From Marsupella aquatica (Eukaryota; Plantae; Marchantiophyta): a stretch of DNA of 64,000 bases. Shown here in pieces: positions 1 through 64,000 of the stretch. How positions within the stretch are numbered: position 1 is the stretch's first letter; each line of letters starts with the position of its first letter. The stretch covers positions 13,918,330-13,982,329 of the forward strand of contig OZ316898.1 in NCBI GenBank assembly GCA_973895155.1, read 5' to 3'. Under the pieces are notes generated by a model. That model saw nothing but the letters and a program-made list of their open reading frames with translations. It made no database searches and had not been told where the DNA came from. Both the position numbers and the translations under genes were made by a program.

Positions 1-648
1 AATATGATCATAAAAATACTCCTATCTTCCTGGATTATTTCAAAGTCTGGCAAAAAAGCTTACTACTAGACAGATGTATTCTTGGTGAATTCAGTCATGA
101 ACTATTTTGTCATTATTTTCTGGCCAGGGCAGTGGCTGAGGCACACTAGTACCCACCGCTGGAGATATTAATTCATATACAATAGAGTGCTGAAACTTGA
201 GCACGTTGTAGCCTCCGTGGTAGCACCAACAAAATTTTCTGACAAAAGTGTCTGGTCACAACGCAAAGTGGCGGGCCAATGGAACCTGGCCATCTGAGTG
301 TGGATGTTGTGAGCTGCCTGCATGGCGCATGAGCCCATCAAATTGATGATGAAGTCTCTCAAAGATATGAATGGCAAGGGGGTGGGGGTGGGGGAAGCTA
401 TGTGATAAGGCTTGTGCTACATATTTTGCCTCTTTGGTCATTGCTGCTAAGGACATTTGGAATTTTGTACTCTTTAGATATATGACAAGTTATTTTAAAA
501 TTCCAGAAAGCAATAAATAAATATATTCATTTATATTAAGCTTTTGATTTGTACACACATAGATCAGGGGTTTAGTTACTCTTAGTGGGACCTCAACATT
601 ATTTTGTACTTAATGGGTCAAATATAATGAGCAAAGACCCCTAGTCTT

Positions 649-911
649 GGGGGTTTCACTCCACAATTTGGCACATTGTGTGCAGCAAAGCATTTTATAG
701 TTGTAAAGGAATACTTTAAAACATTGGAAGACAATTAGGGTCTTTTAAACCCAATTTGAGACCTATTAGAACATTAGGGTCTTTGTAATCAATATTTTGG
801 AAAATTCTGATATTCCAAGAATTTTTTTACTTGCTAGGGGTAATAAATAATTATTTTGCTTACATTTTAGGGGGTCCCGGGCCAAAAAACCATTGCATAA
901 AGTGAGACCCC
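649..911. mobile_element. MITE-like dispersed repeat, copy 1 of 4
   Basis: Ends GGGGGTTTCACT...AGTGAGACCCC (imperfect TIR); the internal TTAGGGTCTTTTAAA.CCAATTT blocks recur near 49.4, 50.0 and 57.9 kb. Confidence 0.6.
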
Positions 912-950
912 AAATCCCCCTCTTCAGTCCTCTTCCCTCACTTCAGTCCT

Positions 951-1128
951 CTTTGTCCCTCATTTCTTCAATATTCTGCTTAACATGTCCTCAGTAACTT
1001 TGTTAACACCACTTCTTTGTCCCTCATTTCTTCAATACTCTGCTTAAAATGTCCTCAGTAACTTTGTTAACACCACTTCTTTGTCCCTCATTTCTTCAAT
1101 ATTCTGCTTAACATGTCCTCAGTAGCTT
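951..1128. repeat. Tandem repeat, ~64-bp unit x2.8
   Basis: CTTTGTCCCTCATTTCTTCAATA.TCTGCTTAA.ATGTCCTCAGTA starts at 951, 1015 and 1079. Confidence 0.9.
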
Positions 1129-2435
1129 TTGAGTTGGATACATCTCATTGGCTTGTTGTGTAACCAATAGGGGTCTCAAACCTCAAACACAGCCTTGATA
1201 ACTTATGAGCATAACAAGTTATAGACTGTCTGCAAAATTCACAATCCACAACTTTTGCCATAATGGAATCATGATTGTACATGCCATGACAGAAAATCAT
1301 TTTAAAGGGCCATTCATTGTTAGTAAAGTCTAGTGGAGAAATCAAAAACAAACATATTTACAGAACTGGGAAAAAGGTTACAGCCATTTCTGTATGGCCA
1401 ACAGATATGGTTGGCCAGGAGATTACTATTCATGCATAATAGATGAGGTTGTGCTGAAGATGTACTTGATAAATACATCATGGTGCAAAATATATCTTGA
1501 GTAAAAGATTTTGATTGTTAATAAGATCTCATCGCATCAAAATTGTTGTTGTCAAGTGAAAGATGTCATGACGCAAAAGAGACTACAATCCCCCACCCAA
1601 ATATGACAAAGTGTGTGGGTTTTCTCTTCATTTTTATCATTTTTAATTTTTTTCCCTTTCAAACTTAAACTTTAAAGTGGTTTCCCCTCTCTATTTTTCA
1701 CTGTTTTTTGGTCCCCTCTTTCTCTCATTGATTATGCTATGCACTACCTTATTGATAACATGACTGTGTAATTAAACTTCTATCATTATTACATAGGACC
1801 CCGGCATAGGACTATCATGCAATACAATTATATGGTCATGTCACGTCTTGGTTAATGTTCTGGTTAAACGTATGGCTGACATAGATTTTGCACGTGGTAT
1901 AAAGGACTGCTCAAGTTTCAAAAACATCCAGCTCATAAGCTATGTCTAGCTCCAAAAACCGGGCCAAGAATTAAAACCTATAATATATATACAAGGTCCT
2001 GCCATGTTTTAGAGTGGTAGTTATTAAAAATCTAATGTTTGCAGTGCCAAAACTAATCAGTCTGTGAGAAAGCAACAAACAAAATCTAAGAATGTATGTA
2101 GAAACCGGATAGAGATAAGATGAAGGAATCCAGGAAATGGAGGATTGGGTACTAATCAGTCTATTCATTAAAACTGGAAAATTCTTTGATCTTTGGACAT
2201 TTAGGCACCAAAAAATATATATTTGGGCACAAGAATTGTACATTTGGGCAATGGGAGTTGTACATTTGGGCACCAGATGTTGTACATTTGGGGGATCAAG
2301 ATTGTACATAGGAGAAAATGAAATAATAATTTGGATTCTAAAGAAAAACATTTGGGTGATAATAATGTAAAATATGTTGGATAAGAAGTAGAACTTACTT
2401 ACATTGATTCAATTTGACTAATAGAATAGAAGTGT

Positions 2436-2576
2436 CTAGTAAAGCTTCAATATGATCTCTAGTACCCATATAACTAGTAAAGCTTCAATATGATCTCTAC
2501 CCATATAACTAGTAAAGCTTCAAATAATATGATCTTTACCCATATAACTAGTAAAGCTTCAATATGATCTCTACCC
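2436..2576. repeat. Tandem repeat, ~35-bp unit x4
   Basis: CTAGTAAAGCTTCAATATGATCTCTACCCATATAA repeated with small indels. Confidence 0.85.
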
Positions 2577-3050
2577 TTAGCTAGCTAAATTAACCTTCTA
2601 TTTAGTTACTAATTGAGAGAATTTAATATATTAAATTTGAATGATACCTAGCTTACTATCCATTCAGACAAGTAATTTGTTACATTCTAAGCAACTCGAG
2701 TTGAAACTAAGGTTTACTACTAGACACTCAGTACTAAGAGGCACTCACATCCTATCATGGATATTAAGACTTCATGTAATATATAGTCTGTATTGATATA
2801 ATAATTAATTAAAGCAATTATAAAGGTATCCAAGTCCAATTACCTCCACCTATTCAAACTAGTATCCCAAAATATTATAATAATTAGTTACTTAAATAGA
2901 TATACTTAGTACTAACCAACAGTAAGTACTAAAGACATGTCTGATTCCAAACTAATTGACATAGACACCCTCACTCTGACATGTATAATTCCAAACTGAA
3001 TGACATAGACTCCCTCACTCTGACAGAGTGACTACTAAAAAACATTTGAC

Positions 3051-6000
3051 TTACTCAACAATCCCTTCCATGTAGGTTTTGAGTGTTTTCAAAACATTTT
3101 TGGGAATGGTCAAACCTCTATCAATTATATTTTCTTCTCTAGAGCGTGACTTGAATCCATACATAGCAGAATTAGCAAATTGTCAACGTTCAGTGGCACT
3201 GTCAAACCCGGGATCCACCTCCCAAGTCTTAGTGGTCTGAAAGCAATGTGAATATCGCACATGATTCAGTGCATCATGCTTACCATGTTTAGGCCTCCAC
3301 CATTGCACTTGGAACATAGGAGCATACCGTGTACTAGTAGGAGAATTCTCATTGCATTGCAAGTCTCCTGAAGGAACTTCATGGTTTGGGTCCACAACAC
3401 CCAAAGCTCTCACCAACTAGAAACGTTCTTTCCCATTCTTCTTTTCCCATTCATCCTCTGGACGGAGAAATACAAAGTGACCCTCTTGAATGTCTTGCAG
3501 AGGAATCCAACGTGCAAGTTCTTGCTTGTATCTAGCGGCAACAAATGTTGCAGCTTGATCCTCCATCTCTTCCAGGTACTCATTCTGAAGCTCCACCATT
3601 TGTGGATTCTATGTACTACTAGTAGGCTCCCCCAATGGTTCAGAGGTTCCTGTACTATTAACCTTGTAACCAGTTCCGTGGTTGGTTTTTGGCCAGAATT
3701 CATATGTCAATGCTAACTGTATTTCTGCCTCTCCTTCAATTGTAAGCTCCCCAGATAATACTTGCACCACCATCTCCCAATATTTCACCAAAGGAAACCG
3801 CTCACGATATGTTGTAGAGGTCTCATCCTTACAACTCTTCTTCAAAAACTCAATGTAACGATTAAGGAATGGGATGATTTCTTCAACCTTGCCTCGTACA
3901 TCCCCGGAGATGGGTTTTGCAAATGGTTGACCTTCTGGTAAAATGAGAGCATTGGTGCTGGAATCAGTTCTCCAAATGGACCTTCCGGTTGGAGGGTACC
4001 AAGGTTGTTTCACATGTGCTTTGTATTGATATATTGGAACATTATCTCTCATAGAGAAAAGAAATGCCACTGGTTTTGAGTGACCCTCTATGTCTTTTAC
4101 CTTGAAAGTTTTCAAAAACTCTTTGTAAGCTGCAACCTCTTGGATCAACCGTGGGATAGGATGAATGCTTTCACACTCCCAAACCTCAGCCATCAACCCC
4201 AAGAGGGTAGAAACCTCCTTGTACTTCACTTGGTTGGATACTTTCGAAAACAATGCATCAACATCCTCATGGGTGTGACCAACCATGAGAAACGACATCT
4301 GCACTGTTTCAAAAACCCCTCTACTAACAAGCTCACTGCAAAATGCCATCATGTACTGGTTTTTGTTATCTTTCCCTGAATTATCCATTTGCAAGGTCAG
4401 GTGCCTTGGCAATGGTTTGAAAGAGGTAGACGTAGCCTTGGGATCAACACCAAAGTCGTCTTGGTCATCTTCAGCTCCTTGAAATCTAGCAATTGAGACT
4501 TTTTTGGGTTCTAAGTAACCTGTGAGAAATGCTTCAAAGTCCAAAAGAGATTGAAAAATCAGCCTCGTTGCAGCCCAATATAATCCTTCAAGGAGGTCTC
4601 CAGATTTGTCCCCCTTGTAATCCTCCAGATCTCTAAGGCACTTGGCCAATGATGTCACTGTGAAGTCTGCATCTCCCGGCCAAAGCCCAGTGAAACTGAA
4701 GTGAGCATACACTCCGGGATCCCTTCCATGGGTCAACATCCCAGTGAGCGCAATGGGGAGCGGTTGACCACTACCAGACAATGATTTAGGAGTGGGGACC
4801 AACCTAGGGATCCATGTCTTGGCCTGGTCCATCTTGTCATGTATAATGCAAAGATAGTTCTCAGGATCCTTCTTCGCAAGAACCCTATGAGCATAGTAAA
4901 CATATCTCCTAGACATTTGCTCACGAAGATGGCGAGCTCTTCTTTCCTCAATCTCTAAACGCTCTTTCTTTCTCTTCTCCCGCATCAACTGATCTTTGAA
5001 CTCAGTGCAAAGTGTACACTTTGCAAATGCACTTCCCTTGTGAAAGTCAAAATTCATGAAGGACTCACTCCAGAGTTTATACATAGTGTTTTCACTCACC
5101 TTCACGTAGCCATCTAATTCCATTTTTGAATATACCTCTTCAAAAATCTCTTTCTTCGTGAAACAAAATGGAAGTCTGTACTCAACCGTGTCAGTCCCGT
5201 GAGACCCTCCATAGGGAAGATGCGACATGGGTTCTGCGTTTTGGGTTAGAATGGACTCCAACAAAGCACGAGCATGCAAGGTGCTTCCCCGTGTCTTGTG
5301 TGAACCCTTGTTTCCGTGGAATCCAACCGTGCAACTTGCTTCATATTGATTTTTGTAATCATAATACTTGGCACTGCTGAATCCATGCATTTTAATAAAT
5401 GCACCCTTGCAAACAAGTCTACTTCCTACAACAAAATATCCTTTTGTCTCCACTTCCTTCTCCCTACAGCCAAAAAGAGTGAGAATGTGACTGGTTTTGT
5501 TGTCGCTTGACATCCCATGGTATTCCCTCCTTTCGCCTGCAGGTCTTCTCTCGGCATGCTGAGGCAACACTACAACTTACAACAACCTTCTCTTTGGATG
5601 GAGTCGATTTCCTCCTCTGTGATTTTCAGTATCGCCCGAGACTCCAAGTGCTTCTTCCTTTTTTCATATGGGTTGACCTTCGTTCTCTTGATGTAATTAT
5701 ACGCGCGCTCCAAAAACTCAGTGTCACCTTTCATATCTACCTCTAGATGATCTCGACCATCAATAATTGGTTTTAGAGAAACCTCTTCAATGAGATCCAG
5801 AAGAAAAATACCCCTTGATATCAACAGAAGTGAACGGACGGCCCACTTAACAAGACCAGGCACTCCTGGGGAGATATTTGGGAAAAATAGAGGGTCAATC
5901 ACGCGTGTGATAGCAAGCCCAACGTGATCTGGTCCAAGAACATCATCATCAATTGCACCTGACTCGAAAGGAACTGTGATGATGCCAACCCCCACTTTGG

Positions 6001-6102
6001 TCCGATTATCCTCAGCATACAATTCCACCTCCTCGGTCATCCAATTAGAACGCAAACTATAATCCTTGAAATTATAATTTGAAAAAACATCCTGTGTGGA
6101 CA
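3051..6102 (-). pseudogene. Sola-like (DUF7869-type) DDE transposase, central and 3' part, disrupted
   Basis: ORFs 5570-6127, 3609-5570, 3417-3599 and 3183-3416 form one gene broken by stops and frameshifts. Motifs: CTLC, IIHDKMDQ, LQMDNSGKDNKN, FLMVGHTHEDVDALFS. The frame continues across the GGTCG TSD into 30236-30872. Confidence 0.75.
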
Positions 6103-6107
6103 GGTCG

Positions 6108-7752
6108 TGTGACGGGGTCCCCGTCACTCGAAATCACAAATAATGGGTTGCAGAGGGGTGTGCCTTGTTAATAGCCACTGTAAATAAGCCGTTTTTAAAT
6201 TTTTTTAGTTAATTCTGCCATTATAGGTTGATGATGCCCCGGGTGACTTTATATTCTTTCTCTCATAACAGTTCTAAGATTTGCGCCGACCTAAGCGGGC
6301 AAATATTTTGGGACCTTAAAAAGTGCTAGGGCCAACCCCATAGGACTTACCATTTTGCTTGAGCTATCGTTGCGACCCCCTTGTAAAAAGAGGAATAAAA
6401 GGGAGCTTTGGGGGGGAATTAAAATTCCCCATTAAGGGGCACCGCGAGTACTAGTGAGGAGGCCGGGGATAAAGGAGGCTGCGGGGGGGGGAATTAAATG
6501 CCCTTATGGTGGCCTGGCATGGGGCGAGCCGAGCGCGCCCCGCGAGTGACCAGGTGGCGCCCGGAAAACCTAGACCCTTGCATAGGGAGGCACGCCGCGC
6601 GAGCCAGAGCTAGGGGGTACCGCGAGCCGGGAGGAGCCCACGAGTGGGCAAGCCCAGGTGGTGCTACCGGGGCGCGAGGCAAGTCGGGGCGCAGCGCAGC
6701 CGGGCCGCAGCCGGTGCCAGGAGGAAAGGGTCGCAGAAGGGGGAAAGCTCCCATGAGCCGGGCCCAAAGGAGGGGTGAGTCAGGTGGGGGGTATTAAACC
6801 CTTCCGCAAGGAGGGAGCAGGACCGGGCGTGCCCTGCATAGGGCCGCGTGCATCTGGGGTCCGCGAGTTGGAGGAGGAGGAGGGCTATCCAGTGGTGAAC
6901 TCAGAAGTGCAAGTGGAAGGGCACCTAGTTTCGGCCATTGTGGGGTTCCTTGCAATTTCACGGTTCACGGAGTAATGTTGGGGCGCCGTCGAAGGCACCA
7001 TCGGCCCCATTGTTAGTTTAGGGTTTAGGGTTTTAGAAGCATGTGTGTGCCGCATGCTTTTAGTTTAGGGGTTCCTTAGTGAAGGGTTTAGCGGCGCCGC
7101 TAGGGTAGCCGCCATCCTTGTGACCCCGTGAGGGGTGCTTTGGTGTGTTGTTTTGAGTATTTAGGGGGAAAGCCCCGTAGTAGTGAGGGGTAGTGAGGGG
7201 GGAACTCAGTCTAGTGGTTGCTTAGGGAAGTTAGCTCAGAGCCAGAAGGGGCAATCAAGCCAGAGTAGCGAGGTAGAGGTGTAGCACTTGCCCTAGTGAG
7301 GCAGTAGTTGGGCAGACGGCAAGAGGCCCGGTTGTCCTTGCAATGTGTTACGACATTTTGCCAAAAGATATGGATTTGGTTTGATTCCTCAAGTTTTGGT
7401 GTGGCGTTTTGGTGTGTGCTGGTTCACGATTGTGTTCTTTCCCCAAGAAGTGTCTAAAGAATACTTGCACAGATTGCTCGACCATGTGAGTAGGGGGGAT
7501 GGTGACAGCACTCCTCCAGCGACCAATAGGAGTGTGTGTGTGGCGTAGTCCATGGGACTTGATCAAAAGCAACAGGACTAGTCGGTAGACTTGATCAAAA
7601 ACTACATTTCTGGGAGCGGAAATAAACATACTCATCCTACATGCAATAGAATCCTAATAGCGTCCCTCCACGTTCCTATCATACGATAACAAACGATTTT
7701 AGTAGGAGTAAATACATATTTGTCGTGTAAATCGTTTGATAAGCAGGTGACA
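6108..7752 (+). repeat. 5' LTR (1645 bp, internally deleted)
   Basis: Starts TGTGACGGGG, ends GGTGACA; colinear with 25926-26671 plus 29379-30235. Confidence 0.93.
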
Positions 7753-7771
7753 TAAGTGTGGTCCTTGTTTT

Positions 7772-7790
7772 TGGCGCCGCTGCCGGGGAA
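7772..7790 (+). promoter_or_regulatory. Primer binding site, tRNA-Asp type
   Basis: TGGCGCCGCTGCCGGGGAA resembles the Athila-type PBS TGGCGCCGTTGCCGGGGA; lies 19 nt downstream of the LTR end. Confidence 0.75.
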
Positions 7791-8010
7791 CCTTCTCCTT
7801 GTTTGGTTGCAGGAGGAGGGGAGCTACGTCTATTTGGAGTTCAAGCGTATCAACCACAATGCAGCTTGCGATGGTTGATACGTGAGAAGTTTTTTCTTGG
7901 TTACTCTGTTATTTTACGTCAACCACAATGCAACTTGCGACGGTTGATGTTTGAGGAAGATTTATTGGTGATATTGTTTTTCATGAGCTTGGCATGCAGG
8001 TCTCAATGGG

Positions 8011-8612
8011 ATGCCGAGAGGAAGAAGGGGAGGAAGAGCAAGCTCCCAACACTCACGTACGCCTGAGCTAAACCGAGTGCCCTCTTGGGTTGCGGCCGAA
8101 GAACGATTACGGCTTGCAGAAGAGAGGAGGTTGCCACGGGAGCTGGAAGAACAAGTTGGTGTGCTGCAAGAAGGGTCTGAACACAACAAGGCCATACACC
8201 CCGATGAAGAGCCAGACATAGATCACGTGCTAGAAGAAGGGGAGCCCTTTGTGTTGGTGCAGTCTGAGTTACGGCCAAATCTGATCCCAAAGCTCACTGC
8301 ATTGCCACAAATCATCTCACACCTATCAGCATTGCCGTTACCGGTAGCCCAACGTACGCCATTACCGCCTGTGTTGATACGGGGACCAGCTGCACCAATG
8401 GCAGCTGCTCAACGTACCCGTGTTCAGTACGTACCCTTCAAGGGAAGACCAAAAGATGACCCAGACGAATGGATCAAAGAATTTGAAGGGATTGCTGAAG
8501 CCAATGGAGAATCTGCCCACAAGCTCACTATCATTCCTGGAATGATGAGGGGGGAGGCAGGCCCATGGTTCATCTCGTTGCTACCCAACGTGAAAGCTGA
8601 TTGGGCTTTGTT
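8011..8612 (+). pseudogene. gag: gag, 5' part (interrupted by CACTA)
   Basis: FKGRPKDDPDEWIKEFE...W capsid-like motif; removing the CACTA and one GTT restores DWALF-KQSFLKEF in frame with 18304. Confidence 0.85.
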
Positions 8613-8629
8613 CACTACAACACTACCGA

Positions 8630-9045
8630 CCCCTTTTGCGAACCCCGTCCCATCGCAACTAACAAAGGACCAAATTATGAAATTCTGGCGTTTGCGAAAT
8701 GCTACGCATCGCAACCCTTTCGCATTCTTTGAAACCCACAGCTTCGCAATTGGACTTTCGCAACCCCTTCGCAACACCTTCGCACACTACGAAACTTATT
8801 TTATCGCACATAAATCACATTTATGCGATCTCGACAGACTCTTTATCGGTTTGCGACGCGCTCTGAACTATAACTTATTTGCGAAGCTGTTGTCTTCACA
8901 ATTCCGTTGCCATCCATATGGTATCGCATAACTGCGTCAGTCAGGGTGTCGCACAATTGCGGAACCAAAAGTATCGCAATGTTCCAATACTCAATGTATG
9001 GCAAGTTTGCGATAGTATGGCGTTCGCATGTGTTTCGCAAGGATA
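8630..9045. repeat. CACTA left subterminal repeat array (WTCGCA/TGCGAW)
   Basis: Dense TTCGCA, ATCGCA and TGCGAA motifs in both orientations. Confidence 0.85.
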
Positions 9046-9257
9046 GTTTGAGGGCTTGGTTTTGTATATTTGGGTTCATAATTGGGTTGGGGTCTTATTG
9101 CTCCACATGAAGATACCAAAGCAAAACTTTATATATGCCAAAAATCCCTGAATGTACAAAAATTAGGGTTTTCTAAAACCCTATGGGGTATCAAATACCA
9201 AGACACTGTCCTTTGACTAATCCATATGCCATACGGAGTGAACTACATCTGCATCCT

Positions 9258-11324
9258 CTAGAATGGAGCCCGCCTACTCCTCTTTGCTGGCCTCTTCCCC
9301 TTGTCCTTCTTGCTTTGGGCGGGACGAGCTGGACGGGAGGGGGGTGGTGGTGGTGGTGGCGGTGGTGGTGGTGCCTGCTGCTCCTCCCCATCTGGCTCAT
9401 CCTCATCATCGTCATCATCCTCATCATCATCCTCCTGGTCTCCTGGTGTGCTAGGTGTGGCAGCACTCCCTGCCCCTCTAGACCCACTCGTGGTGGCCCC
9501 GGTAGTGTCCCCATCATCAGCGCCGCTATCCTCCTCACTGCTATCCTCACTCCCCTCCTGCTCCTCCTTATCCTGCTTCCATGTCACAAGGTTAATTCGG
9601 GTTTAGGGTTAATAGGAAAAATGTATAAACCTTATAAATGGAATGGGTGCGGGTTTAGAAAGGGTACTACAAATCACTCACACTAGCCAACTCTGCATCA
9701 ACCAACTCAAAGAGATGTCTGGCCCCATGCTCTGCCCCTATCTCCATCTCCTTTGTTGCTATCTTGCGGCGGTACCTCTTATACTACCACAAAAAAATGA
9801 AACACCAAAACATAAGGGGCCCGGGTTAGTAACTAAGGGTACTTAAGCAAAAAAGGAATCCTAAAAAGGGTAAAAAGGGTACCCTAACCAGAAAAAAAAC
9901 CCCATTACCCTAACAAACATTTGTCACTCGACACTAAACGTTTTTCAAAATGAAACAAGCTTTGCGAAACTCCCACCTTCGCAAATTCAAATATATTTAA
10001 GTTTGCGAAATAGACTGCGAATTGGATTGCCTTGCAATGGCTTCGCAAACCTTACGGGAAAAAGGTTATAATAGAGTTTGCGAATCAATTGCGAGGCAAC
10101 CCGCTTCGCAATTGTTTCGCAAATTGTGCTTTTAAAAAAATCCGAGAAATGGCTAAGGCACGCAATGTGTCAGGGTGACCTAAAACGAAAGGGGAGGCCA
10201 TAAGGGGTAAAGCAGAGGTCTGCAAGGGGCATTGCAGGCAAGCAAACAACAATTGAAGGCGAAGGAAAAGAAGCAGGGGAGGAGGGGAGAGGACTCACGA
10301 AGGTTGCTTTCAGGCCGGGAAGTCCACCTTGCCCCATCTTGTGTGTGGTCTTGGGGCGTTTGCTGACTCGGTCTGCTGCAAAGATGAACTTCTGGGGTGG
10401 TGTCCCCACTTCATCCACGATGTGCTGCAGCTGAGAGACCTTCTCAGCCAATGCCTTGAGGTCTTTGTCTGACTTCCCGGCCTGAAGTGCCTTGGCCTCC
10501 TTCTCCTTCCAGAATTGGAGGTCCTTGGTTGCTTTCAGCTGCACCTCGACCTTATAGAACGCGTTCCACACATCCTCTGTGAATTGCACTGGCCTCCTCA
10601 CGTTCCTGTACTCCTGCAAGCTTGCCAGGTAGGCCCTCACCTTCCTCCTATCATGGTATCGTGCTTGAGACATTGAATTCGAAATTCTATCTGCAAGCCA
10701 CTGGTCATCAATCTCTGCTCCATTTCTGAATGAATCTTTGACCTGAGTCATTACTTTCCTCTGCTCTGCTCTGCTTAGTTTCCCCCACTCAACACCTCAT
10801 GCAAAGCTAGTCCTCACAGCAAGCCTGATAGTGCTCTTTGCCCCAGTGTAGGCCAACTCAGTAGGAATGCCCTCAACCAAGGCAATCAATGGCAGCTTCT
10901 TCCTCTCTTCCTCCTTTTTCCGCTGCGCCTCACGTTGTGCTTGAATCTCATCTCGTTCCTCCCTTCTCCTCTTCTTTTCGAGGGCTGCAGGAGAGAGTAC
11001 TCCTGCCTTAGCCCTCTCCTCCTTCTTTCGTTTCTTCTCTCTGGCCTTCTCCTCAGCTGCAGCCTTTGCCTCTTTCTCCCTCTGAGCCTGCCCTGCTGCA
11101 ACCCCGGTTTGCAAAGCTTGCCCTAGAATTGCACTCAAAGAAGCAATCCCAACTGGTGTACTCAAATCCAAATGGCTCAGCTGTGTGGCATTGAGATGCT
11201 CGGCCATCAAATTCGTCCATTGATTACTCTCCTCATTCCTGTTCCCTCCATTGCCATTGCCACTCCCACTCCCACTTGCCCCTGCCCCTGCCCCATCCCC
11301 TCCACGCCCTCCACTAGAATCCAT
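9258..11324 (-). pseudogene. CACTA second gene (TnpA/Ptta-like accessory protein), 3 exons, one premature stop
   Basis: Predicted exons 11324-10299, 9783-9682 and 9572-9258 with phase-0 GT-AG introns; in-frame TGA at 10797-10799; THKMGQGG motif; acidic, Pro-rich, basic tail. Confidence 0.65.
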
Positions 11325-12690
11325 AGCTATCCAACACCAAGCGCGCGCAAGCTCTCCTCCTGCCCTCCCTCACTTCAAAAAACGTCGAATGGGCCTTGTA
11401 ACCCGGCGGGAAGGTCCGAATGCCCAGACAAAACACATTTGCGACGCAGTCCGCATCGCAATTTGTGAATCAGCCCGCTTCGCAACTAGTATCTCAACTT
11501 TCCAAAACCAATGCGAAACCACACGCTTCGCAAAGCCTTCGCAAAGCTGCAGACACGCGAAAAAATGCTCTCAGGCTCTGTTTTTCCGAAGCTGTTGCGA
11601 AACATTTTGCTTCGCAAATAATGTGACCAAATTCTGAAGCAGGTTGCGAAGCAGGTCGGTTCTCAATATCGTGGCAATTCCTGGCGAAATTTTTTTTCAC
11701 ATTCTTTCCCTCCTCCTTTTGTTTAGGCCATGTAAGTTATACTATGCCCTTTTGTGTAATTAAGAAATTCCGCCGTTTCAAATCCCGATGTTTGTTAGGG
11801 TTGGGTCTTGGATGAAGCTGGTTTTTTTAGGGGTTAAAAGCGAGATTACCAGTCAAACCTTCCGTTTTTTAAGCTATACATGGTGTGGGTGTAGGCTAAT
11901 TTTGATAAGAGTTGGGTTTTGGTTTAAAATTAATAAGTGAGGAAAGGGTTTAGGATTAAAGTTGGGTTTGGGTTTAAGGTTTAAGTCTTTAATTTTGGGT
12001 TTAAGCAGGGTTTGCATTTATGGTTGTAGGCTTTTAGGGTTCAAGCAAGGGTTTAGGGTTTAAAACAAAAGAGAGGAAGGGGATTGGGAGTGAGGGTCTA
12101 GGTTTTTGTAATAGGTCAGAGGTTTGGGGGTGAGGGTTTGGAAAAGGCAAAGCAAGGTTAGATGAGATTAATGTTTTAGTTGTTTTACCATGGGTTTTAT
12201 GGGTTTTAATGGGTTTTATGGATCTTTTGGGTTTTAATGGTTTTTCCATGGGTTTTATGCTAACAAAGGAGGAGGAGCTATGACAACTTGCAGGGTGCGG
12301 CACTTTTGCATGAATTGATACTAGCTAATGCGTATGCATCGTATGAGCCCCGGCATCTGGAGGTACGGACTAAAATAGATGGGTCTAGTTAGGCTTATTC
12401 ATGTAATTAAAATTTTTGGTTCCCACTATCTATAAAGAGGACATGTATGTAAGGTGTTCGCTTTGTGTACTTGCAGCTTTTCTCATACTTCCAGATTCGG
12501 TTCATTATTTTAGAGCCACAAGACCTATTGGCACCGCTGAGCCTGGGTCTCAGAAAGGTATTTTTTAGTGTTCCTTTTGTGTTTGGTTTCATGTCATCAT
12601 TACTTGAGAACTTACATTTGTCCAGCTTGATATTGTGATGTTATTTGGTAATAACCCCTAACTTGCAAATTATACATCTTTGTAGGGGCA

Positions 12691-12924
12691 ATGTCTTCAT
12701 CTTCTGAGATCTCCACCACAGATTCTTCCTCCTCCGATGAAGATATACCACCTCCTCCTCAACCTCACACGACTGCACCTCCTCCTCGTGGTCCACCCCG
12801 TCAGCTTTGCCAATGTGCCAAATGCGTGGGTCAGGTTTCCCAAAAGTCCTATATATGCACCCAGCATATTGAGAGATATGGACGTTACGGACGTCATACA
12901 ACAGGGGCTTCCTCATCCCATGTG
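12691..12924 (+). CDS. First coding exon with transposase-associated Zn-binding motif
   Basis: LCQCAKC...ICTQHIERYG resembles the CACTA Transpos_assoc motif; phase-0 donor GTAAGT at 12925. Confidence 0.7.
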
Positions 12925-13025
12925 GTAAGTGTTTACGCCTTAGTTTCTACCCTATTTCCACATTGCAATGGTGAAGGTTTTTAATTTCACACCTCTTGTT
13001 GTTTGTTTTGGTTTGGGTGGAATAG

Positions 13026-13841
13026 GTATCTAGTAGGCCTAGACCTGCGGCATCAGCACCTTATGTCCCATCACAAGGTGTTCTAGATGCTATAGGCAAT
13101 GCATTCTCACAAGCCTTGGGTCTAGCAACAGCCCCCTCCAGTCCTAGGGCAGTTGGGGGTGAGCCTGTTGTCCCAAGAGGGAGAAAGCGTTCCAAGAGAC
13201 GGCCCCGAGGGGATACTGATTTGTACAAGGCAGTGGTTACCGGTAGGTGGGGTGATTGTGAGTTTACTGGCAGATGTGTTCCTATCATCAAGGACTGGGA
13301 TCCCCAGACTCTTGGTTTGCCACAAGAGCTTTCCTATGGTGAGGAGGTAGAGGTTTGGGGAAGACGTTGGGTTATCAAACCTTCCACACTTGGGGATAGA
13401 CATGGCTATGGAGTTTTTGCTTGTGAAGACATCATTGTGGATACCGAGAGTGGTAGTGGTGGACGCGGTCGAGAAGGACCTACGTTGTTTCCTTATGGTG
13501 GACCCATCTACAAGAGAAGACATTGGAACATGATCCTTGCACAACATCCTGAGTGGAAGACTTATGCCTTGGAGTTAGATACTTTTGATGGAAACACTAG
13601 GAGGTATAGTGAGCAGCGGGTGATAGATGGGGACCCCATACGAACTGGGAATATAGCTGGTTTCATAAACAGTACTGTGGGGACTCGCCCCAAGCGTAGG
13701 CAAAATTGTGAGTGGGTTTTCATTGAGGGTCCTCCACCAGCCCCTTATGGCCAGACATATCATCATGACCATTGTCTGGTTGTAGCTACTAGGACCATTC
13801 ACTCAGGTGATGAGTTGTTTACTCACTATGTGTGGGATTAG
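13026..13841 (+). CDS. SET-domain lysine methyltransferase-like exon inside the CACTA
   Basis: IKPSTL..HGYGVFACEDI, YGG, IDGDP..GNIAGFINS, NCEW, VATRTIHSGDELFTHY; open frame; acceptor AG at 13024-13025. Confidence 0.85.
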   Translation, partial: VSSRPRPAASAPYVPSQGVLDAIGNAFSQALGLATAPSSPRAVGGEPVVPRGRKRSKRRPRGDTDLYKAVVTGRWGDCEFTGRCVPIIKDWDPQTLGLPQELSYGEEVEVWGRRWVIKPSTLGDRHGYGVFACEDIIVDTESGSGGRGREGPTLFPYGGPIYKRRHWNMILAQHPEWKTYALELDTFDGNTRRYSEQRVIDGDPIRTGNIAGFINSTVGTRPKRRQNCEWVFIEGPPPAPYGQTYHHDHCLVVATRTIHSGDELFTHYVWD

Positions 13842-13984
13842 AAAATGACCATACACATGGCGTTTGGCCACATTTTGTATTTACACCAGTACCGATATTA
13901 TTTCATGTTTGCACACCCCCATATATTCTTCTACATGTTGTAACTATTTGCTTTGTAACTTTCAATTGTTTGCATTGTTTTTAG

Positions 13985-16900
13985 AATGTGCGACCCTCTC
14001 AAAATATGTTACCGCGGAGATTGAGAGGAGCATATCGGGAAATGGGTATGCCGGAAGAAGGACAAGGCTCTGAGGCACATTCCTCATCAAGTGACAGTGG
14101 AAGCAACAACCCTGATCGCAATGTACCCAGAACATATGAACAGGTTATTGATGACCAAGATAGAGCCATGGATGATTTTATGGTTGATTGGTTTGGTGTC
14201 GACGTCCCTGGTGATGATGCTGAGGTGTCTGCTGATCAAGGAGGTTATGTGCCCCCCAATGATCCACGACCAAGACATACCCCCGAGGGACAGCGCCAAT
14301 GGGAGGAAGCAGAGGAACATGCCCGAACTCCTATCTATGAGGGTGCTCGTTTGAATCGTCTTTCTGCTATCTTGGGGTTGATGAATCTACAGGCCAAACA
14401 CAAGGCAAGCAATGCCTTGTTATCTGATATGTTTGCACTTTGCCATGACCTTATGTTACCTTCTGGCAATGTGTTTCCAGGAACTTGGAAGGAGGCCAAG
14501 CGTGTTCTCTCATCAATTGGCATGGAATATCATATCATTCATGCATGTGTGAATGATTGCATGTTATTTCATGGGGCCGATGAGAAGAAGACACAGTGTA
14601 CTGAATGTCATGAGCCACGGTATGACCCCAACATGATTACAAAGAAGGTGCCAAGAAAAGTTGTTCATTGGTTTCCCATCATTCCTTGGTTGTTGCACAT
14701 GTACAGGTGTTCTGATTTGGCAGAGTTGATGGTATGGCATAAGACTCATCGATCAGAGCCTGGTGTTATGCGGTTGCCAATTGACTCTCCTGCAGTCAAA
14801 CATATTGAGGAAACATGGCCAGACTTTGCACATGATCCTCGTCATGTGAGGTTGGGATTGGCATCTGATGGGGTTAGTCCTCATGCCCTTGGAGGCAAGG
14901 GAAGACCTACATCAGTTTGGCCTGTGGTTGTGATGAATTACAACCTTCCACCATGGCTATCCATGAAGAAGGGGTTCCTCTTGCTGTCTTTGATTATTCC
15001 AGGTCCAAAAAAGGTGAAGAACTTTGACACTTATTTGGCACTATTGATTGGAGAACTCCAAAAACTATGGGGTGGAGTGTGGGCATATGATGGCAGGAAA
15101 AATACAGGAGGCATTCCACGTGTATTTAAATTGAGAGGGGTAGTTTGTTGGACAATGCATGACTATCCTGGTAAGATGACTTTTTGACCATATGCCACCC
15201 TTCTTTGATATGCTCTTTAATATACTTGTTTGTCATGTGACAACCCTAACATTTAGTCTGGTTTTATTTTTGGTGTAACCAGGGTTTGGCTTTGTCTCTG
15301 GATTGCAAACTCAGGGGTACAAAGCTTGCTCCACCTATGGTCCACAATTGCAAGATATGACAATTTGGTCCCCATGGCTTAGGAAGATTGTTTACATTGG
15401 GCATACAAAGTTTCTTCCAATGGGGCATGAGATGAGGTCTGACCCACTTTTATTTTCCTCCTTTGACATGCCCCTTGGTGATATGCGGGAAATTCCGGAA
15501 CCAACAACTTTTGGGCATTGGAAGTCACTAGCTGATAGGGTGGCAGACCCTGATGATCCCCTCACCTTTGATGGTACTGGGTTGACGAGGTGGAGTATAC
15601 TAGCCAGTTTGCCCTATTGGTCAGAGTTGAAGATCCGCCATCTTTTAGACCCCATGCACATAGAGGGAAATGTGGGGAAGGCGTTGATAGCTCATTTTTA
15701 TGGGGAGAAGGACACTAACTTCAGGGAGGCATGTGAAGAGTTGGAAATGCATCCAGATGTATGGGTACAAGTTGATCCTGCCACAGGTTTGGAACATCGT
15801 CCTTCTGCTCGTTGGGTGCTTAGTGTTGGCCAAAGACGTGAATTCCGGAATCGTATAGGGGAGATGCGGTTTCCTACAGGCTATGGTGCCAATTTGAGGA
15901 AAGCTTTTGGGATGGAGGACAATCACAAATGGCCACGGTATCTCAAGACACATGACTATCACTGCTTATTGCAGCATATATTGCCAGTGGCAATTATAGG
16001 GTTGGGGATCAAAGAAGTGCAAGATGCCATTTGGTCATTGGGTCGTTTGTTGAGATGGATATGCTCAAAGGAGATATATGTGGAAGAGATTCCTGGAATG
16101 GAGGTATTGGCAGCTGAGGTGGTTTGCAAGTTGGAGAAGGCCCTCCCTCCTTCCTTCTTTAATTGTCAGGTTCATTTACTTGTGCATCTTGTGAGGGAGG
16201 TTGCCATTGCTGGTCCAGTTCATTGTCGATGGATGTACTAGCTTGAGCGTTACATGTCAGTCTTGAAGGCTTATGTACGTAACCGTGCACGAGTGGAGGG
16301 AAATATAGTACAGGATACTTGGCTGCAGAGAGCATGTTTTATTGTAGTAACATCTTGGCCACCATTGATCGGACTTTACCACGTACTTGGATGGAGGAGA
16401 GGCAAGAGGAGGAGGACCGTTTAACAGGAGCAACAAAAACACGCATGCTTACATCAACAGAGTGGACACAGTTGAATACATTCATGTTGAGTAATAGCAA
16501 TGTCATGGATGAATGGAGGGAGTTTTATGACAATGCCAAAAGAATGAGTCAAAGGGCAAGGATTTTTCCTAAGTTGCATGAGTTTATGAAGGAAAAGTTG
16601 GTTGAGTTGGATGGCATTTTGGCACAAGGAGGAGATGTCTCACAGTTTCCTACTATGACAAATGACATTCGGACCATTGTTCATGGCCCTTTGAGAGTGG
16701 TAACATCCAAGACGGCCATGTGGACCCAAGGGAGACACTTCAGGTTTCACTAGTTCCTAACCTTGTTTTCCATATTCATGTACTACTACTTAAGATATAG
16801 TAATCATTTTACTTAAGATAAGTGTGTTTTTCTCTTTTGGTATGAAAGGTTCCTCATAACATGATTAGTGTTTTTTGTGTAGTAGTAACAATATATGGGT

Positions 16901-17400
16901 CTTGTTAATTTCAGGATTTCTTCCCTTGATGAGAAGAGGGCTCGTACTTTTGATTGTGGAGTTCAAGGGCAGTTTTGTCAGGACTCCCGGAGTAGCCGAC
17001 ATGACAGGAACATTGTTCGTGATGTTGTGCCACACTATGGGAAGATAGAGGAGATTTGGTGGTCTCATATGACAACCAATCTAAGTTTGAGGAGTATGTC
17101 TTCAAGTGCAAGTGGTTCAAAGTGAACCTTGTTGGTAATAATCGCACTGTACTCCAAGATGAGAGTGGGTTTACACGGTTGAGGACAAGTGCCACTAGTT
17201 TTCAAGCATCTCATTGGCAAACGTCAGAGCCATTTACTTTCCCATCTCACTTGGAGCAATGTTTCTACGTTCCATACCCCTTAGACCCAGAGTGGTCACT
17301 TGTCATCACATATGTGCCACGGTCTCGTTCCATTGTTTCAGACAAGCCAGACACTATTTTTGTGTCAGATGTAGAGGACATTGAAGGTGACCAAGTGTGA
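13985..17400 (+). pseudogene. CACTA transposase (TnpD-like; Transposase_21/DUF4218/DUF4216-like), disrupted
   Basis: IHACVNDC, LGLASDG, YNLPPW, HDYP-G, DPMHIEGN, LKTHDYH, GPVHCRWMY, YGKIEEI, FKCKWF. Introns 15171-15282 and 16744-16914; stop at 16239-16241; frameshifts near 16310 and 17057. Confidence 0.92.
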
Positions 17401-17804
17401 GAGACACTTATGGATATTTAAACCAAAAATCTATATCATGGATTGTTCATGTTGTTTCTTAATTAATATTTCATACACCATTAGTGTGGTAGGTATTTTC
17501 ATTTTGGTCTCCTACTTTCAAAAGAGGTCATGCATATAAGTGACATGGGTACTCCCTCCCTTATCCCTCCTCCCTCTTTGAACCCAAACTCTCCTTCCTC
17601 TTCCAAAAACTCCATAGCTTTTTCTCCTCCCTCCCTCTTCGCTAAAGTCTCTCCTATTTTTAGTAAACCCTCTTTGGACTCCCTTCTTCCTCCGTCCCTC
17701 ATCCACCTTCCAACTCCCTTCCTCCCTCTTTCACCTTTCACCTCCCTCCCTCCTCCTCCCCCATTCAAACTCTAACCTAGATGCACACACAAGTCTAACA
17801 TAAA

Positions 17805-18290
17805 CGTTTGCGAACTGTTTGCGAAACTAAACAAATCCCAACCAAATCGCAATTCTGCCATTTAAACCGTTTCTCAATTATTCCATACTATATGCTTCAC
17901 TATTTTGCGATATCCAGACCATCCCACCTTTACCATCCATATCATTTCGCACATTTGCCATACAAACCCATCGCAAATTGTTTGAAGCTAACCTTTTCGC
18001 AAACATCCTCCAATCCTAATTGTTTCGCATCATTAATGTTACCGTGGTTTTGGACTTTCGGAGCGGTCGCGGAGCCTTCGTAATGTGTTTTGTAATCTCT
18101 GTAGTTTCGCAAACTATTGTGATACAATAAAGTTCGCAAAATGTTTATGATGCAAATCGCATGGAAGACCAAAGTTGCGATACCACAAGTATCGCAAATT
18201 GCGATGCGTATTGAGTCATCAATGGTTTGAAGCATCTGGAATCGCAAACGTGTGTCCGGACTCAAATGAGCTTCGCAAAAGGGAAAAATA
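17805..18290. repeat. CACTA right subterminal repeat array
   Basis: Dense TTCGCA/TGCGAA motifs. Confidence 0.85.
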
Positions 18291-18303
18291 TGTTGTAGTG
18301 GTT

Positions 18304-20200
18304 CAAGCAATCATTCTTGAAGGAGTTCCGATCTATTGGAGTGGAAGCCACATCCCTATTGAAGGTGGGTCAACTTAGAATGAAGAAGAAAGAGTCGTTG
18401 CAGAGGTTCTTGCAAAGATTCCAGAAGCTAGTACGGCGGATACAAGCCCGTACCGATGATGCTATGCGCCAAGCATAGTTTGTAGCTGCCCTACCAAGCA
18501 AGATGGGGTTCTTTGTACGTCAAGCCAAGCCAACCACCTTGGCTGAGGCTATTGCGGCAGCAGAGTCATACACTGCCACCGACGCCACAAGCAAGCACTG
18601 CCAAAGAAAGAAGTTGAAGCCTGTGGACAGTTCCTCTAGTGAGGAGTCAAGTGAATCCAAGTTGGATGGTAGTGATGAATCCGAGGACTCTGAGAGCACT
18701 ACGGAGTCAGACACTACGGGGTCAGAAGCTGAGAAGCGAAAGAAGAGGAAGAAGAAGTTGTCCAAGAAGGCCAAGAAGTCGTCTCATCGAGAAGTGGTGC
18801 TACCCATGGTGGCAGTAACACCATTGTCTATGGCAAGACGACTCAAGGAGCAAGAGGCCAGGTACGATGAGTTGACAGAGCAAATGAAAGCATTGAAGGT
18901 GCACTTTGCAGGTCTCAAGCCAGAGAGGAGAAAGGTTCCAGTGGAGAGAGCCAACGTGTGGTGCACCAAGTGCATGAAGTTTGGTCATGCCCCGAAGGAG
19001 TGTCCAACGGGAGAACCAGCCAAGGTTTTCCAAGTACGGGAGGATGACGTTGAGGGAGCAAGCTACTCAAACCCTTCTTATGCAGCGGAAGGACCAGTAG
19101 AGTACTTCATGGAGGAGCCACCAGAGGCCAATGTATATAGTGTTCATGGGAGCATTCATGGGATCTCAACTAACGCTGGAGCACCCCCATATGCCAACTA
19201 TTCCAACACTACTCCCGGGAATAGACCACCGTATCCGGGGGTAAGAAAGATCCCTATTTGTTACAATTGTAGAGTGGCTGGCCACTACGCTAACGTGTGC
19301 CTAGAGCCCACACGTCAAGGGAATGGAGATTTTGCCCGGTTGTGTCAATTGTGCAAGGGGGAGGGACATCTTGCACCACACTGTCCAACCTTGGAAGCAA
19401 TCAAGGCTCAACAAGCTGGAGGACCGGAGAAGAAGGGACCACCACCCCCACTCAAAGAAACTAACGTCAACTTTCTTGCCACGGAAGCGGTTGACCCGCT
19501 TGAGTTCACCCCTACAAAGGAGTTGGTCACAAAACTGGAAGAGCCCGTAGTGGACGTTCCCAAGCAGAGGCTGGTCACCATCAAGGAGGAGTTAGTACCA
19601 TCAGTCGTTGTAGTATCTCCAGTTGTGGAGGCACCTTTGGTGGTCGTTGTCACTTCAGAAGTTGTTGAGCACACACGGTCCCCAAGTCATGAGTGGACTC
19701 ACGCTGAAAATTTTCCGGAGGTGGACAGTGATGATGAGAGGAGACACTACTCTTGTTACCGGGTCTCCACTCGGTCTGGGAAAAAGAAGGACAAGTCCGA
19801 ACTCAAGCAAAAGTACAAGGAAGTGCATCAAGCTTCCACATCGGGCACCTCACACGAACCTGAGATGCCACCCATGGAAGATAGCGACTTTGATCGGGAA
19901 AATCCCAAGTTGTTCAGATACCCAAAGGTGGGAGAAGAGGTACGCAAGTAGCTGGAGGAGCTAGAAGCACAAGCCATGCAAGCGGCCATTGACAAAGACC
20001 TAGAGGAGGCAAAGGCCAGAAAGAAAGCAGAGGAGAAGGTTGTTCGTTGGAAACCAGGAGAGGAGGTCATCCCACCCATACCTCCTGCAACTGCATACAA
20101 CATTGCTCAAGATATTCTGGATTGTCCAGTTAGTGCCACGATTGGGCAACTGCTACGTGATAGCTCCCTCTACCGCCGCCAAGTCCAAGGAGATTCTTAT
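18304..20200 (+). pseudogene. gag: gag, 3' part with three CCHC zinc knuckles
   Basis: CTKCMKFGHAPKEC, CYNCRVAGHYANVC, CQLCKGEGHLAPHC; in-frame TAG stops near 18477 and at 19949-19951. Confidence 0.88.
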
Positions 20201-21966
20201 GAGGAGGAGACGTAGAAGAAGGTTACCCAAAGTTGGGGCTGACCCCATACAAGTCAATTGGGTCACGGAGGATTTGGGTGCCCCAGAACTCACGGTGGAC
20301 ATCAACGGATGTGCGATACGGTTTGTACCGGTTGATGGGGGCTCAGGAGTCAACATTATGACTGAGGAGACAACAAACCAGTTGGGGTATACGGAGTTAG
20401 AGCCACCGGCACGTGCCATGAGGCTGGCTGATGGGGCACGGGTGGTGCCGTTGGGGTGTCTCACCAAGATTCCAACAATGATTGGGGGACAATCTTTTCC
20501 CCTCAACTATTTGGTGATGCGACCCGTTTGGCCATACAGTTTTCCCATCTTAATTGGCAGGCCATGGTTGTATGTGGCCAAAGTGACCAGCGATTGGGGC
20601 AAACGGCAGTTTTAGGTTTGGAGCCCCCACTATTATCATTCCCTGGTCAGCGGAGTCACCTCAAGGGGAGACTACCTCTATGGAAGAGCAATATGATTCA
20701 GAGGTCACCTCAGATGAGGACGAGGACGAAGTATACATGGTTGATTTCTCATCTGACGGAAGTAGATGTCTTTGGACCACAAGCTGCTACCATTGAGGAG
20801 GGAGTTGCGGAAGCACCACGTGGCCAAAGTTGTGTTGTGCAGAGGAAAACCAGGGAAGAACCACTTGCACCACCAGTGGCCCAGCTTGTTGATACTGAGG
20901 AGGAGGAACGAACGAGTGAGGAGGGACAGGAAGCTCAAGCCATCCTGTTTGACGATGAACGGAGGGAGGAGTGGTTGAATAACCTCTTGGATGAAGAATT
21001 TAGAGAGGAGCTACTGTCACATTACAAAGAATCTGACGTGGAAGAAATGATGGCCCATGTGACAAAGGACCCACCCCCAACTCAGCCAGGCCAGCAGGAT
21101 AGTGATGCACCGGTGTATGGAGGAATGCGACTAGCACGGTTGGAGGAGACCTTTGATGAGGAGACACGTAACAAGCTGGACATGATCAGGCCGGAGCAGT
21201 ACACCAAGGTGGAGGTGGGTGAAGGCAAGACACTCAACATTGGTAGCAAGCTGGATGCTACCGACGGAGCAACGCACTATTCAAGAGTTGTTAAAAGAGT
21301 ACCAAGACGTATTTGCATGGAGCCACCAAGATTTGAAGGGGGTGCCACCTGAGTTTGGTGAGCACAACATTGACTTGATGTCGGGAGCGTGGCCTGTGAG
21401 GCAACGCCAATACCGTCTCAACCCCAAGTACTCACTCATGGTGAAGGAGGAGATTGACCGTCTATTGGATGCAGGATTCATTTATCCGGTCATGCATAGT
21501 GAATGGGTATCACCCATCGTGATTGTGCCCAAGAAGAAGGGGCCAGACGGTAAGGTGAAGATACGGGTGTGCCAAGATTTTTGGAAGCTAAATGACGCCA
21601 CCAAGAAGGATCACTACCCGCTGCCGTTCATTGATATCGTGTTGGATATGGTGGCCGGTTGGGAGATTTACAGCTTCCTGGATGGTTACTCTGGATACAA
21701 TCAAATTTGGATACGGGAGGAGGATCAATTACTCAAGACGGCTTTCACCACGGAGTGGGGAATTTTTGCATTCCGTAGAATGCCTTTTGGGTTGTGCAAT
21801 GCCCCTGGCATGTTTCAGCGACTCATGATGAATATATTTCATGACTTTTTGCGGAGGTTCTTGGAAATCTTTATTGACGACTTTGCTGTCTACGGCAAAC
21901 GAATCAAGCACCCTGAACACTTACGGTTGACTTTTCAGAGGTGCCGAGAGACTTGCTTGAAGCTAC
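20200..21966 (+). pseudogene. pol: pol: aspartic protease and reverse transcriptase, 5' part
   Basis: VDGGSGVN and ILIGRPW (protease); SPIVIVPKK, LDGYSGYNQI, MPFGLCNAP and FIDDF (RT); frameshifts and stops. Confidence 0.93.
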
Positions 21967-22092
21967 TGTAAACGATAAAAATTACACCGGCGATATTATA
22001 GTTTTTTTTAGGTTTAGAAGTGTCAACTAGAGGTCAACCAAGAGTATTTAGGAAGTAGTAAGCAAGGACCAGCGGTTATTCATTTTGTTGAG

Positions 22093-22698
22093 ATGACAGA
22101 AAGGCTAGAAGTAGGGGAGGCAACAATCATCTTGATTAACGGTCGTGTAGGAGTCGAGTTCTGCTATGAAGGCTGCGATGGCCTACTAGCAGATGGCAGA
22201 GTATGTGCCTTAGGCACAAGAGCTCGACAGAAAAGGCAAGGGGGGGCGGATATAGGAACCCCCGTTAGCAGGAATCGGTTAGCTCATGAGTGTAAGTCAC
22301 TAGGCGAAGGAGTGCCTATGTTCATGTTCACTATTCGGATCAAAGAAGGAAGCTGTCGTGTATGGGATGCGGCTGGGCAACAATTGTTCGGAATGAAGGG
22401 CGAAGAGTTCCGCCAACGATTCATCACCGGCGAGGCCATCGAGGAACTCTGCAGAAAGGTCATGCGGAAGAAATGGAATCTACTGCTAAGACGGGAGAAC
22501 AGCCACGATCAGCGGATTACGTGGCGATTAATCACCGCCGAACAAGTAATCGTGGCCGGCGAACCGAGCAACCCCAAGGAAGATGACAGAAGTCAAGAGG
22601 TCGAGGCACATATGGCAAGATTAACAATCGGGAGTTCGGAAGCTTCCGGATCAGGCGCAACCAAAGGGAATCGAGGAGGCCGTTGCACAGTTCAGTAA
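22093..22698 (+). CDS. RPA1 C-terminal (DBD-C)-like OB-fold protein encoded in the solo LTR
   Basis: FCYEGC...C...HEC...FMFTIRI...VWDAAGQQLFGMKGEEF resembles the RPA70-C pattern YxAC...F/WDxxAxxLLGxxAxE; open 201-codon frame. Confidence 0.55.
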   Translation: MTERLEVGEATIILINGRVGVEFCYEGCDGLLADGRVCALGTRARQKRQGGADIGTPVSRNRLAHECKSLGEGVPMFMFTIRIKEGSCRVWDAAGQQLFGMKGEEFRQRFITGEAIEELCRKVMRKKWNLLLRRENSHDQRITWRLITAEQVIVAGEPSNPKEDDRSQEVEAHMARLTIGSSEASGSGATKGNRGGRCTVQ

Positions 22699-23093
22699 CC
22701 AGGAAGACAAAACTTCTTGACATAGTAATCAGCAGTTCTTGGCTTCCACTCATTGTTCTGGTAGGCATTAGTTAGCGTTCTTGGTGAATGAGCGGAGGAG
22801 ACCAAAGAGGAGGTGCGAGTCGCCCAACTGTAATTGGCGCACCCCAAGAAGTAGTAGAGGCCTCGGGCAAAGATAGACGCGGGGTAAAGGTATTTAGGGG
22901 CTTTGAAGTACTAGTCATAGTGTCACTTTTTGCTAGAAGTCTGGGGCAAGGTAGGGCTCCGCTCACCTTAGGAATGCTAGCAATTTTGTAATAGTGTCCC
23001 TACTCAGTTGAGTAGTCTTTGAGTATAAAGAGAGATTTTGGAATGAATGCAACAGAGTGAAGTCCGCACTTGAGCAGTGAATGAGAACGTTGA

Positions 23094-23096
<3 letters not shown>

Positions 23097-23142
<46 letters not shown>
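23097..23142. repeat. (AG)n microsatellite
   Basis: Uninterrupted AG run. Confidence 0.95.
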
Positions 23143-23146
<4 letters not shown>

Positions 23147-23864
23147 AATTTGCCTTATGCAGCAAGTCGTTACTCGTTAATCGCAACGATGAATGAATAT
23201 CGTCTCATTGCGAACCAGAACCTTACGGGCCAGCGCCTCAAGGTATAGGTTGAACAGACAGCTAGTGAGAAGCGGTGTCTGGTTGGAGATAGTGTGTTTT
23301 GAAGGCGATACACTGGTCGTCATACACCTCCATCATACAAGGGTAAACGTGATATTGGGGTACTTGCTTAGGGTAACCCTGTCATAGTCACCCACACAAT
23401 CCGGAAATCAATTGCTAGGCAGGCTGATTCAAAGGACAGCCGGACTTAATCAGGTCATGGCTACTAAAAACCATGAACGCAGACAACAGTGACGACAAGT
23501 CTTGCTCCTTCATTACCTTAAGATCACTGGAACTGTGGATCTGTTCTATCGGCACCCATCTTATTTCCCGTCAGTTACTATACGAGAACATTCCGATTTG
23601 CTTGATCACTTACCGCGAGTGGTGTGGGTTCATTGAGATTGTGTATAGAGAGGGGTTAGTGTTGGCCGAGGTTGAAGTGCCTAAGAAGTGGAAGATGGAA
23701 CTCGACATTCAAGAGCACTTGGTCAGATTCACTTACGGGGACTGTGTCGAGATAGAAGGAGTGCCGCCTCTCGAAGGTCGGTTAATCGTTTAAACGAGAT
23801 TACTGAGGAGAAGGTAGTTAAACGGCCATTAATCGCAAGGTCAAAGTTGGCGTTTAACAGCTAC

Positions 23865-25880
23865 ATCCTGAGAAATGCTTCTTCGGAATTGAGGAGGGGA
23901 TACTATTGGGCCACAAGGTGTCTGCTCGTGGCATCGAGGTGGATCGTGAGAAGGTGGCAGTGTGGGTGGCGGTCTCCTTTCCAAGAAATGTGAAGGAGGT
24001 GCAAGGCTTCTTGGGGTGTGTTGGCTACTACCGACGCTTCATCAGGGACTTTGCCAAGGTAGCCATGCCACTCACATCCATGTTGAAGAAGGGAAGTGAA
24101 TTAGAACCTACTCCTTCCTGAAAAGCTGCTTTGATGAATTAAAAAAACGTTTGCTAGAGGCTCCCGTACTCATTACGCCTAATTGGAATAAGGAGTTCCA
24201 TGTTTACGTAGACGTATCAGGATTTTGCATCGGTGCCATGTTGAGTCAGTTGGATGATGATGGAAGGGACCATCCCATCTACTTTGCTAGTAGGCAGTTG
24301 GCCCCGACAGAGAAGAACTACTCACCCACCGATAGGGAGGCTCTTGGTATCATTTACCCTTATAAGAAGTATCGTCATTATTTGTTGGGTTACAAGGTTG
24401 TGTTCCACACGGATCACAACAGCTTGAAATATATGGTCAACAAACCCGATCTGTCCGGGAGAATTGCACGTTGGGTCCGCTTATTACAGGAGTTCAACTA
24501 TGAGGTGAGGGTGAGATCCAGGAAGAGTCACAGCAATGCTGACTTCTTCTCCCGTATTGAGGGAGCATCTGACTCTCAAGAGATTGATGATCATTTTCCC
24601 AATGAAGAAGTCTTCAGGGTGACTACGGAGGCCACTACTTGGTATGGAGAAATTCTTGAATTTCTCCGTACAGCCAGGGTTCCATTACGGTTGGGTCCGG
24701 AATGTGCAACAGTGTTTTTACGTAAGACGGGGCCCTACTTGCTTGTGACGGGAGTACTTCACAAATACAAGATGGATGGACGCCTTTGCCGTTGTTTGGA
24801 GGAAGCCGAGATACATATGGTCATGGCGGCACTTCATGAGGAGGAAGCTGGGGGTCACTTTGCTCGAGAGACAACTGCCAGAAAGATACTAGATGCGGGA
24901 TATTGGTGGCCAACTCTTTTCTGGGACATGCACCGGTACATCCAGAGATGTGACCCCTGCCAACGCCAAGGGAAACCTGGCCCCTCCTCACGACATCCAT
25001 TGGTGCCAATCCTCCCCCTTGCCCCATTTGAGAAGTGGGGAGTGGACTTCATTGGTCCGTTCACTCCCATCACACGGAGGGGAAGGAAGCGGTATATCAT
25101 CCTAGCTATGGACTACGCTACCAAGTGGGTGGAGGCCCAAGCAACTGCAAAAGATGATGCCAACACCACGACACGTTTTTTGTATGAGCAGATCTTTACA
25201 CGGTTTGGCCCACCCTTGGAGTTGGTAAGTGACAGGGGTACTCATTTTCTCAATCATACAATCGAGCGTCTAACGGAGAACTACTTGGTCTCCCATAGGA
25301 AGACCACCCCGTACCATCCACGAGCCAACGGGCTCACTGAGAGAGCAAACGGGATCATGGGCAAGATTCTCAACAAGACGGTGTCGGCTCACAAGACAGA
25401 TTGGGATTTGAACTTGCTGGCTGCCACTTATGCCTACAACCTAGCTCACAAGACCACCACTGGCCACAGTCCCTACTTCCTTGTGTTTGGCCAACATTCT
25501 CTTGTGCCGGTGGAATTTGAGGTGCCCACCATTCGAATCTTGACACAGGAAAGAGAAGGGGAAGAAAGTAGTGTAGCTACGCGGATCCAACACTTGGAGC
25601 AACTTACGGAGGTACGAGAGGAGGCTTTGACGCGCACAGAGCAACAACAAGGCAAACAAAAGTTCCCGGCTCCGCCATGTGTCCATTGAGGAGGGAGATT
25701 TGGTGCTCCTCTACGACAGTTGTTTCATGCACTTTCCGGGGAAGCTACATACACGTTGGATGGGACCCTACCTGGTAGACACAGTCTACTCCAATGGGTC
25801 GGTGCAGCTCAAGACATTGGAGGGGCAACTACTCAACACACATCAATCAAGAACACCTAAAGAAGTACTACACGGAGGAG
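23865..25880 (+). pseudogene. pol: pol: RT end, RNase H and integrase with GPY/F motif
   Basis: FLGCVGYYRRFI, YVDVSGFCIGAML, TDHNSL; integrase H..GGH...C..C, WGVDFIGP, SDRGTHF, NGLTER; KLHTRWMGPY; frameshifts. Confidence 0.93.
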
Positions 25881-25912
25881 GAGTATGGTGCTCGCGGGGG
25901 CGCTTCGCAATT

Positions 25913-25922
25913 AAGGGAGGAG
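25913..25922 (+). promoter_or_regulatory. Polypurine tract
   Basis: AAGGGAGGAG, 3 nt before the 3' LTR. Confidence 0.75.
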
Positions 25923-25925
25923 CTA

Positions 25926-28900
25926 TGTGACGGGGTCCCCGTCACTCGAAATCACGAATAATGGGTTGCAGAGGGGTGTGCCTTGTTAATAGCCACTGTA
26001 AATAAGCCGTTTTTAATTTTTTTTAGTTAATTCCGCCATTATAGGTTGATGATGCCCCGGGTGACTTTATATTCTTTCTCTCATAACAGTTCTAAGATTT
26101 GCGGCGACCTAAGCAGGAAAATATTTTGGGACCTTAAAAAGTGCTAGGGCCAACCCCATAGGACTTACCGTTTTGCTTGAGCTATCGTTGCGACCCCCTT
26201 GTAAAAAGAGGAATAAAAGGGAGCTTTGGGGGGGATTAAAATTCCCCATTAAGGGGCACCATGAGTACTAGTGAGGAGGCCGGGGATAAAGGAGGCTGCA
26301 GGGGGGAATTAAATGCCCTTATGGTGGCCTGGCATGGGGCAAGTCGAGCGTGTCCCACGAGTGACCAGGTGGCACCCGGAAAACCTAGCCCCTTGCATAG
26401 GGAGGCGCGCCGTGTGAGCCAGAGCCAGGGGGTACCGCGAGCCGGGAGGAGCCCGCGAGTGGGCAAGCCTAGGTGGTGCTACCGAGGCGCAGCGCAGCCG
26501 GTGCCAGGAGGAAAGGGTCGCAGAAGGGGGAAAGCTCCCGTGAGCCGGGCCCAAAGGAGGGGTGAGTCACGTGGGGGGGTATTAAACCCTCCCGCAAGGA
26601 GGGAGCAGGACCGGGCGTCACCTGCATAGGGCCGTGTGCATCTGGGGTCCGCAAGTTGGAGGAGGAGGAGGTACACATTAAACCCTCCCGTGGGGGGGGG
26701 GCGAAGCAATAAGGGGAGAAGGAGGAGGGCGCGGCCGTAGGGGGCTGCCGGTACGTGGGGCGCCCTGCATAGGGCTGAGTGAAGTGAGGGGGGAAAATTA
26801 AATTCCCCCAGCCTTGGAGTACGGGGCGCATGCAGCAAGATGAGGAGGGTCGCGTGTCGGCATGCGCGAGCCCTTCATAGGGCTGCGAGCCGGGGCGCAT
26901 GGCGAAAGCTAGGGAGCCGGGAGAATAAAATACATGGGAGGGGTTCCCTTCCCTTTCCCTTGTATTAGCCATTTTCCTTTCTTTTCTCCTTCCCTACTTT
27001 CTACGCGACTCCTCCCTTTGCCGAAAGCACTTTGCTTACATTTCCAAAAGCTCTATCTCTTGCGAGCTCTCTCATGGTGGATTGGGAGAGCTTGGGGGCT
27101 CACATTTTTTTGGGCATTAGAGGCGACGGCATTGAGTGGCTTCTAAGGGAATTGAGGGTAATTGATTGATCGGGATACGGGGGCCGTTTCGGGCCAGGGA
27201 TTGACATTGCTACGGGTGACGGGATTTGGTGATTGAGGATTTGATTTTTGGATGCATGGATGCTGGATCAACCGGAGTTTAGTGCGGCATGCGTTTGGAG
27301 ATACAAGGCTGCTTACCGTGACTACGTTGAGACATTGATTGCAAGAGAGAGAGAAGAGAGAAAAGCCACGATGAGAACTGGGCTGGCGGCAAGTTCCACA
27401 CCGATGAGTAGGAAGGTTTTCCGTCGAATTTATCCCAAAACCTCCGCCACTTAGGTGATGGAGGATTGTAGGAATGTTTTTCAAGCCACCGGGCTCACGG
27501 AGTTCATGAAGGTGGAGATTACAATCCCTGCGGGGAAGAGTTGGAACATTGAGACCGGGATGGAGTTACGTACTGAAGGAATCTACTTTGAATGTCTCCA
27601 GCGGGTAGTGCCCCATGTGGAGTTAGCTAAGCTCCTGTTTTTGGAGAACCAACAATTCTCATTCACACCCCGGAACATAAGGGGAGAGCTCACATTGACA
27701 ATGGTGGCCGGTTGGGTGATTAATCCCACCTCCACTACTTCCATTCCTCTTTCCACCGCCAAGGATGCTGAGCACAAGGGATTTCTGGCCAAGGTTCATC
27801 AACGGGTCCTTGGTAACGTGCAATCCGGGGTGGTGAATGGAGAGCATTTTGTGGTAGCTATGGACATCAAGAACTATCCAGCCCATGTGTACGGATGGTG
27901 GTACTTTGGGTTGAAGAAGCTATTGGACGCCAATCCTGGGAGTGTGAAACCAGGTGGGGCTGTACACTTGATGGGGTCATTTTTGCTGGCCAGAGCAGAA
28001 GGGTGGATTGTTTCCCCGGGACAGGAAGACTCTGGATCATCCCTTACCACGGAAATCAGGAGTATTGCCACTACCATCGTGGGGAAACTAACGGAGGGAT
28101 CATTGTCGGTGGTTGGGGATGATAATAGAGAGGAAGAAAACCAGGATGAGGACTCCACATTGGAGTGGCTTGAATCACTTGTGGGAGATCCGAAGGAGCC
28201 CCTAGTCTACGACATTCCTGGTGTCTACCTGGCAGAGTTACGGGAATTCCGGGAGGGAGTCCATGAGGGACTCAAGCTAGTCCACGCATTGAGAGATTCT
28301 CTCAAGCAGGCCATCGCCAGAGTAGAGACTTTGGAGCAGAGTGCCTTGTCTATGAAGGAGGTGATCAAGGCCAAGGAGGAGGCCATTCATGAGAAGGTTA
28401 AACTTCTCCAAGCAACTCACATAGAGATCTCCAACTTGAAAGGAGCCTTGTCCACCAAGGCCAAGGAAGCGGAAGAGGTTGGAGTATTGAAACAGGCATT
28501 GGCCAAAGAGAAGCAGAATTCTGGAGAAGTGGTGGAGTTAAGAGCTCAGGTGGGAGCACTACGGGGTCAAATGGTGATCTTTGAGACAAGGGCTAAGAGG
28601 AGTGAGGCCTTGAGTCTGGGGAAACGGAAGAGCCCCTGCACACCTAGCTCCACACTTTCCCCAGATTTGATCTCCAGGGCCATTGAGATGGTGGTGAAGG
28701 AAGTCAGTGGGAAGTATGGACCCCTCTTGGATGCAGCCAAGAAGAGTCAAGAGAAGAGCAAGAGCTTATAGAAGAAGCTCAGGGAGGTACATAAATCATT
28801 ACGAGAGGCTCAGGTCAACATGGGGACCCCGGGGATGCCACCTCGATCTGTCACCCCTGGAAGTCCCATGGCCACCGGGCAGGTTTTACCGTTGGAGTTG

Positions 28901-30235
28901 CGATCCGGTGAAGAGGCGGCCTTATGGAAGGACACCATTGGTGAGGGGTACATCAAGGCGTGGCAAGCCTTGGCCAATTTGAGGAAGCAGGGGAGCACTA
29001 GCACAAGGAGTACCCTGGTGAAGAAGAAGAGGAGTGAAGTGGCACTCACATACTCTAGTGGAGAGTGATGAGGAGGCCCACTCACGGGGCTCAAGCCAGG
29101 GTACCGTGAGTGAAGAGGAGGAGGATTAGAGTGGTCGTACGGACGTGGTTGTAAGGCCCCTTGAATTTCCAACTTTTTTGTGAGGGGTCACTCACGGGCT
29201 TGTTGGAAAGAGCTCGCGGAGCTGAGTCCAACAAGAGGCAGCGCTCCTCAAACGGAGCTAGAATGAGCAAGTTAGGGTCCGACGAAGTTGGGATTACGGG
29301 ATACTGAAACAACCATCACTTGGTCGTCCGATGTCCGTTTCAAGAGCGGTTGAGTGATTCATGATCAGGAGGAGGAGGGCTATCCAAGGGTGAACTCAGA
29401 AGTTCAAGTGGAAGGGCACCTAGTTTCGGCCATTGTGGGGTTCCTTACAATTTCACGGTTCACGGAGTAACGTTGGGGCGCCGTCAAAGGCACCGTCGGC
29501 CCCATTGTTAGTTTAGGGTTTAGGGTTTTAGAAGCATGTGTGTGCCGCATGCTTTTAGTTTAGGGGTTCCTTAGTGAAGGGTTTAGCGGCGCCGCTAGGG
29601 TAGCCGCCATCCTTGTGACCCCGTGAGGGGTGCTTTGGTGTGTTGTTTTGAGTATTTAGGGGAAGAGCTCCGTAGTAGTGAGGGGGGAACTCAGTCTAGT
29701 GGTTGCTTAGGGAAGTTAGCTCAGAGCCAGAAGGGGGCATCAAGCCAGAGTAGTGAGGTAGAGGTGTAGCACTTGCCCTAGTGAGGCAGTAGTTGGGCAG
29801 ACGGCAAGAGGCCGGGTTGTCCTTGCAATGTGTTACGACGTCTTGCCAAAAGATATGGATTTGGTTTGATTCCTCAAGTTTTGGTGTGGCGTTATTTTTT
29901 CTGGTTCACGATTGTGTTCTTTCCCCAAGAAGTGTCTAAAGAATACTTGCACGGATTGGTCGACCATGTGAGTAGGGGGGTGGTGACAGCACTCCACTAG
30001 CGACCAGTAGGAGTGTGTGTGTGTGGCGTAGTCCATGGGACTTGATCAAAAGCAGCGGGACTAGTCGGTAGACTTGATCAAAAACTACATTTCTGGGAGC
30101 GGAAATAAACATACTCATCCTACATGCAATACAATCCTAATAGCGTCCCTCCATGTTCCTGTCATACGATAACAAACGATTTTAGTAGGAATAAATACAT
30201 ATTTGTCGTGTAAATCATTTGATAAGCAGGTGACA
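25926..30235 (+). repeat. 3' LTR (4310 bp, full length, contains an ORF)
   Basis: Same termini as the 5' LTR and followed by the TSD; has 2707 bp (26672-29378) absent from the 5' LTR. Confidence 0.92.
27248..29068 (+). pseudogene. LTR-encoded accessory protein (~600 codons; plant-transposon-protein-like N-terminus plus coiled coil)
   Basis: ORFs 27248-27454, 27455-28771 and 28820-29068 share one frame, split only by TAG at 27452-27454 and 28769-28771; heptad-rich C-terminal half. Confidence 0.7.
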
Positions 30236-30872
30236 GGTCGTTTAGCATATCCTGGGAAGAACTCCTCCGAGTAACATCCTTTAAATTCCAGAATACAAAA
30301 GTGTCCAATGCTTCCTGAACGGTATTGGCTCCATTGTGAGGAAAGGGTAACCTCTTCCTTCCTTGAAAAACTTCACATATTTTCACACTAATCCTAGAAG
30401 TGCCAAGTCTTTCATTGTGACAGGTCTCATCGGGATTTGTCTTGAACACAAATCCACGAGCCACAATCTGATTGCCGATCTAGAGCTGGACTTCATCGCC
30501 AGATATAATCGAGTCTTCAAAACTTCCCAACGAAGATTTGTCTGGTACAAAACCGGGAACCGTATCCTTTGTAGAACAAGAGGCATCCATTTGTGTTGTC
30601 GTTGGAGTTGACTATGACTTCAAATATGCAAAAGAGGCATCCCAAATAATGCAGGAGTCGACAGCATCAAACAGGGTCCTGATCAGCGGCAAAGGGTAAG
30701 GAATTTCCCGTGATCCCTCATAGTACTTCTCAATGAGAACTCGTATACGATTACGTCCCAAATCAACATTACGCACTGAGTCACCCGGGTCAACCTTGAG
30801 GACGGTCCCACAAGCAACTTCCACTCCGTCGATTACGAGGCAAACCTTGTCCCCTCGAAAGAAAATCCCCAT
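30236..30872 (-). pseudogene. Sola-like transposase, 5' part: two Tnp1/En-Spm-like (Transposase_23-like) repeats
   Basis: Pattern V.L.....VA.G.V...DP......LG...I.V.I.......PYP.....TL..A......W occurs twice; two in-frame TAGs; frame runs MLND-LSTQD across the TSD. Confidence 0.7.
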
Positions 30873-30908
30873 TTTGAAAACGTGGTCCAAACTGTTGGAT
30901 GTAGTTAC

Positions 30909-33900
30909 CTTGAGATGATCTCGAGGTAAAGTGACTACAAAAACTAACCAAAAAACCCAAGTGTAGAAGTTTATCCCACAAAATTGTGTGATAGAGAAAA
31001 TAAGAAACTCTTCTACCTCGAGACGATCTCGAGGTAGAAGAGGGACCAAAAACTCCAATATGTAAAAATTCAGAAGTATTTAGCTCAAGACGATCTCGAG
31101 GTAAAATATGAAATCTCACTGAATAGCGAATTCAGATTCTATACCTCCGACTCTCTACAAACTCAATTATAAGAAGGAAAACCGAATGCACCATTATAAA
31201 GAAGGCAAAAGTGAATAAGTTTGAGGATCAAACTTATGACTCGAGATGATCTCGAGCCAAAAAGGACATTGTATTTGACAAAGAAACTATTATGAATAAT
31301 AAGCCACCCAAAATAAGAACATATAAATGGCTCTAGATGATCTAGATGAATGATTTGGTGCAATTAAGAAAGTAGGCTCCCAGTTTACTTCCAGACACTA
31401 AGAAATAGCTTCTAAAATGCCATCAAATAGAGGGAAAAGGCTTCCAAATGGATTTTGACCGACACTAGTATAAGCTGAAAAGGTTTGGTTTTCTAAAAGA
31501 TAGGAGCTCAATTATTTTAGACCTCCTTCAGGGCTTAAAATGATAATTTCTCGAAATATCCTAAACACAAACGTAGAGTCCACAACCCTTGAAAAGAACA
31601 ACAGAAAGAGATCAGAGCAGAAATCTAGAGCCAAAGAGAGGGAGAGGGAGAGGGAGAGAGAGCAGAGAGAGGTAGAGGGAGAAACGAGCGAGCAATGAAA
31701 CGAAATGAGAAGAATGACCCGCTGGAGACCAAAGAGAAGCAATATATAAAACCCTGACAGACAAAAAGGCCAATAAGAAGGCTTGGTTGAACTTGTGTCA
31801 CAGCTAAACTTGCAGCAGGGCTGAAGTATGGATAACAATAATGACAACACGTGTGACCGTAATAATGATTGTACGCACCCAGCAGGTTGCGTGGCAGCCT
31901 GCCTGAGCCTGCACGAGCCCTGGCATGCTTGGCATGGCCAAGGCCGACCCCCGAGGGGCTTATAGTGGCTTCAGGGGTTTGGAATTCCCCATTTTCACAT
32001 TTGCCTCCTCGCCTCTTCGCCTCCTCGCGTCCCTTGCCTCCTTGCCTCTAGATTGTTTCGCGCTCTTGCCTCAGGATCCTTGTATTAGCCTCGAGATTGT
32101 AGAGGGTCGAGATTAGGTTTTTTCCTCAAGATTTTATAGGGTCAAGATTTTGTGTTTAGGCTCGAGCTTCGATAGGGTTGAAATTTTTAGTGTAGGCTCA
32201 AGATTTGTTTTTAAGTTCTCAGCCCGTAGTACGTTCCTCTCTTCAGCTCTTCACCAGCCATGTTGACTGTTGTAGATTTCTCCAAGGAGGACTTCGCTGA
32301 GTACAACCTTGCAACCGTTGGCGAAGAGCTTCAGACCCATCTAGACTCAGCGCATCAGATCCATCGCACCATTAAACGTAATTCATCATCTTTGTTCTGT
32401 TCAGGTTTAACTCGAGATCGTCTCAAGCTTCAATTGGTCCACTTGTTTCTGGATTCCTTGGATGCAGTGGAGGCTCAAGATCATCTCGAGCCTATTGATG
32501 TTTTCTGCAATACTTTGCTTCAAAAGTTGTGATCTATCAATTGATTTTGCATTTGATGTAAGTGGCATGAGGCTCGAGATCGTCTCGAGCCAATATGCAA
32601 TTCCTGCATGTGACCTAGTGAGATTTCTTCAAGTTGGAAACCCTTATCCTTCAAAAGTGAAACATCATATCCAAAATATCTAAAATTTCCTTCCTCCAGG
32701 GACTTATGTACCCTCCAACTCGTTCTGATCATTGACATCCGAACGGGTTTGTGGGTATCAGAAGTCAATGGAGAAAGTGGATTTTAATCATTGATTAAAT
32801 ATGATGTTCATTGTTGAATAAGATATTCGGATCACTCGTTTGACATGTTAGGCTCGAGATCGTCTCGAGCCAAATATATCCCTCACCATCTTCCATTATG
32901 GTCATTCGTATCCCTTGGCCAATTTCTTCCAGTTGGAAGGACTCCATGTCGTCTACTTCAATTACTAATATCCTTTTCATTGTGATCCAAGCTTGCCTTT
33001 TGGACCACTTTCTTAGTCCTCCAACTCGTTTGTGAAGATGACAAACCACTGAGTTAGAGGGTTTTGAATGTGGTCGAATAGGTGACATTGGATCATTCTT
33101 GAAAATGTTGTTCGTTAAATTTGACTGGTTCATGATATGCAATGGAATAAAACCTCAACTGATATATATGAGGATCGAGATCATCTCGAGCCCTTGTCTT
33201 TTACTTTTAAACAGATGGTGGCTCGAGATCATCTCGAGCCTATTGTGTTTCCTAACTATTGTGTTATCTTTTTAGATTTTTTGGGTTTGAAATCTCTTTT
33301 TAAATTCCACGAATGAAATGGCATTGGAACATGTAAGACTATTAAACTTAAAAGGAAGACCGAGATCATCTCGAGCCACCTATTTGTTTCTTGGTTTTGT
33401 AGTACATGTTTATGACAATTGCTACATTTTGGCTGTACCAGGTGCGAAATTGGGATCGCCTAATTTGGTAGTCAAAGATGAACATGCAATTGAGGTTTCC
33501 TGCCCTGGACATGGTTTATTTGGATTCTGTTGGGCCATTGAGCTTGCTGAAACTAAAGACATGGAAGGAACTATTATTTGTGTGAAGACGAGGTCTCCAT
33601 CAATTGATCCTCTAGTGTGCAGCCTTCTAGGGCCTGTTGTTTCTATTGTGACGAGTAACGGTAAGGACATGGTTTTGACGGTGGAGAACCACGAGACAAG
33701 GAAGTGGGCTCTAATTAGACTTCATGCCAAAAACTACTCTTGCGATCTTAACATTGAACGTGCAGCCAGGAAACAACTGAGCGTGATATCAATGGGGTTC
33801 TTCCCCGAGGGTTTTACTACAAGTAATTTGCTAGAAGATACTCCTATATCTGGAGCGGACATAATTTTTGGATTCTTTTATTGTCAAAAGTATGGGTTTG

Positions 33901-36900
33901 ATCGTGATGATGCATTCACGACTCCTTTCACGTGGAAGGTTTTGAGACTAATGTCGGAATCCAAATTGGAGGAGTTTGAATCCATATCCCCTGATTTTGT
34001 GTTTGGAGTCGGGGAATTTGACGAGGATGCTTGTAAAAAGTGGGTGTTGTCTCATCGGAGACAAACAGGTAAATTGAAATCTGTAGCTGCGGGAGACAAG
34101 ACGTCCGGTTTGGACAAAAAAGAAGCACAGGTGTCTCAAAAGAGGAAGAGGGTTGAGAAACCCGAAAGCAAAGCGAAGAAGGCTCCACCTCAAAAAAAGT
34201 TCGCGCCGCCCAAGGTAGATCTCATTCCGGCATCTTCCTCGAGTGTGAATGCACATACCGATGATGATGGCACTCCAGGAGATGCTCCGGGAGAAAAGAG
34301 CGTTAAGGAAGGAGCCAAAGTTCTTAAGGAGATTGAGGAGTATTACACATTTGGCATGAATGAAACTTTTGACATTCCTGTCACTAGTATAGATTCGCCG
34401 TCTGCAGTTTTGGTATATAGGATGTTCAATAAAGACCATGCCATGGAGGTCGCAAAATCCATGGTTAGAAACCCTGGAATGGTGCCAGCTGTGGCGGATT
34501 TAATTCCGTATTCAAGAGAGAGTTTGCAGTTGCTCCATTATGAGAATACTGCTGAGGATCGAAAGGAGTTCGAGCCCGGAGTTCGAGTGGGGTGTTAAGA
34601 ATAAGAAGGTGCAGTTTCTTGCAATAAGTGGACAACACTCGGCAAAGGCAGCTGTTTGGATCATAGGTTGGGCTAAGAGCGATGCAAAGTTGAAGGAGGT
34701 CGCGAAGAGTCTGCAATATCGAAAGTCATGAATTCTTTCAGACAGAACTCCAAGAACAATACTTGCTCAACACTCACAAAGGGAAAATGCTGTTAATAAG
34801 ACCATGGAGTATGAGTCCTATTTTCTTGATACTATGGTCCATGCCCGTCGATAGTTTGACGAGTGTGGCCATCCGGAGAGACCCGTGATTGGGTCCAATA
34901 GACTAACGGATCATCAAAAGTTCCAGGTAAATTTGAACTCAAATCCACTTCTAGCTCGAGATTGTCTCGAGCCTCGAGGTCAAGTTTCTGTATTTGATTT
35001 ATCTTCATGTATTCTCCCATAAATTTTACCATAGTTCCTTAATTCTACCTCGAGATCGACTCGAGCCTCAGATTTTCTTTGTACTGTTTGGATCAGGATT
35101 TTATGGCCCTTGCCAAAATAACGACTGGAAAATCCGATCTGAGGAATATGTTTTGGTTGCTGTTTTCGGATGAGAACCTCTTCCGAACTTGGAGACAAAT
35201 GTGCATCGATTGGGTCAAGGGACTTCTTCCGGATGGTCTAGGGGAGTTAGGTTCAAAAATAAATGGGAAATCCCGAACAACAAAAATGATTACGCCGGCA
35301 TTGTTTAGATGCTTTGAAGGAGACCCAAGTAGTGACGACATTCTGAAAGTTTTTACTGCCGTTCAACAACAGAAGGTTTTATTGAAAAAAGACCCAGCCA
35401 ACAAATCTGATGTTCAATCAATGAGTGATATGGCTCATACTTTCAAAGTCATGACCAAGCTGAGGGCAAAAATTGTGGAGTACTTCGTTTTGAAGTATCC
35501 GGATCGGTTTGCCAATTCACTCACTTGGTTTGAGCTAACTCAATTTTTGCCTGCATTTATGGATCGTGGTGAGTTGTCGAAACTTAGACAACTTGCTAGA
35601 GAGGTTTGGATTTCCAACCTCCTAAAGAAATAGGCCAAAAGACCCATTTCTGCAAAGTCTCATTGTTAGGCTTGAGCAGATATATTGCAAGGTATTTGGT
35701 GGGTTGCCTTCAATGGAGGATACTCCTTATCGCACATTTTTTAGCGATAATTTGATGAGGACAATGAAGCCTGAGATTGCCCACTCTCCATTGTCGATTT
35801 TGGTCGTCTTCGACAACAGCAGTGGACAGATGCCAAAATTTTTGTCTTGCTGGAGTATTATTTGCAGATGGCAAACTCGATGGAGCTCTTAGTAATCTTT
35901 TTTGTCTGTCAAGGCCCATTGATAGGCCAGATTCAGGGTGCCTTTGAAAAGATTCGTCGTGAGAAGAAAGTCCACACGAAGCTGGAGTATGGGAGCTACT
36001 ACCGTGATCAGCTGCCCAAGGAGGAGGAAGATTTTCTCATTGGAGCCCGAGACTCAAACATGTTTGGGGGAATTTGTTGTGAAGAGGAACCAGACTGGTC
36101 CCAAATTTTCTTTGATGACTTTTATGCGTTCTGGAACTACAATGAGAAGTAGGACAAAGACTTCACAGTCTTGCCTTTGAAGGCCCCTACTGGGAACAAC
36201 AAAGACCAATCAAAGGGGAAAGATAAACTCGATGAATCCACTGTTGATGTCGAAGTTTTGGAGAAGATGGCCCCATCTTATGAGATGTTCGGTCGGCGTG
36301 GTGGCTTTGTAAATCCGAGAGCAAAGCCTTTGCGAATGACAAAGCGTCTTGTTGATTATTTCTCGTGCCCAGGTCATACAGTGTTGGATTTCTTCTCTGG
36401 AGGACAGACATTGAAAGCTTGTGTCATTCTTGGTCAGGATTGTTTTGTGTATTCGGACACAGCTCAAGAGATGGAATTCACAGAAGCCTTTGCTCAGCTC
36501 CCTCATGACAACAAGCAGGTTTTATATGTGCCACCCAAGGAGCCGTTACCATCTGAGGAAATTACTGCCGGTCCCCTCGTTGTAATAGAAGAGGCGGCCT
36601 TAGACATAGCTCCGGTGGAAGCCAGTGTTTATGAGGAAGTATTTGCAGAGAATTTAGAGCATCGCAAAACGGAGGGCCCGAAAATCACAAGCTACATGGA
36701 AGAGGAGGGTGAAATACTGCCTGAATTTGGAAATGATGCTCGAGATGATCTCGACGTTCCAGGTGTTCCTTCATCAGGTGACCTTGGGGATGCACAACGT
36801 GAACAACAGTCTTCAACCTTGGATGTTGGCTGGGAATCCACCTTGCAGGATGCAATTAGCCAACCAATTCCAAGCCCTCCTCAATTGGATGAGATTTTCT

Positions 36901-38903
36901 CTACTAAGAAAGCTAGTGGCTGCCATACTCCCCCTCAGGACGAGGCAGGTGCATCGTCCTCTCCCTTGGACCAAATGTTTTGCGCTTCAGAGAATAAGCT
37001 TGTTTTCACAGATTCTTCTACTGGAAGCCCCGTAATTCTCCCTTTTGTTAGGAAATTGGGGACTGAAATTGGTAGAACTGGTTACAAATCACTCAAAGCA
37101 AGTGCTACTCATTATGTTTGGACTGATGGACCGTCAAAAGGTCAACAAATCAGTATAGAGTAGTCTGAAAAGATTATTCGATCTAGAAAGTATAGGAAGG
37201 ATAAGTTCAAATTAGTGCCAGTTTGGTCTGAGCCAGCTCTTGTTGAGACCCTTCCCGGAGGGATAAATTTGGACATCCAAAACCAACTTACTAGGAGATA
37301 ACCTTCTAGATGAATTTGGGTCTTTCAGCACGTGAGGTTGAAACCCAAGTTAGTTTGAATAGTCCTGAAATTCAGCCGTCTAAATTATTATGTCTACCTT
37401 CATAGAAATAGGCGGGCCCTTACCAGTTGTGGAGTGCGTCGACAATAATCTCCAAAGATGTCCTGAGATTTCTTCAACTACTGACCTTCAACCAACAATA
37501 GGTATGACGTTGACTGTTGTTCATTCACTTGTGATGCTCGAGATCGTCTCGAGCATTCCTCTGTTTTATCTCCCACAATTCTAACATTGGTGTTCCTTCT
37601 TTGCAGGACCCTTGCCTCCACTTCACGGTCCGATCAGACGGAAGCTATTGATTCTTGACCTCAACAAAATGTGTTGGGATTCTGTCAAAATGCCAAGTTC
37701 CGGACCGCGCCGTAGTGCAACAAGTGTCAAGGGTGTCCACTGGGGGAGACGTGGAGGGTTTAACTTTATGAATGTTGAGCGACCCCATCTTCACGAGTTC
37801 TTAATTGCAGTTTTTTCGTTATTTGATGTTGCCATTTGGACTTGTGCAAGGAAACCCAGGACGGATGAAATGATTCATTTGATCTTCAGTCAAGAAGAGC
37901 GAGAGCAATTCAAGTTTATTCTCACACAAGAAGATACATTCGATACTGGAATCCAAAGGCCTGACATTACTGATGGGAAGGCAAATATTCATTTGAAGGA
38001 TTTGAGGGTGGTTTGGAAACGTTATGGTGGATTATACGACGAAACTAATACACTCCTTCTTGATGACACTCCAATGAAGACATTTGCAAATCCAGAGAAT
38101 TGTGGGTTGTTTCCTTCCTCATTTTCGCATCACTCCACGGATGATACAGTCTTTCCAGAAATACTATGGCCTCTGCTCAGGAAATTGTATCATGCCTTCA
38201 ATCTTCAGCATCCAAAGTGGTCTATGATAAATGTTTTAGCGGACAAAGATCAACAGGCTGCCATTTATGAGTTGTTGATGGAGCGGTGGGGTAGTATGGT
38301 ATGGGTTCATTCGGTTATCCATACAGTCTTGGATGTCACAGTGGACAAAATTCCTTGGGATGTCAAGAATGAAGTGCAACAATTACCACCAATGGAGGAA
38401 TTGACAGAGGAGGCGATCAATGACCTTGCAAAGACGTTAATTGGATATCAGTACACAAGACCCTACAGAGACAATCATCGGGGATTTGTTTCGGAAGTCT
38501 TGAGGTGTAGGGACCTCACCACGAAGTTCTAGAATAGGAAGCCTCTTGATTTCTACAATCGCGATATGAAATATGACCCGTTAGGGTCTAGATTTACTTG
38601 CTCAAATGAATTCTGCGGGGTGGAGGAGCATGAGATTTGGGTCTAGATTATCTCGACCCTACACTGAACAGTTACAATGTGAGTTGTAGATATACATATT
38701 TTTACTCGAAAAAAAGTGAAGCTATGCGTACTATCCATTTGAGTCTAGATGTTGTTGATCCTCTTTTACTTGTAGATATGTTCTTAGAAAAAGGTTATTT
38801 GGGTCTCGACCCTATACAAAGGGAATAGCTAGAGATATAGATTCAACAACGGGTCAAAATTATGTGGATGTGGACCCTACATTTGGGTCGAGATAATCTC
38901 AAC
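30909..38903. repeat. Dispersed 17-bp palindrome CTCGAGAnnnTCTCGAG (~17 copies here plus one at 5741)
   Basis: Exact or near copies start at 30909, 31017, 31084, 31240, 31331, 32411, 32474, 32573, 32853, 33174, 33222, 33359, 34955, 35049, 36739, 37537, 38641 and 38887. Confidence 0.9.
32260..38532 (+). pseudogene. Multi-exon cargo gene with ParB-like, N6/N4 DNA methyltransferase-like and FCP1/NIF HAD phosphatase-like domains
   Basis: ParB-like ~34370-34800 (FDIPV..I...YR...HA..VAKSM; FLAISGQHSAKAA). MTase-like ~36300-36460 (NPRAKP...LVDYFSCPGHTVLDFFSGG..LKAC..LGQ). HAD-like 37607-38200 (KLLILDLN, RPHLHEFL, VAIWTC, LKDL..VW, NTLLLDDTP.K). Introns 34927-35096 and 37502-37606 (the latter phase-compatible); many stops and frameshifts; 5' exons uncertain. 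Confidence 0.7.
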
Positions 38904-41900
38904 ATAGATTTTTACATAGTAATTGATATACATTCAACAACCGGTCAAAACCATCTAGAGCCTGCATTGGGGCAGACGTGGTCTCGACCTTGTAAAAATA
39001 GGTTTTTTACTTTTATAATACATTACCGGTTTACCTTCCGTGTTTGTGTAACTTGGTTATCACGGGTCATTTGAATTTATTATATTGTCTTATTCTATTT
39101 TTTCATTGTTTATATTGTATATAATAAGAACACTTTATTGTCTTTTAATTAATAAGTATTAATAATTGATAACTGAATTATTTAATTAATAATTTGGGAA
39201 TTAGAATTGTAATTTTAGACCTCAAAAAGTGTATAGCCACTAAAATATATGCTTTTGGGGAACAAGTACTTATAGAACTTTTGGGGGTAAAATAAAACAT
39301 TTGAAGGTCAACTTCTGGACTAGAGAAATTCCAGTTTTAATGAATAGTGTGATACTACTTGTACTCCTTTAAAATTCAACCCTCCCCACGATCCACCTCC
39401 CAGATAGTGCTTTTTGCAAAAAACAATGGAACAAAATACAAAACATGGTCTACTTCTCAATTCCCAACAGAGTTTTATGGGTGTGACATTTCTCAGAGAC
39501 TACAAGCCAAAATTAAATTCATTCATTAGACTATCAGGTCAGCAATTCCACCATTTTTTTCTTTTGAAAGCCCAAATCGAGTAACTTATTAGCCTTTGCC
39601 CAAGGGAATGCCCTTGCCCTTTGCCCAAAATGCCTGTCCCATACCACTGTCCATCTTTCCCTCTTCTTGGGCACACACCTCCTTCCCCGAGAATTGAAAA
39701 TTACAGACCTTGGTGCATCTAGGCATCTTTTGCTCTTTCCTTGGGCACAAATGTAGTGCCTTGAAAACTTGAGAACAATATATATTTCACAATTAACTAG
39801 ATCTTTTACACAATGACATTTCTTCGCAATGACAACAACAACATATTTTTTACAATGACATTTATCAACTATATCTTTCTCGTAATGATATCTTTTACAT
39901 AACAACATCTAACCCATGAACAGAATAAATTAGAGTGTTTCCCCCACCCAGGCATTTATCCAGGGTAGATGGATAAGGGCTAGCGGCCGGTTTGCCCTCT
40001 TCAAAAAATAAAACATAAAAAAAATATCAAAGTAGAACATCAAGAGTGTTTTAGTTTGGACCACCACCGGGAGCCACCACCATCACAACGATACAAGTAC
40101 AAAATAGCAACATTTTGAACAGCGAAAGAATGCCTTCCATTAACGATTTACCTAAAGAAAAGGACTGTAAACGAAAAGAAAAGACGGGAAGAACGAAATA
40201 GTACAAAGAGTGAGCAAACGATCAATTTATTAGCAGTATGACTCAGCTTCGAATCTAAAATTGGTCAGCCCTGCAAATCCTCAAGAATCTACTCGCCGGT
40301 GAAATGACCCCACAAACCAAGTATGTGGTGTGAGGTAGTCAAAGCATGTCATCAATTATCCATTCCTAGTAAGTCGAACCTTCATTATCTCCTACTGAGA
40401 GTCAGCCACAGCTTCAAGAGCAGCATTATATATGTCAGGGCATGTACACTCAACGTGCAAGAATGGGAGAAGGAAGCTCGTTGGGCCGAACTGAGGAAAG
40501 TTTCGCAAGGTATTCAAAAGGGTGGCCGCAGTCAGCGAAGAACACTAAAAGAATGATTATAAATGAAGTGATCTCACTCCGTAAGTGATAGATCGAGGGC
40601 GGTTACAGATACTCTGAAAGGGCTCAATTCCTGCCATGGGAGCATTGTTGTTCATACACACTCTGAAAGGGCACTTTCCTGCCATGGGAGCTGCATTGTT
40701 GCTCATACACACTCTGAATAGCGTGCACGATAACGTGATTGCGGATCAATTGGTTGTCTGAATAATTGCAATGGAGCGTGAAATTGTTGCATGAATGCCA
40801 TGTCGGATGTTGTCTGAGTAATTGCAATCTACCATGAATTGTTATGTGAATGCCATATCTAGATGTCTGATTGAGTGTGACCCCGTTGTCGTTGTCGCAC
40901 ATTTAGTCACTTGTCAAATTAATGCCACCTCGCGATTCCCCAGCAATTGACAAGTTACACGAAAAGTGTACTGTCGGTAGGTTGTTTGCCTTCAGCTTCC
41001 TTACAGCACTTCTAACGAACTGTCTTTCATTAAGGTGATGTGAAAGGATTCGAAGACTGAAATAGATTTCTTGTTAACCGAGCTGACAGGGGGAATCCGT
41101 CTACAGTGTTTCTATTTTGACATTGTACTGTGACAGACCTTTCCACTGGTCCCCTCTAAATAATCATAACTTCTCTTTCCGGTACGTGATAGAATAGTTC
41201 AAGCCTATCGAAGACTGTCAAGACGCAACCCGGCTGAAATAGTTCAAGCATATCGACGACTGAGACAGTAGTTTTTGTTCCAGTAGACACCAGGATGAAA
41301 ACCCATTATTTAGCTACAAGACGTTGTGCATATCGCCGAGGGAATCCTTCTAGTCCTAGTTTTGCATGCACAAGAGATGATGTGCAATTGTGCAAGTGAT
41401 TGGTCGATCGGGAGAGGAACAGCTTCGAACCCTGCAGTTTAAATCTTGGCCAGGCATCCGTTTTGGCCAAAGGACATAGCGGATCGAAGCTCCCTCTGCT
41501 AAATTTTACACGGTACCTATGATTTTAAGGATTATGTATGACAATGATCGATAGATCTGTGAGGTGAATTTCTTGGTGCGTTGTCCGCTCTGTCCTCCGC
41601 ACTAAACTATTGAGAGGCTGAAATTGACCTTCCATATGTTTATTCCATGTATTATTTCTGTCAAGGATTCTAGCAAGTATTTTCGCGGTCAGTTACCTTA
41701 TACTCTCGTACTTGCAACTTTTTCTCCTTTTTCTCTTCCTGGCATCTTGACTCCTATTACACACGTCCTTTCAGTTCTGTACTAAACACTAACTGGCATT
41801 AGCAATTCATTATTCTCTCAAACAAAAATTTCAGCTTGGCAATAGTGGTACAGCGTTGTGATGGTCCCGGGTCACCCCCGGGGTCACCCCTACGTTGGCA

Positions 41901-42928
41901 AAGTGGTACTGCGATGATGTGATGGTCCTGGGTCACCTCTGAGCTACCTGAGCTGTATCGCACATGTTTTACAAAAGACAATACCGATTTCGAAATGACT
42001 ATAGTGGTACTGAGATGTCCGTAACGAGTACGTGACTGTTTCCTCTTTTGCCAATTGAAACCAGATTTAAGCACTGCAAAATAGTAAAGAGTAAACCTTC
42101 AAGTCAATTGATTGATACGTAGATTCTATTTCCTGGCTCAACTGTCACGTATCACTTGGAGAGAACCGGTGCTCACAGAAACTACAGTCATCCCACCGGC
42201 GGCAACATTTCTGTTGAGTTGAATCCCCTCGTCTGCTTGGTGAAACGGATGTTCGTGTGCAGGACAGGCTCACACCTATGAAAACGTATCTATCAGTCCC
42301 CAGGATCAGCCATCGATATAGGATTTCCAGGAATGTCGAGTACTTCGGAACAGAACCTGAACAAGAAGTAAGTTTTCTCCTTCTCCCACTGGAAAATTTC
42401 ATAATGACGAAGTTCTAATGAAGAAGTTCGTGCTCGTTATATATTCAATTGCGCAGCAAAAACGTCTAGAAGCATTTTTATAAGTCCACAATAATTCGTC
42501 AAGTCACTGGATGGTACGTTTCTTTTGCTCACTTGTCAGCTTAGTAAAAGACATTAACAATGATTCATCCATTCTAATTCAACAATTGTGAAGAAGAGTT
42601 TTGGCGCAAGTAAACTATGATGATGTCCTCCAATAAGGATCGCCAGTAAGCAGCTCTTGTAAGCGGACTAAACGAACTTACCGTCAAAATCAAGCTCAAA
42701 CCTGATCGGTTCTGTATACTAAAGTTGGAAATATGTGCAGTCTAAACACCCCGTGCAAATTGCGTTCCTGCTTTTTGTCTCTGGGGTACACAGTACAATC
42801 ATTATAGAAGTTTAATCTTCTTGCTGTGGACATCACTATGTAACTTTGCATTGTACTGAGCATTAATTAGAAGAAGAACTTCCACATTCTGTCTAATTGG
42901 TGCCAGTGATACGCGTCCACACAACCAG

Positions 42929-43649
42929 GCTGGATGGCAAAATTGCTATCATAATAGGAGCAGCTGGTGCGATAGGCACCACAGCATCGAAACTCTTTGC
43001 AGCACACGGAGCCCAAGTCATACTGGCAAACATACGAGACGAGATCGGGCACAGGAAAGCCTCAGAAATTGGCTCAAATGCACACTATAGGCACTGTCAT
43101 GTTACAAAGGAGGAGGACGTTGCGTCAACCGTGGACTTCGCTGTGCAAAGATTCGGTAAGCTGGACATCATGTTCAACAACGCCGGCGTTATTTCCCGGA
43201 AAGAGAGCTTGCAGGACATCAACCTTGAAGATTACGATCGCTCCCACGCAATTTGATGAGAGGAGTTCTCGCCGGCATTAAACATGCTGCACGGGTTATA
43301 ATTCCAGTGAGCCAAAGCAGTGGTCCTCAACTCTGCCAGCAATTCCGCAGCTTTCATTAGCGGAGACATTCCCCTTGCCTACAATATCTGTAAACACAAC
43401 CTACCAGGCCTCACGAAAATTGCAGCCTACCATCTCGGCAAGAATGGCATCCGAGTGAACGCCATCTCGCCACCCGCGATTTTCACTCCTTTGCTTGTAG
43501 AATGGCTTCGGCAGTCCGGTGCAATCACTACACTAAAAAAAACGGAGGAAGCTTTTATTAACAACTCGACCCTCCTCGGGAAGAGGGCAAAGGAGGACAC
43601 AATCTCGTTGTGGATGGTGGGTGGTGCAACAGCAAGGACTATAATGTGA
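42929..43649 (+). pseudogene. Short-chain dehydrogenase/reductase (plant ABA2/tasselseed2/secoisolariciresinol-dehydrogenase-like) pseudogene
   Basis: RLDGKIAIIIGAAGAIG, GKLDIMFNNAG, YNICK (YxxxK), GIRVNAISP; frameshifts near 43253 and 43320; C-terminal segment missing. Confidence 0.85.
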
Positions 43650-46600
43650 TAAGAGACATACTAGCGAAAGAAAAACCTGGCGAGGTGCATCGCACCTGAT
43701 AGTTGGAAAGGTGGGATGGGGGAGATTCAGACCACAGACTAAAACATCGTTATGAATCTGATTCACGATGAGTAGAAACGCACCATTTTGTTGAATCTTA
43801 TTCTTGGAAACTTATCTGTCAACTCATATTATGAGTTTGCATACGGTCAAGACGTTTAACTTGATATTTTCGAGCCTGTACTCGATCAGCTGAATCGCCG
43901 GAATTCGAATGCCTAAACCTATTTCTGCAGAGGAAAGAAATTGAAGTCGCCTAGTACTTGCTAAAGAAAGTTCTGATTTATATCTTTAGGTAGTGATCTT
44001 CTAAATATGTAATGGCCGCAAATCATGCCTGGATTTAAACGGTGTATCCAATAAAGCCTATAAAAGAATTCGAACATAAGTAACACAATTCGAAACTTGC
44101 TGTCTTTATGTCCTCACACCTTTCGTCAATTTTGGCCAAAGTGTGCCATAATCTACGTGCTCAAGATTTCGACGGGAACAATCGTTTCCAAGCAGACATT
44201 TGATGAATACAAACTCTGCCACTTTCACCATAATTCTGAGAGTTCTTATTTTGAGGGAAACCGATTAAGTTTTTTCAGTTAACACAAAGTTACACAAAGA
44301 GATCCTCCCAAAGTGACAGACCACAGAGGTCCATATCAAAGAAACCCAGAGATGAGATCCGAGTTCCACATAAATGGCTTCAACCAAAGCGCATTAATTT
44401 CTTGATAATTCTTCAAAGACTGCCAAAAGGCAGGGGTTCTCGCAAAAGGAAATGTAATGTAGGAGGATTTATTCGCGCAATCTGATCACACCACTAAATT
44501 GAGGACATGATTGAATCGAATAGTGATTTTCATAGCAACACATTTCACATTAATATTAGTTAGTGACGGTGGAGAGCCACGGGATGACTTCTCTACACTA
44601 CACTAGAACTTTATTGTTAGATATAACCATTTTGTCATCCTTGGAGTCACTTTCAATCTTTAGTTAAGCCACTAGGATGCAGAAATCACCTGAGGCAAAG
44701 TATTTCATATTTGCGTTTGTTTGATAAATTTTTGTGTAGTACAATCCTGATGGAGCGCCACCGCGAGTTCACTAGTGGAGGTTCTACTTTAAAAGCAGCA
44801 TTTCGGACAGGTAGTGGGTACTTTAGGGTCTGGAACATGCGAATGTCTTCAAGCCAAAGATTTATAAAAAAAAAATCAACTGGGAGCGGCCGTAAGATTG
44901 ATAGACGAGAACAAAGAAATTGACTGGAAGTTTCTGATAGCAATAAAAATAATCATATCTCCCTCAATCTCTTAAGGGCAAAGACCACTGCATAATCATC
45001 GCTAGAACGTGGGGGTTTCAAAATCGCATTTTAAAGCGCTGCATACCGAAGAGCTGACCTCCGGAGTTCTGCTCTGGAATGATCACTGGTTCCCTCTTTA
45101 GATTTATGGTGCAAGATTATCACTTAAAAATACTCCACTCTGTGTTGCACACAAACTATTATTGCTGTAGCGCCAATCCGCAACAATTATTTCTCATTTG
45201 GCGAAGATGGTACACGCTAGTCGTCTTTCCGGAAATCATTGAAATAAAGAAAATTTGACTTGTTTAGGTCTTTTTCTCTCTAAAGAAAATTAAAACTTGA
45301 TAAGAGAAGCAGATTTGTACCTCATGTTTGGCACACTCACTGGATACTTGATCTAGTGTCCAGTTCGTCCTTACCACCTAAAGTTGCCCAATACAAGTAG
45401 TCCGTATTAACTTGTAATAGTTTACTGATTGTCAGTGAATGAATGAGGGATTGCATTGGCAAGCGAATCAATGGTCCAAGGGTGATCCAATCCGAACAAC
45501 CTTGGTGAGATCAGCGTACCACTAACAAACGAAGAAATCACAGTGGAGAGAGTTTCCCGTAAATAAAGGAGACATTGGAGAAGATATCAAGATAGTACAT
45601 CATAGTAGAAAGCAAGGAGAAGATGGAGAAGATAAGCAAGGAGAAGATAACAAGATAGTACATCATAACGGAAAGCACTTGGTAGCGTAAAACACTGGAA
45701 ATTCACTGAATTCCAAATGTAGCTCTCGGATCAGAGCCTAGTCTTCCAAAATACGCAATGTGTTGTTTAAGAACAATATTGCAGCAACTCTTTCTATCTA
45801 TGTTTATCATGGGCATCAATGTAATTCATTCCCTCTATCCGACTAGTTCGATGATATCTATCAACCAGTCACATGTTCAGGATGTTCAATTACATGGCAC
45901 TCTGCAATTCTCAGATGCAAACTGTTTGACCAGTATAACGGAGTCCAACCCAACATATGTAAGGAATGGGTAGCACGCACACCTTCACCTCCTCTGACGG
46001 TGTCCCACGCGTTTCATAGACTCGCTAGGGACGTGTTTCGGATAGAATAAGTTGATGGCTATTGATCACGAATGCAATGAGGCCACCCATAGAATTATCG
46101 TAGAATGCCGCCAGAACAGGGGCCACAAGGCTTTCTTATAGCAGACACAAAAAACAGCCTTCCATTTGTATTTTTGCCTTGAAATATTTCATTGTATTTC
46201 CTTCATTGAAACTGCATACAACTGGGCACCCACCAGACACAGCCTTCCTGGCCACTGCAATTTGGCTGGGACAAGGGTGACTCTGTATCCATATTGGCAG
46301 TCCCAGTAGGAAAGACTGTAAGCTGGAGAAGATAATGAGCTGGACAACTAAGTGGAAAGGACATGCTTTGCGGACTAGGGTAGCGTGACAGAAACTGACG
46401 TGGTGCGGACCTATGCAAGCTAAAAGAATGTGGAGCCCACTCCATTCAACTGAGTCAAAGATGTGACCAGAACGGCACGTGGAGCAGAAGTTATCAACAG
46501 AGCAATTTTGTAAGAAACAAAAAAGAAAACATTTAAAAACGGCCACACAAATACAAATGAATGAAGAAAAACCACAAAAGTCCAGAGAGCAGCTTAATTT

Positions 46601-49384
46601 TTAGGGATTTTTCTGGCCAATGTCACCTTGTGTGAAGAGAAGATACTGGCAATATTGCTTACTTAATTCTCCTTGGTACTTTCTAAGCATCAGATCTCCC
46701 TAGATTCAGGGAAAACCTTTCGATTCTGGCTAATGGGGTCCGCGGCCAGGTTAGAAAGTGGCAAATGGAAGAGAGAAAATGTAGCTGTTTTTTGGCCTAA
46801 AGTGGGCGAAGACATTTTAGAGGGATGGACTCTGGATAATTTTCGCCACTACAGAAACGAACCTCAAAATAAGACAGCAATTGCATCTACAAGCGTTAAT
46901 TTGTAAAACACTTTTAGGTTGAATCAAAACTACCGGAACGTGCCCTGCTTTTATTCCCAGGTCATCTAGTCCTTGTCCTTTCTGGACGAGGAGCATCGTC
47001 TCTCGAAGCATCAAGCCGAATGACATGTTTGTAGTAATATCTGTTGTGTTTCCATCTTCTCGAACTCATCACTTTTCGATTCCTTTTCTTTGCTGCTTGA
47101 CCGGTCAGTCGTCGAAGCTAATGAATTAACATCATTGTATATGTACTGCTGAATCTTGTTTGAAGGTGAACAATGGTAATCCTACATATTAAATTGTTTA
47201 AAGTCTTGCGTATATTCACAGGCAGATTTAGAAGCAGCTTTTCATCGAGGCAAAACGTTCCACCGAAATTATACTTCGATCTAACAACAAGTTCCGGCAA
47301 TTGCTAAACAATCATTGGCTGGCATGGATTACTTTTGAAGGCTGGCTTGAACTTGCACAAACTATTAACAAAGGAGAGAAGTAAGACAAATTTGACTTAC
47401 TGGAAAGACTGGAGAATCATTAACATTTGGGGTTTGGGGAATATTTATCTTGGGTAAAAGTGTAAGTGGTGAGAACTTCCAAGTCGAACAGGATCCTACA
47501 GAGTCAAGCTCTGTATCAACTTAGTACCGTTCGCCTAATTAACGAGATAAAAAGTTTGGCTATGAAGCGACTATTGAACCCTCCAAAATTAATTATTGGA
47601 GTGATAGATTTGGGAATCCCAAACACAAAGCACGGCAACCATCAATCTAAACATTCATACTTCAGATCTGGTGCATCCCAAGGTTAAAGAGTGCAAAGTG
47701 CCTGGCACGTTGGACAGAAAGAGTATGGTCGGCGATCAAGCCAGGTAGAGTTCTGCAACATTCTTGTTGTTTTGAATCCAGGATGTTCGTCCGTTTGAGA
47801 GCTGCGGGCTAACAGACCGGCCGGAGACTAATTCGAACCGTGGGTTAACCTCACCTGTAGTGTTCACAAAAATTCCATCGACCAATGTGTTCAAAGGAAG
47901 CGCTAGACTTGGCAGTCACAGCATGCCTTGGAGCACAAATGCAGCCCTGTAATGTGTACGAGTGACAGTTCCGAGTCTCTTGGGCTTCAGAAGTATCAGA
48001 AGCCCTCCCAAGACATACTTTAGGAATAGATCCGCAGGCTCATAACAGGCTCATGACAGGTTCATAACCGAGACAACCTTGAATCTGGGTGATCTCGCAA
48101 ATAGACACGATCCTAAAAAGATATATGTTAACCACTGTAAAGCTAGCTCTCAAATCCTGCGACGGCAACTGAAGGATATGTATTGAGGGGATTGAACTTG
48201 TCCGGATCTTCTTGGGTATGTGTGGGAAACGTAGGGAGTCAAAAATCACAGCACATCCTTCCCCGTGCCGCAGAGAGGTGACTCTGGAATGCAAGGGAAC
48301 CCTTCTCGACCTTCATCATGAAAGAAGAAAGTGAATAACGGTCTGTCTTCGGCAAGGAATTTATCTGCTAACAATGCGAAAGCTATTATCCACACTCCCA
48401 AAAATGACAGGAGCTATGCTCCCAACGAAAGTAACTGCCCAACCCCACCTTGCAAAATAAGAAAAGTGTGTTTGAGGTGAAGCCACTAAGATGAGAGCAA
48501 GGAACAAAGGAGGAGTCTAGAGTCTCTCAAATGGAGCGATCAAATGCACATAGATGTATACAAAGATCTCTCATAGGGGCATACTTCCTAGCCAATTAGA
48601 TATTATACTCTAAGCCAATTAAATATTACTCTAGCATGGACACATCTCAACAACATCCCAAATGTTGTCTTGTATCAGCTAACTTAGACAGGAAGGGCGT
48701 TGAGGCTACAGCCTCTTGTAAAACATCGCAAGGAAGGACGACCAAAAGGTAGCATTACCAGCTGGTGAGCTGAGCAACCAAAAACCTCCTGGCTGCTGGA
48801 TGTAAGAACCTAGGTGGAAGCTCTAAATTAAATGGTAACCCTTACTAGAGTACTCTTCACAAACTGAACCTATAATTGAGTACCATCAATTGTACTTAAA
48901 GTGCGGCTAGAGTAGAAGCAACCAGATCTGGTGGACCAATGAGGTGGGTGTCAAGGGACTAGAAGAGACATTGGGGATGGACGTGTAGAAGTGGAATGAG
49001 TAGAGGTTCAGGTTCAGGTTCAGGTGGGGGCTGGGGGGGTTCTCAATGAAAGTCATAGAAGCATCTGAAAATGGGATAAGAAAGTAACTGTTTGGATATG
49101 ATCATTCTTATACCAGCAATGAGTGTCTCACGTACATCCTTTTGGAAACCAAAGGCCAACTAATCTGAATAGTAAGAGATGATGTGAGACACATTCAAGA
49201 GATAATAATGTCCCTCCAATAGCAATGGGGCAAACTATAAGTGAAGTCTTAGCCATGATGGCTAATAAACAAGCTAGAAGCACTCATAAACCAAGAGACA
49301 TTTAGATCTAGTAGGCAAAATAATGCCCCTCTATAATACAATGGCAAAAGAAAAAGAGAACTGTCTAGAAAACCTAATGTAATC

Positions 49385-49669
49385 CTCGGGGGCTTCACTT
49401 CCACAAAAATGACATATCACGTGCAACAAAGGATAGAGTCATTTTATTGGTTCTAAGGGAAGACTTAAATTTTTTTGTAGAAGAACAATAGGGTCTTTTA
49501 AATTCAATTTTGAGACTTATAAGAATATTATGGTCTTTTTAATCCAATTTTTGGAATATTCCAACTTTATAGGAGTTAAAAATTAAAAAAAAATCTTACA
49601 TTTTAGGGGGTCCAAGGCCTAAAAACGTCACAGGTGATGGGGAGGTCCCCATATAGTGAGACCCCCGAG
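49385..49669. mobile_element. MITE-like dispersed repeat, copy 2
   Basis: CTCGGGGGCTTCACT...AGTGAGACCCCCGAG termini; interior similar to 649-911. Confidence 0.65.
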
Positions 49670-50034
49670 ATGTAATCACAGTAGTTTGGGGCAAAATATC
49701 TGTAAAATGTTTGTATACAAAGCCAGATAAACCCCCTTGCCAAACAAGGGGAGCTTTTAATTAGGTATAGATCTATAATATAATCCATAGTAAACTGCAA
49801 ATCCTCTTGGGGCTCAAAGTCCTCCACAAGAATGCCTGGGAAGTTGGTCATAGGGCTACAAATGTAGACCATGAAAGGTAGTCAAGGTGGACTACTCGGC
49901 ATAGTCTCTTGCCCGGGCTAAATGGCAAGCTTGACAAAGACACCTTTGCTCTCATTGGAAGATTGGAGTGGCAAGTTGGGTCTGACATATTGCACGTTGT
50001 AAAAGAGCCGGCCTAGAGAAAGTACTCTTTTGCT

Positions 50035-50309
50035 TGGAGTTTTACTTCCATGAAATTGGCACATCATGTTTGAGATCATGTGCGACGAAATATATGGTCC
50101 TTTTGGTGATTCTAAGGGAATACTTAATAATTTTATGTGAAGAACATTAGTGTCTTTTAAATCCAATTTTGAGACTTATAAGAACACTAGTGTCTTTTTA
50201 GTCAAAATTTACCAATTTTATAGGGGTTAAAAATTACATTTTTAACTCACAGTTTAAGGGGGTCTGAGACCTAAAAATGTCACAGGTGAAGAGAAGGCTT
50301 TGAGACCCC
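50035..50309. mobile_element. MITE-like dispersed repeat, copy 3 (degenerate)
   Basis: Shares GTCTTTTAAATCCAATTTTGAGACTTATAAGAA and the ...TGAGACCCC end. Confidence 0.55.
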
Positions 50310-50873
50310 TGAGCTCTTTTGAAGCTACTCCCAATTCTCCTTCAAAACATAATAAGTACAAGTTAGTGATGTACCTGATCAACTTGACCACGATGAATAG
50401 GGAGGGTAAGGGTCTACTGCAGACAATCATGAGCATAGACCAATAGGAGATCTCAATAGGATGCGCCAAGACAAGTTGCATGATTTGTAACAAGTACTAA
50501 ATTAATGAACTAATGAACACAATGCATGTGTGATGTGACTATAAGGCCAAGGTCTAAATAATGTACCTAGAATGATAGGCTGCAATGGGATCATGGATAG
50601 CACAAAGCCAAGCACAAAGCCTACTCCACACCTGTTGGGATGTTTCCAAAGATCAAGGAAGGAGCGGGAGCAAACAGGAAATCAATGAAAGGGCTTATGG
50701 CTGGGACTGCGCCTCCTGACAATGATGACACATGCCCTCCCTGCGGTAATGAGGGAGAGACAGACGAACCCAACCACAATTGGGACAGGTTTGTTGGTTC
50801 CTCCTAGGAGGAACTTGTAAAGCAAGATGTAAGGGTGGAACAACCCTAGTCAGATGAAGATGTCTGCCAATGA

Positions 50874-51169
50874 TGTTAGGTATTGCTCTTAGTCTTGTGA
50901 CTCTATAGCTAACTGCAGTTAGTCTAACTCAGGTTAAGACTTAACTAAGGTAAGCGGTAATGATGTTACAGTGTATATAGCCAGGGCTGGTGCCAGTCCC
51001 TGGTGGATCTTCAGTTCATTGTTGGAGTTGGACAAGAGAGAAGTAAAGGTCTCTTGCTTTCCCGTGGACGTAGCCTCGGTCATGAGGTGAACCACGTACT
51101 TGATGTGTCGACTACTTTGTATGGTGTTCACATGTGCATGGTGTCTCGGGATAGGGATTATCCTCAACA
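50874..51169 (+). mobile_element. Solo LTR (296 bp), Copia-like
   Basis: TGTTAG...TCAACA; TSD AATGA (50869-50873, 51170-51174); CCCGTGGACGTAGCC...GAACCACGTA motif. Confidence 0.85.
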
Positions 51170-51680
51170 AATGAGGCTGTATACATTGGGTGTGATTGGT
51201 GCGGGGACTGGTGTGAAGAGGAAGCAAAAGAAGGTCCTGATCATTGGTGTGATGGGTGATAGATCCAGGGGACTGAAAGTAGGATTGGGGATGAAGGGCG
51301 GTGAGTCCCCGGTGAAAATAAATCGTGCATAGGTCCATCTCGAATTGGAGAAAGATCTGGTGAAGGACACATTGGACATGAAAATTTTGTGAACAAGACA
51401 GATGTGGTTAACCCAGGGTTCAAATTATGAGTTTACATTAAATAATCTCTTCCTTCAATTTGTTTGATAACACTAAATTCCTGAGTGAAAGCAATTACCC
51501 ACACCTGCCCATGGTGAACAGCGTACTAACCGTAAAAGGTGGAGCCCAAGTTCATTCCTAGCAAAACTGAATGGTGTTCTCTGTATAACGAGAGTGATGT
51601 GTACCCGTAGCTCTCATATAGGCAGTTGTGGTTTAATAAGAAAGCAAGTTCTAACTGAGAAATCAACTGACTGCTCTACT

Positions 51681-52038
51681 TGTTGAGCATAGACGACACT
51701 CGCAACGGTAAACCGAACGGTAAGCACATGACACATCCAACGCGCAAGTAGTCGACATAAGAGATACGTGGTTCACCTCCTCAAGGCTACGTCCACGGGA
51801 ACACACAAAAGAGCTTTACTGAACTCTAAGCCCGTCGGCTAAACCAAGTCTCGACAGTCATATAAGCTCTCATCATCTCTCAAGTGGCTCCGTAACAATG
51901 AGCCTAAGTTCCACTTATCCAAGCAAACACCGCTTGGCATATAGTGTGCATCCTAGTTAACCTAACCACGTCTCCGACTATAGTTAGTCTAATTACGATT
52001 ACATGTCATAACCCTAGACCTTGAGTAAATACCTAATA
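51681..52038 (-). mobile_element. Solo LTR (358 bp), related family, inverted
   Basis: TGTTGA...CCTAATA (one terminal substitution); TSD CTACT (51676-51680, 52039-52043); inverted copy of the CCCGTGGACGTAGCC motif. Confidence 0.8.
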
Positions 52039-52043
52039 CTACT

Positions 52044-53760
52044 TAATAGTGGTGGACCTTACCACCCAGTGCCCTCACCAATTCCAGCACTCACGCCTAA
52101 GTGCCCTTGGTGCCCGAACACCTCCATGGAATACCTTGAGCAAGCAACCTAGTGCCCCTTGCACCGCCAGCGGCCCCTCCCATACGAAGCCGCACTTACT
52201 CTCTAACACGACCGCTACTCAACAGTCCTCCTTATCTGCACAAGCAACCAAGCACCGCGGTAAGTAACCCTTCAGGATCTAGAACCCGCCAAGTCTAGCA
52301 TCCTAACTCAAGCTCAACAGACGTTGGTAAATAGGTCAGCGATAGGTCCTCCCGATGCCATAAGCCGGAACCAGAACCCACGCCCACTGTTCGTCCAGAA
52401 CAGCTCCTTCCTCGGGCACGGCCCGAGATCCCCCTTGTACCTATCCATCACCAACTAACCGCCCTGACCTCAGGACATGCTCATGGCCCAAATAGCGTAG
52501 CTTGTCCTAAAGCTTGTCCCAAGCTTGTCCCAACACGTCGGGACCAGAACGGCCCCGACTCTAGCAACCACTCCCGGCTTGCCTCACTGATGGTCTAGGG
52601 GCCGAGCACCCTTGGAACTCATCCTCCACACCTACTCGGCCTTGCCTCCCCAACGCAAGCTCCCTTGGGAGACTGAACGCGGTTTGGCTGCTGTTCGGCA
52701 GGATTTGGCAAGCGGGCGACCCTGGGCCCTCACTCCGTGTAAAAGAAGTGGACCCTCTGCAATCGGGCCCTTTTTGTGTTTACCCCTTGTTATTTCCATT
52801 TTACCATTAAAAGTTCCCTTATTACCAGTAATAATTATAATTATTAGTTCAAAACAAATAAAAACTACCCTTCAAGCGTTCGCACGTCCTCCATGTGTTA
52901 GTTAAGACTGAGGGCCCAAGGGTGAGCGAGCTAACACCAGCAAACCATGAGAACCCATGGCACCCCAAGACCCAGCTGAGCCCAGCAGGGCGTAGCCCTC
53001 CTCAAGAGCTTTCCAACGCACCCAAGAAGTCCTCCAACGGACTTCCCGTTGGGAAGATATCGCCATTTCCGTTTGGCGGTTTCCTTTAGTGTCGCGACCA
53101 TCGCGGCTCACGACTTCGGCTCGCCCTTAGCCCCCAGAGAGACACCACTTCCCTCATATATGCTTCTGGAGACCTGTCACCCCTGGACCAACTTTGGTCC
53201 CTAAACATTTGGCCCCCAACCCGGATCCCATTGCGCATAATCGATGCACTATCAACTGGCAACGCCCATAACTTTCTTGATAGGCATCCACAAGTGGAGT
53301 GCCTTAGCCCGTTGTGACCGGGCCGACCTAGTGCTCATGCCTAGGCCCTCAGGTCTGATCGCCGCTTGGGGCCCCCGACCGGCCCAACCCGGATCGGGCC
53401 ACAACTTGCGCCCCAAGCGTCCGTTGCCAATGGCTTCAATTCCATTGGCCCTGGGCCCAAGAGGAGCTCACACTCAAGCCCTCAGAACCCAAAGTCCATC
53501 CGGAGGTCCGGACGACCATCCTTGAGCCCGGCCCATTTCCCCTTGACCCGACCAGCTATCCGCTAGTCAAAGTCCTTAGTGTGTGTCCCCAGCTTGGCCC
53601 CTTGCCTCGCTAGTGCCACGTCTCATTGCCCACGAGTCTCCCCATGCTAAGTTTTCCCTGGATGGCCTATCCGGGCCTGGACCATAAGGGAGCTCGGCGT
53701 TGGAGTCAGCGACGTCGGAGCTAAGTGTTAAGGTAGTCGAGTTCCGCGACTTTAATTTAA
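52044..53760. mobile_element. GC-rich degenerate LTR-like sequence
   Basis: Sharp compositional shift, short internal repeats and no long ORF; ends and TSD not found. Confidence 0.35.
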
Positions 53761-56469
53761 TACCTAAATAGGCTCACTATCTTAATGTCCAAAATTATTA
53801 GACGTGAGTATGCTTGATAGGTCTTGAGTCCGTATTATGAGATCATTTACCCATATTAATAGTGCCATTAGCAAGCCAACCTATGAATGAATGCCTCTCG
53901 TGTTCACCCAAGTAAAAACCATCTAAGGGAATTGCTGAATCTCTCCAGTTTCCAATTGGTTTAATTTCCGAAAGCACAAGAATAAGAGTTTGGGAGAAAA
54001 ACCTTCTAGAAGAAACAGCGTGTCAGGCTTCACGATTGTAAACGCCATCTACTTTTCCCAAGACGGTTTCCAGGGACCACCACTAGCTCCCAAATCATTG
54101 AAAATATGGACAAATTTTTGAAAGAGCACAATTCGAAAAGAAAATAGTGTTTTGAAAGAACGAATCATTCTAGAAACCTTCTGGGCCCTTCGTTAGCTTT
54201 TATGTTTAAATTAGTTTCTCAAGGTCTCGATTGTCTCACGTAGGTTTATTAAAAACTATCCCCAAGCCCGACGAACAAAGCTTTATGATTATACATGAGG
54301 AGCTCTTGCCCGGCCACCGAATGACAGACCTTCACTTCTGATGATTGGACGTGTTGAGTATTGGGTAGCTTTGCATTCGGACCCTGTTTCCCGGTTTGGC
54401 GTTTTTGTTCTTTTGCACTACTATATTTTATTTTTATTTTTTATTTTTATTATTTTTTTGCACTACTATATATGGGTTGAGCAAAAGTTTGGAAGATGGA
54501 ATAGAAAGAGAATCATTCTAGAACAAGTCACATTGTTCAACTAGAAACTGGGTTTACCGACTTGCCCTTCCTTCAGCGAAGCCATGGATGGAAAGCAAAC
54601 ACCGACACTGCTCATGATCAGGCTCATGATCTGCTCAACGGTATCAAGGCGGATCTTAGATACTGACAAACTTTCAAGGACAATGCATAAGATCCACGCA
54701 ACCCCCTTCGGATTACCCTTCCATTAGCGAACCCATGGATGAAAAGCAAATACAGTCCACTGCTTATCCAGATGTTCAACGGTATCCAGGCTGACATAAC
54801 ATGTTTTGACGGAGAAATTTTCAACATTTTCTCCCTCTAGTGATTCGATGAATGATGCATTCTGTAATAACTAATAAGATGAAAGACTAGAATTGACACT
54901 GCGAGCCAAACGAGGCACGACGATGATTGACTCCGGCTATTACCAGCTGTAGATAGGTAAAGTAAGTCTTGCTCCGGAGGTCCACCACGATCCCCGGCAC
55001 GATCGTCAACCTTGACTTCAATGTCAAAGGCTGCAAATCATCTAATGACAGCTTCCATTCGAATTCTTCTTCTGGTTATCGTGCGAGCATACGCTCTAAA
55101 GTTATGTGGAAAATGCTATGGAAAGTACTAGAGGTGCCTTGCAAACAATCAGGCAGATTCAAAACTGGAAAGCTGATGTAATGAACTCAATTGTGTCACA
55201 CTTCGCGTGCAATGGCTGTGAACAGTCTAGGAAAAAAAAAGTTGCAGTTGCATCATAGAATATAAGAGGACATAGCTGAAAGCTACAATCGAAAGTTAGA
55301 AGACGATGCGTGGTTATAATTCTAAACAAGCATCTCTAACACACAAATTAGGTCAAGAAGGTTACTAATTATATCAGGTATTGTGTAAATAAATTTGCTA
55401 GATATACCTCAAGTCTTCCTTTGCTTGCTAGATTTGTCATCGTCAAATTTCATCACAAAATTGCAATGGCGTACCCAATATGACAACCATTGTAAATGAC
55501 GTAAACAGCAAAGCATTTATGATTGCGACCCCGAGTGCGACTGGGACCACTTTGGCTGCCGAACGTATTCCCAGTTCAGTTTTTGTCGGGCGCAGTCTGT
55601 CTGGTTTAGGCTGTGCATTTTCCGTTCAGTTCTTTCAATCTCTTTTTCTAACGAAAACGCTGTCAGTAGGTATTACAGTATCTCCGATATCTCTGTCTAC
55701 TGTGTAGCACAATTGGCTATTGTGCGTCCTTTGTGCTTCGTACAGAGAGCGCATGAACACCCTGGAATGTATGATATCTGAAACATATCAAGGGATTACA
55801 GTCCAAACATTTGTCCATCGGAACTGTAGTTGTAAAGTTCACAGTAGCAGCTTTGTGAAATTACGCACGAAGCCAATCTACAGTGACTTACTTGAACGTT
55901 GGTTGCACGTTTTGCATCTATATGCCCTTTCAATGTAGAGAACTAACCACAGGATTAGATGTTGGACAACCCACTATGGTGCCCACCAAGCCTGTGACCC
56001 ATCAGACCAGTCGGACCACCATCGAATACAATCTGGATGGTAACCACAGTATCCTTCTTTGGTTATCAACCCTGGAGCCGATCCCAATATCCCATTGCAA
56101 TTTCAGTCCAACTTAACAGGCATGAGACTCTAAATTGATAATTAGGGGATCATGGGAGTGGATTACGACTAGTCTAGATTCTAGAACCTAGCAGAGTCAA
56201 AAGAACTGGTTTTTAATTCTTACCTTTAGCAAAGCCACAAAAAAGGAGCCGTCCAATGATTGCATACCTAAAAACTTTACTGAGTTGTGGAACACGAGAG
56301 AAATTCCTGCAAAGAGTTAGTTTCAAAAACGTTTTTCAAAACTCAATTGAAAAGCTTATTGGAATGTCCAGGTATGACAAAGATTGTATAAAACCTGCCT
56401 CGGGATTTGTGGACAACGTCCTGTCAAATTCCTGGTTTCGAAAAGTAACTCAAATGCTTGTTGCTGTTT

Positions 56470-56471
56470 TA

Positions 56472-56502
<31 letters not shown>

Positions 56503-56521
56503 TTATTTATATATATATATA
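56470..56521. repeat. (AT)n-rich microsatellite
   Basis: Interrupted AT/TA run. Confidence 0.85.
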
Positions 56522-57902
56522 AACTAGCTTCAAGCAAACTTGGCGGCCATGTGTCTTTTCTATACTTTAGAAATAAGGAGCTGCAATAGAAGACTCAACT
56601 TTACTATGCAGGACATCCCCAGTCCATCTCTGCGAAGAGAATATAGTTGCATTATTAAATCTATGGTAGGAATCCGAATTTAGTACTTTGCATGCAGTGA
56701 CAGAAGGCTTATTTAACTAAAACAAAGAAATCTCAACATGGCATGTGCCAGAAGGCTAGGAAGAAATCTCAACATGGCCTACACGTCGTTCAGGGCAGGG
56801 TGGCCACAAATGAACGAGTGAGAGGGAGTAGTTTGAGGTGGTTCCATGCAGCAGAGTCAACTTTGAGGATTTATGTTTGATCCCACTTCACAGACCGCTC
56901 ATTTATTTACGGGTGTTCATGCGGGTCCCCCATGATTCTTCTGAAGCACCTTCCTAGCTTGATTCTGCGTGTTACACTAAACAAGTTAAGATGAAGTCAT
57001 TGCACCAAGCCACCAACGTTACCTACCTGGAACACAATCTTATAAGTTCTATTTTGAGTTTTAAATACAGTGTAGACTAAACCCAACCAGGGTCAAATAT
57101 TCAGGTCTAGGAAAACCCCTCTTGATAGACTTATAAATAAAAAAGCAATACCAAGGCCCAGGGGAACCTAACTTGCTGAAGAACAAGGAGTCCAAGGCAG
57201 GCTATGAACCTCTGCATGCTGCTCAAGGAGGGCAGCAAGGATGAAACTAAAACCCAATGTTCTCAAAGAAGTCTAGGAAGCAGAGTTGAGATCCAGTCTT
57301 TAAATTATACTGTAAGTACCACATGTTTACCCAAGATTTTGGAAACCAACGACGTACTGGAAGTTTTGAACAAAATTTGCCAGGCACCTTCTTTAATTAT
57401 TCTTTAACACCCTACTTGCAGGCTCCAAATGTTCTCTAGACATACATTGATTGATGAAGACACTCAGATACATTGAGATTGAATTATCTTCATAGTAAAA
57501 TTTCCAGACCCCATGAGGGCGTTTTTGAGTTCCTCTAGCAAGAAAGACCCCAGAGAGTTTTCATCTAGCTGCAGCATAGCTCACCTAGGTCAAGTTCATG
57601 TTGCAAAATTGAATCAAACAAAAAAATTGACCACACTTGAGTTCCTTGTCAACTTTGTTTGTAATCATTGTCAGGGATTTACAATATTGGATTGGAAAAC
57701 TGGACCACTTGTGTCTACATTATTTGGAGTAACATGTTAGGCATTTACCCTAGAGTTACTATGTAACCACAGTTAGTCAAGTTGTAGTCAGGTGATTGGT
57801 TACGGTTAGATGATTGTGCAACTACTACTTACACTGTTGAGCAGGATTGAGTTAGTTGGGGGGGGGGGGGACTTAGGCCCATTGTTATGAAGCAAGCCTC
57901 AA

Positions 57903-58190
57903 GGGTTTCACTTCCATAGAATCGGCACATCACATCACCTGCAACAAAGAATATGGTAGTTTTATTGGTTTTAAGGGAAAACTTAGAAATTTTTGTAGAA
58001 GAACTTTAGGGTCTTTTAAATCCAATTTGGAGTCTTGTAATACATTAGGGTCCCTTTAATCAAATTTTTTTGAATATTCCAAGAATATTCTAACTTTATA
58101 GGGTTTTAATCAATTCTGACATTTTAAAGGTGCAGGCTGGGCTTAAAAATGTCGCTGGTGATGGGGGGGCCTCTATGTAGTGAGACCCCC
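57903..58190. mobile_element. MITE-like dispersed repeat, copy 4
   Basis: GGGTTTCACT...AGTGAGACCCCC; interior matches copy 2. Confidence 0.65.
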
Positions 58191-59996
58191 AAGGAAGCAA
58201 GCCGGGAAATTGGAAGAGCTGAGTTTATGCAGACTCAATAATTATAGTTGATGGGCTTAGAGTTGGTAAAGTGCTGCCTAAGCTTGTGTGTTTTTGTGCT
58301 TGGATGTAACCTCTATGAGGTGAACCACATATATTCTATCTTGACTACAATCTTGTGTATTCGATGGATGTTGCTTATGTGCAGGTATGTTGTCTCATGA
58401 ATAATGGGAACTGTACTCAGCAATAACGTACTTGATATTGTTTAGGCTATGAACTTGGGGAGCTATGAACTTGGGGGGCACTAAGTACATGCATCCCCCA
58501 GGGCACCTCCATCACTTGCAACCCTTATTGAGTCAATCATGTGGCATTTTCACCTTTTGAATCCTATACTTATATACACTCTTTACTTGTCAGTCCTCTT
58601 CATTTGGCTCTTCACAAGCCTCTTCAAAGTGGAACAAAATCATCCTCTGGTTGTTTGCACGTCATTGACCATGGTGTGGAAGTGAGTGGAAGTGAGACCC
58701 CTGAAGCTGTGAGAGTTGGTGATATCCGAGGTGGAAGTAAAGGAAATTGAGGGTTGAAACCTTAAACCCTAAACACTTTCAATTTGGAGGTGGAGTGAGG
58801 TGCGTCCCTACTGTGTGTCCACAAAAATTCCTAAGTCTTTCACTAATCCAATATAAAAAACCTACTTATTTGTGTTTTAGGGTTGGAAAGAACTGAGAAC
58901 CCCCATGCATGACTACTAAAGTTAGAATTTAGCCCATCATTTGGAGGCTCCTGTTCAGTCTTTGACCTCTATCCATCCAATTGAAAGTGAAATGTTGGCA
59001 TACCTAGATTCAAAATCCCAAGCATATCTGGGATCTTGTGACATGTGATAGAATCTATGATGTAGAATGAGGGGAATACAGGCCAGTGTATAGGTACTTC
59101 GCCAGGGTATCATTGCATCCAAATATGGCAATCAGGATTCTAACATAAGGACTGGCTGCCATTTATATTGAGTAATTCTTCCAGAATCAGTCCCTATATG
59201 AGCCTTTTTACAATTGCAGGCCAACAATGGAGTTTCTCCCACTGTAGGTTTGCATTTTTTAAACTGCTACAAGACCTTTTCTAGGCTACACTGTTGAAGG
59301 AGGCTAGTTGGGAAAGTTTGAAGCATTCACCGCTCAGCAACTAACTGTACTTGCATCAATAGACCACCACTGTCGAAAGTAACTTGCCATTCCACCTTCA
59401 TGGTCCCACAATAAACTTAAAAACACAATAATTTCGATCTCTGTCTCGTCCTTGCTTGTTCCATCCAGAGGGACAGGTTTATTGTACTCCTGGCTTCTAT
59501 GAGACCATTTAATTCAAGGGCCTCTGCTCAGTTTCCCCCCACCCCCCAAAAAACAACGATAATTGGGACCACCTTTGCTGTCTTGGCTCAAACAATAAAT
59601 TGTGCCAAAGACGTGCCAAAGACATTTTAGACTCCCTTGATAACTGCAAGCGAGCTTCTCTGCAGTCAATTTTTTCCAGGCAATTGTCCAAACCTTACAT
59701 GAAAATTGCTCTCGAGACCTGCACCAAAACAAAATTACCTAAAGTTGCCAATAACTTATCTCGACGAGTCCTGTGACCAAACTGACTGTCACAGTTGGCT
59801 GAACAAAATGTGTACAATATATTTTCAATAATTTCTAGTTAAACCACACTGGCCATATGTAAGGGCGAAGTCCACAACTTCTCCTTTTTTTCACATTTCA
59901 CTTTGTTCAGGCGATAAGACAGTTAATTTCCAGATCTAACCATCCTCATTAGATTTAGGAAAATCTAACAGCTCACATGGAAGCGGCCAAAAGGTC

Positions 59997-60770
59997 ATGA
60001 CACAATCTATTTCCCAGGAGGGAGGACTGGGTCAGGCACACTCCTTTCCTGAAATGATAACAAACATGGGTGGTCCATTGCCAACACCTACTGTACCACC
60101 TACGATACTTTTGCTGGAGGGAACCTTGCGCACCAGACATCGAAGCTTCTTGCCTGGCGATCAGGAAATCGCTGCTGCCATCGAATGATCAACCTTCGTT
60201 CGTCAACATAAAGTTAGTAACACACTACTGTACAGTACAGGATAAGTTTACTCAAGGAAGAACACAAAGGGCGACACGACTCCCAACCCTGAAGAACAAA
60301 ACCCTTTTTTTCATTTCGATTGGCAGCAAGCATTACAATAGAAAGGTCGCAGACTTCCAGTATCCAGACTCATCACGGGTGTTCGTAAAGTCCGTTACAA
60401 GCGCAATCGCATGTATAACACGATTCGAATTCGGCCCTGTTTTTGCGGATCAGCGGATTCCATGGATGGGATGAGAGCATACCGCTCTAACCATTCGACA
60501 ATTCCTCTGCCCAGTAAGTACAGTCCCGTGGCAGATGAGCCTGCCTTGGAGAACAAAGTAAAGCAGATTGGAGAGAAGCTTCGTACTTACCTTCTCGAAG
60601 GTTGACTTGTGCCGTCACTCGCAAGGCATAATTCTCACGAGCTGCACAGAAAGCGCGAATTAATGGTGATTGTCGGATCGACAGTAGTACCGTATAATGC
60701 TGCCTTCTATTCAGTATTAATGGATATCTGGAAGAAATTGGAAAGTGGAAACCAGCTAAACATAACCCAG
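59997..60770 (+). pseudogene. Unidentified disrupted coding fragment
   Basis: Consecutive protein-like frames split by TGA stops and a frameshift, ending at a CAG/GTGAGT donor; family not recognised. Confidence 0.3.
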
Positions 60771-63700
60771 GTGAGTTCATATTTGAGCAGTGATCATCTC
60801 TAATTTTATCTGTTTTTGTTTGGAAAGGCAAACTAGAAATTAAACTCAGATGGACTAGCAAAGTTGTGGTTGATTGCTGGAGTGCTGGGTGTGTGCTAGG
60901 TGTACACCAAGTGTAAGGTAAAGGTCTCCCCATGAGGTCATTGTCCCAAAATAAAAGCACGTGGGCTTTGAACCCAAGAGATTTCCAATTTAGAAATTGT
61001 AGCTGACAGGGGGCTAACTTTAACTTATCTGGAGATTTTAGTGGTGAGATAGTAGAAGCATGCCTTGGACAATCTGCCAAGGGAAATCTTACGATTGACG
61101 AATCTCTCTTCAGCATAAAATTTCTCTATGTGAATGTTGCTTTGCTAATAAGGTATAGAAATCCAGAGGGCTTGAAGATTTCTTGAAGAACCTTTGCCAT
61201 CCAGTCAGAGTAAATAACTGGAACGTATCTATTTTCAGAGAACAAACTTTTTTTTCTTTCAATCTTGAACGGAATACTTTACTTATATGTCAAGTAAAAC
61301 CCAATAAAACCGGGAGTAAAACAAGCCAGACCCCAAATCATGAATGAATGAGCCAAAGTTTGGAGTCTACAATTCTAGTCAAATAAGCCCTTCGTACCAG
61401 CATTTTCTTGGGCCCACTTGCCATGTAGGCTCAGTACACACTAGTCTTGAATGGCCCCCTTCTTGTAAAACTACCTGCACCCATTTTTACTCATGGAACA
61501 GATTTGATCTGAGAGGGGTTTAAAAAACAATATACCTCAACTGAGGATAGTAATTCTTGGGGTAATGTACCGTACCGTACCCCCCTTCTTGGTATGTCCA
61601 AGGCACCACATACCAAGAAGTTTCAAACAATGGAAATTTGGTTACGTTGAGGGCTCCCACCAAGTTTTTTCTTTCCAAAAGCATGAAAAAGTACTCAAGT
61701 AGTCTTGATATATAGGAGCATTTGCCATCCTCGGAAGTTTTACATCCTCGGAGGGCCTGACTCCGGTTTGCTTTGGTGGGAAAAAGTCACAAGTGCCCCT
61801 CATTTGTAAAGTGTGAAAAGTCACAAGTGCCCCTCATTTTGAAAAGCCACCCTGAGTGTGTAGTGTGTTTTGCGCGTGACAGGGCTGACTGTACACGTTC
61901 ATTCGGCAGTATCTACTGTAGGTTTCCAATGTGAAGCCTAACCTCAAAGTTTCATGCATGGAAGACCCAAGTGCAACTTTGGGCTGTGAGAACCAGAGAG
62001 TACTGAACCTTCCATTTGGAGCTGGTCCAAATGGTCTGCGCCTCCGTTGCCTTCACATGTCAAAGCCCTTCACAATGTCAAAGCCCGCAACGTTAGTGGT
62101 TGGGTTTTAAGTATCCATGGCCCTTCTTTATTAGGGCAAGGGGAGTGGGCTGGTGGTCTGCTGCCTCTTTGGGAACACGTTGCCATTTCTACCCAGGCAA
62201 TTGAGAGGCTATTGAGAGGCAAGAGGTGTACTCGTTCCAGTCAAACTATTATTTTGTTTCAATTCGAAAAATTTGAAATTCTGACAACTTCTCGATTGAG
62301 TAATCTTTTTCAGCTTGGATACTGCTAGCCATGATTCAACTTTTTGTGCCATTAGTTTCTTGCTTATAATGACAGACGTCAGAATTTTGAACTGAAACCA
62401 AATAATGCTTTGAAAGAAACAACCAGTTACTAAAGGGGTCTTCACCAGACAATGGGGGCCATTCAGATACATACAGTACAGCTAAAAGGCCCGAATGAGA
62501 TAGGATGATACCATTTTTCTGTGAAGCAGGCTACTGTTACCCTTTGGGAGAAGAATTTTGACTGTGTGATGGAGCAAGGGAGAAAAAGCAAAATGACTGC
62601 TACTTGATTGAGTAGGCAGTGTTTTATATATTCCAGAGAGTACTGAGCCCTTGCTCTTCCCTTCTCCTTCTTGGTGTTCGGCTAGTTCTTCCCTGCCTCT
62701 CTGGCCCGTGGGTTCTCTCCATCCGTCGGGTTCATGCAGAATAAATTGAAAATTTTACAATATAAAAATAAAAAATTCCTGAATGGAAAGTGTTGGGTCT
62801 GCAATGCATTCTCAGAGTACATTCTCATGTCTCTGAACTTCAAATGTCCTGCTCTTTGTGTACTGTTTGGGTAAAATGCTTGCAGTTTGAGCACACTGCC
62901 TAGAACAATTAGCAGAGCCTAATTCCAAAGAAGGGGTCCAAGGTGGGCTGTGTTGCACTTTGGTAGTCCACTATGTACCTCACAGATTTCAACATAACTG
63001 GTAAAATTATGTTGCCAGGTACTTGAATTTTAGAACTTGAATCCAACCTTTACTAGCCAGCAAGAGCAATTGACACCTGGGAAGACCAAAGAACAAAAAT
63101 GAATCATAGTCCTGAACAACAAAGAAATTCAAATCATCCAAAGCCATAATAACCTTTTTTGTATGATTGTAAAGGGTTTAGAATGCCAAAAAACAAGGGC
63201 ACTGCCGCCCAGGACGACAACATGAACAAGCGATTGTGCTTGCTTGAGACCTTGCCCTTGCCTGTTCTGCAACAAGGAACAGAGAAGGAAGGGACTTGGA
63301 GCTGAGACATAGGCAGAGTACCATTGATGGGTCTCTCGGACTTTTTGACTCTTTGGTCTTCCTGAGAAATTTCTTTCATGTTCTCCCCTTTATTAGGTCT
63401 CCTCTCTTTGGGATCTTGTTATCATCACATGGGTGCAGTGTGATAGATACATAACTGTGTAGAGGGGGATCCCTATCAAAGCCAAAAATTAATTTGTTGG
63501 GTTTCAAGAATAACATAAGGCCCAAATATTATTCTTTTCTGATCAGATTTTAATTTAGACACAAATACATACACAGCAATATCACTGTTTACACCTGGAA
63601 GTTTAGAAGATTATTAAAATTTACATGACGATTTACAAGAATCACAAAATATTTTATTAATCGGGCCCAACTTTTCTCATAATAATTAGTTTTTTGCCAT

Positions 63701-63811
63701 AATTGAGATGCCGCTACCGTATTTTTTCTGCAACCCAATGTCAACCGGAACATGTCATACTCTCATTCCTTGGTAGACTTCGATTTTGGCAGAGTTCCTT
63801 TGAACGTGTCT

Positions 63812-63928
63812 GATAATTTGTTTGAGCTAGTCAAGATTGATGGTAAACTCAACCCGACTGATGCATTTACCAAAGTGATTCCTTTGGAGAGTTTCTCTAG
63901 ACACCGTGACGTATTGCAGGTTTTGTAA
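63812..63928 (+). pseudogene. Ty1/Copia RNase H C-terminal remnant
   Basis: Translates as DNLFELVKIDGKLNPTDAFTKVIPLESFSRHRDVLQVL*, matching the Copia KIxxxxNPADxxTK motif. Confidence 0.7.
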
Positions 63929-64000
63929 TTGTATCACAAGTAGAGTTTTCTTAACATTCATTGTAATTACTGATATATGCTCTTCTTCATTCCTATGTAT

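Follow-up and report, generated by a model that had tools for sequence, protein, structure and literature searches.

Does a DNA transposon of the liverwort Marsupella aquatica encode a protein that recognises palindromes in its own DNA, and does it amount to a new system? Both had been proposed from a 64-kb window, the whole stretch of DNA analysed here. Our preferred reading, held with moderate confidence, is that this is a liverwort DUF7869 transposon in which the palindromes are predicted self-recognition sites and the accessory module is more likely a scaffold than a methylator.

The element is a 13,066-bp (13.07 kb) cut-and-paste DNA transposon, interrupted by a retrotransposon and spanning window positions 2155–39353; the interval first proposed, 30236–38903, is part of it. 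Its borders are set by terminal inverted repeats flanked immediately by a 4-nt ACTA target-site duplication (2151–2154 and 39354–39357). The 25-bp left repeat begins with ATCA (2155–2179, forward strand) and matches the reverse complement of its right counterpart (39329–39353, reverse strand) at 23 of 25 positions, 19 of them in an unbroken core (blastn E 1.7e-4). This left terminus is also kept in a copy from Calypogeia fissa, at the transposase-proximal end (locus L006, 12042–12073). Inside the left terminus lie tandem repeats (2193–2576; Tandem Repeats Finder) with a 22-bp unit at 2193–2309 and a 35-bp unit, containing a degenerate half-palindrome, at 2436–2576. The right subterminal region (38580–39000) holds degenerate palindromes at 38640 and 38886 together with ATTTGGG repeats. 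The 24-kb insertion, a forward-strand LTR retrotransposon foreign to the transposon (6108–30235), sits within a transposase exon. It is identified by LTRs at 6108–7752 and 25926–30235 that are 92–95% identical, a 5-bp duplication, GGTCG (6103–6107 and 30236–30240), and reverse transcriptase, RNase H and integrase domains at 24151–25689.

The transposase, encoded on the reverse strand, is made up of three Tnp1-like N-terminal repeats and a DUF7869 core. The repeats, of about 80 amino acids each, are mutually similar when compared by eye. Repeats 1 and 2 form the non-catalytic 5′ part at 30241–30899; repeat 3 and a linker with an in-frame palindrome (5740–5758) occupy 5573–6102, a frame that runs on uninterrupted with 30241–30479 once the LTR element is removed. 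The catalytic core is open over 3612–5570 (Pfam PF25273, E 1.3e-44) within the 3′ part at 3054–5570, and the C-terminal region has in-frame stops at 3609, 3417 and 3183. At 30.2–31.9 kb the transposase is represented only by two Tnp1-like repeats, and its catalytic part lies past the retrotransposon. The predicted divergence from about 31.9 kb of the transposase and a large multi-exon cargo gene is borne out; the region between the two genes (31349–32259) may, by its position, contain their promoters. The 4-bp target duplication fits the label "Sola", and most of the 168 transposase homologues come from the liverworts Riccia sorocarpa and C. fissa.

Palindromes were sought by scanning the 64-kb window with the pattern CTCGAGATNATCTCGAG, allowing at most two mismatches. 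The scan gave 16 matches against 0.04 expected, 15 at 30909–37553 and one at 5741. The site is better described as 8–9-bp arms, (G)GCTCGAGA, around a 3-nt spacer (9+3+9). With up to three mismatches in 16 arm positions, 18 palindromes are found, all within the 13.07 kb of the element itself, and none in the remaining 50.9 kb of the window; by our arithmetic the chance of all 18 falling inside the element is 0.204^18, about 4e-13. The palindrome is therefore private to the element within the window, as had been claimed. The copies, which include TCGA and GATC, lie in introns, UTRs, the space between the two genes and two coding linkers. Four to five, with the outer base-pair variant CCTCGAGA, fall in the 5′ UTR or introns of the transposase gene (30908–31348), and seven in the cargo-gene 5′ intron or UTR (32410–33376). 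The coding-linker copies are the transposase site at 5740–5758 and one in the cargo acidic linker at 36738.

Transposase, cargo gene and palindromes are linked in the same order and orientation in the C. fissa and R. sorocarpa genomes, which upholds the linkage of cargo to transposase beyond this copy. Each lineage carries a palindrome of its own sequence, with 8–10-bp arms and a 2–4-bp spacer, and the arms co-vary: GCTCGAGA/TCTCGAGC becomes GCTCGCGA/TCGCGAGC or CCTCGATA/TATCGAGG. The C. fissa locus (L006) has 14 perfect copies of its palindrome, Riccia subfamily A (L005) has 30, and Riccia subfamily B (L008) has about 90 half-sites. Four short contigs (L001–L004) bear collinear cargo genes and no transposase; L002 and L004 have their own palindromes, and none was found in the sampled parts of L001 and L003, though cargo genes are present. 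In L002, L004 and L006 the lineage's palindromes occupy the cargo 5′ intron/UTR position, as in the window. The Calypogeia transposase linker likewise has its own in-frame palindrome at the equivalent site (L006, 8697), so that the site is fixed while the encoded peptide differs (the window has GRDHLE, Calypogeia GRYGID).

We infer that a dimeric protein, itself encoded by the element, binds the DNA at the palindromes. The ParB-like accessory protein would be the likeliest candidate, by analogy with what has been suggested for algal relatives, and palindrome binding would then let the transposon family recognise its own copies. It is also possible, if rather unlikely, that the Tnp1-like repeats of the transposase bind the palindromes, in the manner of En/Spm TnpA, which binds subterminal 12-bp motifs; such binding would pair the element ends or regulate the element's own promoters, and the accessory module would be unrelated. 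Three such repeats are present, and both subterminal regions hold degenerate palindromes. A Pfam search of the window repeats gave no match, and a Calypogeia relative (P0292) matches PF03017 (E 2.2e-8). At a further Riccia locus (L009), half-sites of the L008 type lie just upstream of a transposase and no cargo gene was found within 10 kb, indicating that sites can persist without a ParB-like gene in cis. However, the majority of sites occupy cargo introns and lie kilobases away from either end instead of clustering subterminally, the element ends bear different repeats, and DNA binding by the Tnp1-like repeats is itself assumed from En/Spm biology.

The accessory module to which our preferred reading assigns the sites is read away from the transposase, in the order N-domain, ParB-like segment, helical domain, methylase-like domain and then a NIF-like ORF. 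An ATG ORF followed by GT (32260–32379) is a candidate first coding exon; this and the following features are on the forward strand. The exon at 33318–34927 encodes the N-domain and the ParB-like segment (ISGQHS) and is 43% identical to the relative P0001 (E 2e-87). An intron with GT and AG ends and two palindromes (34954 and 35048) follows at 34928–35072, a position at which the ORFs of all relatives are interrupted. The next exon (35073–37335) comprises the helical domain, a beta-class DNA-methylase-like domain, the acidic linker and a conserved tail ending in DEFGS. A spacer or intron (37336–37606) with one palindrome (37536) and an acceptor-like gcag at its end leads to the NIF-like ORF. 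The helper genes carry at least four frameshifts (~34571–34588, ~35628, ~35780 and ~37290) and four in-frame stops (34729, 34852, 36150 and 37161). With its transposase split by the LTR retrotransposon and its accessory genes broken by these lesions, the window copy is dead, in agreement with the original prediction that it is decayed.

The ORF at 34540–34731 does contain the ParB-like motif that had been reported, FLAISGQHSAKAA, but neither HMM nor PDB-profile searches with the segment reached ParB. The segment reads SGQHS where the DndB/DGQHR-type signature has what we take to be DGQHR. In the ESM Atlas its nearest clusters are those of fungal DUF3723 (PF12520; 0.95–0.96, with 181–188 shared features), against 0.90 for ParB_N; this likeness lacks alignment support, Pfam PF12520 did not match these cargo proteins, and a literature search for a DUF3723–ParB link found no paper. 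Giant Starship elements repeatedly carry DUF3723 as an accessory gene, and we treat the model-based likeness as a lead only. A structure model of the ParB-like exon was unusable (mean pLDDT 36). "ParB-like" is accordingly used here strictly for motif resemblance plus language-model similarity.

The methylase-like block is real. The window ORF matches Pfam N6_N4_Mtase at E 2.2e-5, slightly below the gathering score, which the relative P0186 exceeds, and the family profile matches M.RsrI, the closest solved methylase, in the PDB (E 9e-7). We consider it improbable, all the same, that the element actively marks itself, with the ParB-like part loading at palindromes and the fused methylase depositing 6mA or 4mC. 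SAM-pocket motifs (NPxAKP and VLDFFSGGQ) are conserved among proteins of 27–61% identity, and algal relatives are described as predicted N4C or N6A methylases (PMC12477816). Against this, the (D/S/N)PP(Y/F) motif IV, DPPY in amino-methylases, is replaced in 7/7 family members examined by VDF, VDL or LDF plus two variable residues (IVDFGR in the window), which makes enzymatic "marking" doubtful and weakens that part of the original prediction. Moreover, PF01555 aligns over the C-terminal half only, and the weak fold matches of a low-confidence model (METTL14, CcrM, M.RsrI and M.MboIIA) include the inactive partner METTL14. The loss of DPPY does not prove that all catalysis is gone.

The block described earlier as HAD-like is a NIF/FCP1-like (CTD-phosphatase-like) domain with a family-specific C-terminal extension (37607–38532; PF03031, E 7.5e-17). 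Its motif, DLNK, has DxN where DxDxT is expected. The nearest relatives are ORFs of 345–404 amino acids, and the ORF occupies the equivalent position in L001, L004, L005 and L006. With DPPY lost and DxN in the NIF-like domain, we think the module more likely to be a site-bound scaffold than a site methylator. Such a scaffold might protect the element against silencing, or it might attract or sequester factors, the RNA polymerase II CTD for example.

A role of the palindromes in RNA, as short intron or UTR hairpins that affect splicing or serve as a small-RNA source or decoy, appears very improbable. Introns and UTRs do hold most copies, and when the spacer is read in the sense direction of the local gene, 16/17 scorable window copies have TCR or the TTR derived from it by a C-to-T change (our count; binomial p ~3e-4). 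However, the bias is weaker in Calypogeia (11/14) and reversed in sign, with CGR on the sense strand, and sites also lie between genes and beyond ORFs; in Riccia, for example, they extend as far as 2 kb beyond the transposase. At 9–10 bp the stems would make short Dicer substrates, mismatches among the copies reflect CpG decay rather than sense-strand G–U pairs, and no Rfam family matched. Least probable of all is that the palindromes are a selfish or slippage-prone short repeat that multiplies locally without function for the element: adjacent copies are often alike in spacer and orientation, as local duplication predicts, and copy number ranges from 0 to ~90 among relatives, but in each of six lineages a palindrome of different sequence retains perfect dyad symmetry and sits at corresponding places in the genes, the in-frame transposase-linker site among them, and the 51 kb of neighbouring DNA has no copy.

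DNA-bound self-recognition, the reading we prefer, is not a novel idea. The element had been put forward as a candidate new system; it is instead a land-plant variant of a published design, since ParB-methylase genes of algal Sola1 elements and inverted-repeat arrays were described in 2025 (PMC12477816; bioRxiv 10.1101/2025.02.11.637652). Sola1 elements of algae carry ParB-methylase genes on the opposite strand (Genome Biol 2025;26:320, PMC12477816), and Sola1-1_Ec32 of the brown alga Ectocarpus, 21.5 kb long, encodes a 1104-aa protein proposed to bind and modify its own element. By that description it resembles the liverwort element as a giant cut-and-paste transposon; the passages on it consulted here mention no phosphatase-like partner or palindrome array. 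The liverwort element, in contrast, is 13 kb long, has a land-plant host, has lost motif IV, is equipped with a following NIF-like ORF and has private palindromes across introns, UTRs and linkers.

Red-algal Plavaka (EnSpm) elements offer a second parallel (Petroll et al. 2025; bioRxiv 10.1101/2025.02.11.637652). Their PAG3 joins a ParB-like domain, weakly detectable (HHpred E 0.29), to a 2OG oxygenase, PAG2 joins an N6-methylase to SET, and tandem inverted-repeat arrays adjoin the ParB-like gene, for which self-binding was hypothesised. The shared features are a ParB-like or N6-methylase domain joined to another enzyme domain and the same self-binding idea. Plavaka nevertheless belongs to another transposon superfamily, and its tandem arrays beside the gene differ from the liverwort dispersal through introns and UTRs. 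Bacterial and phage ParB binds palindromes of ~16 bp as a dimer. ParB-fused beta-class N6/N4 methylases have the same domain order, ParB N-terminal to methylase, but the liverwort gene is eukaryotic, intron-containing and inside a transposon, does not keep the signature residues (SGQHS), has no HMM match and has lost DPPY. The transposon-encoded VANC of Arabidopsis VANDAL21 acts on short non-coding motifs of its own family; VANC and its motifs diverge together between VANDAL families, and hypomethylation activity has been shown for VANC. The Bostrychia preprint (bioRxiv 10.1101/2025.02.11.637652) likewise refers to this anti-silencing system. Both systems pair an accessory protein with short motifs in their own family's non-coding DNA, the liverwort action being putative, whereas VANC has no sequence relationship to the liverwort protein, acts on non-palindromic motifs and is carried by a Mutator-like element.

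The window, a stretch of plant DNA, is rich in transposons, and the transposase and cargo genes belong to one of these. Its 25-bp terminal inverted repeats (2155–2179 and 39329–39353) match at 23 of 25 positions and are flanked by a 4-bp target-site duplication, ACTA (2151–2154 and 39354–39357). The original prediction placed the transposon at 30236–38903; this interval does lie inside a single transposon, but the true extent is 2155–39353. A 24-kb LTR retrotransposon (6108–30235; LTRs 6108–7752 and 25926–30235, 92–95% identity) sits in a transposase exon, with the 5-bp duplication GGTCG on both sides. When it is removed, the minus-strand frame is unbroken over the junction and the host element measures 13,066 bp. 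The Calypogeia fissa copy keeps the element terminus at its transposase-proximal end. The Sola superfamily, as reportedly described by Bao, Jurka and Kapitonov in 2009, combines a 4-bp target-site duplication with terminal inverted repeats, and both are present here. We provisionally call the element Sola-like, a label based on its target duplication and its analogy to the Ectocarpus element Sola1-1_Ec32.

The transposase, on the minus strand, comprises three Tnp1-like repeats, each about 80 aa long (30899–30241 and 6102–5573), and a DUF7869 core (5570–3612; E 1.3e-44), the only family that Pfam returned for the core. Its C-terminal part is interrupted by stops. Homologues (n = 168) come mostly from Riccia sorocarpa and C. 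fissa; identity to a Calypogeia locus is 65%, which makes the host a liverwort, and one Calypogeia relative has a Pfam match to Tnp1/En/Spm. A literature search for DUF7869 found no paper.

The cargo lies on the plus strand, and each of its exons was searched separately. An exon at 33.3–34.9 kb encodes an N-domain of no assigned family together with the ISGQHS segment. An intron with two palindromes separates this ParB-like exon from the methylase-like exon (35.07–37.3 kb). The latter starts with a helical domain, continues with a DNA-methylase-like domain and an acidic linker, and closes with a conserved tail. The NIF/FCP1-like ORF follows at 37.6–38.5 kb. In relatives, the NIF-, methylase- and ParB-like parts likewise share one strand, and the transposase diverges on the other. 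The whole layout recurs in C. fissa (L006) and in two R. sorocarpa subfamilies, A (L005) and B (L008), and parts of the cargo layout are collinear on four short contigs with related cargo genes (L001–L004).

A palindrome of two 9-nt arms and a 3-nt spacer recurs at 30.9–38.9 kb, with core CTCGAGATNATCTCGAG and full form GGCTCGAGA-NNN-TCTCGAGCC. At up to two mismatches it has 16 matches, against 0.04 expected, with 15 at 30909–37553 and one at 5741. Allowing up to three mismatches over 16 arm positions gives 18 sites. All 18 fall within the 13.07 kb of the element's own sequence, and the other 50.9 kb are free of them (chance about 4e-13), so that the confinement of the palindrome to the element, as originally predicted, holds in the window.

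Other lineages carry different palindromes. The contig L002 has six copies of GGTCGAGA-NNN-TCTCGACC and L004 has two of GCTCGCGA-AAT-TCGCGAGC; 14 perfect copies of AGCCTCGATA-CSG-TATCGAGGCT occur in Calypogeia, and 30 copies of TTCGGGAC-GC-GTCCCGAA in Riccia A. In Riccia B, arms of about 17 bp end in TAAGGAC and make up about 90 half-sites. This palindrome (L008 1–7900, CM100799.1) is much longer, and its half-site number is far above that of the other lineages. Across lineages the sites occupy shared positions, namely the cargo 5' intron/UTR, the intron between the ParB- and methylase-like parts, the spacer between the methylase- and NIF-like parts, and the 5' region of the transposase. One palindrome lies in frame in a linker of the transposase, at the same place in two genera (window 5740–5758, L006 8697–8713). 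The peptide there is GRDHLE in the window and GRYGID in Calypogeia. Because the peptide differs with each lineage's palindrome, it is seemingly the linker DNA that is conserved, not the peptide. Palindrome and cargo were expected to occur together, and do so in L002, L004, L005, L006 and L008; the sampled parts of L001 and L003 lack palindromes, and L009, a further Riccia locus, has half-sites and no detected cargo. We had considered whether the palindrome goes with the ParB-like gene and not with the transposase, as L009 at first appeared to lack both cargo and palindrome. A k-mer count then found L008-type half-sites beside its transposase, and the locus does not discriminate between the two.

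Dyad symmetry that persists through differing sequences fits a role as sites for a dimeric, element-encoded DNA-binding protein. Two candidates for the binder are the ParB-like protein and the N-terminus of the transposase. The methylase-like and phosphatase-like parts are without canonical catalytic motifs, which suggests binding rather than marking. It is unlikely that the palindromes instead act in RNA. The spacer in the window (30908–38658) is asymmetric and mirrored about the divergent promoter, reading TCR on the sense strand at 16 of 17 sites, so polarity does follow transcription there. In Calypogeia, however, the bias is weaker and reversed, with CGR as the usual sense-strand reading of the spacers (L006 1171–8713; 11 of 14), and we did not count polarity in favor of an RNA role; local duplication history is a simple possible source of it. 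Palindrome sites also reach past the genes, and an Rfam search gave no match.

In the methylase-like domain, all members of the cargo family keep the SAM motif I VLDFFSGGQ and an NPxAKP motif, which a family profile aligns with HPTQKP...VLDFFAGSG of M.RsrI (E 9e-7). PF01555 (N6_N4_Mtase; gathering score 26.7) scores 25 bits in the window and 29.2 bits in the related protein P0186; in both, the C-terminal half alone matches and the N-terminal half is unaligned. The catalytic (D/N/S)PP(Y/F/W) is absent in all seven members, where VDF, VDL or LDF and two variable residues stand instead (IVDFTR, FVDFTR, FVDLLR, ILDFSR, IVDFAR, IVDFGR and IVDFSK). These residues are predicted to lie on the strand before DPPY, a placement that rests on a low-confidence model. 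The structure model of the exon has a mean pLDDT of 51.7. Its best VIA-align Z was 6.8, and Foldseek gave no match at E ≤ 0.001; the weak structure matches were repeatedly methylases (METTL14, CcrM, M.RsrI and M.MboIIA), which would be consistent with a methylase identity and is no proof of it. For the confident helical domain (residues 10–130 of the exon), an informative structure match was not found. A tblastn search with the methylase core yielded zero matches in plasmids and, in phages, only weak matches to lambdoid adenine methylases. Since the SAM-pocket motifs are conserved, the domain is probably still constrained. The proposal that the cargo marks its sites by methylation is weakened, as the replacement of DPPY in seven of seven members argues against it.

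The HAD-like block of the original prediction proved to be an NIF/FCP1-like domain (PF03031, 61.9 bits, cut-off 21.8, E 7.5e-17), with a Riccia counterpart at E 4.7e-13. The window ORF lacks the DxDx(T/V) catalytic motif and has LDLNK there. Nearly all NIF relatives with a pattern-found motif, ordinary plant proteins included, have DxN, mostly DxNG, and the second Asp is thus replaced across the whole subfamily; the two exceptions have DLE/DVE. The closest relative with full-length coverage (L007 141–2006, ENA ERZ24794422 NODE_31508) shares 45% identity and comes from another lineage. There a Ulp1-protease (Peptidase_C48) ORF, not a methylase-like gene, lies 63 nt upstream of the NIF-like ORF. 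This neighbor suggests that the NIF-like gene is a module that moves among transposon cargo genes.

The methylase-exon ORF ends 3–6 codons past DEFGS in 6/6 copies. L001 (4236–4241), L003 (2892–2897) and L004 (4298–4303) share a phase-1 sequence that resembles a donor, G|GTGA, 6 codons before DEFGS and 14–17 before the ORF stop; the window has GGA at this place (about 37290–37300). Every NIF ORF inspected is preceded by an acceptor-like gcag|G, also in phase 1 (window 37600–37607), with which the donor is phase-compatible, and in two of these ORFs an ATG lies just upstream of it. The NIF-like ORF could be a gene of its own or a 3' exon, and alternative splicing from these signals could yield both a short protein and a methylase–NIF fusion.

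The ParB-like segment is less firmly assigned. While the methylase-like part of the predicted cargo is borne out, the ParB part has no profile match: searches of Pfam, NCBIfam and PHROGs, with E values up to 10 allowed, found no similarity of the ParB_N, DndB or DUF262 type, and a family profile run against PDB sequences gave no such match either. The AlphaFold2 model of this exon was built on an alignment of seven rows and reached a mean pLDDT of 35.8, which makes it unfit for a fold search. The putative ParB likeness has ESM Atlas feature similarity as its one source. In that resource the segment scores 0.95–0.96 with DUF3723 clusters and 0.90 with ParB_N, and for residues 318–500 of P0001, the relative of window 34299–34927, fungal DUF3723 is nearest (181–188 shared features). 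Starship giant transposons recurrently carry DUF3723 as an accessory gene. A literature search for a link between DUF3723 and ParB found no paper.

A more far-reaching reading, which we regard as improbable, is that of a fast-evolving 'private address' system, made up of the ParB-like protein and the palindromes. In each liverwort transposon lineage, the two half-sites would be re-tuned along with the lineage's own binder, a non-catalytic scaffold that stays site-bound or spreads from the sites and protects or mobilises its own family only; the ParB-like segment would be homologous to DUF3723 of fungal Starships. If so, ParB-like accessory proteins would be common to giant transposons of plants, algae and fungi.

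Transposons known to recognise their own sequence and act on it are very few, and VANDAL/VANC is the tested case. The ParB–methylase accessory genes of algal giant transposons were put forward in 2025 as a second such kind. In a report on Ectocarpus (PMC12477816), Sola1-1_Ec32 has an opposite-strand gene with ParB and N4C/N6A methylase, and earlier green and red algal reports are cited. A Bostrychia preprint (bioRxiv 10.1101/2025.02.11.637652) describes a ParB-like PAG3 with adjoining inverted-repeat arrays, the idea of self-binding and a comparison with VANDAL. The liverwort element resembles this algal class in having an accessory gene opposite the transposase strand, conserved across copies and species, and element-specific inverted repeats (window, L006, L005 and L008). 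It is a land-plant variant of the published design, so the original claim of a candidate new system falls, while its description of a transposon with cargo and private palindromes stands. For such systems in liverworts, a literature search found no paper. The window locus and its relatives place the ParB–methylase accessory design in land plants too. They add that the palindromes are lineage-private, with arms that change jointly and gene positions that are kept, the coding linker included; that the catalytic motifs of the methylase-like and phosphatase-like parts are non-canonical; and that the third partner, a NIF-like ORF, is constant.

What was first noticed in the window, a transposon with cargo, palindromes and decay, is real, and the reading given to it is partly right. 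Judged against the intact relatives P0001, L001, L003 and L004, the cargo has frameshifts near 34571–34588, 35628, 35780 and 37290 and stops at 34729, 34852, 36150 and 37161, two of the stops being C-to-T changes of the kind that dead, methylated DNA is expected to gather; the transposase is split by the LTR retrotransposon. The window copy is dead. It adds no function of its own and serves as a further dated, nested copy. The retrotransposon itself has an extra 2.7-kb insert (26672–29366) within its 3' LTR and contains a CACTA element with Transposase_21 and DUF4218 (13988–16241). Repeats containing ATTTGGG occur in both subterminal regions of the host element (2193–2309 and 38580–38900), in the same orientation rather than inverted, and those on the left form a 22-bp tandem array.

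Follow-up and report, generated by a model that had tools for sequence, protein, structure and literature searches.

A divergent gene pair within one transposon

The 64-kb window, i.e. the whole stretch of Marsupella aquatica DNA analysed here, contains two divergent genes accompanied by an array of short palindromes (Table 1). Both genes and the array are parts of one transposon, which had gone unrecognised in the original prediction. The host element is a 13-kb cut-and-paste transposon (2155–39353) bounded by terminal inverted repeats (TIRs) and a 4-bp target-site duplication, and is interrupted by ~24 kb of nested retrotransposons. Its gene content comprises a transposase with DUF8039 and DUF7869 regions and a second gene, referred to as the cargo gene. 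TIRs are also present in the Calypogeia element L007, where ATAA flanks both ends; the ends of the Riccia copies L001 and L002 were too diverged to be defined. Sola1 transposons reportedly have a 4-bp target-site duplication, and the TIRs and 4-bp duplications of the window element and of L007 match this type, for which we use Sola1 as a putative label.

The transposase core matched only DUF7869 in Pfam. Its 168 homologues derive mostly from liverworts and, at full length, comprise ~1100 amino acids including DUF8039. Four public runs contain the palindrome-bearing family at high copy number; these runs consist of contigs and show no splicing. For the 426-aa open reading frame, an exact look-up returned no record, and literature searches found no paper for 'DUF7869' and nothing useful for DUF3723.

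The cargo protein consists of an N-terminal region, an ISGQHS box, a helical domain, a methylase-like part and a NIF-phosphatase-like part. Its exon blocks are conserved in L003, L007 and L001; in the window, the frame is shifted by a 13-bp duplication near 34563–34588. The methylase-like and NIF-like parts appear to lack catalytic motifs. The conserved box, FLAISGQHS(A/S)RA, resembles a ParB box by eye. The spliced cargo model was searched exon by exon. For ParB, no match was obtained in Pfam at E values up to 10 (window exons and intact relatives), in PHROGs or in NCBIfam, nor by phmmer and profile searches of the PDB. AlphaFold modelling of the isolated cargo domain reached a pLDDT of 44; for P0142, modelling of the N-terminal part was poor, and Foldseek returned no match with an E value below 1. 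VIA-align of the P0142 model ranked KorB fourth (Z 4.0), which is within noise, and ParB_N was a weak atlas lead (0.88). A region-limited homology search for intact full-length cargo proteins found nothing, and the gene models recovered by other homology searches begin downstream of the ISGQHS box. A ParA-type ATPase partner is absent, as the element carries the transposase and cargo genes only. The array of CTCGAGATT-like half-sites preceding the cargo ATG is also found in other copies of the family.

Table 1. Positions of the transposon, its genes and its palindromes in the window
Feature	Position	Strand	Remarks
Left target-site duplication ACTA	2151..2154	.	Repeated past the right end (39354–39357)
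Left TIR (ATCAGTCTATTCATTAAAACTGGA...)	2155..2185	+	Inverted match to 39323–39353; near-identical terminus in Calypogeia L007 at 1267 and 15178
Transposase gene, 3' exons (DUF7869 core and preceding exon)	3609..6127	-	PF25273, E 1.3e-44
Palindrome inside transposase coding sequence, peptide GRDHLEV	5741..5757	-	Same codon position in L003 and L007
Transposase gene, 5' exons (DUF8039-like region)	30162..30873	-	tblastn to L003, L007, L002
Five palindromes upstream of transposase start (30909, 31017, 31084, 31240; degenerate 31331)	30909..31347	.	Homologous cluster in L003 (7108–7600) and L007 (5736–6649)
16-bp arms of the 31017 copy	31008–31042
Degenerate array of ~7 direct half-sites (CTCGAGATT-like, 16–21 bp apart) just upstream of cargo ATG	32086..32210	+
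Cargo gene, pseudogene in window copy	32260..38532	+	PF01555, 25 bits (below cut-off); PF03031, E 7.5e-17
Seven palindromes, cargo intron 1 (32411, 32474, 32573, 32853, 33174, 33222, 33359)	32411..33375	.	Homologous arrays in L003 (5576–5684) and L007 (8008–8450)
Two palindromes in intron ~34928–35096	34955..35065	.	Matching intron: 6 copies in L003 (3727–3907), 3 in L007 (10173–10243)
Palindrome in cargo coding sequence (ARDDLDV), reversed spacer	36739..36755	.	Homologous coding copy in L007
Palindrome in intron separating methylase-like from NIF exons	37537..37553	.	Matching intron: 10 copies in L003 (1118–1417), 7 in L007 (13052–13485)
Degenerate variants (GGGTCTAGATTATCTCGACCC type) past cargo stop codon	38635..38998	.
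Right TIR	39323..39353	-
Right target-site duplication ACTA	39354..39357	.

Palindrome copies in the window

The original prediction of about 18 copies was borne out. The exact sequence CTCGAGANNNTCTCGAG occurs seven times (0 in 100 shuffles), and CTCGAGA-N3-TCTCGAG with up to two mismatches occurs 16 times as compared to 0.13 expected, at the positions listed earlier. Degenerate copies at 31331, 38641 and 38887 bring the total to ~19. All copies are confined to the host element, that is, 0 copies lie in the 24 kb of nested DNA and 0 in the 27 kb of flanks, in agreement with the predicted absence from the nested retrotransposon block (~6.13–30.1 kb) and from the region past 39 kb. The proposed bias towards non-coding DNA holds as well: 14 of the 16 copies are non-coding, as compared to ~33% of the element (binomial P = 1e-5), the coding/non-coding split being based on an approximate exon map. 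Both introns delimited before contain palindromes, at 34955 and 35049 (~34928–35096) and at 37537 (~37164–37611), and the 31017 copy forms the anticipated perfect 16-bp stem when folded. Rfam covariance models gave 0 matches in the window at gathering score.

CpG decay, invoked previously for the motif variants, fits the comparison with other copies of the family, which carry G or C where the window copy carries A or T. Quantification in one public run revealed 41 places with A in the window copy and G in the others and 30 places with T and C, respectively, as compared to 12 G>A and 17 C>T. The unusual A at 35059 is a T in every other family copy, yielding the exact motif there. A single recent local duplication, the source of copies that would have spoken against the prediction, is ruled out since flanks are unrelated beyond ~25 nt, except for small groups of copies with flanks in common. 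A MITE or foldback mini-element was likewise rejected as candidate: single palindromes lack target duplications, and none is found outside the host element in the 64 kb.

Palindrome places and letters in Calypogeia and Riccia

Conservation in orthologous introns had been suggested as a check of the prediction. Indeed, relatives of the element in Calypogeia and Riccia carry palindromes in the same introns, as well as in the promoter spacer and at two places within coding sequence, and they keep the two-gene layout. Array positions and layout agree among the window, L003 and L007. The palindromes themselves are private: eight elements from three genomes contain 11–36 copies of their own each and almost none of those of the others.

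The tree places the window element as sister to a pair of Calypogeia elements, (window,(L003,L007)), whose transposases are 79% identical. The window element and L007 have CTCGAGA-N3-TCTCGAG, whereas L003 has CTCGATA-N3-TATCGAG. That is, L003 differs from L007 by one symmetric arm change, which is repeated at ~25 sites. Symmetric changes of the arms distinguish lineages, coding sites included. The palindrome in the transposase exon occupies the same codon in the three lineages and is read as GRDHLEV in the window, GRDGLDP in L007 and GRYGIDP in L003; relative to L007, the symmetric G>T / C>A change in L003 costs two amino acids. The peptide is not conserved at this place, though each lineage's palindrome stays. 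The coding copy at 36739 in the cargo gene has its L007 homologue at 12037 (peptide GRDRLEA). At the level of sequence, this comparison shows that the palindrome keeps its places across long spans of evolution, and that palindromes are replaced in concert once a lineage changes the letters.

Candidate readers of the palindrome and known systems

We propose that the palindrome is a cis-site private to one family of DNA transposons and the predicted site of an element-encoded dimeric protein, most likely the cargo protein; we assign this reading a probability of roughly 0.6. The dimeric site is suggested by the confinement to one transposon, the location in non-coding DNA, the same places in relatives and the symmetric arm changes, which include coding sites. 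Of the two options offered originally, a dimeric protein binding site fits all tests made, which concern sequence only, and an RNA hairpin is not favoured. According to this proposal, the element would place one palindrome throughout its promoter spacer and introns and at two coding spots that tolerate it, and a dimeric, element-encoded protein would read this palindrome on double-stranded DNA. The conserved cargo protein is the most likely candidate for this reader. Binding may mark or regulate the element's own copies, e.g. by counteracting silencing as VANC does or as proposed for algal ParB-like proteins. L003-specific substitutions, those of the lineage with the switched palindrome, do not cluster in any protein block, with one switch only to be considered, and therefore no single protein is singled out as the reader. 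Counting against a protein site are the 17-bp arms of the palindrome in the Riccia D subfamily, which are long for a protein half-site, and the broken cargo gene of the window copy.

Alternatively, the palindromes could be binding sites of the transposase for assembly of the transposition complex, similar to the TnpA sites of En/Spm or the subterminal repeats of Ac. The transposase has DUF8039-like repeats of unassigned role at its N-terminus, copies in Riccia elements immediately follow the transposase stop codon, and the array of L005 persists in spite of a missing cargo gene. However, the copies in the window and in L007 are internal, residing in the spacer and introns: the clean copies nearest to the ends of the window element are 3.6 kb and 1.8 kb away from the termini, and L007 has none within 1.6 kb of either end. 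Moreover, inverted-repeat arrays have been reported beside ParB-like genes in Plavaka elements, whose transposase is unrelated (10.1101/2025.02.11.637652). We consider a transposase site unlikely.

Somewhat less likely still is a role of the copies as RNA hairpins within transcripts of the element (introns, UTRs), for instance as a protein-binding or processing signal. For every copy, folding gave a stable stem-loop, with energies between -12 and -32 kcal/mol and z between -3 and -10. Transcripts may cover all copies, and the arms are kept while the spacer letters vary. Spacer polarity, which had been predicted to follow transcription, does so in the window copy, where 15 of 16 sites read TCG, TCA or TTG in sense orientation and 36739 alone is reversed. 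However, polarity does not hold as a conserved property: L007 carries the identical palindrome at matching places, yet its spacer is the opposite one at the three comparable sites, and one 35-bp tandem array of L007 mixes TCG and CGA spacers within identical direct flanks. Polarity thus more likely reflects history, i.e. arrays grown from few founder units, rather than a signal. On the sense strand, changes in one arm, read by eye, showed no preference for G-U wobbles over A-C mismatches (A-C vs G-U: 3 vs 1 in the window, 6 vs 3 in the L003 cargo region), although these counts are small. Finally, stems are mostly 7–12 bp long, which is too short for known dicing substrates.

That the palindrome lacks a function and represents a tiny selfish palindrome or minisatellite, spreading locally through slippage and gene conversion, appears highly improbable. 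Many copies do reside in tandem arrays (periods of 35, 36, 72 and 113 bp), and the flanks common to small groups of window copies would accord with local spread. However, arrays occupy the same introns in elements whose transposases are 66–68% identical, two coding positions keep the palindrome despite the amino-acid cost, the ~25 dispersed sites of L003 switched together, and single copies are devoid of target duplications. Least probable of all is a restriction-modification-like scenario in which the palindrome, through the CTCGAG and GATC within it, is the target of an amino-methyltransferase domain of the cargo protein: the PF01555 motif-I region is weakly detected (21–25 bits) and the accessory protein of Ectocarpus is described as N4C/N6A methylase (PMC12477816), but all PF01555 matches are below the Pfam cut-off and cover the motif-I region only, except in the relative P0137, the place expected to read DPPY reads by eye DFSK, DFSR, DFAR or DFGR in relatives, and both CTCGAG and GATC are missing from the Riccia palindromes.

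The preferred reading, an element-encoded dimeric protein reading its own palindrome, can be compared with several known systems. En/Spm, with its TnpA sites, and Ac/Ds carry repeated short sites that are private to the element and present in both orientations, at most a few hundred bases away from the ends. The liverwort sites are likewise repeated, short, private and found in both orientations, but they are internal and element-wide rather than subterminal. In SopB-sopC, palindromes of the partition site form a tandem array. Bacterial ParB-parS systems in general employ short palindromes, often arrayed, each specific to the ParB of its own replicon (10.1101/2025.02.11.637652), and element-specific short palindromes, often in arrays, are what we find here as well. 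In contrast, the liverwort element resides in a eukaryotic chromosome and has no ParA partner, a partition role is unsupported and the ParB fold is putative. Tentatively, land-plant transposons might carry a bacterial-derived protein-and-palindrome code for self-recognition of ParB-parS-like ancestry, in which a symmetric one-base arm change, copied to all sites including coding ones, would create a new private specificity. Through it, sister families that share a Calypogeia genome, such as L007 and L003, might evade regulation by each other or by the host.

Parallels are also found in giant transposons of algae, the only reports that a literature search for a ParB accessory gene on a Marchantia DNA transposon retrieved (PMC12477816; 10.1101/2025.02.11.637652). 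Sola1-1_Ec32 of Ectocarpus carries an opposite-strand gene for a ParB-like and N4C/N6A methylase protein (PMC12477816), and in Bostrychia Plavaka elements, inverted-repeat arrays are located next to the ParB-like gene PAG3, whose product is proposed by the authors to bind its own transposon (10.1101/2025.02.11.637652). The liverwort element similarly has, on a putative Sola1-type element, an opposite-strand accessory gene with a box resembling that of ParB by eye and a PF01555-type methylase-like part, and inverted-repeat arrays adjoin this gene. It differs in its land-plant host, in the additional NIF-phosphatase-like part of the cargo and in palindromes that occur in all introns instead of next to a single gene; palindromes are not mentioned in the paper on Ectocarpus (PMC12477816), and the proteins were compared by description only.

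The VANC anti-silencing proteins of Arabidopsis VANDAL elements, which are Mutator-like transposons, are also instructive (Hosaka et al. 2017; PMC5735166). The family-specific motifs bound by VANC21, often tandem repeats, are located in its own element, namely in introns and in the intergenic and terminal non-coding DNA (PMC5735166). Both cases involve an accessory protein encoded by the transposon and short family-specific motifs in its own non-coding DNA, often in tandem; motif and family diverge together, and the motif is enriched in its own family here, too. However, the liverwort transposase is of the DUF7869 type and thus belongs to another superfamily than MULE, the cargo matches only PF01555 (weakly) and PF03031 in Pfam, with no homology to VANC detected in these searches, and the liverwort sites are dyad-symmetric and in part coding, whereas VANC motifs are non-palindromic. 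VANC has an anti-silencing effect, while the liverwort case is known from its sequence. VANDALs are the only transposons with demonstrated binding to their own sequence (10.1101/2025.02.11.637652), and self-binding of the algal ParB-like proteins is a proposal based on weak homology. To these, the liverwort elements add a clean comparative case, in which the places of the palindrome are fixed, its letters change and upkeep continues even at amino-acid cost. The pair of L003 and L007, separated by a single symmetric arm change in one genome, provides a natural swap for identifying the reader protein and the effect of binding, and is relevant to how a transposon recognises its own copies among others and to the evolution of such recognition codes.

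Palindrome copies and their host transposon

All palindrome copies in the window lie within a single DNA transposon (see table), which measures ~13.2 kb once the nested DNA is subtracted. Exact CTCGAGANNNTCTCGAG occurs seven times in the window and never in shuffles; allowing up to two mismatches gives 16 copies as compared to 0.13 expected, and three more degenerate copies bring the total to ~19. The original prediction of about 18 copies was borne out, at a density far above background. The conserved unit is short (~21–27 nt; consensus GGCTCGAGATCRTCTCGAGCC), and the sequences flanking it are unrelated between copies, except for small groups with a few flanking bases in common; CTCGAGAT and ATCTCGAG have no further occurrence anywhere in the 64 kb. 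Comparison of coding with non-coding copies in the window relied on an approximate exon map.

A 653-aa transposase ORF matches DUF7869 (E 1.3e-44). Nearly all of its 168 homologues, which are ~1100 aa long and carry DUF8039 N-terminal to DUF7869, come from the liverworts Riccia sorocarpa and Calypogeia fissa, and the nearest relatives of the window element are likewise liverwort elements. Contigs of four public runs revealed that the family is high-copy, that most differences between the window copy and other copies are G>A and C>T changes, and that every other copy has T where the window copy has an odd A, at 35059. The left subterminal region (2420–2590) harbours four tandem 37-bp units (CTAGTAAAGCTTCAATATGATCTCTACCCATATAA), which include ATGATCTCTA, a sequence similar to the right half of the palindrome. 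The divergent spacer contains a (GAGAGG)n tract (31636–31682) and a GCCTCCTC-type repeat (32000–32048), possibly promoter elements.

Coordinates of the window element and of matching palindrome sites in the Calypogeia loci L003 and L007
Feature	Window	L003	L007	Strand	Remarks
Transposon termini	2155 and 39353				inverted repeats ATCA..CTATTCATTAAAACTGGA; 4-bp duplication ACTA on both sides
Nested retrotransposon sequence	~6.13–30.1 kb				~24 kb; splits transposon
Transposase gene	exons 30873–30162 and 6127–3609			minus	DUF7869
Cargo gene	32260–38532			plus	divergent from transposase gene
Array, divergent spacer	present	present	present
Array, cargo intron 1	present	present	present
Array, intron preceding helical-domain exon	34955 and 35049	3727–3907	10173–10243
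Array, intron between methylase-like and NIF exons	37537	1118–1417	13052–13485
Coding copy, transposase exon	5741 (GRDHLEV)	8697 (GRYGIDP)	4434 (GRDGLDP)		one codon position
Coding copy, cargo gene	36739 (ARDDLDV)		12037 (GRDRLEA)
NIF phosphatase-like domain (with LILDLNK)	37612–38532	782–1078

The palindrome is family-private, positionally conserved and evolves in concert

We compared the window with seven related loci from Calypogeia and Riccia (L001–L007), using an unbiased count of short palindromes and a cross-table of copies within one mismatch. Each of the eight elements carries a palindrome of its own, with next to no copies of the other types. Type A (CTCGAGA-N3-TCTCGAG) is found in the window (14 copies) and in Calypogeia L007 (21, plus two of type B), type B (CTCGATA-N3-TATCGAG) in Calypogeia L003 (25), type C (CTTCGGGACGCGTCCCGAAG) in Riccia L001 and L002 (14 and 13), and type D (GGCGGAAAAGTAAGGAC-N4-GTCCTTACTTTTCCGCC, with 17-bp arms) in Riccia L004, L005 and L006 (36, 11 and 21). 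All remaining cells are zero, and block shuffles yielded ~0 copies of each element's own palindrome. The arms of type D are much longer than those of other lineages; in L004 (4257–5788) they enclose a variable 4-nt centre and recur with a period of 113–115 bp. L005 (9008–15561) possesses the transposase gene and an upstream palindrome array, yet nothing in it is homologous to the cargo-gene region present in L004 and L006, to which it is closely related.

According to tblastn, the complete two-gene layout is kept in relatives, and palindrome arrays recur at corresponding positions of the window, L003 and L007. The two window copies within coding sequence likewise keep their position: at the transposase site the peptides differ between lineages, and the DNA is in each case the lineage's own palindrome. 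A tree of the DUF7869 part groups L003 with L007 (79% identity) and places the window outside (66–68% to either; support 100/99). Because form A is common to the window and L007, form B of L003 is derived. In L003, ~25 dispersed sites including the coding copy carry one symmetric substitution (left arm G>T, right arm C>A), and L007 has two hybrid sites. We read this concerted switch as a sign that selection acts on the nucleic acid, through its sequence and dyad symmetry, rather than on the peptide, and not as drift.

The spacer had been predicted to follow the direction of transcription, which holds within the window, where 15 of 16 copies have TCG, TCA or TTG on the sense strand of the resident gene (binomial P 0.004 when counted as 14/16; 0.04 with ~9 independent copy groups). 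It does not hold as a conserved feature: at all three sites that allow comparison, two of them intronic and one the coding copy, L007 has the opposite spacer, and its 35-bp tandem array at 8055–8450 mixes TCG and CGA centres between flanks of one direction. Thus, the spacer can flip, and the latter array suggests that this occurs via a mechanism specific to palindromes, for instance template switching.

A candidate reader and its possible counterparts in other elements

Examined one exon at a time, the cargo gene clearly matched a NIF phosphatase-like domain (E 7.5e-17) and weakly matched the methylase-like PF01555 (25 bits, under the cut-off). Active FCP/SCP (NIF-type) phosphatases usually carry DxDxT; since the window and L003 have DLNK (in LILDLNK) instead, the domain is probably not a phosphatase. 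Relatives show DFSK, DFSR, DFAR or DFGR at the expected DPPY position. Judged by eye from these motifs, both enzyme-like parts look non-catalytic. The window element is a dead copy, in which the cargo frame is shifted by a direct duplication of 13 bp (GGAGTTCGAGCCC / GGAGTTCGAGTGG) near 34563–34588, within 34553–34590. The shift immediately precedes the conserved ISGQHS box, and more stops follow downstream. In L003, a stop codon replaces the Q of this box, so the cargo gene is a pseudogene in both, with the two breaks almost coinciding.

We propose that the palindrome would be read by a dimeric protein encoded by the element itself, with the cargo protein as first candidate. The ISGQHS box resembles a ParB box by eye; searches of Pfam, PHROGs, NCBIfam, PDB profiles and predicted structures gave no confirmation of a ParB fold, and a scan of protein blocks for lineage-specific substitutions singled out no region as reader. 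A possible, less favoured reading is that the palindromes act as RNA hairpins: copies fold into stems, including the predicted perfect 16-bp stem at 31017. Rfam returned no match in the window. Classical subterminal transposase sites are disfavoured by the internal, element-wide placement.

Related arrangements are reported from algal transposons. In red-algal Plavaka elements, which use a different transposase, inverted-repeat arrays reportedly adjoin ParB-like accessory genes (10.1101/2025.02.11.637652), and an Ectocarpus Sola1 element carries an opposite-strand gene combining ParB-like and methylase parts (PMC12477816). Among functional analogues, the VANC protein of Arabidopsis VANDALs is the best characterised; it binds motifs that are specific to the family and lie in intron and spacer DNA of its own element, and it removes methylation (PMC5735166).
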